A stretch of 32,000 bases of DNA from NCBI GenBank assembly GCA_000503875.1, contig CP006913.1:600001-632000 (forward strand). The letters are read 5' to 3'. Each line of letters opens with the position of its first letter. The stretch's first letter is position 1. A program made the translations under genes and the position numbers. Source of the stretch: Candidatus Saccharimonadota bacterium. Lineage in GTDB: Bacteria; Patescibacteriota; Gracilibacteria; Absconditabacterales; Absconditicoccaceae. This document shows positions 1 through 32,000 of the stretch, piece by piece. Under the pieces are notes generated by a model. It searched no databases. It had not been told where the DNA came from and saw only the letters and a list, made by a program, of their open reading frames with translations.

Positions 1-2933
1 TCTACACAATAGACAAAGTACTTCCCTCTATCACAGGCACAACAAGCTCTTCAAACAACGCTACAAATTCAGGATATGCAAAAACGAATGACATCATAAC
101 AATCTGATTTTCAAGCACGAGACCACTTGCAACACTACCTACCCTTACTATTTCTGGAGGTAGTTTAACAACAGGTATTGTAACTGATCTTGGAGGGAAC
201 AACTACTCTGGTACCTATATAGCAAAAGTAACAGATATCCAGGGACAAATGAAATTTATCGTAAATATGCAAGACACCTTAGGTAACACAGGAACAGCAA
301 TCATAAATAGCGTTATTCTCGATAGAACAGCTCCTGCTGGTATAGCATTTACTTCACCAGCTGCAGGTGCCTTTTGGACATCAGGACGAAATTATGATAT
401 CAGACGAACAACAGGTACGGAAACTAATTTTTGACCAACAAGCATCAAGATAACCTATTCAATCAATGGATTTAGTGGAAGTTCTACATTAGAAAATGGA
501 ACAGGAAATAGTGGAACCTATACACGAAATAATTTCAATCTTACAGATAATTTCCAAACAAGAATTTTTGCAACAGATCTTGCAGGAAATCAAACAATAA
601 TAACAAGTAGTGTAGTACAGATCGATAATATATCGCCTATTGCTGCAACATTTATTGCACCTACAGGTGGCGAATATTTCAAAGGAGGAAGTGGTTATCT
701 TATCACATGGACAGGAGGATATGATGAAAATGTTGCATCAATAACATTGGAATATACAACAAACAATCGAGTATCTTCTGGTCTTATTTCAAATACAATA
801 CCAACAAGTAGCACTTCTTATCTACGAACAGCACCAGCACTCAATTCCAATACCATAAAATTACGTGTTACTTATAGAGATTATGCATGACTACAAGGAA
901 TCAAACAAACCCCGACGGTATTCACTATTGACTCTACAAAACCAAATATAACCAATATAATGTCAGGAAGAATTTATACAGGAACCATCACTCCAACCAT
1001 TGTAGAAGTTAACTATTCTGGTAGCATATTAACAAGTTCGACAGGAACAACGAGATATACAACAACTGGATATTCTATTACACAAAATGGACGATATGAT
1101 TTATTTATCGAAGATAAAGCGGGTAATTTTACAGGACGTATATTTGCGATAGATACCATTGCTCCAACCGTACAAATAGATACAGGAACCATCTATAAAA
1201 ACACAGGATTTACCCTAACAGCAACAGGTATTGACGCCACTGCTGGTATTTCTTGATATCAACGAACAAAATTCAGTGGAACAGGAACTCTCACTTTCGG
1301 ATCTGGGACTTCTAATACAACATCAATTACAGCAAGTACAGGAGGAACCTACATTATTCAAGTTAAAGCAATAGATAAAGCAAATTTAAGTTGATTTGCA
1401 ACGTTTACGCTAATTCGAGATAACCAAGCACCTACACTTTGAAGTTGAACAGTTACAACAGGAAACAAAATAGCTACATTTACTTTTTTCTCCAACAAAA
1501 CAGGCACAGTTATCTATAGTGGAAGCTGTGGAAATGGAACAACAACATCAATAACAAATAGCTGAGCTACTACAATATCCTGGACTTTAACAAACAATAC
1601 GTATAGTAATTGTAACATCAAAGTTACTGATAGTTTTGGAAATTATAGTCGAATAGCTGTTCCTAGCTTTACTATCAATTATACAGCTCCAAGTTGATGA
1701 GGTGGTTGATGAGGTTGAGGAGGAGGATGAACAACAATACCAACATGTACTCTTTCAAATCTTGTTTGTGAAAATTGAAAATACACCAAAAAATCTGGAG
1801 TTTCTTGTCAATGAGGCGATCTTTGATATTCTTGTTCAGAAACAAGTAGTGGTACATCTACAGGGACAACATTAGAGTTTTCTGACAGTATTTTATCAAC
1901 AGCTTCAGCAGAAACTATTGCAGCAACATTAGTCGGAATTCAATGAGTTGCTGAACTTAAAAAAGCTTATATTTATGGAAAATATTTAGGATTAACAAGT
2001 GCAGCAACCTTTGAACAAGCAAATATGAATTGAATAATTACAAGATCTAGTCTTGCAAAAATGATGAGTATCTTTGCACTTAAAATTCTCAAAAGACAAC
2101 CAGACACGAGTAAAAAATGTGAATTTAATGATATCTCAAATGAAACAGAAGAGACACAATCATATATCAAACTTGCCTGTCAATTAGGAATTATGGGAAT
2201 AGATAAAAATGGTAATGCATTAGCGTCATTCTTTGGAGCTAAAACTATTAATAGAGCTACTTTCGGTACAACACTTTCTAGAACACTTTGGGGAAGTAAA
2301 AACAATAGTAATGATACAAATTGGTATTGAAAACATCTCGAAGCACTCCAAAAAAATGGAATTATGAAACAAGTAAATAAACCAGAGAATCGAGAGTTAA
2401 AAGGATATATTATGCTAATGATGTATAGAACAGATCTTCAATTAATAAGCAAAGTAACAATCCCAGTAACAACTATAAATGTCATTTCCACTTTGCCAGT
2501 TACAACAGAAACCCAATCAAATAATACACAAGAACCAACAACAACCAATTCTGAACCAACACCACAAACAACTCAAACAACTACGACAACACCTTTAGAC
2601 ATTAGTTCGACGACAAATACACAATCAATAACACGAACGGACACTGAACAAACATTTATCAATAAAATTAACAAGAATTATCAATTCACTATCGGATTCA
2701 AAAAAGATGCCAGCGATGTAAGTATCAAATACTTGCAATACTTCCTAAAATCCAAAGGATTTTACCAAGGAATCATCAATGGGACCAACACGGAATCTAC
2801 GATAAAAGCCTTATTCGAGTGGCAGAAAGCAAACAACGTACTTACCGATGCCACAGACCCAGCTGCCTGATACCTTGGTCCCAAAACCAGAGATGCTATC
2901 AATCCTGTTCTCAAAATACTTTTAAACCAATAA
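1..2933 (+). CDS. Giant cell-surface protein, C-terminal ~976 aa (5' end lies outside the window). It has Ig-like repeat modules, a Gly12 hinge, SLH-like repeats, a Thr/Pro/Gln linker and a C-terminal PG_binding_1-like domain.
   Basis: One frame (codons starting at 3, 6, ...) is open from the window edge to TAA 2931-2933 when TGA is read as Gly. ORF-track pieces 249..434, 960..1256, 2061..2330 and 2364..2870 all lie in this frame, and I saw no TAA or TAG between them. There are repeated beta-rich modules ending in 'LDRTAP', 'IDNISP', 'IDSTKP' and 'IDTIAP'. The Gly12 run is at 1695-1730. SLH-like segments lie at about 1880-2430 ('FNDISNETEETQSYIKLACQLGIMGIDKNGN..INRATFGTTLSR'). A T/P/Q-rich linker lies at about 2490-2625. 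The C terminus reads 'YLQYFLKSKGFYQGIINGTNTESTIKALFEWQKANNV..GYLGPKTRDAI'. Confidence 0.8.
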
Positions 2934-2940
2934 ACAAAAG

Positions 2941-3393
2941 ATGAAAACAATCAAAAAACTCATTATTCCTTTTCTCCTCCTAGCAATATTGATAACAGGA
3001 TTAATCATTTATACAAAGAATCTGAATCCAAAACAACCAGAAATCTGTATCAATAATCTTTGTTTTTCTATCGAAATAGCAGATACTCCAGAAGAAAGAC
3101 AATTAGGCTTGATGTACCGTAAACAGTTACCAGAATTAGCTGGTATGCTCTTTGTTTTTCAACAATCAGGACAATATAATTTTTGGATGAAAAATACCTT
3201 AATTCCCCTAGACATGATCTGGATAAATCAAGACCAAAAAATCATAGATATCCAGCAAGCAACGCCTTGTACCGCAGATCCCTGTCCTACCTATAATCCA
3301 CAATGAACATCTTCCTATGTCTTAGAACTCAACAGCTGAATAAGTGAGAAATATGGGATTAAAATTGGAGATATCGTAGAAATCAATCAATAA
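2941..3393 (+). CDS. DUF192 (COG1430) family protein with an N-terminal membrane anchor or signal sequence
   Basis: Starts at ATG 2941, has in-frame TGA at 3304 and 3337, and ends at TAA 3391-3393. The N terminus is 'LIIPFLLLAILITGLIIY'. The motifs 'RQLGLMYRKQLPELAGMLFVF..FWMKNTLIPLDMIWI' and 'YVLELNSG..GIKIGDIV' match my memory of the family. Confidence 0.75.
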
Positions 3394-3826
3394 AAAAAAG
3401 CGCTTCAGTATTACGAAGCGCTTTTAAAAATCATTTCATTTTAATATTGAAAATGAGTTCCTTATCAAGAATAGGTTTAAACTCCTCTCCTGCCTCGAAC
3501 ATATCTTCATCGCCATTACGACAATACCAATTAACTGTCGAATTTTCTGGTAATAATTCCAAAATTTCAAGTATCATCTTCGATGACGAAGAATTGAAAT
3601 AAACAAACTCGAAATGAAAAGTAACAGTCTGATTTGGAATAGTTTCAAAATACTCTTTCAAACGACTAATTATAGGCTGATAAAATGCCTTTGCGTCTTC
3701 AGGCATAGAATGCCCTCCCATATTAAAAACTTTTGCTAAGAAATCAAATCTAACCCAAGGAGTATCCGGCCTATTACCAGAAGTATCTGATTTCTCTTCA
3801 ATAATAAATAAGGTATCTGTCTCCAT
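3359..3826 (-). CDS. DUF1987 / SiaC-like small regulatory protein, paralog 1. The conserved domain ends at 3434. An in-frame TGA at 3431-3433 is followed by a 23-codon tail ending at TAA 3359-3361 under code 25.
   Basis: Starts at ATG 3826. Motifs are 'TPWVRFDF..GGHSMPEDAKAFYQPIISRLKEYF' and 'FVYFNSSSSKMILEILELL..VNWYC..GDEDM'. The paralog at 3958..4326 ends at the equivalent residue with TAA. Confidence 0.75.
3397..3424. terminator. Bidirectional rho-independent terminator between convergent genes
   Basis: The 10-nt arms 'aaagcgcttc' and 'gaagcgcttt' (8-nt loop) are flanked by an A-run on the left and a T-run on the right. Confidence 0.6.
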
Positions 3827-3874
3827 AACAAATATATTTTTAGGTTTTTAGTTTCCTTTTTGTTTTATACCACT

Positions 3875-3902
3875 ACCATAATCTTTTCCTTGGAAAAGTC
3901 AA
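3875..3902 (-). promoter_or_regulatory. Promoter of DUF1987 paralog 1, with a perfect 16-bp palindrome in the spacer
   Basis: On the minus strand, TTGACT (3902-3897), a 16-nt spacer, then TATGGT (3880-3875). The palindrome 'cttttccttggaaaag' lies at 3883-3898. Confidence 0.5.
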
Positions 3903-3917
3903 TTATTGATTTTTTTT

Positions 3918-3947
3918 AAAAAAACCACTCATAATTAATGAGGGTTT
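3918..3947 (-). terminator. Terminator of DUF1987 paralog 2
   Basis: The minus strand reads 'aaaccctcattaattatgagtggttttttt', an imperfect stem followed by a T-run, directly after the TAA at 3958-3960. Confidence 0.45.
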
Positions 3948-3957
3948 AAACAGATAG

Positions 3958-4326
3958 TTAAACTAATTCAATAAAATTAAATTTTATTTTGTTTTTAGTC
4001 ATTTCAGAATAATCAACACCTGCGTCCAACATATCATTATCATCCTCATAATAATACCAATTAATCTGACTATTTTCTTTCGGTAATAAATCAAATATTT
4101 CCAATAATTCTTTAGCAGAAGCCGTATTAAAATAGTCTAGTTTCATTTCAAATACTGTATTTTTTGCGGGATTTTCTAAATAGTTTTTCAGATCTTCAAG
4201 TATCGGATCATAAAATTTTTTTGGATCTTCAGGTAATGATCTACCTTTTATAACGAAGACACCCGTTTGAAAGTTAAAATCAATTAATGGCGTCCTTTCG
4301 CCTTCTTCTATTCTTATTTTTTCCAT
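3958..4326 (-). CDS. DUF1987 / SiaC-like small regulatory protein, paralog 2
   Basis: An intact 122-aa ORF from ATG to TAA. Motifs are 'TPLIDFNFQTGVFVIKGRSLPEDPKKFYDPILEDLKNYL' and 'LDYFNTASAKELLEIFDLL..INWYYYEDDNDM'. Confidence 0.85.
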   Translation of the reverse strand: MEKIRIEEGERTPLIDFNFQTGVFVIKGRSLPEDPKKFYDPILEDLKNYLENPAKNTVFEMKLDYFNTASAKELLEIFDLLPKENSQINWYYYEDDNDMLDAGVDYSEMTKNKIKFNFIELV

Positions 4327-4395
4327 AATTTTAAAATTTTTTAGTTTTTTTATTTTAAATTTTATATTTTAGTTTTGTATTTTATATTTTTACTG

Positions 4396-4423
4396 ACTAT
4401 ATACTTTAGCAAGAAAAAGTCAA
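4396..4423 (-). promoter_or_regulatory. Promoter of DUF1987 paralog 2
   Basis: On the minus strand, TTGACT (4423-4418), a 16-nt spacer, then TATAGT (4401-4396). Confidence 0.5.
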
Positions 4424-4447
4424 CCATACCTCAAACCTCGTTTTTAT

Positions 4448-4475
4448 TTGACAATTAACTTCAAATACGTATAAT
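4448..4475 (+). promoter_or_regulatory. Sigma70-type promoter of the 4510 gene
   Basis: TTGACA (4448-4453), a 16-nt spacer, then TATAAT (4470-4475). Confidence 0.6.
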
Positions 4476-4509
4476 AATAACGTAAAAGTTTATTTTCTAA
4501 ACTTTTCTC

Positions 4510-5157
4510 ATGAAAAACAAACTCAAATCAGCTATATACAAAGCAGGAATAGGAGCAAGCGTGCTTGCGGGTTTTTTGTTAACAAGTAAAGATGCTTTGG
4601 CTCAAAATATAGCAAGTAATCAGAAGAATAAACCTCAAATAGCGAATTCCAATATAAATACACTCAAAGTAGATCCTTTCGATCGAGTAAAATGATATGT
4701 AAACACTTCAGATCCTGTGGAAGTTGCTCACTATGACCTTCTTCTCAAAACCGAAAAGACACAAAAAGAATCACATATTTTAGGACTAAAAGTCGCTCTT
4801 CTCGCGCTTTACAACGATACAACAATTCCTCCACAAGATAAAAAAGCATTAGCTTTAATTATTTTTGAACAATGAGTAAATTTATCTCCAGGAACAAAAA
4901 ACAGAGAATTTTACGCAGAAAAATATATGCAAAGGTTAGAAAATGATCAAAACTTTTTTGATCTTTGTGTGAAATTTGGAGAAATGCAGTGAAATCTAAT
5001 GGCTGAAATAGCTAATTCAGAATCAATTAAAATATATAAAGAATGAGAACAAATAAGAAAAGAATGAGAACAAATAAGAAAAGAATGAGAACAAATAAGA
5101 AAAGAAATCGCTCTCCTTGAACAAATTTTAGATGCATTTCAAAAAGCCAACAAATAA
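4510..5157 (+). CDS. Secreted hypothetical protein (215 aa) with a C-terminal (EGEQIRK)x3 repeat
   Basis: Starts at ATG 4510 and ends at TAA 5155-5157. It has 6 in-frame TGA and I checked every codon. It has a signal peptide, 'MKNKLKSAIYKAGIGASVLAGFLLTSKDALAQ'. Confidence 0.7.
5041..5103 (+). repeat. Three perfect tandem copies of a 21-bp unit inside the CDS
   Basis: The unit 'gaatgagaacaaataagaaaa' occurs at 5041-5061, 5062-5082 and 5083-5103. Each unit carries one TGA. Confidence 0.9.
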
Positions 5158-5167
5158 TATCATTTTT

Positions 5168-5196
5168 TTGACAAAACAACATAAAAAAGATATAAT
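5168..5196 (+). promoter_or_regulatory. Perfect consensus sigma70 promoter
   Basis: TTGACA (5168-5173), a 17-nt spacer, then TATAAT (5191-5196), 30 nt upstream of ATG 5226. Confidence 0.7.
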
Positions 5197-5225
5197 TTGT
5201 ATGAATTATATCTTTTTTTATACTT

Positions 5226-7481
5226 ATGCCTCCAGAAACAGAAAAACCAATACTACCTCCAGTCGATTCTCAAGAAAAAGTTAGAGAATGACAACAAAAT
5301 AAAGAAGAAAAAACTTCTGATATTTTTGCCGTACAAAAAGAAAGTATTCTCAAAAATCCAGAATTTCAAGGATTAGAAAAAGAAACAGAAAACACAATAA
5401 ACAAAATACTTACTGATTACCAAAATACAAACAGCACCGAAGAAGAAAAAACAAAAAACCAAGAAATAATGAAATTTTTAAATATCGATAATAATCTAGA
5501 AAAAGTATTTAAAGAATACTCAGAAAATATTTTCAAAGGGAAAACCCTTATTACAAAAAAAATGAGTTTAAAAAGAGAGACTTGAATAATTAAGGATATA
5601 ATAGAAAAAAATTATAAAAAAGATACTCAAGAACAAAATCAAGAATGAATCCAACAAAATCAAGAATGAATCCAAGAAAATCAAAAGGATTTAGAAAAAA
5701 GAAAAGAATTATTTAAAAATATAAAACCTGAATATGAAAATCTTCAAAAGAAAAACCCTATTTCAATAGATAAAAATTCTCCAGAATATAAAAAGCTACA
5801 AGATAATAAAGAACTAAAAGAAAGTTTTGGTAGTAAATTTGAAGACTTCATTACCTACCAATACGTAGCAAGCAAAATAGCAGAGGAAGTACAAAAAGAT
5901 CCTGAGAAAAAGATCTCCAAGGAAAATTTCGATTTCATCCAAAGCTTCAATGCTATTGCCAAAGAATATGGACAAAAAGAAATAGATACCAAATGACGAA
6001 TTCCTGAAGAAACATTAACAAGATCTATTTCTGACTTTACCAATCATCCAAACACTTCTGCGGTTTTAGAAAAAAATGAAAAAGTTGCCAATTATATCAG
6101 CGAAACCCAAGATACCATCAAAATACCTAATGAAAAATTTATAGAAACCGATAGTATCCAGAAACAAACATTGAAGTTTTATCAAAAAGATATCCAAAAA
6201 GATATAAACAAAAAATATGCAAACACCTATGAGAAGCTTTTTGATAAGCAAGGAAATAAGGTCGAAGAAGAACGAAAAAAGTTAAACCAAGAAGATCAAA
6301 AAGATATCCAAACAATAATAAAAAAATATACAGAAAAAATGACTTCAGAATTAAATACATCTCTACAAAAGTTAGTAGCAAGCAAGACTATTGCATGATG
6401 TACAAACGAATTTGTAAGATATTTCAATTTCAATAAACAAGAAAACAACTACGGAGATATAGGATTAAATACCGACAAAATCAATATTGAGAACAACACA
6501 TTACAAACGACTATGAATTTCAATGGATCAAAAACAACGTTCGATTACAATCTCAATAATGGAAGTATAAAATACTCAGATTTTTTACATATTGATGAAA
6601 AAACAGTAAATTTAGGAACCAATAAGTTTACAGACTTTCCTATCAATTTTCCAAGCATTCATGATATACAAGATCAAGCATTTCAAAAGATAATCAATTC
6701 AGAAAATATCAGCAAAGATTTAAACGAAAGTAATAGTTTAGAAGATTTTTATCAAAGATACTCAGATACTATAGGAAACGTAGATATCAAAAATCAAGAA
6801 TCTCCTTATATCAAAATTGTAATAGAACGCACACTTCAAAAAAACAAAGTACTTGAAAAAGCAAATAAATTTATCACAACATTTAATAAATCAAAAGCTA
6901 ATTATGATAGCATCGAAGATAAACAAATAGTAGATCTCTATAAAATACTAGATACAAGCTTAGATAGTTATTCTATTAATGAAATTAAAAACTTTGACAA
7001 TAATTTAGATAGGCTACAAAAAGAAATAGCCCAAACACAACAACCAAACAATCCAAACACAGATCCTGTTCTAAATACACTCTTTAATCCAGAGAAACAA
7101 GAAAAAGATCAGAAAGAATCATACAAAACAGAAAAAGAAGTAGCGGTATGACCAAGTATGACAGAATTTTTTAGAGCCATTGCAGAACCAAATAGTGACG
7201 ATCATATAATAGATAATCATCTTTTTAGCAGAATCTTAGATAAACGGGAAAAGAACGAATCAGTTAATATAAGTAAAGAATCAAATACAAAAGATAAAAA
7301 TAATAAAGAAAATGAAAGTAAAATATTAAGTATCGAGAATAATTCATATATAGATCTTTTGGCTAGATGTACAAAAATCCAAGATAAGCCATCAATCGCA
7401 GAGTTAGATAATGATGCTTTACGAGAAAACCCTCACCCTTCTCAGATTCAACAAATAACTCCAAATCAAAACATTTCTTAA
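5226..7481 (+). CDS. Large K/E/Q/N-rich low-complexity hypothetical protein (751 aa) with no signal peptide
   Basis: Starts at ATG 5226 and ends at TAA 7479-7481. ORF-track pieces 6171..6398, 6513..7151 and 7158..7481 share its frame. I translated 5226-6170 codon by codon and only TGA interrupts it. It contains a short repeat, 'QNQEGIQQNQEGIQENQ' (about 5636-5680). Confidence 0.7.
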
Positions 7482-7502
7482 ATCAATTTGTCAAAAAAAC
7501 AT

Positions 7503-7531
7503 TTGACTTATGATTTCAATTTGGTTATAAT
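7503..7531 (+). promoter_or_regulatory. Sigma70-type promoter of the 7559 gene
   Basis: TTGACT (7503-7508), a 17-nt spacer, then TATAAT (7526-7531). Confidence 0.6.
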
Positions 7532-7558
7532 TAGCAAATTTAATTCTCATCAATAAAT

Positions 7559-7906
7559 ATGAGACTAATTATACCACAAAGCATAGAGAAAAAGGCGAAT
7601 GAAATTGGATTATCTTTTGATGATCTCTATAATTTTATCAAAGATAATCGAGAACGAAATTTTGAAAAACTATGTGCACCATTACCAAACACGATAGCTT
7701 ACAAATGATACATAGATAAGGCCAAAAGATTAGTGTTATTCTTCGTAACCAATCAATGAGTACTCTATCCCGTATATATTTGAGATAAACATGATAAAAT
7801 AGCCAAGAATATAACTGTAGAAATTATCAGGAAAGAAGCCGAACATTGGCACAAAAAAGTAGAAACAGATTTTCATCAAAGAAAAATCAAAATCAGACAT
7901 TTTTAA
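7559..7906 (+). CDS. Hypothetical 115-aa protein, possibly a RelE/HigB-like toxin partner
   Basis: Starts at ATG 7559 and ends at TAA 7904-7906, with 3 in-frame TGA. The segment 'RLVLFFVTNQGVLYPVYIGDKHDKIAKNITVEIIRKEAEHW' loosely recalls the Gp49/HigB core. This call is weak. Confidence 0.55.
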
Positions 7907-7925
7907 CTTGATTCTAATTATTTTT

Positions 7926-7955
7926 TTGCTATACTTTGTATAGCATTTATATAAT
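7926..7955 (+). promoter_or_regulatory. Promoter of the RHH gene with an operator-like inverted repeat
   Basis: TTGCTA (7926-7931), an 18-nt spacer, then TATAAT (7950-7955). The perfect 7-3-7 inverted repeat 'gctatactttgtatagc' lies at 7928-7944. Confidence 0.5.
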
Positions 7956-7964
7956 ACAACAAAG

Positions 7965-8255
7965 ATGAGCACAACAACCCAACTCAATCTTAGGGTTCCA
8001 ACAGATATCAAAACCAAAGCTCAAGATAAGGCAGAAAAAATCTGAACTAATCTAAATTTTCTAATAAAAATATTTTTATCAAAATTTGTAGTGGAAGATG
8101 ATCTTGTAATAATTAAACAAGACATACATATGGATAAAGTTTTTGATAAATGAACAAAACAATATCTCTCATCTTGAGCTGCAAAGAAACGTACAAAAAA
8201 AATAAATTCTTACTTAGAGGATATTATAAAAGATGAAAAGAAATATATAAAATAA
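7965..8255 (+). CDS. Ribbon-helix-helix protein, DinJ/RelB-antitoxin-like (96 aa)
   Basis: Starts at ATG 7965 and ends at TAA 8253-8255, with 3 in-frame TGA. I checked every codon. 'LNLRVPTDIKTKAQDKAEKIGTNLNFLIKIFLSKFV' fits the DinJ/RelB N-terminal pattern. Confidence 0.65.
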
Positions 8256-8266
8256 ACCATTTACAC

Positions 8267-8287
8267 TAATTTTACTTCGTAAAATTA
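8267..8287 (+). promoter_or_regulatory. Perfect 9-3-9 palindrome ending 3 nt before the start codon of the acetate-kinase paralog
   Basis: The sequence is 'taattttac ttc gtaaaatta'. The ATG is at 8291. Confidence 0.45.
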
Positions 8288-8290
8288 CCT

Positions 8291-9310
8291 ATGCTCCTTA
8301 CCCTCAACTGCTGAAGTTCCTCGATAAAATATGCTATCTTTGATGATAAGCTAAATTGTTTAACAAAATGAACACGTGAAAATATCAAAGATCATCAAAA
8401 AGAGCTTCAAAGCATCATCAAAAAACTCAAATTAGACAAAAATAACGAGAAACTCATAATTGCTCATCGTATAGTCCACGGATGACAGATTTTCACCAAA
8501 TCAACGATCATAACTAGCAAAAACATCAAGAAATTGAAATCTCTAAATACATTAGCTCCCCTTCACAATCCTATCCAGACCAAATGCATCAAATTTTGTT
8601 TAAAGCTCTTTCCAAAATCCCAAAATATTGCAGTTTTTGACACTGCTTTTTTCCAATGACTCAAGCCAGAACACTATCTCTATGCGCTCCCAAGCGATCG
8701 ACACAAAACCTATAATATCAGAAAATACGGTTTCCATGGAATATCTCATCACTATCTTATCCAAGAAACTATCAAAAAATTCCATACAAAAAATCTGAAA
8801 ATTATTACTTGTCATCTAGGAAATGGTGCAAGTATCACGGCTTCAAAGAACGGACTACCAATCACGACGTCTATGGGATTTACACCTACGGGAGGTGTGG
8901 TGATGGGAACCAGATGCGGCGATATCGATCCAGCAATTATCCCTTACATGATGCACCAGAAAAAACTTTCGATATCAGACATTACCAAAATTATCACTTC
9001 CCAAAGCGGACTCCTCGCTTTGTCCGGAAAAACCAATGATATGAAAACATTATTAGAGAGACAGAAAAAAGATCCCAAAGCGAAGTTGGCAATCCAGATT
9101 TTTATCAATCGTATCGTAGAATATATCTGATCATACATTGCCCTAATGAACGGCGCGGATGTGATCGTTTTTTCATGAGCTATAGGTTACAGATCTGCAT
9201 TTATTCGCAATCAAATCAAAAAACATTTCACTTATCTCCCAAACATAAAATTTCTCACCCTAGAAACCAACGAAGAACTTATGATGGCCAAAGAAGCACA
9301 AAAAGGATAA
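8291..9310 (+). CDS. Short acetate/propionate-kinase family paralog (339 aa)
   Basis: Starts at ATG 8291 and ends at TAA 9308-9310. It is in frame with ORF 8873..9130, and I translated 8291-8872 and 9131-9310. Motifs are 'LNC(TGA=G)SSSIKY', 'HRIVHGG', 'LAPLHNP', 'VFDTAF', 'YGFHGISH', 'MGTRCGDIDP' and 'ETNEELMMA'. Confidence 0.85.
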
Positions 9311-9318
9311 AAGAAAAA

Positions 9319-9348
9319 ACCACTGATAAATAATCAGCGGTCTTTTTT
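9319..9348. terminator. Bidirectional terminator shared by 8291..9310 (+) and 9457..9642 (-)
   Basis: The stem 'accactga' / 'tcagcggt' has one mismatch. It is preceded by an A-run and followed by 'cttttttat'. Confidence 0.5.
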
Positions 9349-9456
9349 ATATTGTACGTTTAATACAATCTTTTTTCCAAATCTCTATGAGATTACAGAT
9401 ACAATAATAAGTATAATCAGGAGAAAATATTATTACTACCCAATATACTTAAAGAA

Positions 9457-9642
9457 CTATTCCCAAGAATCATCTAATTGATTCTCAAAGGAAACAAGCT
9501 TATCAGTCGAAACAAATCGATGATTTTTTCTCATCCAATCATACCAATCGAATGATTCTTTTTCTTGTGCTTGTGTTCTTTGTTTCTGCGAAGCTTGGTT
9601 TTTCTTTAACCAACTACTTCTTCTTCTCATTTTTTTAACCAT
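9457..9642 (-). CDS. Small basic hypothetical protein (61 aa)
   Basis: ATG 9642 is in frame with ORF 9457..9729 and the stop is TAG 9457-9459. The TTG start given in the track lies upstream of the predicted transcription start. No family was recognised. Confidence 0.4.
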   Translation of the reverse strand: MVKKMRRRSSWLKKNQASQKQRTQAQEKESFDWYDWMRKNHRFVSTDKLVSFENQLDDSWE

Positions 9643-9728
9643 AAAAAATATAATTAATTTTTGTCCTCGATCTTTTATTTTTAAGATCTCGGTGCTTATT
9701 TTTTTGCTACATACAACGTAGCAAGGCA

Positions 9729-9756
9729 ATTATAATCTTTTAAAATACCTTTTCAA
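9729..9756 (-). promoter_or_regulatory. Promoter of the 61-aa gene
   Basis: On the minus strand, TTGAAA (9756-9751), a 16-nt spacer, then TATAAT (9734-9729). A 7-7-7 inverted repeat, 'ttgctac..gtagcaa', at 9704-9724 spans the expected transcription start. Confidence 0.45.
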
Positions 9757-9761
9757 GGACA

Positions 9762-9790
9762 AAAAAATCCCCACATAGGTAGGGATTTTA
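9762..9790 (-). terminator. recA terminator
   Basis: The minus strand reads 'aaaatccct acctatgt ggggattttttt', about 30 nt after the recA TAA. Confidence 0.55.
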
Positions 9791-9820
9791 ATGGTTACTT
9801 TCACTTTATTTTATCTTATT

Positions 9821-10912
9821 TTATTCCAATTCAGCAGTAGCTTCACTAATTTCAGCATTTTCTATATCAATTTCATCTTCAGCAGCTTGTAAAGCATCAT
9901 CATCCAAGACTTTTTTACCCATTCTTATTTCTTTGATTTTACCTTGGATATCTTTTTCGATAGAATTTCTAAGTTTTTCGTCAGTTTCAAGAAGTTGTAT
10001 AAATTTTTCTTTTCCTTGAATTTTTTGACCACCAATAGTATAAAATGCTCATGATCTCGTAGCTAATTTAAGGATACTAGCTGCTTCAACCAAATCAGCA
10101 ATATGATCATATCCCATCTTCCATCTTACAGGAAGTTCTGCTGTCTTAAATGGAGCGAATATTTTGTTTTTTGCAACTTTGATTTTTGCATAATAACCAA
10201 CTTGTTCTTTATCATCCATTATTTTTTCTCATTTTCTAATTTCTATTCTTTGAGAAGCAAAAAATTTGAGTGCATTACCTCCAGATGTTGTTTCTGGATT
10301 ACCAAACATTACTCATATTTTCATACGAATTTGATTGATAAATACACAGGTAGTACCACTTTTTGCTAATACTGAAGCTAATTTTCTAAGTCATTGAGAC
10401 ATCATTCTTGCTTGAAGTCACATATAGCTATCTCCCATATCTCATTCTACTTCAGCTCTAGGAACTAAAGCAGCTACTGAATCTATAACAATCAATTTAA
10501 CAGCTCCAGATTTTGCTAATTCTTCTGCTATTTGTAATGCTTGTTCTCCATGATCAGGCTGAGAAAGAAATAAGTTTTCTGTATCAACACCCAATACTCT
10601 TGCATAGTGAGGATCAAGCGCATGTTCAGCATCAATAAAAGCCGCTACTTGTCATCTTTTTTGTATTTCTGCGATAGCGTGAAGTGCTATTGTTGTTTTA
10701 CCAGAAGATTCTGGACCATAAATTTCTACAACTCTTCATTCTGGATATCAACCACCCAAAATAAGATCTAAAACATACGATCAACTATGAAATGTACTAA
10801 CCATTCCAACGTTTGCATTTTCTCCCATTCTCATAATGGCTCATTTTCCGAAGTGCTTTTCAATGGTTTTGAGTGCTTCGGTCAACTCCGGTTTGTTTTT
10901 CTGTAAGGTCAT
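9821..10912 (-). CDS. recA: Recombinase RecA (363 aa)
   Basis: I translated the full gene, from ATG 10912 to TAA 9821-9823. It has 11 in-frame TGA. Motifs are '[12 protein letters not shown]', '[10 protein letters not shown]', '[17 protein letters not shown](TGA)DMGDSYMG(TGA)LQARMMSQ' and '[10 protein letters not shown]'. Confidence 0.97.
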
Positions 10913-11001
10913 ACTATATATATAGAGTGTAAAACTAAGAAATGACTAAGAGAAGGTAAACGCAGAGACGTTTCAAATCTTCTCATTCATCGTCACAAAG
11001 A

Positions 11002-11029
11002 ATTTTATTGTTCTTTTTCAAAAAATCAA
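11002..11029 (-). promoter_or_regulatory. Candidate recA promoter
   Basis: On the minus strand, TTGATT (11029-11024), a 16-nt spacer, then TAAAAT (11007-11002). Confidence 0.4.
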
Positions 11030-11063
11030 GAGATTTTTTAGTAGTCTTGAACTAGCATATTGT

Positions 11064-11116
11064 ATTTTGTCAAAAATTACTGTTATTTTGTCAAAAAAGA
11101 CTTGATTTTGTCAAAA
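11064..11116. promoter_or_regulatory. Three phased direct copies of the 12-mer ATTTTGTCAAAA in the recA-lexA divergent intergenic region
   Basis: Exact copies lie at 11064-11075, 11085-11096 and 11105-11116, spaced 21 and 20 bp apart. The core TTTTG-T-CAAAA is a palindrome. The third copy overlaps the lexA promoter (TTGATT 11102-11107, TATATA 11124-11129). Confidence 0.5.
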
Positions 11117-11171
11117 CATTTTATATATATAAGGTGTAAATAATAAAAAATTTATTTATTAAATATTTCTC

Positions 11172-11795
11172 ATGCTCAAAAAACAACTTCTGGATGAAAT
11201 CCAAAGAGCACTCATTGCTTTCTTCAAAAAAAACACGGATAACGAAAGCATCACTCTTAGAGAAATTGCTGCTGCTATCGGAGTAAGCCATCCACAAACT
11301 GTTCTCAATAAACTCAATCAACTTGTTCTTAAATGATATTTCATCAAAGATGAAGCTGGATATCATCTCATTAGAGAAAGTATTACTGATCAACGAAACG
11401 ATGTTATTCAACTTCCTATTTATGGATTTGCACAATGCGGAAATCAAGGTAAAAAAATTCTTGACGAATATACCCAAGAAAGACTCCCTGTCACACCAGC
11501 AATGCTTGGTATAAAAGATCCTTCTAGATGTTTTTTCGTCAGAGCAAAAGGAAATAGTATGGAACCAAAAATCCAAGATGGAGACTTAGTTCTAGTTCAA
11601 CAACAAGATAATTATGATCAGAATGAATATGTATTTGTGGTGCACAACGATCTTCCAAAGCTCAAGAAAGTTGTCAAACAAGAAGATAAACGATATCTAG
11701 AATCCGTGAATAGATTCTTTGACAAGATGGAAATCAGTAAATTCGATGAGACCAAAATTGTAGGAGTGATCAAAAAAGTAATTAAAAATTTCTAA
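11172..11795 (+). CDS. lexA: LexA-type repressor (winged HTH plus S24 peptidase, 207 aa)
   Basis: Starts at ATG 11172, in frame with ORF 11502..11795, with one in-frame TGA. N-terminal 'ITLREIAAAIGVSHPQTVLNKLNQLVLKGYF'. 'FAQCG' is a possible Cys-Gly cleavage site, as in UmuD. It has the 'RAKGNSMEP' Ser nucleophile and 'LPKLKK' Lys. It is divergent from recA. Confidence 0.85.
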
Positions 11796-11842
11796 AGTAG
11801 TCGCCGAGATTTCTTGTCTTCGAAATATTTTAGAAATAAACA

Positions 11843-11869
11843 AAAATCCCCACAAAGGGGATTTTTTTT
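11843..11869. terminator. Bidirectional terminator between lexA (+) and the NlpC/P60 gene (-)
   Basis: The sequence is 'aaaatcccc acaaa ggggatttt' followed by a T-run, with an A-run on the other side. Confidence 0.6.
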
Positions 11870-12920
11870 ACGCTGCTTGATCCAAGATATTTTCTTTAGG
11901 TCAATTATAAGCCATTAATTGATCATAATCAACATGTCAAACATACAAATCTGACTTATGCTTTTTCTTCTTTTCTTCTTCGAGAGAAACTTTTCTTTCG
12001 GTTACTCAACTTACTCCATTCGATTCAATAATAGTTATTTTCCCAGAAGCATAATCCACTTCCTTAACAAATGCTACATGATGAATACGATAAGTATCTC
12101 CATCTTTTTTTATCTTTGGAATAGGTCCAACAGAAAAATTATACTTAGGATTTTTACTATCCCAAAATATCAGATCACCAGGCTTTACTTCAACCGCTCA
12201 AGTTAACGCGTTTCATTCTTCTTTAACAAGTTTTTCTGTCTTTAAATTATTAAACATTGCTCTTCATTCAGCTCACATTTCTTTAAGTCAGATCTGACGT
12301 AACGCATAAACAACCAATCATGAACAATCCAATCCTTTTTTCAAACTTTCTCTTCCTCATCGTTGATATTTTACATTATTTGTTTGATCATATTTTAAAA
12401 TTTTATCTAACATAGCCAAGAGTTTTTCTTGTTTAGATCATTTCTCCGCTTCAATGGTCTCTTGGATATCTTGATCTACTTGCTTTTGTTCTGCGACAAT
12501 TTTTGAATTATCAATAGGAGTATCATTTGCCGATAAACCAACTTCTTTTCTCAAATCACTCAATTTATCTGAAAGGGATTTTGCATCTTCTGCATCAATT
12601 TTTGCTATTTTATCTTTGACTGCATCCAATTTATCCATTGTCTCTTTTTCCAAAACTCTTTTCAAAATCATACCCAAGAGTACCTTATCTTTGATTCAAT
12701 CCAAAACACCTTCATGAGTAAGATAATCCTCTACTGTTCATGTTTCTGATAATATCAATCATGGCAAAGAACCACTTTCTTGTTGAAGTTTAGTAAAATA
12801 TTCTTTAGCAAAATCCTTTTTCAATTGCAAAAGTTCATCATCTACCTCAGGCTCTTCCTTGTTTTCTAACTCATCATCATCTTGTTCCTTTTCCCCTACT
12901 TCTTCTGCTTCTTTTGTCAT
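11868..12920 (-). CDS. NlpC/P60 (C40) cell-wall peptidase with a ~190-aa acidic coiled-coil N-terminal extension and no signal peptide (350 aa)
   Basis: I translated the full gene, from ATG 12920 to TAA 11868-11870. The catalytic motifs are 'GLDCSGLVVYALRQ' and 'YRIHHVAFV'. The N terminus is 'MTKEAEEVGEKEQDDDELENKEEPEVDDE'. Confidence 0.85.
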
Positions 12921-12942
12921 AACAATAAATTATAAATAAAAA

Positions 12943-15900
12943 TTAAGCTATTTTTTCTATTAAATCTGTAGCAATATTTTCTGGATATCACATAGCAATT
13001 AGATAACTTTTCATTTCTTGTTCTTTAAATATTCAAGATTCATCGATATATTGTTTCTCTTTTATATCAAGAAGTTGATATTTAACTTCTCATCAATCAA
13101 GGCTATAATGTAAATTTATATCTTTTGTAGCTTCAAGCCTAGAAAGAGATTCTTGTAAATCTTGTTCTACTTCCTTCATTTGTTTATAATTAATAAGTCT
13201 TTTAAAATGGATTGAAATCTGATTTCATTCTTTCTTCGTCGTCAAATCATCAAAGTTATTTATAGACATTCTTTGAGCGGTCGCAAACTTAATCAACGCT
13301 GATTTCTGATCATCGCTCATAGTTGGCCAATCTTTTTGGATTTTTTCTTCCAATACTCCTTTATCCATTTTTTCTATTTCAGCGAATTGTTTTTTCTCTT
13401 CATCAGATGCACCGTCAAAAAGTTCACCATAACCAACATATCATAGATAGCAAAGAAGCGCTACTCAGGACAATCTAAGTCAGGCTCCTTTCAAAAAAGT
13501 TAATGCTTCAGCTCAAAATGCGGCATATTCTCAAGCTTTTAAAATACGAATACCATCTCTCGCCATTTTAAAAACCCCATAACTTCACTTTCCAACTGAT
13601 TGTAAAAATGACCAAGAATCTCTAATTGGTGACATCATATATTTAGCAAATCAACTAAGAGAACCTGTCTTAATTGCATAGAATCCATCTAAAGCAAAAA
13701 GTCCTGCACCAATACCCGCTCCTCATAATGACTGGAATTTTCCATCCTTAACCGTCAATCCATCAGAGATCAACATAACTGGACCAACCAATGGTGTTAA
13801 ATATCCAAATCCTTCGGCAATAGTACGAACAAATGATTCATTTCCTTCTGGATGAGAAAGTTTCTCCAACATATCGCTTCCCATCATAATCAACGGAAAT
13901 CCTTTAAATAAGGTCTTAAGAATTTCTGGAGAATGCCTTCCAATAGTTTTTATATTATCGAAGAATGCCTTTGCATCATCTACATTATTCAAAGCAAATT
14001 TAACTTCATCTGCATACTCTACCATACCAGAAAGTTGTTTTCCTTTTGAAAATCTTCTAAAGAAATTTCTTACATCATTAAGCAAAGCATCCGATTGTAA
14101 CATTTTTCCTTGGAGTTTAGAAAATTCCTTCATTTTACCAATCAATTCCATTTCATACGGAAACTTAGACCATGGAAGATTAACATTTTTCCCGAAAAAC
14201 TTTTTCCATGTTCAAAAGGAATCTTCAGCAAAAGCTAGGGATTTATTCATATTGGCGTCTATAATATTTCCTGCTGCAGATTTTACTTTATTTAAATTTT
14301 TTCCCCAATGAATACTTGTTTTTAATTCTGTAAGAACAGCATCAAATCATTGACTTTTCAATGCTGATTCAATTTCTGGAAATGTTTTTTTGGTACTCAT
14401 AATATCAAAAATCGCAAGATTTTTTTTCATTGTTCCAACAACATCATCCAAAATACTAGCTCATCCAACAGTTTTTATTTCTTTTAGAATTCACGTATTT
14501 GATAACCCATCTTCTAATTGTTTAAACACCTGTAATTCTTTTTCAAAATTTCACCAAACTCCTCCTTTTCGATATGCAGCAGTTTTTCAGATATCTCCTC
14601 ATGTTCTTTGAAGGAAAAGAGCTCTCATTCATTCTCCAGCCAAATATCCTGCATGGGCTGCAACATTCCAAAACCATCAACCACGCCTATACATCATTCC
14701 CCAAAGCGCCATCTTCGAATCTACATCTAATTTTTTATTTTGTTCTTTAATATATCAGGTTAGGTCTTCTACCGACATAGAAGTAAAGGTTGTTTTCATA
14801 ATATTAGAAACCAATCAAACTGATCCTATACCAACGTTTAATACTGCTTTTCACGAAGGTAATACAACACTATCTATAATAATATCTTTCCATGAAATTA
14901 ATCATTCGTTTTTCATTCTTATCAAAAGATCAAAGATTCCCTTTGCAGGCATAGCAACCAAAGAGAAAAATTCTCAAAGGGTATCATATGTTCATTCTCC
15001 ATGATAAGCATCTTGCATTTTTTGTCATTGATTTTTTACATACGATTTAGGATCTCGTTCTTGACTCCATTCTGTAAATACTTTTTTAAATTTTTCTTTA
15101 TCAAGTTTCTTTCCAAATTTCTTTTCGAAAAAACTAAATAAACCATTTTCCATTTTATCATGATATATTTCTTTCTCTTTATCAGCCCAATCAGCAACGG
15201 TTTCTTTAGCTGTTTCCAATTTATCCTCAATTTTTTCAACAATATCTTCCACCTTCAAAGTATCTATATTAGCAATCAGATTTTTCAAATCTTTACCAAC
15301 AAACCAACCAACAACAGTAAGTCAAACCGTTCCTATAAGTCGTTCTTTAAATTTAGAAACAGGTTTTTTGTTTATATGTTTATCTACCAAATAATCATAA
15401 ACTGGTTGTGCAAGCCAACTTGACCATCGATGTTTTTCAAGATCTGTTTTCATAGTTTCAAAAGCTTTTTTCTTGGCTTCATCCAAAGTTGGAGCGACAG
15501 CAGCTACTCCTTTTTTCAATAAATCCAATGATTTTTTATGCTCAGATAATGTATCATGAAGCTCTTTTACTTTTTCCTGATCAACTTCATCAAGATGTTC
15601 TGCTTTTTGTTCAAGATGAGAAACTATCGTAATAATTGATTCTAAATCAGTTTCTTGCAAAGAAGTTTTTACCAATAGATTTTGTTTAAGTTGATTTAAA
15701 AGTTTTTTATCATGTTGAGACAAAACGGAAAATCACAAAAGACGATCTATATATTGAGAAAGATGTTGTTCTTGCTCCTGTTTCTTTGCTTCATCTGTAG
15801 AAGAAAATATGTTTTGTTTCAAGCTTTCTAAAGATTTTCTGGTATCTTGAAAAACAATCTTAGCATCAAGATTTTCTGTATTTTTGGGAGTACTTTCCTG

Positions 15901-15957
15901 ATTATTATCAGGAGATAGAAATTCCATTCACTTTTTTATAATATCTTGAAAGCTCAT
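12943..15957 (-). CDS. Very large membrane protein (1004 aa), family not recognised
   Basis: Runs from ATG 15957 to TAA 12943-12945. ORF pieces 13723..14151, 15025..15288, 15322..15723 and 15733..15927 share the frame, and I translated all the gaps. Only TGA interrupts it. The first ~200 aa are coiled coil. Hydrophobic Gly-rich segments follow ('LTVVGWFVG', 'VLNVGIGSVGLVSNIM', 'GGAGIGAGLFALDGFYAI', 'GVALLCYLGYVGYG'). There is no signal peptide. Confidence 0.8.
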
Positions 15958-15978
15958 AAAATCAATAAAAAAATAAAA

Positions 15979-18066
15979 TTAATCTTCTTTCTTATCGGGA
16001 GTAACTTTTATATCGGGAGTGAGTTTTTTATCAGCTCGCTCAGTGATATCTGTTACAAAAGGTTCTACTTGTGTATATAAATTATAACCAAGGAAACCAT
16101 ACATACCCAATTTTACTACCTCTGCAGAAGCTTTGACTATTTTAACAACTTTAGCAACTCTTCATCAAACTTTAACAGAAGATTTTAAAGCAAGACTAGC
16201 AGCATTTCATGCACCACCAGAGAATATTCATGCAACATCAAGAACAACAGATCCCAATCAAACTCATGCTCTGATCCATCTATCTTTTGTTGTTAAATCT
16301 CTCGATGCAATACTTCTATCAAATATAGCAGTTCAAATATCATATAATCAACCAACAAAAGGAAGAAGAGATACTCATAAATCACCTGCCTGCCATCATA
16401 TATCTTCCCATGATTCTGTTCAGTTAGCTCCTTCTATAGCTAATCCCAACAACATTCATCAAATCATAAATTTTCAAGCTTTAGTTTTTTTCATAAAATT
16501 ATCTATACCACTATTGATTTTCATTGTTTTTGTAACAAAAATCGAATGTTTTTCCAATTTCAGAATTTCTGCTTTAGTTAACTTAGATAATTCAAATCAA
16601 GCCGTTCATTCGGCTTTAGTTATTTTTTGATTTGATTGTTTTATAATTTCTTTTGCTTCTTTTTGATATTTTTCTTTATTTTTTGGATCATTTTTCGCTT
16701 TATTATCAAGATATTTTAGTTGTTCTTGTGTTTTTTTATGAATTTCTTTGATATCAGTTTCTATTGTATCAATTTTCTTTTTTGTTTGTTCAAATTTTTT
16801 AGATTCTGTTTCAACACCAGTTTTTATTTGTGCTATATTTTTTCAAAACTTTTTAGCAATAGAACTTCCATATTTCATTTCAAAATCTTTCAACGTCTTG
16901 ATTTTACCAGTTTCTAAATCATTAAGCATAGCTGTAATATCTTTTTTATAGAGAGAAAACTCTTGTTTCAAAGACGATTCTTTTAGCCACTTTGTCATCC
17001 AAGAATGAACATCTGATCTAATTTCTACTCATTTTCTCAGAGCTGCATCAGGATATTTAGTAAATGGTCATCAAGATAAAATATAGCTAAACCTTCCTTT
17101 CAATGTGTTTCATCTCCAAGTTCACATATCAAATTTAGGAACAAATCCCATTTGATACATTCTCATTAAAATATAAAATTCTGAATTTCATTCTTCTATC
17201 ATTTTTTCAACTTCTTGTGTAGCTCACACTTCTTCATCACTCAATTCAACATCTTCTGCCGGAACTTGATTTTGGCTATCTAAATTCTGATCTTTATTTT
17301 CATCCGAATCAACTGGCAAAATTTGTTCTTGATCATTTTTTTCTTCATTTTTTTTATCACTATTTTCATTTTCTTCTTTATTTTCAGCTTTTTCTTTCTC
17401 TTCTTTTTTTGCTTTTGCTTCATCTGTCCAGGGGAACCAAGATTTTACTTCTTTTGTCCATTCATCAGGAATAATTTTTCTACCAAGCCACAAGGCTCCA
17501 GTAGCTATCCCAGACCAAAGAATACCTTTGAAAATTCTTTTGAAAAAGCCAGGTTTTTCTTTTTTTCCTGATTCCTCATCTTCAGCATCTTGAGAAGATT
17601 CTTTGAGCTTTTTATCTGTCCACGATTTTATACTTTTTCCAATCAAAGGAAGATTTCCCAAAGTATTTGCTATTAATCATCCATAAAACATATTTGCAAA
17701 GAAACTAGGAGTTCATTCCTTTTCTTCTTCATCTGACTCTTTTTTTTCATCTTCTTTATCGTCTTTTTTTTCATCTTTTTTGAGTATTTCATCTTTTAAT
17801 CCATCAAGTTCTGTAGAAAAAGAATCTATTTTTTTTGAAAGATCTTCCAACTTTTTAATTTCATCTGCATTTTCATCTACATCTTTTTTAAGTTCATCGA
17901 GATGCTCAGTTATTTCTTCTTTTACCAAAGAAATATCTTCAGAAACTTCTTTCTGTTCTTTTTGACGTTTATCAGCATCTACCTGCTGTTTTACCTCAGC
18001 AAGATGCTCCTCAATTGTTTTAACTCTTTTTTCAAAACATTCTATTTTTTTAATATTATTTGTCAT
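15979..18066 (-). CDS. Large membrane protein (695 aa) with an acidic coiled-coil N terminus and a Gly-zipper, PT-TG-like C terminus; family not recognised
   Basis: Runs from ATG 18066 to TAA 15979-15981. ORF pieces 17224..17661 and 17713..18078 share the frame, and I translated 15979-17223. Hydrophobic segments include 'GILWSGIATGALWLG', 'FMIGGMLLGLAIEGANG' and 'DLGVSLLPFVGGLYDIGTAIFDRSIASRDLTTKDRWIRAGVGLGSVVLDVAGIFSGGAG'. The plus-strand ORF 16133..16630 is its antisense shadow. Confidence 0.8.
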
Positions 18067-18127
18067 TAGAAAACACAATACATATAAAGCTTTCTAATTA
18101 TAATCCAAACACCTCTAAAAAACCAAA

Positions 18128-18152
18128 AAATCTGCCCTTTCCCAGCAGATTT
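18128..18152 (-). terminator. Terminator after the deaminase-sufS unit, upstream of the large-protein operon
   Basis: The stem 'aaatctgc' / 'gcagattt' has a 9-nt loop. On the minus strand it is followed by 'tttttggtttttt'. Confidence 0.5.
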
Positions 18153-18211
18153 TACTTGACATATTTTGTTAATATATTTTAAGAGAAAAAGTTGATTTAT
18201 TTATCAATTGA

Positions 18212-18423
18212 GCAATAAAAATAACAGAATAAAAGAACAAACAAATATATCATAAGTGAGCGCTTTATATTTTAGGCAGAAAAAACACATGGAGCCGATT
18301 TGTTTGTGTTTTTTGCCGTTAAAAAATATAAACAGCGAACGTTGATATATTGTTTATTATTAAAATCAAACTACAAACGGTGATATATTTGTTTATGAAT
18401 ATATTTTGTTTATTTTTTATTGT
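18212..18423. repeat. Structured intergenic element E1 (~212 nt): long imperfect terminal inverted repeats closing nested hairpins
   Basis: The left arm, 'GCAATAAAAATAACAGAATAAAAGAACAAACAAATATATCA', pairs imperfectly with the right arm, 'TGATATATTTGTTT..TTATTTTTTATTGT'. There is an inner hairpin at 18275-18317 (GGCAGAAAAAACACA..TGTGTTTTTTGCC). It shares its termini with E2. Confidence 0.5.
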
Positions 18424-18436
18424 GAAAATATATTGA

Positions 18437-19630
18437 TTATATCTTACTCAATACCTCAAAAAACTTCTCAACATCTTCTTCATCATTGTAAATATACGTA
18501 CTCATTCTACACGTACCTCCCAATCCCAATTGTTTATGCAATGGATACGCACAATGTCAGCCACAACGTACAGCAATATTATGTTCAGCAAAAATTTCTC
18601 AGATTTTATTAAAATTTAATTGATTTTTCAAAACAAAAGAGAAAGCTCCTACCCTATTTTCTGATACAAAAGTCCCTATTAAATCTACTTTACCAGCCAA
18701 TAACTCAAATCATTTCAAAACTTTTTTTACAATTTCTTGTTCATGTTCCCACATTTTTTGCATTCATCCAATATTATTTATATATTCGATTGCTTTCAAA
18801 AGACTAACCGCACCTATAATATTTGGTGTTCCTGCTTCAAATTTATCTGTTCCTGAAGTCAAAGTATGACCAGTAACACTCACATCCTCAATAGTTCATC
18901 ATCAAGCAATCATCGGAGATAATTTTTTAAGTCGTTCTTTTTTGAGATAAGAGCCACCAATTCCTGTGTATGCCATCATTTTATGACCAGTAAACACTAG
19001 AGCATCACATCCTATATCCAGGACATCAACCACAAAATGAGGCACAGATTGAGATCAATCTATCAAAAAGAATGTATCATCACGTAATTGTTGTTTAAGT
19101 TTTTTAACATCATATATTTGACCTGTCACATTGGAAACGTGGCTACAAGCAACAACTTTTACTTTTTCATCATATTTTTGAGAAAAATCATTTCGATCTA
19201 GCGTATAATCTTCTTTTATTCAAAAAAATTTCACTTCAAATCCGTATTCTTCCGCCAAAATTTGCCAAGGTAAAACGTTTGCATGATGCTCCCAAATCCC
19301 AAGTAAAACCACATCTCCTTTTGTCAAAACTTTAGATCTCACTAATGCTCAGGCTATAATATTTATAGCATATGTTGAATTGTAGGTATAAAAAATTTCA
19401 CTTGCTTTACACCCAAGTAAACGAGCAACAGCCGTTTTACTATCATAATAAGCTTTTTCTGATCTTTCTGAAAGTTCATATAATCCCCTATGAATATTTG
19501 CATAATCATGAGCTACAAAATCAGAAACTCCATCAATCACCACCTTTGGCTTTTGACAACTCGCCCCATTATCCAAAAAAACCAATCATGGATTATGCTC
19601 AAATATCGGAAAATCTTTTTTATACATCAT
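18437..19630 (-). CDS. sufS: Cysteine desulfurase, SufS/CsdA-type class V aminotransferase (397 aa)
   Basis: Runs from ATG 19630 to TAA 18437-18439, in frame with ORF 19349..19585. I checked every triplet in 18440-19348 and found only TGA. Motifs are 'FLDNGASCQKP', 'HHANVLPWQ', 'CSHVSNVTG', 'FTGHKM' and 'VRCGGHCA'. Confidence 0.9.
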
Positions 19631-19641
19631 AATTTTATAAA

Positions 19642-20109
19642 CTAATATAAAATCTTATCCTGTTTTTCTGCCCATTTTTGGAAAACTTTAATGGCTTCAT
19701 CACGAAGCAACTGTTGCATCGGTAAATGTCTTTTTTCCAAAGGTCTATCCAATTCTTCATAAATGTATTGATCATCGAAATTAATATGTGCCGCATCTTC
19801 CTTGGTATTTCCATAATACACTTTATCAAATCTCGCCCAATAAATCGCGCCCAAACACATAGGACAAGGTTCACAACTCGTATATAATTCACATCCATCA
19901 AGTTGAAATGTTTTCAAATTTTGACATGCATCACGAATAGCTGTCATTTCTGCATGAGCTGTAGGATCATTAGTTGAGGTTACTTTATTTCGCCCTCTTC
20001 CTACTATTTCTCCATTTTTGACAATCACTGCCCCAAAAGGACCACCCGCATTTGATTCCATATTTTTTAGAGATAATGCTACTGCTTCTCTCATAAACTC
20101 TTGGTTCAT
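19642..20109 (-). CDS. CDA-fold zinc deaminase, guanine-deaminase (GuaD)-like nucleoside/base deaminase (155 aa)
   Basis: An intact ORF from ATG to TAG. Motifs are 'PTAHAEMTAIRDA', 'TSCEPCPMCLGAIYWA' and the C-terminal 'FDDQYIYEEL'. It lies 11 nt upstream of sufS. Confidence 0.85.
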   Translation of the reverse strand: MNQEFMREAVALSLKNMESNAGGPFGAVIVKNGEIVGRGRNKVTSTNDPTAHAEMTAIRDACQNLKTFQLDGCELYTSCEPCPMCLGAIYWARFDKVYYGNTKEDAAHINFDDQYIYEELDRPLEKRHLPMQQLLRDEAIKVFQKWAEKQDKILY

Positions 20110-20163
20110 AGTTTTAATAATAAATAATGTAAAATGAATAGTTTATAATAATTTAATAATTGA

Positions 20164-20310
20164 GCAATAAAAAGAACAAATAAAATGAATTACATTATCA
20201 ACAACCCAACATTATACATAGTCAAAGCAGCAATACAATTATAATTAGAAGATAATTCTAAACAACAATATTGCTTTGATAATTAATGAGTTTTATTTGT
20301 TTTTTATTGC
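20164..20310. repeat. Structured intergenic element E2 (~147 nt), related to E1
   Basis: 'GCAATAAAAAGAACAAATAAAA' (20164-20185) pairs with 'TTTTATTTGTTTTTTATTGC' (20291-20310). Nested stems include 'ttatcaa/ttgataa' and 'agcaata/tattgct'. The flanks 'ATTGA' and 'GAAAG' are shared with E1. Confidence 0.5.
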
Positions 20311-20326
20311 GAAAGAACTTTATATT

Positions 20327-21178
20327 TTATTTTTTTACAATAATTTTATCACTTTCCAAACTTCCCAAATCTATTTCTTTCAACAATTCAAATTCTGAAT
20401 AATATTTTTTGAGTAGTTGATAATTGATAATCTGTGGTTGAATAGGGATAGCATTGTTTATATAGATTTTTTTATTATTTCAAAGATGAACAATCATTCT
20501 ATGTCATCCGGGTAAATATGATAATTTTTGAATATCTGGAAATGCCTCTTTAATTAACTGAATATCATCCATTAAATCAGCAGTAGGTTGTAAGAAAAAA
20601 ATCCCAGTCAACGCTCATCAAGAATTAAAAGATAATACCTCTAGCTTAACAACCCCAGAATTTCATAGAGAATTTCAAGAAAATAATTCAAATAGATGTT
20701 CTTTATATACTCCGAATTTTTTATTTTCATGGAGCATAATCAGTTCTGGAGGCGAAAACAATACTTTTACAAGGACAGTCTTCGGTGCTTTATAAACAAT
20801 AATTATATCTTGAACGAATGGATATTCTTTTTTGATGGTTTGAATAATTGTCTTCGTATTCCAAGAAATTAAATAAAAATTTTCACCTTTAATCAATGAA
20901 CTTATACTTTTATACAAATAAGGATCATCATAAATTTGCGCACTACTACGTGCATAATCTATTTTACCAATACGATATTCTGGCACAAAAATAGTGTATT
21001 TAAGCAACAAAAATCCCCCATAAAAGAAAACAAGAATACCAAAAAAAATCCAAAAATACAAAACAGGTATTTTACGAAGATATCATCAAGCTTTTTTCCC
21101 AATCATCGTTCATGAAGAAAGAGATGGTGAAACAGATTTTTGCTTGGTAAATTTTCTTTGAACAGCAAATTGCACCAT
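20327..21178 (-). CDS. ftsQ: FtsQ/DivIB-like cell-division protein (TM plus POTRA, 283 aa)
   Basis: Runs from ATG 21178 to TAA 20327-20329, in frame with ORF 20675..21061. I checked the flanking triplets. The TM segment is 'YFWIFFGILVFFYGGFLLL'. The POTRA-like segment is 'IGKIDY..ISSLIKGENFYLISWNTKTIIQTIKKEYPFVQDIIIVYKAPKTVLVKV'. The C terminus reads 'EIDLGSLESDKIIV'. Confidence 0.65.
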
Positions 21179-21188
21179 ATAAAAACGA

Positions 21189-21686
21189 TTACAAGTAGAA
21201 TAAATAATACAATATATAGGTCAACAAAGATCAAATAATAAATCATCACAAAACTTCAAGTGGCGTATGTCAAAGTCTTTCTTTTAATTTTCAAGAAGTA
21301 TCTTTATTTTCTTTGGAAAACAATCATTGTAGTTCAAATCTTAATTTATTGATAAGATATGCATGTTGACCTGTTTGAAATCTGAGATTCATAGCATCAT
21401 AAGCAAACAACAAAGAAAAAGCTGCAACAACTACAAATAATACACTATCAAATCCATACTCAAGCAAAACCAACATGGTTACACTACTAGATAATCCTGT
21501 ATGAAACGAAGGAAATCATCATGATGAAAAAAAATGATGAAAACGAAATTTTCTATATTTAAATAAATCAATAATAACTTTGAGTCACTGAACAAAAAAT
21601 CCCACAAAAAACACCAAAAAAAATGGATTTATAGAAATCCCTTGATTTAAATACTTGATAATAGACTCTACAACATAAGAAATCAT
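21189..21686 (-). CDS. Divergent PAP2 / DUF212 family membrane protein (165 aa)
   Basis: I translated the full gene, from ATG 21686 to TAA 21189-21191. Motifs are 'SSGGFPSFHTG', 'FAYDAMNLRFQTGQHA' and 'KERLGHTPLEVLGG'. Confidence 0.8.
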
Positions 21687-21868
21687 GAAGAAGAGATTAA
21701 TAATAAACTGCCGATTTTCAAGGAATCAGTCACTCTATACATACAAAGTTTCGACAAAAAAGCAACTCCATTTAGTTGATAATCGTTACTGAATTTATAG
21801 TATATAGTCACAAAACCATTACCAATAACAACGAAATAATTTAAATTTTTATACTTTCAAAAAAGATT

Positions 21869-22648
21869 ATGTTCAAAAAGATATTATTACTCTGAATTAT
21901 TATTACTAGTTTGATTTCTATTGTACGTTGAGATTATAAAGAGATTGTAACAACCGTACTCAATAACATCCAAACAACAAATGCCAATAAAACCGATCTC
22001 CAAAAAAGACAGACTTTTGAAAATTATATCCCAAAAATAAAAAGTTTAACATCAATAGATCAAAGAGTAAAAGACGCTTTGATAACGTATCTCAATGCAA
22101 AAATAGCAGAATTAGATGAAACGCTCAAAACAACAACATATGAGTCAAACATTACCAATATCGACAAAGCTTTGATTGAAAAATCTTGGCTCGAACGACA
22201 TAATACAGAAAGAAACAGTCTAGATCTGGCCTCATATACAATCAGCCCAGAACTCAACAATACCGCCCAAAACCGAGCCAATCATTTGGCTGAATTAAAT
22301 GATGCAACCCACAAAAGACTCTCAACGGATGGCTATTATAATTACGAAAGTATAAAATCACGATTTTCCGATTTATGAGTAACTTTTCCAAAAGAACAAA
22401 ATGGTGTTGCAAACTTTTCTGAAAATCTTGCTTACCAATATTTAAGCTGCAAAAAAGATGATTGTACTACAGAAGTATTAGCAGCACTCAAAAAATGCTA
22501 TGCATTTTTTATGAGTGAAAAAAGTTACAAATGACCTCATTATAGAGCGGTTATAAGTCCTTATTTCACCCAAATGGGATATGGAGTATCAAAAGTAGGA
22601 ACCAAAATCTTTATCGTAACTCACTACTCTGTAGATCTACTTCAATAA
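21869..22648 (+). CDS. Secreted CAP/SCP (PR-1-like, YkwD-type) domain protein (259 aa)
   Basis: Runs from ATG 21869 to TAA 22646-22648, in frame with ORF 22079..22378. I checked all codons. The signal or anchor is 'MFKKILLLGIIITSLISIV'. Motifs are 'WLERHNTERNS', 'LNNTAQNRANHL', 'HKRL', 'NFSENLAY' and 'GPHYRAVISPYFTQMGYGV'. Confidence 0.75.
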
Positions 22649-23824
22649 ATCATAAGTTTCTTTCGCAATCATATATTCTTCATTCGTAGGAACAACCATC
22701 AAAACAGCCTTAGATTCTGGTGTAGAAATTATTCTTTCTTCTCATCTAAAGTCATTTTTTGATTCATCCAAAGTAATACCTAACCATCCAAGTTTATCTG
22801 CAATCATTTTTCTAATATACGCAGAATTTTCCAAGGTACCAGCAGTCAAAACAACAGCATCGCATCCATTCAAAATCGCTGTATAAGAACCAATATATTT
22901 CACAATTTTATTTACATATACATCCAATGCCAAAGTTTCTTGTGTCTTACCAGCAATATGACCATCTTCAATATCTCTCATATCACTAGACACACCAGAA
23001 ATACCAAGTACTCCACTCTGCTTATTGAGCATATGATCAATTTCATCTATAGTCATATTTTCTTTTCTCATCAAAAAAGCAACAATAGCAGGATCTAAAT
23101 CACCTGATCTTGTACCCATAGTCAACCCTTCAAGCGGCGTAAATCCCATCGACGTATCAACTACTTTTCCACCCTTAATAGCAGAAACACTAGCTCCATT
23201 TCCTACGTGACAAACGATAATATTCATATCTTTGATATCTTTGCCCAAAATTTCAGCAGCTCTATACGATACATATTTATGAGAAGTACCATGAAATCCA
23301 TATCTTCTTACCTTATATTTTTCGTAATATTTATAGGGAATAGAATACATATATGCACTCGGTTCCATCGTTTGATGAAAAGAGGTATCAAATACTGCAA
23401 TATTTGGGATATTTGGTAAAACATCTTCTACTGCGTTAATTCCCATCAAATTTGCAGGATTATGAAGCGGTGCAATTTCACATAATTCATTGATTTTGGT
23501 TTTTGCATAATCATCTATTCTCGCAGAATTGACAAATTCTTCTCCACCATGAACTACTCTATGTCCAGCAGCATCAATTTCTTCCAATGAATTCAATACA
23601 CCATGAGTCGGATCAACCAATAATTCCAACACTTTTTTAAGTGCTATACTATGATTTTCCAAATCACCTTGAATTTCAACTTTACCAATCTTTCCTACAT
23701 GTTTGATAACAGTTCATTTTCCTATTTTATCAACCAATCATTTAGACAAAACATCTCATTCTGGCATAGATATCAATTGGTATTTCAACGACGAACTTCC
23801 TGCATTCAAAACTAATATTTTCAT
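22637..23824 (-). CDS. ackA: Acetate kinase (395 aa)
   Basis: Runs from ATG 23824 to TAG 22637-22639, in frame with ORF 22742..23662. Motifs are 'MKILVLNAGSSSLKYQL', 'GHRVVHGG', 'APLHNP', 'VFDTSFHQTM', 'YGFHGTSH', 'MGTRSGDLDP' and 'VVPTNEEYMIA'. Confidence 0.95.
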
Positions 23825-23890
23825 TTCACATATTTTTATAATAATAAAAAATTACAAGTATATTTAAAACTTAACACTAAAAACTTAGTA

Positions 23891-24457
23891 CTAAAATAGA
23901 ATTTCTCCCCATGCTCCAGCACCAAGTCCAGCAGCATTGGCTTCTTCCAAATCAATATGCATATCCAAAGCAAAAGTATCAGCAGCTCTGACGATAACAT
24001 TTTCAAATACCAATCATCTGTCTCCATGAACTTTAACTTTGATTTCTTGTCCATCAACAAGTCCAGCTTCTTTTGCTTCTGCAACAGTAATATGTAGATG
24101 TCTTTTGGCTACAATACATCCATGATCCAAAACAACAGATCCAGCAGGCCCAATAACCTCACATCCTGGTGTTCCTTGAATATCTCCAGACAATCTTATC
24201 GGAGCCTGAATTCCCAATTTAAAATTATCTGCTAACAATAATTCCGCTTGCGTATGTTTTCTACATGGCCCCAAAACTCTCACTCCATCAATCTGACCTT
24301 TTGGTCACTTCAAAGAAACAGTCTCTTGATAAGCAAATTGACCAGGCTGAGAAAGCCCTTTTATCGTAGTAAACTGATACTCCTTTCCAAAAAGTTTCTC
24401 AGCATCAATTTGAGAAATATGAATATGTCTATTGGAAATTCAAATAGGTATTCTCAT
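23891..24457 (-). CDS. pduL: Phosphate acyltransferase PduL (188 aa)
   Basis: Runs from ATG 24457 to TAG 23891-23893, in frame with ORF 24014..24283. I checked all triplets. Motifs are 'ISNRHIHIS', 'VRVLGPCRKHTQAELLLADNFKLGI', 'RLSGDIQGTPG', 'IVAKRHLHI' and 'ALDMHIDLEEANAAG'. Confidence 0.9.
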
Positions 24458-24483
24458 AGAAAAAACAAAACAAAAAATAAAAG

Positions 24484-24497
24484 AAGACTTTCGTCTT
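24484..24497 (-). terminator. Weak GAAA-tetraloop hairpin followed by a U-run, after the PP2C gene and inside the pduL leader
   Basis: The minus strand reads 'aagac gaaa gtctt' followed by 'cttttattttttg'. The stem is only 5 bp. A candidate pduL promoter lies upstream of it (minus strand): TTGATT 24538-24533, a 16-nt spacer, then TATATG 24516-24511. Confidence 0.35.
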
Positions 24498-24566
24498 TTT
24501 AGTTAGAAAGCATATATTGTTTTTATAAGAAAAATCAATAAAAAATATTCAATATATTACAATATT

Positions 24567-26618
24567 TTATGATACTCTAAATCAAACAAGCAAAATATCA
24601 TCAGTTTGATTTTCATCTGTTCCTATCATTTCTTCATATTGTTGGCTTATAAATAACTCTCTTTCTTCTACTGGTAAAGAAATAACTTTTTTTAGAAGTT
24701 CATAAAATCACTTTGATCATAGTTTTTTATCCGTTGCGGCAACAAATTGGTCAACCATTCCATCACTAAATAGAAATACTTCATCACCAGATTTAAGTTG
24801 ATATTGATGCGTTTCATAAGCAAAATTTGCTTTTTTATTTAATGATCATACATCTCAACGTGATGTAGAAATTAATTTTTCCAATTTTCCTTCTCTAAAA
24901 ATAATTATAGGCCTAGAAGAACTAGAATATTCAAGTTCACGAGTACTAGGATCATAAAAAACACACTCAACATCAATAGAGTCGTGCATTTTTTCAGAAG
25001 ATGCGGAATTTTTTGATTGTTCCTTAGTATTTTCCTGTATAAAGAAATGATCAAGTGAATTAATAATATCTGAAGGTTTATGTGCACATTCAAGAAATTG
25101 CTTCACTTTTGTTTGTCAAAGTATTGTCAAAAGGGATCAAGGAACACCATGCCCAGTACAATCAGCGACCATAAGCATTTTCTTTGTTGGAGAAGTAATA
25201 TCTTCAGGGTTTTTACGAGGAAGATCTGCAGAGAAATAGAAATCTCCACTTACAATATCTTTGGGTCTATAAAAAACAATAGAGGTATCACCAAATTGTT
25301 CTTTTACATCAATATTATTATACAAGAAATGATTTTGAAGCCTAGAAGCATAATTAATACTTGATGTAATCTGAGTATGTGATTTTTGAATTTGTTGTTT
25401 TTGAGCGTCTATTTCTTCGTTAGTAGCCTGCAATTCTTCGTAAGCCGTTTCCAATTCAACTTGTTTTTGGATGATTTCATCTCTTTGTCTAGCATTTTCA
25501 TCTCTTTGGGCAGTTATTATTGTATTTTTTCTTTTAAGTGTATATCAGACTCATGCTCAAGTTATTGCTGCACCAACAGCCAATAGTAATAACAACAAAG
25601 TAACTCTAGTTCTTTGTCTTTGGTTTTCAGCCTCTAATATATACTCACTTGTTTTATACTTAGTTTCTAATTCAAGTTGATCTTTTTTTGCTTTTTCAGT
25701 AAATCTTATATTAGAAACATCTACTTTTTGTTCAAGATAAGAATATGCCAAAGAATAATCCTTTATAGATATCGCCAAATCTTTCATAATATTTAAAATC
25801 ATATCTTGTAATTCAAGATTGTTAGATTCTTTTGCAAGCGTAATAGCTTCTTCATAAATCAAAAATGCTTGTTTATAATCTTTATCTGCAATTGAAAGAT
25901 CTGCTTCTGTTGTAAGTAAACAAATAGTTTCATAAGAAGAGCGAGGATACTCTTTTAAAAGTTTTTTTGCTTCAAAAAAATATGGTTCAGCAAGAGATGC
26001 TTTTCATACACCAATATAAGAATTAGCAAGACTACTATAAATAAGATATTTTATATAATAATCATCTCATAAAATTTCAGATCCTTTCTGCAAGATATCA
26101 ACAGCTTCCATTAGGAAAGGAATTGCTTTATCATAATGTATAGGTTGTTTTGAAGAATTTAAATAAGTTGATGCCAAATTATTTAAACTAAACAAAAGAT
26201 TCCTCTTATTTCAATTTTTTCTTGCAATATTTATTCCTTTCAAATGATAATCAATTGATAGAGAATCTTCTTTTATACAACTGTATACATTTCATAAATT
26301 ATCATAAATACCATACATATAAGGGTCTTCTCTACTCATTCATTTTTTCAGTAAAGAATCTCTTGTTGATAACAAAAGATCTATTGCTACATTATATTTT
26401 CATTCTCTAATATATTCATTAGCAATAACATTTATATCATTAGCATCACAAGTTGCTCCTGAAAAATTTAATTTCGAATCAGTTATAATAGGTGTAAATT
26501 GTAATTTATCGTTTTTCTTTGATTCAGAAAAATCTGGATTTTTACAATAATTTAATAAAACAAAAAGAGAACTTGCAACAATATATTTACAAGAATTTAA
26601 AAAAATTTTTGTTCACAC
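24567..26618 (-). CDS. TPR-repeat sensor, single TM, coiled coil and a PP2C (SpoIIE/RsbU-type) Ser/Thr phosphatase (~683 aa)
   Basis: ORF pieces 24855..25106, 25137..25454 and 25557..25862 share one frame, and I checked all triplets from 24567 to 26687. The stop is TAA 24567-24569. The start is uncertain, with no early ATG. GTG 26618 gives a lipoprotein-like leader, 'KIFLNSCKYIVASSLFVLLNYC'; TTG 26639 and TTG 26645 are alternatives. The TM segment is 'VTLLLLLLAVGAAITGAGVG'. PP2C motifs are 'SGDFYF', 'MVADCTGHGVPG(TGA)S', 'FLFSDG' and 'DDILLVGFRV'. Confidence 0.8.
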
Positions 26619-26792
26619 AGATAAATGTACTCTTTCCAAAATCAATATACTACAAAAAAATAAAAAGCAATTAAGTCGCCACACTTATATGTTTTTTATA
26701 GGAAATAGCAATATATTTATCAAGAATAACAAAAAATACCTCTATTTCCTCTGAAAATCATCAGAATAAAGGTATTTATAATTAACTATAAA

Positions 26793-27071
26793 TTATTGAA
26801 GAGATTGTGTTACAACAGATTTACATCAAGAACAACCTTGTGGACTAACTGCTGCAAATCCATTAGTAAGGGTAATTGCAACAATACTAAACACTACCAT
26901 AGAAATTAAACCAACTACGATCCATTCGAAGATGTGTAAACCACCAACTACTGAATCTTCCCACATATCATATCTATGAGGCATTTTTGAAGCTGCCTTT
27001 TTTCTTTGATACAAAGGGTGAGAGATAATAGCTTTCGCGATTGCGCGATGCTTTGGATGTTTTTTTTCCAT
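26793..27071 (-). CDS. Small membrane protein (92 aa) with a C-terminal CSGC motif
   Basis: ATG 27071 is in frame with ORF 26826..27101. The TGA at 26826-26828 is the Gly of 'GCSGCK'. The stop is TAA 26793-26795. The TM segment is 'IVVGLISMVVFSIVAITL'. Confidence 0.5.
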
Positions 27072-27105
27072 TTTTGTTTTTAATAGAATATAAAATAACA
27101 TATCT

Positions 27106-27133
27106 ATTATAATCCTTTTTTGTGTTTTGTCAA
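27106..27133 (-). promoter_or_regulatory. Consensus promoter of the small membrane protein gene
   Basis: On the minus strand, TTGACA (27133-27128), a 16-nt spacer, then TATAAT (27111-27106). Confidence 0.6.
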
Positions 27134-27148
27134 AATTTTGAAGACTTT

Positions 27149-27958
27149 TTATTTTTTACCGTATAACCACCAATACGCCATTCCCACAAAAACAGCTCCT
27201 CCAATGATATTTCCTATCGTAACAGGCAATAAATTATTCACAAAAATGTATTTTAATGTTAAATGAGACATATCAACATTTGCTACAGCAAAACCAGAAA
27301 TTTTCAATAAATAGGCAAATGGTAAATAAAACATATTTGCAACAGAGTGTTCAAATCCACCCGCAACAAAAGCAATAATAGGGAAAATAATACCAAGTAC
27401 CTTATCTCCTGTTGATTTACCACTCCAAGCAAGCCAAACCCCAAGACACACCAAAATATTACATAAAATACCCAAACTTACCGCTTGCATAAAGCCATAG
27501 TCCAATTTATGAAGACCAATATTCATTGCTGTTTCTCAAATAACCCCATTTCCAAATAAATACCATCATCAAACATAAACCAATCCAATAACAATCAAAG
27601 CTCCAATAAAATTAGAAATCCAAATTAAAATCAGATTCTTTATCATTTGTAATCCAGAAATTCTCTTGTTTAATCGAGCAATAACAAGCAATGCATTTCA
27701 CGTAAAAAGTTCTGCTCCAGCTATCATTACTAGTATAAGACCTAGTGAAAATGCCAATCCAGCTATAAATTTAATAATTCCAAAAGGAACAGTTCAAGCC
27801 AATCCAGAGATACTGGTTATAGAAAAAACCGCACCAAAAGCGATATACATACCAGCAAGTATTCCAGAAACCAAGGTATGAGAAAATTTACCTGTAGCTT
27901 TTTTGTAACCAACTTCTTCAGCCTTTGCAGTAATTTCCGCAGGAGTTAACGCATCCAT
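27149..27958 (-). CDS. focA: Formate/nitrite transporter family channel (269 aa)
   Basis: Runs from ATG 27958 to TAA 27149-27151, in frame with ORF 27149..27526. I checked every triplet in 27527-27958. Motifs are 'AGAELFTGN', 'NFIGAL' and 'GGFEHSVANMFYLP'. Confidence 0.9.
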
Positions 27959-27981
27959 TTGTTATACATACTATATAAAAT

Positions 27982-28707
27982 CTATCTAATCACCACCTTA
28001 TCAAACCATTTTTCCAAAAGCAATTTAGCTGCTTCAGCTTGCTGCATTTTAGCACTCGGAACACCTTCTAAACCATAGTCTCGACCAAGCTCTTTCCATT
28101 TATGTACTCCCAATTGATGATATGGTAAGATTTCAATTCTTTCTATAACCGAATATTTCGAAAGTTTTTTACCTAGTTCTTCTATATATTCTGGTTGATC
28201 TGTATATCCAGGTACCAAAACATATCTAATCCATATATGCTTACCTTGAGATTGAAGATATTCTATAAATTTCAAAGTATTTTCATTCGATTTTCCTGTT
28301 ACTTTTTTATGTCGATCATCATTAATATGTTTCACATCAATCAAAAAAAGATCAATTAAAGGAATCAGATTTTGAATATCTTCGTTCCATGGGAATCCAT
28401 TGGTATCAACTGCTATATTAATATGTTCATGATGTAACAATTTAAATAATGGTAATAATTCTTTTGCTTGCAACAAAGGCTCTCCTCCTGAAACAGTAAA
28501 TCATCCTTTTCCACGAAAATATGGTTTTACTTGAATCACTTGCTTAAGAATATCTTCAGGAGACTTCAATTTACCTCATTCCAAAGGAATGGTATCCGGA
28601 TTATGACAATACAAACATTTAAATAAACATCCTTGCAGAAAAAGAACAAACCTAATACCAGGTCCTTCATGCGTTCCAAAACTTTCTATCGAATGTACTC
28701 TTAACAT
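27982..28707 (-). CDS. pflA: Pyruvate formate-lyase activating enzyme (radical SAM, 241 aa)
   Basis: Runs from ATG 28707 to TAG 27982-27984, in frame with ORF 27982..28476. I checked the upstream triplets. Motifs are '[35 protein letters not shown]' and 'GGFTVSGGE'. Confidence 0.93.
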
Positions 28708-28711
28708 AGTC

Positions 28712-30913
28712 TTACATATTTTGATGAAAGGTTCTTGCAATAACTTCTTGTTGATGAGCTTTAGATAATCTTACAAAATTAACTGCATATCCTGACACTC
28801 TAATCGTCAATTGAGGATAATTTTCTGGATGTTCATAAGCATCCATAAGCGTATCTCTATTCAATACATTTACATTCAAATGATGAGCATCTTTACCAAA
28901 ATAACCGTCAATCAAACTAATTAAATTTTCTATTTGCTCTTCTTGATCAGCACCAAGCGCTGTTGGTACAATTGAAAATGTATTGGAAATACCATCTTGC
29001 GAATGTTCATAATCAAATTTTGCTACAGAATTCAATGAAGCTATAGCTCCATGACTATCACGTCCATGCATTGGATTTGCTCCTGGAGCAAACGCCTCCC
29101 CTTCTTTTCTACCATCTGGTGTAGCTCCTGTCGCTTTTCCATACATCACATTTGATGTAATAGTAAGTAACGACATAGTTGGATTAGCTCATTTATATGC
29201 TCTATGTTTTGCTAATTGTTCAGAAAAATATTGAGCAATTTCTTGGGCAATACTATCTACTTTATCATTATCATTTCCAAATTGTGGAAAGTCTCATTCA
29301 ATCTGAAAATCAACAGCGATTCCATTTTCATTTCTTATAGGCGTTACTTTCGCATATTTAATTGCTGACAACGAATCTGCTATAATAGAAATTCCAGCAA
29401 TTCCATAAGCAATATCAATACCATGATAGGTATCTACAAAAGCCATTTGAGCTTTTTCATAGTAATATTTATCATGCATATAATGGATAATAAACATTGC
29501 TTTTGCATATACTCTAGCAACATTATCCATTACCACTTTAAAATTTTTCATGACTTCGTCATAGTTCAATACTCCGTCTGAGAGTGATGGCAATCAAGCA
29601 AGTAATTCAACTCACTCATGTTCCTCATGTCCCCCATTGATTGCCATCAGCAATGCTTTTGGCAGGTTACATCTAGCACCAAAATGTTGTATTCTTTTTC
29701 CCAATTCTTGGTGAGATACACAACACGCAATTCCATAATCATCTGTTCCACGAGAAGCTCTCATCAAATCATCATTTTCATATTGCACAGAAGAAGTGTC
29801 TATAGACACTTTTGCACAGAAATTTTTAAACCCTTCTGGTAATTTTTCTGACCAAAGTACAGTCAAGTTTGGCTCTGGAGAAGGTCCTAGATTATACAAT
29901 GTTTGTAAAAATCTAAATGATGTTTTAGTTACTTTTGTTCTTCAATCAGTAAGTTGACCTCCGATAGATTCGGTAACCCATGTAGGATCTCCTCCAAAAA
30001 TATCATCATACGCTCATGCTCTCAAATGTCTAACTAATCTCAACTTCATTACAAAATGATCCACAAGTTCTTGAGCCAATTCTTCTGTAAGTAAACCAGA
30101 TTTTAAATCTTGTTCTATATAGATATCCAAAAATGAAGAAGCATTTCAAAGTGACATTGCAGCACCATCTTGTTCTTTTATAGCCGCCAAATATGCGAAA
30201 TATACAAATTGTACAGCTTCTTGGGCTGTTTTTGCTGGTTTAGAAACATCTATTCCATACATTTGAGCCATAACTTTAATATCTTCCAATGATTGAATTT
30301 GCATTGCTACTTCTTCTCTAAGTCTAACTTTTTCATCAGTCATATCACCTTCAATAGCAGCCTTATCTTCTTTTTTTGCTGCGATAAGATAATCAGCACC
30401 ATACAATGCCAATCTTCTATAATCTCCAATAATTCTACCTCTCGCGTAATTATCAGGCAACCCAGTTACTACATGATAGGAACGATATTTTCTAACTTCT
30501 GCATCATAAGCAGCAAAAACTGCGTCATTGTGACTTTTTGCATAATGAAAAATTTCTGTGATTTTTGGATCAACTTCCAAACCTTTTTCTTTCACTGCAT
30601 TTTCTACAACTCTATATCATCCAAAAGGTTTCATTGATCTCTTTAAAGGTTCATCAGTTTGTAAACCAACAACAGTTTCAAGGTCTTTTTGAATGTATCC
30701 AGCCTTGTGACTAGTTACAGAAGAAACCGTATGGGTATCTACACTTCTACATCCATTATTATCTCTTTCTTCTTTTAAAAGTTTTTTACATACTTCCCAA
30801 AGTTGTTTAGTTTTTTCTGTTGGTCATTGCAAAAAAGACGCATCACCTTCATAAGAAGTAATATTGTCAGTCACAAATTTCCTAACATCAATAGGATAGG
30901 TTAGTTCCGCCAT
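28712..30913 (-). CDS. pflB: Pyruvate formate-lyase (glycyl-radical enzyme, 733 aa)
   Basis: Runs from ATG 30913 to TAA 28712-28714. ORF pieces 28712..29176, 29294..29593, 29612..29899 and 30146..30595 all share one frame. Motifs are 'GIACCVS', 'IE(TGA=G)[10 protein letters not shown]', '[22 protein letters not shown]' and the glycyl-radical '[11 protein letters not shown]'. Confidence 0.97.
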
Positions 30914-30953
30914 ATGCTATATTTAAAATATAAAATTAAACGCACAGTTTGCG

Positions 30954-30981
30954 AATATAGCAATCTACAAATAATTATCAA
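30954..30981 (-). promoter_or_regulatory. Candidate pflB promoter
   Basis: On the minus strand, TTGATA (30981-30976), a 16-nt spacer, then TATATT (30959-30954). Confidence 0.5.
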
Positions 30982-31015
30982 GGAAAAAAACAGAAAAAAA
31001 TCCAGAAAAAAATGT

Positions 31016-31033
31016 CCTTGATAAAAATCAAGG
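31016..31033. promoter_or_regulatory. Perfect FNR/CRP-family-type palindrome, CCTTGAT-AAAA-ATCAAGG
   Basis: TTGAT (31018-31022), a 4-nt spacer, then ATCAA (31027-31031). This matches the FNR consensus exactly. It lies in the divergent region between pflB and the 31080 gene. Confidence 0.45.
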
Positions 31034-31079
31034 AATCACTACTTAATAGAGAATAAAAGTTTATACAGAAAATAGCTCA

Positions 31080-31304
31080 ATGAATAGTTTTAAAAAAATA
31101 GAAGAAGCAGAAAAAACACTTAATGAAAAGCTCTTAAAAATCATAATATGATTTGCTTTTTTAGCAGATTCCAAAGATGATATTAGTAATTTTCTCAGAA
31201 ATCACGCAATTCAAATGTATAACCATTTATTAGAACAATACAAAAAAATGAAAGAATATTATATTTCTTTCAAAACTCGACACAAGGAATATACCAAAAA
31301 ATAG
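31080..31304 (+). CDS. Hypothetical small protein (74 aa)
   Basis: Runs from ATG 31080 to TAG 31302-31304, with one in-frame TGA. I checked every codon. No family was recognised. Confidence 0.4.
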
Positions 31305-31313
31305 TATTAAATT

Positions 31314-32000
31314 TTAGATAATTTCTCTTCTCATTCCCTTCTCAAACCTAATCAAACATTCATAAGGAATTGTTTGACTCGCTTCTGCCAAAGACATAAG
31401 CGTGTTTTTGTTTTTTGGATTACAAGAAATAATTTCAATTTCATCTCCAATCTCCAAACGATCATCAGCCAAAAAACTACATAAATTCATACAAATTGTA
31501 CCTATTTGTTGAACAGATTTTTTTCCAATGGTAAATAATATTTTACTAGATGCCAGCCTAGAAAGCCCTTCTGCATAACCAAAAGGAATTGTCCCTACAA
31601 TTTCTCTATCTTGAAAACGATGGGTATGTCCATAGCTAACACCTTCTCCCGGCCAAACTTCATGTAAAGAAATAATTCTAGAAGTTATCGAAAGCGCCGG
31701 ACGAAGTTCTTTTCCTTTGGTATATAAAGGATCTTCCAAATTCAAAGGATTATATCCATACATAGCCAATCATGGTCTTCGTGCATTAAAGAAATCTTCC
31801 TTAATTTTAAATAAACCAGCACTATTACCAATATGTCTTCGAAGTGGAGCAAATCAATATTCCAAAATCTGATAATACATTTTTTTAAAAAGTTCTACTT
31901 GCTTTTCTACACTTGTTTTTTCGCCACCAATTTCTTTATCCAAATCGCTAATCAATTCTATTCCATCTGCACCATAAAGATGTGACATAACACCTTCAAC
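31314..32000 (-). CDS. alr: Alanine racemase, C-terminal part (5' end lies outside the window)
   Basis: ORF 31314..31769 continues upstream through TGA to the window edge. Motifs are 'PG(TGA)LAMYGYNP', 'WPGEGVSYGHT', 'GTIPFGYAEGLSR' and 'IGTICMN..SQTIPYECL'. The stop is TAA. Confidence 0.9.

Follow-up and report, generated by a model that had tools for sequence, protein, structure and literature searches.

The three genes analysed here form a lineage-specific, rapidly diversifying and previously undescribed operon of UGA-recoded CPR bacteria (SR1/Absconditabacteria). Its two largest products, referred to below as the giants, may act as a scaffold or conduit, anchored in the envelope, by which adaptor-tagged cell-wall hydrolases are turned against other cells independently of Sec; we infer this mechanism tentatively, with a confidence that falls a little short of an even chance.

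The window, by which we mean the whole stretch of 32,000 nucleotides that was analysed, belongs to a closed genome, that of candidate division SR1 bacterium RAAC1_SR1_1, and was translated with code 25 (UGA=Gly). Once UGA was read as a sense codon, the summed length of the ORFs of at least 150 aa rose from 2,811 to 12,216 aa, and 9 of the 11 UGA codons of RecA aligned opposite Gly in E. coli RecA. The region makes sense under code 25 only, and the three genes are real when so translated. Under this code, the arrangement described in the initial annotation, with three co-oriented genes of 695, 1004 and 350 aa separated by 21 and 22 nt, was confirmed, as were the terminators on both sides of the operon:

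15979-18066, minus strand: gene 1 (product P148_SR1C00001G0571, P0011), orphan helical protein of 695 aa, 26 UGA codons
12943-15957, minus strand: gene 2 (product AHB41361.1, P0020), orphan helical protein of 1004 aa, 32 UGA codons
11868-12920, minus strand: gene 3 (product AHB41360.1, P0023), leaderless predicted peptidoglycan hydrolase of 350 aa, 14 UGA codons
18127-18153, minus strand: hairpin resembling an intrinsic terminator, upstream of the operon, with a stem of 10 bp and a T-run (hairpin scan)
18097-18102, minus strand: -10-like hexamer TATAAT, a candidate promoter element proposed from the sequence only
11842-11866, minus strand: terminator hairpin directly 3' of gene 3, common to the convergent lexA (hairpin scan)

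The scan returned 6 terminator-like hairpins in the region, where 1.8 were expected. The upstream hairpin ends a non-coding stretch of 370 nt past the cysteine desulfurase gene, while the stem of the downstream one is palindromic and can therefore act in both directions. The TATAAT hexamer lies 30 nt 5' of the start codon of gene 1, and is missing from the output of the consensus promoter scan because its -35 element is poor. In-frame stop codons are located 4-10 codons 5' of each of the three starts and bar any N-terminal extension, so that a hidden signal peptide is impossible for all three proteins, which the initial annotation had described as leaderless. The neighbours of the operon in the window are housekeeping genes. 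The whole window was free of genes for VirB4, a coupling protein, a relaxase, an integrase, a capsid or a tail, which bears out what had been reported for it, and known secretion genes were absent as well. Neither the operon nor the window contained an ATPase, another energy source or a channel homologue.

The trio is syntenic in at least eight related loci, namely the window, L003, L004, L005, L006 and L012, and also L001 and L002, where the flanks are entirely different. The co-conservation that had been proposed as a check was thus found in close relatives, in one of them with wholly different flanks, and the persistence of the trio in L001 and L002 indicates that the genes travel together. 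The trio is not an obligate unit, since distant members of the 1004-aa family (L007, L009 and L010) have no hydrolase downstream, and the hydrolase array of L013 sits behind a giant that is related to neither family. Diverged relatives have the operon at the same chromosomal position. Identity to the window is 93-95% for LexA and 88% for RecA, compared with 51-56% for the 695-aa protein, 30-56% for the body of the 1004-aa protein and 37-73% for the hydrolase; for the trio as such, the range is 37-62%. By these identities, the neighbours of the operon evolve far more slowly than the operon itself, in which cassette-like swaps also occur. This pattern of variability is typical of weapons or host-contact gear, and we infer a function of that kind; fast evolution and allele swapping would also be compatible with a role as phage receptor or surface antigen that has nothing to do with delivery.

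Such swaps occur in the 1004-aa protein, which founds a family with at least 126 representatives and can be divided as follows:

15343-15957, minus strand: head, a conserved helical N-terminal domain (aa 1-205)
15295-15339, minus strand: short conserved hydrophobic segment of 15 aa, LIGTVGLTVVGWFVG (aa 207-221)
12946-15252, minus strand: body, polymorphic, type A allele (aa 236-1004)
13387-13827, minus strand: Gly-rich module within the body (aa 711-857)

The body also holds a small C-terminal alpha/beta domain (approximately aa 900-1004). Sequence comparison identifies the protein as a mosaic, in which the body is swapped as a cassette (type A versus type B) between strains that are nearly identical otherwise. 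The head is 69-83% identical to that of relatives and 94-100% identical among strains with differing bodies, which are themselves 16-29% identical; in some strains, heads that are 100% identical over aa 31-235 are followed by bodies of 17-29% identity, with sharp DNA breakpoints. Between L005 and L006, DNA of 97.4% and 99.1% identity flanks a stretch of about 2.3 kb without detectable similarity, which corresponds exactly to the body of gene 2. Body identity is bimodal over 30 head-sharing pairs, and the A and B alleles are both intact ORFs in independent assemblies. In both giants, the heads are conserved and the bodies variable, and the breakpoint lies just past a conserved hydrophobic segment whose N-flank carries positive charge. 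In gene 2, the flanks of aa 207-221 are Lys/Arg-rich on the N side (+4) and near-neutral on the C side (+1), and we consider this segment a candidate N-in membrane anchor at the junction of head and body, and the best anchor candidate. Homology to distant members of the family begins at profile positions 202-260.

The 695-aa protein consists of an acidic coiled-coil head, hydrophobic segments, an acidic linker, a variable helical domain and a Gly-rich C-terminal module, with these features:

17479-17712, minus strand: pair of conserved hydrophobic segments rich in Gly (aa 119-143 and aa 178-196, together aa 119-196)
16057-16470, minus strand: Gly-rich hydrophobic C-terminal module (aa 533-670)
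16246-16383, minus strand: sub-threshold PT-TG-like stretch inside the C-terminal module (aa 562-607)

The region of aa 119-196 shares 76-86% identity with close relatives, and its two segments are candidates for membrane anchoring or membrane association. Both giants had been described as very large membrane proteins that start with long acidic coiled coils. The Gly-rich hydrophobic segments are indeed present, but they are interrupted by Asp and reach a maximum Kyte-Doolittle value of 1.3-1.55 over 19 aa, under the usual cutoff of 1.6, so that strong transmembrane helices were not recovered and a polytopic membrane topology is only weakly suggested by the sequences. The acidic coiled coil holds for the 695-aa protein (net charge -15 over aa 1-117) but not for the 1004-aa protein (only -3 over aa 1-205). 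Searches against Pfam, NCBIfam, PADLOC, PDB sequences and Foldseek, the last with poor structure models (mean pLDDT 54 for both), placed neither protein in a known family, and prophage genes were absent from the window and from related loci of 23 kb, so that the initial annotation was not refuted on the grounds that it had itself named.

The initial annotation had also read a common motif into both giants and likened it to the pre-toxin PT-TG domain (PF14449), a domain that itself has no known structure or function (PMC13483458). Alignment of the two families with hhalign gave a score of 49.2 (probability 61%, E = 8e-5), where reversed controls scored 29-30; when both alignments were cropped to the C-terminal modules, the similarity fell to E = 0.06, and the shared motif is confirmed only in part. 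Matches to PT-TG recur at the same position in 3 of 4 members of the 695-aa family (E = 0.0067, 0.018 and 0.43), in a Gly-rich motif near the C-terminus, but always below the gathering score of 23.5 bits (15.5 in the window, 16.8 in L001 and 11 in L004). Pfam returned no match in the L003 member or in any member of the 1004-aa family, and the window protein, in which the TG dipeptide is missing, reads 'AIFDRSIAS' where relatives have 'SITGEGIAG' or 'SISGKGIAG'. The resemblance to PT-TG is therefore a weak one.

A related possibility is that the 695-aa protein, and perhaps the 1004-aa protein too, is a PT-TG-type polymorphic toxin exported by an undetected T7SS-like route, in which a helical trafficking region at the N-terminus would be joined through a PT-TG linker to a short C-terminus of the Gly-zipper type that inserts into membranes. 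The recurrent matches at one position, the motif 'SITGEGIAG-LSTGDRW' of relatives and the leaderless, helical N-terminus of the 695-aa protein fit such a toxin, and some PT-TG proteins are known to have an N-terminal region of about 300 aa that carries no annotation (PMC13483458). However, Pfam found no LXG, WXG, VgrG, FHA or similar trafficking domain and no C-terminal toxin domain in the 695-aa protein or its relatives, neither EssC nor an immunity gene was found in the window, and a code-25-corrected profile search of 5.8 billion proteins returned fragments of the family only and zero PT-TG proteins. PT-TG proteins are moreover concentrated in Bacillaceae (PMC13483458). With the sub-threshold scores and the missing TG, this makes a toxin of this type highly improbable.

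The third gene is better defined, and contains two modules:

12597-12848, minus strand: conserved helical N-terminal adaptor module (aa 25-108; BLASTP E = 6e-8)
12018-12374, minus strand: NlpC/P60-CHAP catalytic domain, probably papain-like (aa 183-301; Pfam)

The domain passed the Pfam cutoffs for both NLPC_P60 (PF00877; 27.1 bits, cutoff 23) and CHAP (PF05257; 27.4 bits, cutoff 26, aa 183-301). The DCSG motif at aa 198 (Cys199), which aligns with that of MepS/Spr, and HHVAF at aa 280 (His281/282) are both kept in orthologues. The best Foldseek match was MepS/Spr 2k1g (probability 0.99, E = 0.01), followed by the CHAP domain of the phi812 hub at a probability of 0.97, with none at E <= 0.001 for a catalytic-domain model of pLDDT just 70-84. 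By sequence, gene 3 encodes a true NlpC/P60-CHAP enzyme with an intact catalytic dyad, and the earlier description of a peptidase with a Cys/His pair, an acidic N-terminal extension (net charge -20 over the first 175 aa) and no export signal was upheld. The model shows helices over aa 26-180 and the catalytic domain after them.

Across strains, a common adaptor of about 60-85 aa is joined to different catalytic domains:

NlpC/P60-CHAP: window, L003 and L004
Peptidase_M23: L005/L006 (Pfam E = 8.8e-25)
YkuD_2: L013 (E = 1.3e-35)
Cys/His domain without family assignment: L001/L013
weakly C39-like domain: L014

All versions of the hydrolase lack a signal peptide, and in L001 and L013 giants are followed by arrays of 3-4 peptidoglycan-active enzymes. 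Constant targeting modules combined with variable catalytic modules were reportedly described by Zhang et al. in 2012 as an architecture of secretion-system effectors and polymorphic toxins. The same architecture is discussed in PMC13483458. As in polymorphic toxins, a constant N-terminal module is followed by variable C-terminal catalytic domains in related strains. T6SS effectors of the Tae/Tlde1 type, XVIPCD effectors of the Xanthomonas T4SS, T7SSb LXG effectors and polymorphic toxins likewise consist of leaderless enzymes in which a non-catalytic targeting module accompanies interchangeable NlpC/P60-like amidase, M23 or YkuD-like L,D-transpeptidase folds, and share the effector arrays and the strain polymorphism with sharp recombination boundaries. 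The trio differs from T4SS, T6SS and T7SS effectors in lacking system components, an LXG, WXG, MIX, PAAR or XVIPCD domain and an adjacent immunity gene: directly 3' of the hydrolase lie the terminator and convergent lexA, with no ORF between. Its adaptor, located at the N-terminus, cannot be assigned to any described family, and its candidate apparatus comprises two orphan helical giants, one of them polymorphic itself. An export route of the kind used by polymorphic toxins was not found either on the proteins, as signal peptides, or in the window, as secretion genes.

A large helical or hydrophobic protein with Gly-rich stretches, followed by a leaderless NlpC/P60 or M23 hydrolase, is also seen in phage tail modules (tape-measure protein and tail lysin) and in Gram-positive conjugative T4SSs (VirB6-like protein and CwlT/Orf14-like hydrolase), of which the operon could be a relic. 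In addition, the peptidase matched PHROG phrog_329 'minor tail protein' (E = 1.5e-9), the 695-aa protein matched the tape-measure protein phrog_4704 (E = 8.5e-4), the long, all-helical 1004-aa protein is of the same gross class as tape-measure proteins, and L001 and L007 have T4SS_pilin genes at a distance of 7-8 kb upstream. However, the phrog_4704 match falls in the coiled-coil region, Pfam gave no tape-measure match in the giants, and matches to tape-measure folds were insignificant (BFVD TM <= 0.11). The window and related loci up to 23 kb contained no phage or conjugation genes, including VirB4 ATPase, coupling protein and relaxase; the giant families and the adaptor were absent from IMG/VR viral contigs, and tblastn against 50,697 GenBank phages gave no match. 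By Kyte-Doolittle values the giants are not polytopic like VirB6, and the operon keeps its position among housekeeping genes in diverged relatives. The analogies to Orf15-Orf14, ConG-CwlT and tape-measure/hydrolase pairs failed on every feature of membership tested, and a relic, now largely refuted, is the least probable of the explanations weighed.

The main rival is self-directed cell-wall remodelling, in which the giants would be a functional analogue, peculiar to the lineage, of FtsEX-type regulators and would both position and activate a coiled-coil-tagged peptidoglycan endopeptidase for growth, division or the opening of the wall for pili at the attachment site. The FtsEX-controlled hydrolases PcsB, CwlO/RipC and EnvC show the same three catalytic flavours (CHAP, NlpC/P60 and M23). 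They also share a helical or coiled-coil N-terminus (about 175 aa in the hydrolase studied here, before CHAP/NlpC-P60, or M23 in L005/L006) and linked membrane-associated partners, and the operon occupies a stable chromosomal position among housekeeping genes in an organism that makes peptidoglycan (PMC3812714). Against this, gene 3 cannot encode the signal peptide that known FtsEX partners carry, FtsE/FtsX genes are not adjacent, and the operon and window contain no ABC or FtsX genes. An identity of 37-56% where LexA is at 94% is unexpected for a core growth machine, as are the swap of a 770-aa body for a 20%-identical allele and the exchange of catalytic chemistry between close strains, while YkuD_2 and C39-like fusions and multi-enzyme arrays are foreign to FtsEX systems. 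Taken together, we regard remodelling of the cell's own wall as unlikely.

It is quite unlikely that the enzymes are never exported and act in the cytoplasm on imported muropeptides, tethered by the adaptor to the heads of a host-contact or uptake structure that serves scavenging rather than attack. Cytoplasmic NlpC/P60 muropeptide peptidases such as YkfC provide a precedent. All enzymes are leaderless, export machinery is not linked, the heads of both giants must be cytoplasmic, and the lineage relies on a host for building blocks (PMC8080830, PMC3812714). However, enzymes of the M23 and YkuD types typically work outside the cytoplasm, with polymeric peptidoglycan as their substrate, the giants have no transporter homology, and a catabolic role would make a rapid exchange of catalytic domains less expected.

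In the deployment mechanism that we favour, the two giants, both all-helical, would constitute the envelope-anchored scaffold or conduit. Their conserved N-terminal heads must start in the cytoplasm because no signal peptide is present, and there they may recruit the adaptor-tagged enzyme through protein-protein contacts. Behind each head come a short hydrophobic stretch, the putative anchor, and a large, fast-evolving body with Gly-rich hydrophobic helices at its end. The polymorphic bodies, presumed to be exposed, would touch another cell, and the enzyme, once exposed or exported by a route other than Sec, would cut peptidoglycan, most likely in the wall of a host, a prey cell or a competitor where the cells meet. 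The lineage makes peptidoglycan and is monoderm. Its relatives live as epibiotic predators and are thought to turn peptidoglycan hydrolases on their prey (PMC3812714, PMC8080830). Counting against wall attack, Tenericutes, one co-varying host candidate of RAAC1 SR1, have no cell wall (PMC3812714).

The initial annotation had suggested an effector with its translocon. The effector half was strengthened by the leaderless combination of an adaptor with exchangeable peptidoglycan-active domains and by its fast swaps, while the translocon half found no backing in ATPase or channel homology, and such a role for the giants is purely conjectural. A more specific version is possible, though doubtful: the operon may encode a new system for contact-dependent delivery without Sec, found in UGA-recoded CPR bacteria only, in which the giants are the machine, with conserved cytoplasmic heads and host-facing, strain-polymorphic bodies that end in membrane-inserting Gly-zipper helices, and in which they recruit leaderless enzymes through the shared N-terminal adaptor and pass them to the wall of host or prey. 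If so, it would be central to the way in which these epibiotic predators break into their victims.

Read with translation table 11, the trio genes were broken into scattered short ORFs, and since the genes came out fragmented, this ORF calling was dropped in favor of code 25, in which UGA is read as glycine. With UGA taken as sense, the summed length of ORFs of at least 150 aa rose from 2,811 aa to 12,216 aa. Code 25 is in force because UGA in recA falls opposite glycine at 9 of 11 positions; together with the ORF lengths, this bears out the code assumed in the initial annotation. Under this code, the 3 co-oriented genes described there, for proteins of 695, 1004, and 350 aa with intergenic gaps of 21 and 22 nt, were recovered intact, and the proposed terminators on either side were found as terminator-like hairpins.

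Features of the operon
15979-18066, minus strand: gene for the 695-aa protein
12943-15957, minus strand: gene for the 1004-aa protein
11868-12920, minus strand: gene for the 350-aa hydrolase
18153-18127, minus strand: terminator-like hairpin upstream of the trio
11866-11842, minus strand: terminator-like hairpin downstream of the trio

All 3 proteins are annotated as “hypothetical protein”. The first matches P148_SR1C00001G0571 from candidate division SR1 bacterium RAAC1_SR1_1 at 100% identity, and the second and third are AHB41361.1 and AHB41360.1, respectively. In-frame stops lie 4 to 10 codons before each ATG and bar longer N-termini, so the lack of signal peptides reported earlier for the trio is robust. 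Between the operon and the cysteine desulfurase gene lies a 370-nt noncoding stretch (18067-18436), which contains a 24-nt inverted repeat with imperfectly matching arms (18266-18289 / 18305-18328), closes with a terminator just 60 nt from the start codon of the 695-aa gene, and gave no match in an Rfam search. It may serve as a leader or attenuator or else encode a small RNA.

Most public protein entries of the lineage (P0001-P0019 and others, compared with the related loci L001-L006) are translated in code 4, with UGA as tryptophan instead of glycine, and such translations were also found among NCBI and ENA entries. They place W in Gly-rich motifs, which weakens profile searches and structure prediction. 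Because code 4 corrupts exactly these motifs of interest, the related loci were compared after fresh re-translation, replacing the database translations.

The metabolic and housekeeping genes of the window are recA, lexA, a cysteine desulfurase, a deaminase, 2 acetate kinases, a PduL-type phosphotransacylase, pflB/pflA/focA, and alanine racemase; the rest encode surface, regulatory, or orphan proteins. As noted initially, no phage, conjugation, or integrase genes were found in the window. That the trio is a relic of a phage or a type IV secretion system (T4SS) is most improbable: the gene neighborhoods contradict it, the trio is absent from IMG/VR and GenBank phages, and its fold matches are insignificant.

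Several other genes of the window deserve mention. Encoded at 3-2933 (plus) is the C-terminal end (~900 aa) of a very large surface protein, which has PKD-like repeats, 12 consecutive glycines, and PG_binding_1 as its last domain; homologous giants of 1464 to 1607 aa occupy this position in L003 and L005. The same 2 loci carry similar-sized proteins at the position of a second conserved orphan pair (4510-7481, plus), a 215-aa protein with a signal peptide and a triple “EGEQIRK” repeat, followed by a highly charged 751-aa protein with no Pfam match. Two tandem genes for SiaC-family phosphoproteins (3359-4326, minus; syntenic in L003 and L005) and a gene for a TPR-plus-SpoIIE (PP2C) phosphatase with a central hydrophobic segment (24567-26339, minus) encode components of a partner-switching signaling module. 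Of the 2 acetate kinase genes (8291-9310, plus; 22637-23824, minus), the first encodes a shorter protein of 339 aa that matches only positions 55-350 of the 392 in the Pfam profile; its conservation beside recA in L003, L004, and L005 makes a diverged paralogue more probable than a pseudogene.

The divergent recA-lexA spacer contains an exact near-palindromic 12-mer, ATTTTGTCAAAA, in 3 copies at 20- to 21-nt spacing (11064-11116), with no copy elsewhere in the 32 kb. It recurs in the same spacer of 5 related loci.

ATTTTGTCAAAA in the recA-lexA spacer of related loci
L003: 7141-7172
L004: 7430-7461
L005: 7315-7326
L006: 7520-7531
L012: 7232-7263

We regard the 12-mer as a candidate operator of LexA in SR1. 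It is unlike the Gram-positive GAAC-N4-GTTC (Cheo) box, for which no enrichment was found in the window. SOS control of the trio was considered and rejected, as every copy of the 12-mer lies in the recA-lexA spacer and none precedes the trio.

The 2 giants are orphans. Profile and structure searches, which the initial annotation had named as able to place them in a known family, returned none: nothing significant was found in Pfam, NCBIfam, PHROG, PADLOC, or PDB-sequence profile searches, and Foldseek gave no match with E ≤ 0.001 against PDB and BFVD. Matches in NCBIfam, PADLOC, PHROG, and PDB sequences were set aside as coiled-coil noise. AlphaFold2 predicted the 1004-aa protein to be almost entirely helical with a small C-terminal alpha/beta domain, at low confidence (mean pLDDT 54, as for the peptidase, both from shallow alignments); weak matches of this domain to BON or ring-building motifs (E = 0.4-3) were discarded. 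The giants had been described as membrane proteins; hydrophobic segments are indeed present, but they are Gly-rich and weak (maximum Kyte-Doolittle 1.3-1.55), which calls for a softer wording.

A word-indexed search returned only ~10 homologues for each giant, and an exhaustive profile search returned 126 representatives of the 1004-aa family, ~75 of them full length (820-1190 aa). Scanning GTDB genomes with back-translated patterns recovered a single locus. As far as sampled, the 1004-aa family is limited to UGA-recoded CPR bacteria, because all 5 distant loci examined use in-frame UGA. The motif thought to be shared by the 2 giants found partial support: hhalign aligned the 2 families with E = 8e-5, where reversed controls gave about 0.02; cropping the alignments weakened the value to 0.06. 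Paralogy is thus suggestive, yet not robust to cropping, and we do not claim it. [quoted passage not shown] A corrected C-terminal profile of this family, searched against 5.8 billion proteins, found 3 family fragments only and no PT-TG link. With sub-threshold matches as its support, a toxin of the PT-TG type is very improbable.

Compared with the window, related loci share 93% to 95% identity in LexA and 88% in RecA, and 51% to 56% in the 695-aa protein, 30% to 56% in the body (the variable part) of the 1004-aa protein, and 37% to 73% in the hydrolase. The 1004-aa protein is a mosaic of a head (the conserved N-terminal part) and a body. Between the family members P0004 and P0009, identity is 100% over aa 31-235 and 17% to 29% over the other ~770 aa, and the pair P0003 and P0008 shows the same pattern. 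At the DNA level, L006 and L005 share 97.4% identity up to codon ~236 of the gene, no detectable similarity over its remainder, and 99.1% identity from its stop codon on. Body identity is distributed bimodally (21% to 26% or 40% to 97%) over 30 pairs whose heads are similar, and there are therefore 2 ancient body alleles, A (the window type) and B. In independent assemblies, both read as intact ORFs, and they are still homologous (tblastn E = 5e-17); no silent cassettes for the alternative body were found within the window. Just N-terminal to the breakpoint is a conserved short stretch of hydrophobic residues (aa 207-221) with a Lys/Arg-rich N-flank, near which homology to distant members starts too. 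The 695-aa protein has a similar pattern, with 67% to 86% identity in the head and anchor and 27% to 30% in the central domain.

Synteny of the trio in related genomes, proposed initially as a check, was retained: genes for ~700, ~1000, and ~325 to 350 aa adjoin lexA-recA in L003, L004, L005, L006, and L012. In L001/L002, the gene order is the same but sits between RNase J and a Wzy-type gene, and hence the trio moves as a unit. This unit is not obligate. In L007 and L010/L011, distant 1004-family genes follow other giants of 1326 to 1523 aa without a hydrolase; these giants are mutually related and unrelated to the 695-aa family. In L013, an unrelated 1401-aa protein precedes a hydrolase array in the chromosomal slot of L001. 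An hmmsearch of this protein and the upstream giants of L007 and L010 found no similarity to either family of the trio. Small T4SS_pilin (PF18895) genes lie 7 to 8 kb upstream of the giant pair in 2 unrelated loci (L001 782-1794, L007 477-869), which may be coincidence. L004 shows local insertion of mobile DNA beside an otherwise stable locus, as an IS91-family transposase, a CopG-like antitoxin, and a Bro-N gene (9088-13286) separate recA from the acetate kinase gene there.

The assignment of the third protein as an NlpC/P60 peptidase was confirmed, as it scores above the Pfam cutoffs for both NLPC_P60 and CHAP and carries the Cys/His motifs DCSG and HHVAF; the best fold matches of its shallow-alignment model are MepS/Spr and a phage CHAP domain, none with Foldseek E ≤ 0.001. 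The hydrolase is modular: a helical adaptor at its N-terminus (aa ~25-81; BLASTP E = 6e-8 to an L001 protein) is joined to different catalytic domains.

Catalytic domains joined to the adaptor
NlpC/P60-CHAP: window, L003, L004
Peptidase_M23: L005/L006 (E = 8.8e-25)
YkuD_2: L013 (E = 1.3e-35)
Unassigned Cys/His domain: L001/L013
Weakly C39-like domain: L014

L001 and L013 carry arrays of 3 or 4 adaptor-bearing enzymes, and no adaptor-bearing enzyme has a signal peptide. In L014 (15-2109), 2 tandem paralogous adaptor-effector genes have a ~35-aa internal stretch in common (MFSKVSTKNELENLRTTIFNEIGGTELASTTTKESS), suggestive of a recent duplication or recombination event inside an effector array.

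Self-wall remodeling, by analogy to FtsEX with PcsB, CwlO, or EnvC, would account for the combination of coiled coils with CHAP, NlpC/P60, or M23 domains common to these systems and the trio; it conflicts with the absent signal peptide, in which the hydrolase differs from them, and with the extreme variability between strains, and we consider it unlikely. Cytoplasmic processing of imported muropeptides would explain leaderless enzymes, but M23 and YkuD domains fit it poorly, making it improbable. The divergence, the mosaic 1004-aa protein, and the modularity of the hydrolase point to a function in conflict or contact. The giants bear evolutionary signatures of molecular conflict: fast divergence, cassette-exchanged body alleles, and catalytic-domain swapping. 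The 2 heads and the adaptor are conserved, and the 2 bodies and the catalytic domains vary.

The 2 heads and the adaptor must be made in the cytoplasm. In the simplest model, the trio would form an envelope-anchored assembly, in which cytoplasmic heads bind adaptor-tagged enzymes, exposed polymorphic bodies face another cell, and the enzymes are deployed against peptidoglycan without Sec. We hold this model tentatively, at slightly less than an even chance, because interaction, topology, export, and target are all proposed, and neither an immunity gene nor an ATPase or channel homologue was found. Its logic is like that of secretion-system effectors and polymorphic toxins (PMC13483458, in the context of PT-TG and T7SS). 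The model is also in keeping with how the lineage lives: the monoderm RAAC1 SR1 has peptidoglycan and type IV pili (PMC3812714), and its relatives live as epibiotic predators that are believed to break down the walls of their prey (PMC8080830).

In the searched literature, neither these families nor this operon was found described; novelty appears to extend to the adaptor, both giant families, the A/B body polymorphism, and the linkage among them. Taken alone, the hydrolase domain is unremarkable. We rate the whole locus as one of the polymorphic effector type, and we doubt that the trio is a categorically new delivery system. Two results stand even if the delivery reading is wrong: the systematic Trp-for-Gly mistranslation of these genomes in public databases, which hides Gly-rich motifs from profile searches, and the A/B body polymorphism, a marker of strong cell-surface selection in an uncultured lineage. 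The common adaptor of leaderless peptidoglycan enzymes additionally provides a search handle for effectors of this lineage.

Published proposals for the way in which episymbionts and predators among the CPR/Patescibacteria (Vampirococcus and Absconditicoccus, for example) physically breach their hosts invoke generic secreted hydrolases, hemolysins, and type IV pili. With leaderless peptidoglycan enzymes genetically tied to 2 orphan giants, this operon is a concrete, testable candidate for host breach.

Follow-up and report, generated by a model that had tools for sequence, protein, structure and literature searches.

The two hairpin elements that bracket the tadA–sufS gene pair of candidate division SR1 bacterium RAAC1_SR1_1 (CP006913), here termed E1 and E2, are probably lineage-specific palindromic repeats of the Absconditabacteria (SR1), non-autonomous and MITE-like, with ERIC and Correia elements as their nearest counterparts. 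The family is previously undescribed, whereas the kind of element is already known. Several of the properties by which MITEs are recognised were found here, namely a size below ~500 bp, no coding capacity, terminal inverted repeats, multiple dispersed copies per genome and insertion polymorphism. The original prediction, made for the window (the whole 32-kb stretch of DNA analysed), had named a MITE-like nature as one option and a pair of paralogous structured non-coding RNAs as its lead idea. The former gained support from further copies, from orthologous sites that are either filled or empty, and from nesting and tandem copies; the latter did not stand as the primary explanation, given the lack of a match in Rfam, strand neutrality and Watson-Crick covariation.

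Gene context and structure of E1 and E2

The genome of RAAC1_SR1_1 has a GC content of 31%, and TGA is a sense codon (Gly). The four genes flanking E1 and E2 all lie on the minus strand. They include sufS (18437–19630, 397 aa, in which 11 in-frame TGA codons encode Gly), the product of which was 100% identical to the RAAC1_SR1_1 protein, and a tadA-like deaminase gene (19642–20109, 155 aa), assigned from its translation and the Pfam domain dCMP_cyt_deam_1. The gap that holds E2 measured 217 nt and that of E1 358 nt by the ORF call used here, or 370 nt if the database gene call is followed, compared with a mean intergenic spacer of 92 nt in this genome (PMC3812714). The repeat family explains these unusually long spacers around tadA–sufS. 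No ORF of at least 40 aa was found inside either element.

The sequence features from which E1 and E2 had been linked were confirmed. The 15-mer ATTGAGCAATAAAAA, which forms identical left ends (as numbered in the window), has exactly two occurrences in the 32 kb, at 18207 and 20159, and the right end TTTTTTATTG(T/C)GAAA is common to both elements (18413 and 20300). The match is 82% across 39 nt at the left ends (18199/20151) and 78% across 40 nt at the right ends (18388/20275). In each case, the terminal arms are imperfect inverted repeats that close a rod, with 78% complementarity over 36 nt in E1, which is the longest inverted repeat of the entire window, and 82% over 22 nt in E2. The inner hairpin at 18275–18317, the direct repeat at 18343/18381 and the TATAAT box at 20144–20149 were likewise present in the sequence. 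The element limits were refined slightly, to 18206–18427 and 20158–20314, and the description of E1 and E2 as related elements holds for their shared terminal hairpin, but E1 proved to be a composite of two modules.

E2 (20158–20314, minus strand) is the canonical type I unit, a complete palindromic element of 157 nt (nhmmer, type I profile, E = 1.3e-38). Its start is 12 nt past the stop codon of the gene upstream (310 aa), and 48 nt separate its end from the tadA start codon. In gene orientation, its left terminus (20291–20314, minus strand) is TTTCGCAATAAAAAACAAATAAAA, kept in ~13 copies across genomes, and its right terminus (20158–20185, minus strand) is TTTTATTTGTTCTTTTTATTGCTCAATT; of the first 11 copies, 9 carry an exact match to the 21-mer TGTTCTTTTTATTGCTCAATT of this terminus. 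The terminal inverted repeats of type I are ~22 bp in length, consist of GCAATAAAAA[G]AACAAATAAAA and its complement, and close the whole-length rod; these termini, too, are conserved in ~13 copies. In short, the family termini can be written as TTTCGCAATAAAAAAC ... TTATTGCTCAATT, and family elements are 50–310 nt long.

E1 (18206–18427, minus strand, 222 nt; nhmmer, type II profile, E = 1.4e-54) is built from type I termini around a nested second palindromic module, type II, of ~125 nt. It starts 9 nt past the sufS stop codon and is followed by a canonical terminator. Its left terminus (18404–18427, minus strand) is TTTCACAATAAAAAATAAACAAAA and its right terminus (18206–18234, minus strand) TTTTATTCTGTTATTTTTATTGCTCAATT. 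The nested type II module, comprising core and arms (18235–18361, minus strand), has stand-alone type II homologues in L126, L167, L137, L143, L175 and L252, and the loop of its apical hairpin (18275–18317, minus strand), AACAAAUnGGCUCCA, is conserved and asymmetric. A duplicated partial type II left arm (18362–18397, minus strand) holds one copy of the direct repeat, the other copy lying in the module's own left arm. The same partial duplication was seen in L143_x1 and L168_b, and a nested, E1-like architecture in L132/L171 and in L168_b/L170/L143.

Further copies in related genomes

Related genomes, at least eight of them, contain further copies of both modules at unrelated loci. Profile searches located copies of one type or the other in more than 20 places, on SR1-type contigs from at least eight assemblies or samples, and gave no match in 29 unrelated control loci. 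A search for copies had been proposed as a check on the original prediction, and it returned them at unrelated loci in the genome itself as well as in relatives. RAAC1_SR1_1 has a third copy upstream of smpB, at a distance of 143 kb, making three copies within the ~58 kb inspected of the 1.18-Mb genome; the MAG CAYRHE01 carries copies on at least four contigs, and L165, L167 and L143 have at least three copies apiece. Nested and tandem copies and one doubled terminus exist.

There is virtually no probability that the likeness of E1 and E2 arose by chance in AT-rich, low-complexity intergenic sequence. Such an origin would suit the 31% GC content and the behaviour of the shortest sequences: 15-mers with up to three mismatches occurred at chance frequency, and bare 15- and 16-mer termini gave at least 120 matches in the collections, swamped by chance and including many unrelated viral contigs. 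Yet the exact 15-mer is confined to the two elements in the window, and homologues are full-length in related genomes (E = 1e-33 to 1e-57) and missing from the control loci. Similarly, the 21-mer matched only SR1-type contigs when the metagenome collection was scanned, and neither it nor two type II patterns had any match among viral contigs. The full-length homologues in related genomes thus refute the chance reading. A scan of the genome collection gave 36 matches, 29 of them by chance in unrelated taxa and none in RAAC1_SR1_1 itself, while blastn returned nothing for E1 against plasmids or for E2 against phages.

Copies are more alike than the genomes carrying them. E2, at site A of the window, is 93% identical to the L125 element at site B, whereas the SufS protein is only 86% identical. 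One copy (L167_A) is a chimera of two copies, and genomes with coding DNA that is 70–92% identical share one patch of 150 nt at 99% identity. The termini and the asymmetric loops are conserved above neutral DNA, and the termini also above the flanking coding DNA. Since the conservation of termini and loops, including that of the 99% identical patch, exceeds neutral expectation, a host function may be under selection.

Occupied and empty insertion sites

Five orthologous spacers were occupied in some relatives and empty in others. Site A carries a type I element in the window and in L167, a minimal 50-nt hairpin in L126 and no element in L125. Site B is filled by the nested element in the window, by type I in L125 and L169 and by type II in L252, and is empty in L253 and L127–130. 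Site F, upstream of smpB, has type I in L173, a nested element in L132, type II in L175 and none in L176. Two divergent spacers are empty in the window: site C (CAP/DUF212, 21687–21868), which holds type I in L167, and site E (recA/lexA-like, 10913–11171), which holds a stand-alone type II copy in L137/L169. Site D is occupied in relatives and empty in the window, with comparison genomes that have no spacer there at all. At A, B, C and F, the filled and empty flanks are too diverged for exact junctions to be defined. The presence of different modules at the same spacers could also have arisen if an old, resident hairpin exchanged its interior, without repeated transposition.

The full-length copies lay 100% outside called genes. 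They occupy short intergenic spacers, typically starting 9–14 nt past the stop codon of an upstream gene in the same orientation, a placement found at five independent loci, and leave the downstream leader (~46–50 nt) or terminator intact; copies were also seen in divergent and convergent spacers. Between co-oriented genes, five of six copies had the same orientation as the genes, a bias that is weakly compatible with an RNA-level role. No consistent direct repeat indicative of a target-site duplication surrounded the 12 copies compared, and TTA was often present just before the left end. Inspected by eye, neighbour genes were methyltransferase or restriction-like, LexA-like, HrcA-like and sugar-transferase-like, with no transposase or recombinase beside any copy, and the DNA inspected held no autonomous element with the same termini.

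Gene order around sufS was unchanged whether sites were filled or empty, and each of the two sites flanking tadA–sufS was filled or empty in relatives independently of the other. The predicted bracketing of the pair is therefore correct as to position and not as a functional pairing: because each site varies independently while gene order stays, the arrangement appears to be incidental, the product of two independent insertions and not one functional unit. This bears on a further option raised at the outset, that of recombination sites. In its specific form, E1 and E2 would be integron attC-like or Xer/dif-like sites for site-specific recombination and would bound tadA–sufS as a mobile cassette. 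Two directly oriented hairpins with conserved ends and variable interiors, just past ORFs, are superficially attC-like, and tadA is missing at this position in more distant relatives. Even so, we regard this option as hardly credible, as neither RYYYAAC nor GTTRRRY occurs on either strand within the terminal 40 nt at each end of any of the 12 copies tested, the same elements flank other housekeeping genes (smpB, tsaB-like and hrcA-like), and no integrase was present in the gene lists of the DNA inspected. The motif test and the conserved synteny together largely refute an attC or cassette reading.

If E1 and E2 are MITE-like repeats, their copies would spread in trans via a putative enzyme and would exchange sequence with one another by ectopic recombination. 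Their location, within transcription units or at the 3′ ends of these, makes co-transcription probable, and as RNA hairpins they may have a secondary effect on the stability or processing of mRNA, like ERIC, Correia and REP sequences.

Folding, covariation and strand

Folding, also proposed as a check, gave rods for E1 and E2 on both strands (z = -4.2 to -6.1), with 0 of 200 shuffles as good. In an alignment of nine type II copies, 39 pairs were 95% paired, compared with at most 61% for slid partners. Compensatory changes were found at 16 of these 39 pairs, a number that 0 of 500 shuffles reached, with G-U in ~4 cells among 351 and zero pairs varying on one side only. Covariation in type I stems, by contrast, was not above that of shuffles, because these stems are mostly invariant; the predicted compensatory changes were thus recovered for type II and not for type I. 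Type I copies had 17 G-U versus 11 A-C pairs, and hence no strand asymmetry, and neither fold energy nor the G-U and A-C counts consistently favoured one strand. The sequences of the asymmetric loop and of the internal loops were conserved. The strong, nearly G-U-free covariation of type II, together with strand neutrality, fits palindromy at the level of DNA and not an RNA gene. Palindromy of the Watson-Crick kind over the whole length suggests that what is recognised would be a DNA hairpin or cruciform, or the paired inverted ends, as opposed to an RNA function.

These data make it improbable that E1 and E2 are paralogous structured RNAs, either 6S-like sRNA genes or cis-acting 3′-UTR or intercistronic hairpins, in which an RNA function (stabilisation, processing or polarity) is selected. 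The strong fold z-scores, the type II covariation, the conserved asymmetric and internal loops, the constant position 9–14 nt past the stop codon at five loci, the gene orientation of five of six copies and the conservation of termini above flanking coding DNA would all suit such RNAs. However, neither strand folds consistently better, and the near-absence of G-U in type II and its offset by A-C in type I are atypical of selection on RNA. Occupancy of orthologous sites is variable and interchangeable, with some relatives empty, and copies occur in divergent and convergent spacers too. Searches with Rfam 15 (including 6S, ROOL, GOLLD and HEARO) gave zero matches in the window at gathering thresholds, noise only at E <= 10 across 18050–20400, and only tRNAs in seven related loci, in agreement with the earlier statement that no known RNA family is recognisable. 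Nor did scans find a promoter–terminator unit at the elements. Promoter calls were at background (19 sites versus 16.7 expected), the position of the plus-strand TATAAT upstream of E2 was not kept at other copies, and a TTGCTC -35 in the right terminus had no consistent -10 partner.

The terminator scan also bears on the proposal that the elements terminate the upstream transcript as SPRITE-like hairpins, either mobile or expanded, which we consider very unlikely. Long, stable hairpins directly 3′ of stop codons would be well placed for this, but the scan called neither E1 nor E2, the closing stem of which is not followed by a U-tract. It did call a separate, canonical intrinsic terminator downstream of E1 and outside the element (18117–18153, minus strand), which is kept in relatives with or without the element. 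In addition, several copies sit in divergent promoter regions.

Comparison with known repeats

Of the known systems, ERIC, YPAL and RU resemble the SR1 family as imperfect, whole-length palindromes of ~127–170 bp that are non-coding and multi-copy. ERIC sequences likewise occupy transcribed intergenic sites, within operons or at gene 3′ ends, and their presence differs between related genomes. ERIC length variants are internal insertions or deletions. The two differ in that there is no sequence similarity, ERIC belongs to Gammaproteobacteria and the present family to a CPR bacterium, the TA-type duplication of ERIC was not seen, and the SR1 family consists of two distinct modules that nest in each other and alternate at the same spacers. 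ERIC insertions at 3′ ends can change transcript stability (PMC10969869).

Correia elements (CREE) of Neisseria, RUP, QMITE2 and BrickBuilt are similar in size (~100–200 bp) and in their terminal inverted repeats of 20–26 bp, and Correia elements and other MITEs, too, lie between genes and are often co-transcribed, with RNA hairpins that RNase III cuts. QMITE2 is found mainly in 3′ UTRs, and pneumococcal repeats insert into each other (PMC10969869). Correia elements differ in their established TA duplication, IHF sites and outward promoters, whereas SR1 palindromy is full-length and maintained by compensatory changes. No parent IS was identified for the SR1 family; the paper on the RAAC1_SR1_1 genome does not mention transposases (PMC3812714), and a review of prokaryotic MITEs from 2024 has no entry for the SR1 group.

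REP, BIME and REPIN sequences, which are mobilised by RAYT (Y1 HUH) transposases, share with the SR1 elements their nature as extragenic palindromes, often just 3′ of genes and forming mosaics, in which structure is kept more than sequence. They are recognised as single-strand DNA hairpins, a mode that would explain covariation restricted to Watson-Crick pairs. REPs are 20–40 bp, G+C-rich and carry a terminal GTAG or CGTC tag (PMC3733652, PMC2817692), whereas SR1 elements are 125–310 nt, A+T-rich and untagged at their ends, which sets them apart from REPs and REPINs. In 8 of 12 type I copies, the base of the inner hairpin carries an internal GTAG, which is only a lead in this direction. Integron attC sites are also imperfect hairpins with conserved ends and a centre of variable sequence and length, 3′ of ORFs and in the same orientation; the SR1 elements differ in having no R″ (RYYYAAC) or R′ (GTTRRRY) cores and in flanking syntenic housekeeping genes, not cassettes.

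Another reading, which we think unlikely though worth keeping in mind, is that the elements are not MITEs of the usual kind, driven by a transposase, but single-stranded DNA hairpin modules that target the few nucleotides just past stop codons, or the loop of a resident hairpin, and are moved by a putative CPR enzyme (HUH/RAYT-like or other), with the terminal hairpin possibly co-opted as a signal, RNA or DNA, within operons. Such modules would account for the re-use of spacers by different modules and for the whole-length Watson-Crick covariation, as well as for the conserved asymmetric loops and for conservation above that of coding DNA.

Implications for SR1 genomes

The genomes of CPR bacteria such as SR1 are very small and streamlined, and this family of nested palindromic repeats, which looks active, shows that even genomes of this kind carry dynamic selfish or regulatory DNA. 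To our knowledge, almost nothing is known about gene regulation in such organisms, and, if the MITE-like repeats described here are co-transcribed, their hairpins would be candidate regulators of operon mRNA stability. Because insertion sites differ between close relatives, the elements could be used as strain-level markers. Several copies were located at contig ends or beside N-runs, so the family is probably also the cause of some of the breaks and unresolved repeats in assembled SR1 MAGs.

Paired hairpin elements in intergenic spacers

The two hairpin elements on either side of tadA-sufS, E1 and E2, had been predicted from sequence alone, and all of the sequence features described for them were found in the window. 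The shared 15-mer ATTGAGCAATAAAAA is exact at 18207 and 20159 (its two occurrences in the whole window), and the other shared end, TTTTTTATTG(T/C)GAAA, is present at 18413 and 20300. With refined boundaries, E1 spans 18206-18427 and E2 20158-20314, and the two resemble each other over 39 nt at one end (82%) and 40 nt at the other (78%). Sequence comparison showed that the ends of each element are inverted repeats, the arms of E1 forming the longest inverted repeat of the entire 32-kb window, and both elements fold as rods on both strands (z -4.2 to -6.1 versus dinucleotide shuffles). Further intergenic inverted repeats lie at 26689-26761 (30-nt arms) and 11015-11116 (24-nt arms); the latter, in a recA/lexA-like divergent spacer, could be a regulatory site.

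E1 and E2 lie among four genes, all of them minus-strand. Read in the direction of these genes, E2 starts 12 nt past the stop codon of a 310-aa gene and finishes 48 nt short of the tadA start. E1 starts 9 nt past the sufS stop; beyond it come a canonical terminator (18117-18153) and then the promoter region of the next gene. This block upstream of the 699-aa gene, in which the terminator hairpin is preceded by a ATGTCAAGT motif and followed by a TGGAnTATAAT-like promoter (18083-18153, minus strand), is kept in all relatives (L125-L129, L252, L253), whether the element is present or absent.

Copies in SR1-type genomes

Further copies were found in this genome, upstream of smpB, and on other SR1-type contigs from related MAGs. 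A terminus consensus built from the copies in the spacers around tadA-sufS was scanned against public sequence collections. The genome-collection scan gave 36 matches, 29 of them chance matches in unrelated taxa and seven true elements in Absconditabacteria-type MAGs, one of which contributes four separate contigs. A terminus 21-mer matched six JGI contigs only, all SR1-like, and had zero matches in viral contigs. Profile searches returned E1 and E2 with no other copy in the window, and no copy in 29 unrelated control loci. Tandem copies and doubled termini occur among the elements. Several copies sit at contig ends or beside an N-run (L163 4783-4884, L137 start, L170 end, L174 start, L138), and such repeats may be a source of breaks or masking in SR1 assemblies; unresolved short repeats are also mentioned for the RAAC1_SR1_1 genome (PMC3812714).

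Two module types, composites and a chimera

The copies sort into two types of palindromic module. Type I, of which E2 is typical, is ~157 nt long, conserved in its interior and bounded by the termini TTTCGCAATAAAAAAC...TGTTCTTTTTATTGCTCAATT; type II is a ~125-nt palindrome with an asymmetric core and an apical loop, both conserved. Type II modules stand alone in L126, L167, L137, L143 (twice), L175 and L252, and lie within type I termini in L132/L171, L168/L170/L143 and the window, which makes E1 a composite, with a right terminus at 18206-18234, a type II module at 18235-18361, a partial arm duplication at 18362-18397 and a left terminus at 18404-18427. Of the internal direct repeat originally noted in E1, one copy is the duplicated arm and the other the left arm that belongs to the type II module.

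The L167 copy before tadA is itself a chimera, the right half matching E2 at 99% identity and the left half being like another copy from the L167 genome. Here a 150-nt non-coding patch, which covers the tadA leader and the right half of E2 (window 20101-20250), matches L167 at 98-100% identity, against 70-92% for the flanking coding DNA, and identity breaks near the palindrome apex. This alignment suggests a recent recombination tract or a conversion begun at the hairpin.

Variable occupancy of orthologous spacers

Orthologous loci were obtained via SufS homologues and their spacers compared. Gene order around tadA-sufS is constant across relatives and spacer content varies, so the bracketing of this gene pair that the original prediction had emphasised is coincidental. 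Before tadA, the window carries E2, L167 a type I copy, L126 a minimal hairpin of 50 nt that shares the termini, and L125 a 35-nt spacer without the element. After sufS, the window carries E1, L252 a stand-alone type II module, L169 a type I copy and L125 an element that matches E2 (93% identity) and not E1, the insertion point being common to L125 and L169; L253 and L127-L130 have no element. L126 has instead an unrelated palindrome at this site (6069-6240; ~170 nt, -34 kcal/mol), and additional hairpin-repeat families may be present in these genomes. The tadA-sufS spacer is 11 nt in the window and ~120 nt with a type II left-arm fragment in L169 and L252, and in L127-L130 (SufS 73-75% relatives; about 4971-5001) the upstream gene is followed by sufS with no tadA in between.

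After an element was seen upstream of smpB in L132, this locus was taken from the window's genome and two relatives. The single site showed four occupancy states: a type I copy in the window's genome (oriented like E2, at a distance of 143 kb from it, and 14 nt past the upstream stop codon), a nested form in L132, type II alone in L175 and an empty 23-nt spacer in L176. Conversely, the CAP/DUF212 (21687-21868), recA/lexA (10913-11171) and ackA/CAP junction spacers hold an element in relatives, and the window either has them empty or lacks them.

Palindromy without strand preference

The leading idea of the original prediction, paralogous structured ncRNAs, is not supported. Stem pairing is maintained: across nine type II copies, 39 pairs were 95% paired versus at most 61% with slid partners, with compensatory changes in 16 of the 39, a level matched by 0/500 shuffles. 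G-U pairs occupied only ~4/351 cells, and no pair showed one-sided variation. Type I stems were 94% paired versus at most 70% when slid; their covariation did not exceed shuffles because they are mostly invariant, and G-U (17) and A-C (11) occurred in similar counts. Neither strand was consistently better in fold energy, Rfam gave no relevant match in the window or related loci, and no promoter-terminator unit was evident at the elements. Such a pattern is consistent with Watson-Crick palindromy maintained in the DNA itself, or with two strands constrained alike, and not with a gene for a single-stranded RNA.

A probable MITE-type family

The best-supported reading, and the one the original prediction had offered as its alternative, is that E1 and E2 are lineage-specific, non-autonomous palindromic MITE-type elements, probably mobile. 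The copies are dispersed, polymorphic for insertion at orthologous sites, bounded by terminal inverted repeats, nested, tandem and chimeric, and strictly intergenic, shortly after stop codons. They would be moved in trans by some enzyme, with recognition probably at the level of the hairpin, and co-transcribed copies might have secondary effects on mRNA. No target-site duplication could be defined around the copies, the empty sites being too diverged for exact junctions, and no cognate transposase was found among neighbouring genes. A host function or site-specific targeting seems unlikely, with some room left for it because the same spacers are re-used by different modules, asymmetric loops are conserved and conservation exceeds that of flanking coding DNA. 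Five of six copies between co-oriented genes lie in the orientation of those genes, a bias that is not statistically significant.

The nearest functional analogues are ERIC and Correia elements (PMC10969869). Integron attC sites failed a motif test, and REPs fail on size, composition and terminal tag. GCTTTG(A/G)CTAC is conserved in the type I interior (window 20217-20231; also L125, L162, L167, L168, L169, L173). On the opposite strand, GTAG lies at the inner-hairpin foot in 8/12 type I copies, internal and not terminal; it recalls GTAG-tagged REPs and may be a lead towards a RAYT-like mechanism. The searched literature contained no report of a comparable family in CPR bacteria, for which these would be a previously unreported family of an already known sort of element.

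Genetic code and gene content

Local ORFs are broken under table 11 and become whole genes on TGA read-through; TGA occupies expected Gly positions in RecA motifs, and the window therefore uses code 25. TGA is a sense codon for Gly window-wide, e.g. in recA (9821-10912) and sufS (18437-19630). Genes are fragmented by code-11 annotation in an NCBI MAG copy of the contig (GCA_003543185.1), and an ENA copy (Rifle sediment) has full-length calls. The window SufS is 100% identical to the RAAC1_SR1_1 protein; that genome is closed, at 1,177,760 bp, with spacers averaging 92 bp (PMC3812714). The window also encodes two acetate kinase paralogues (8291-9310, plus strand, 339 aa; 22637-23824, minus strand, 395 aa), pflB, pflA, focA and a PTAC-type phosphotransacylase.
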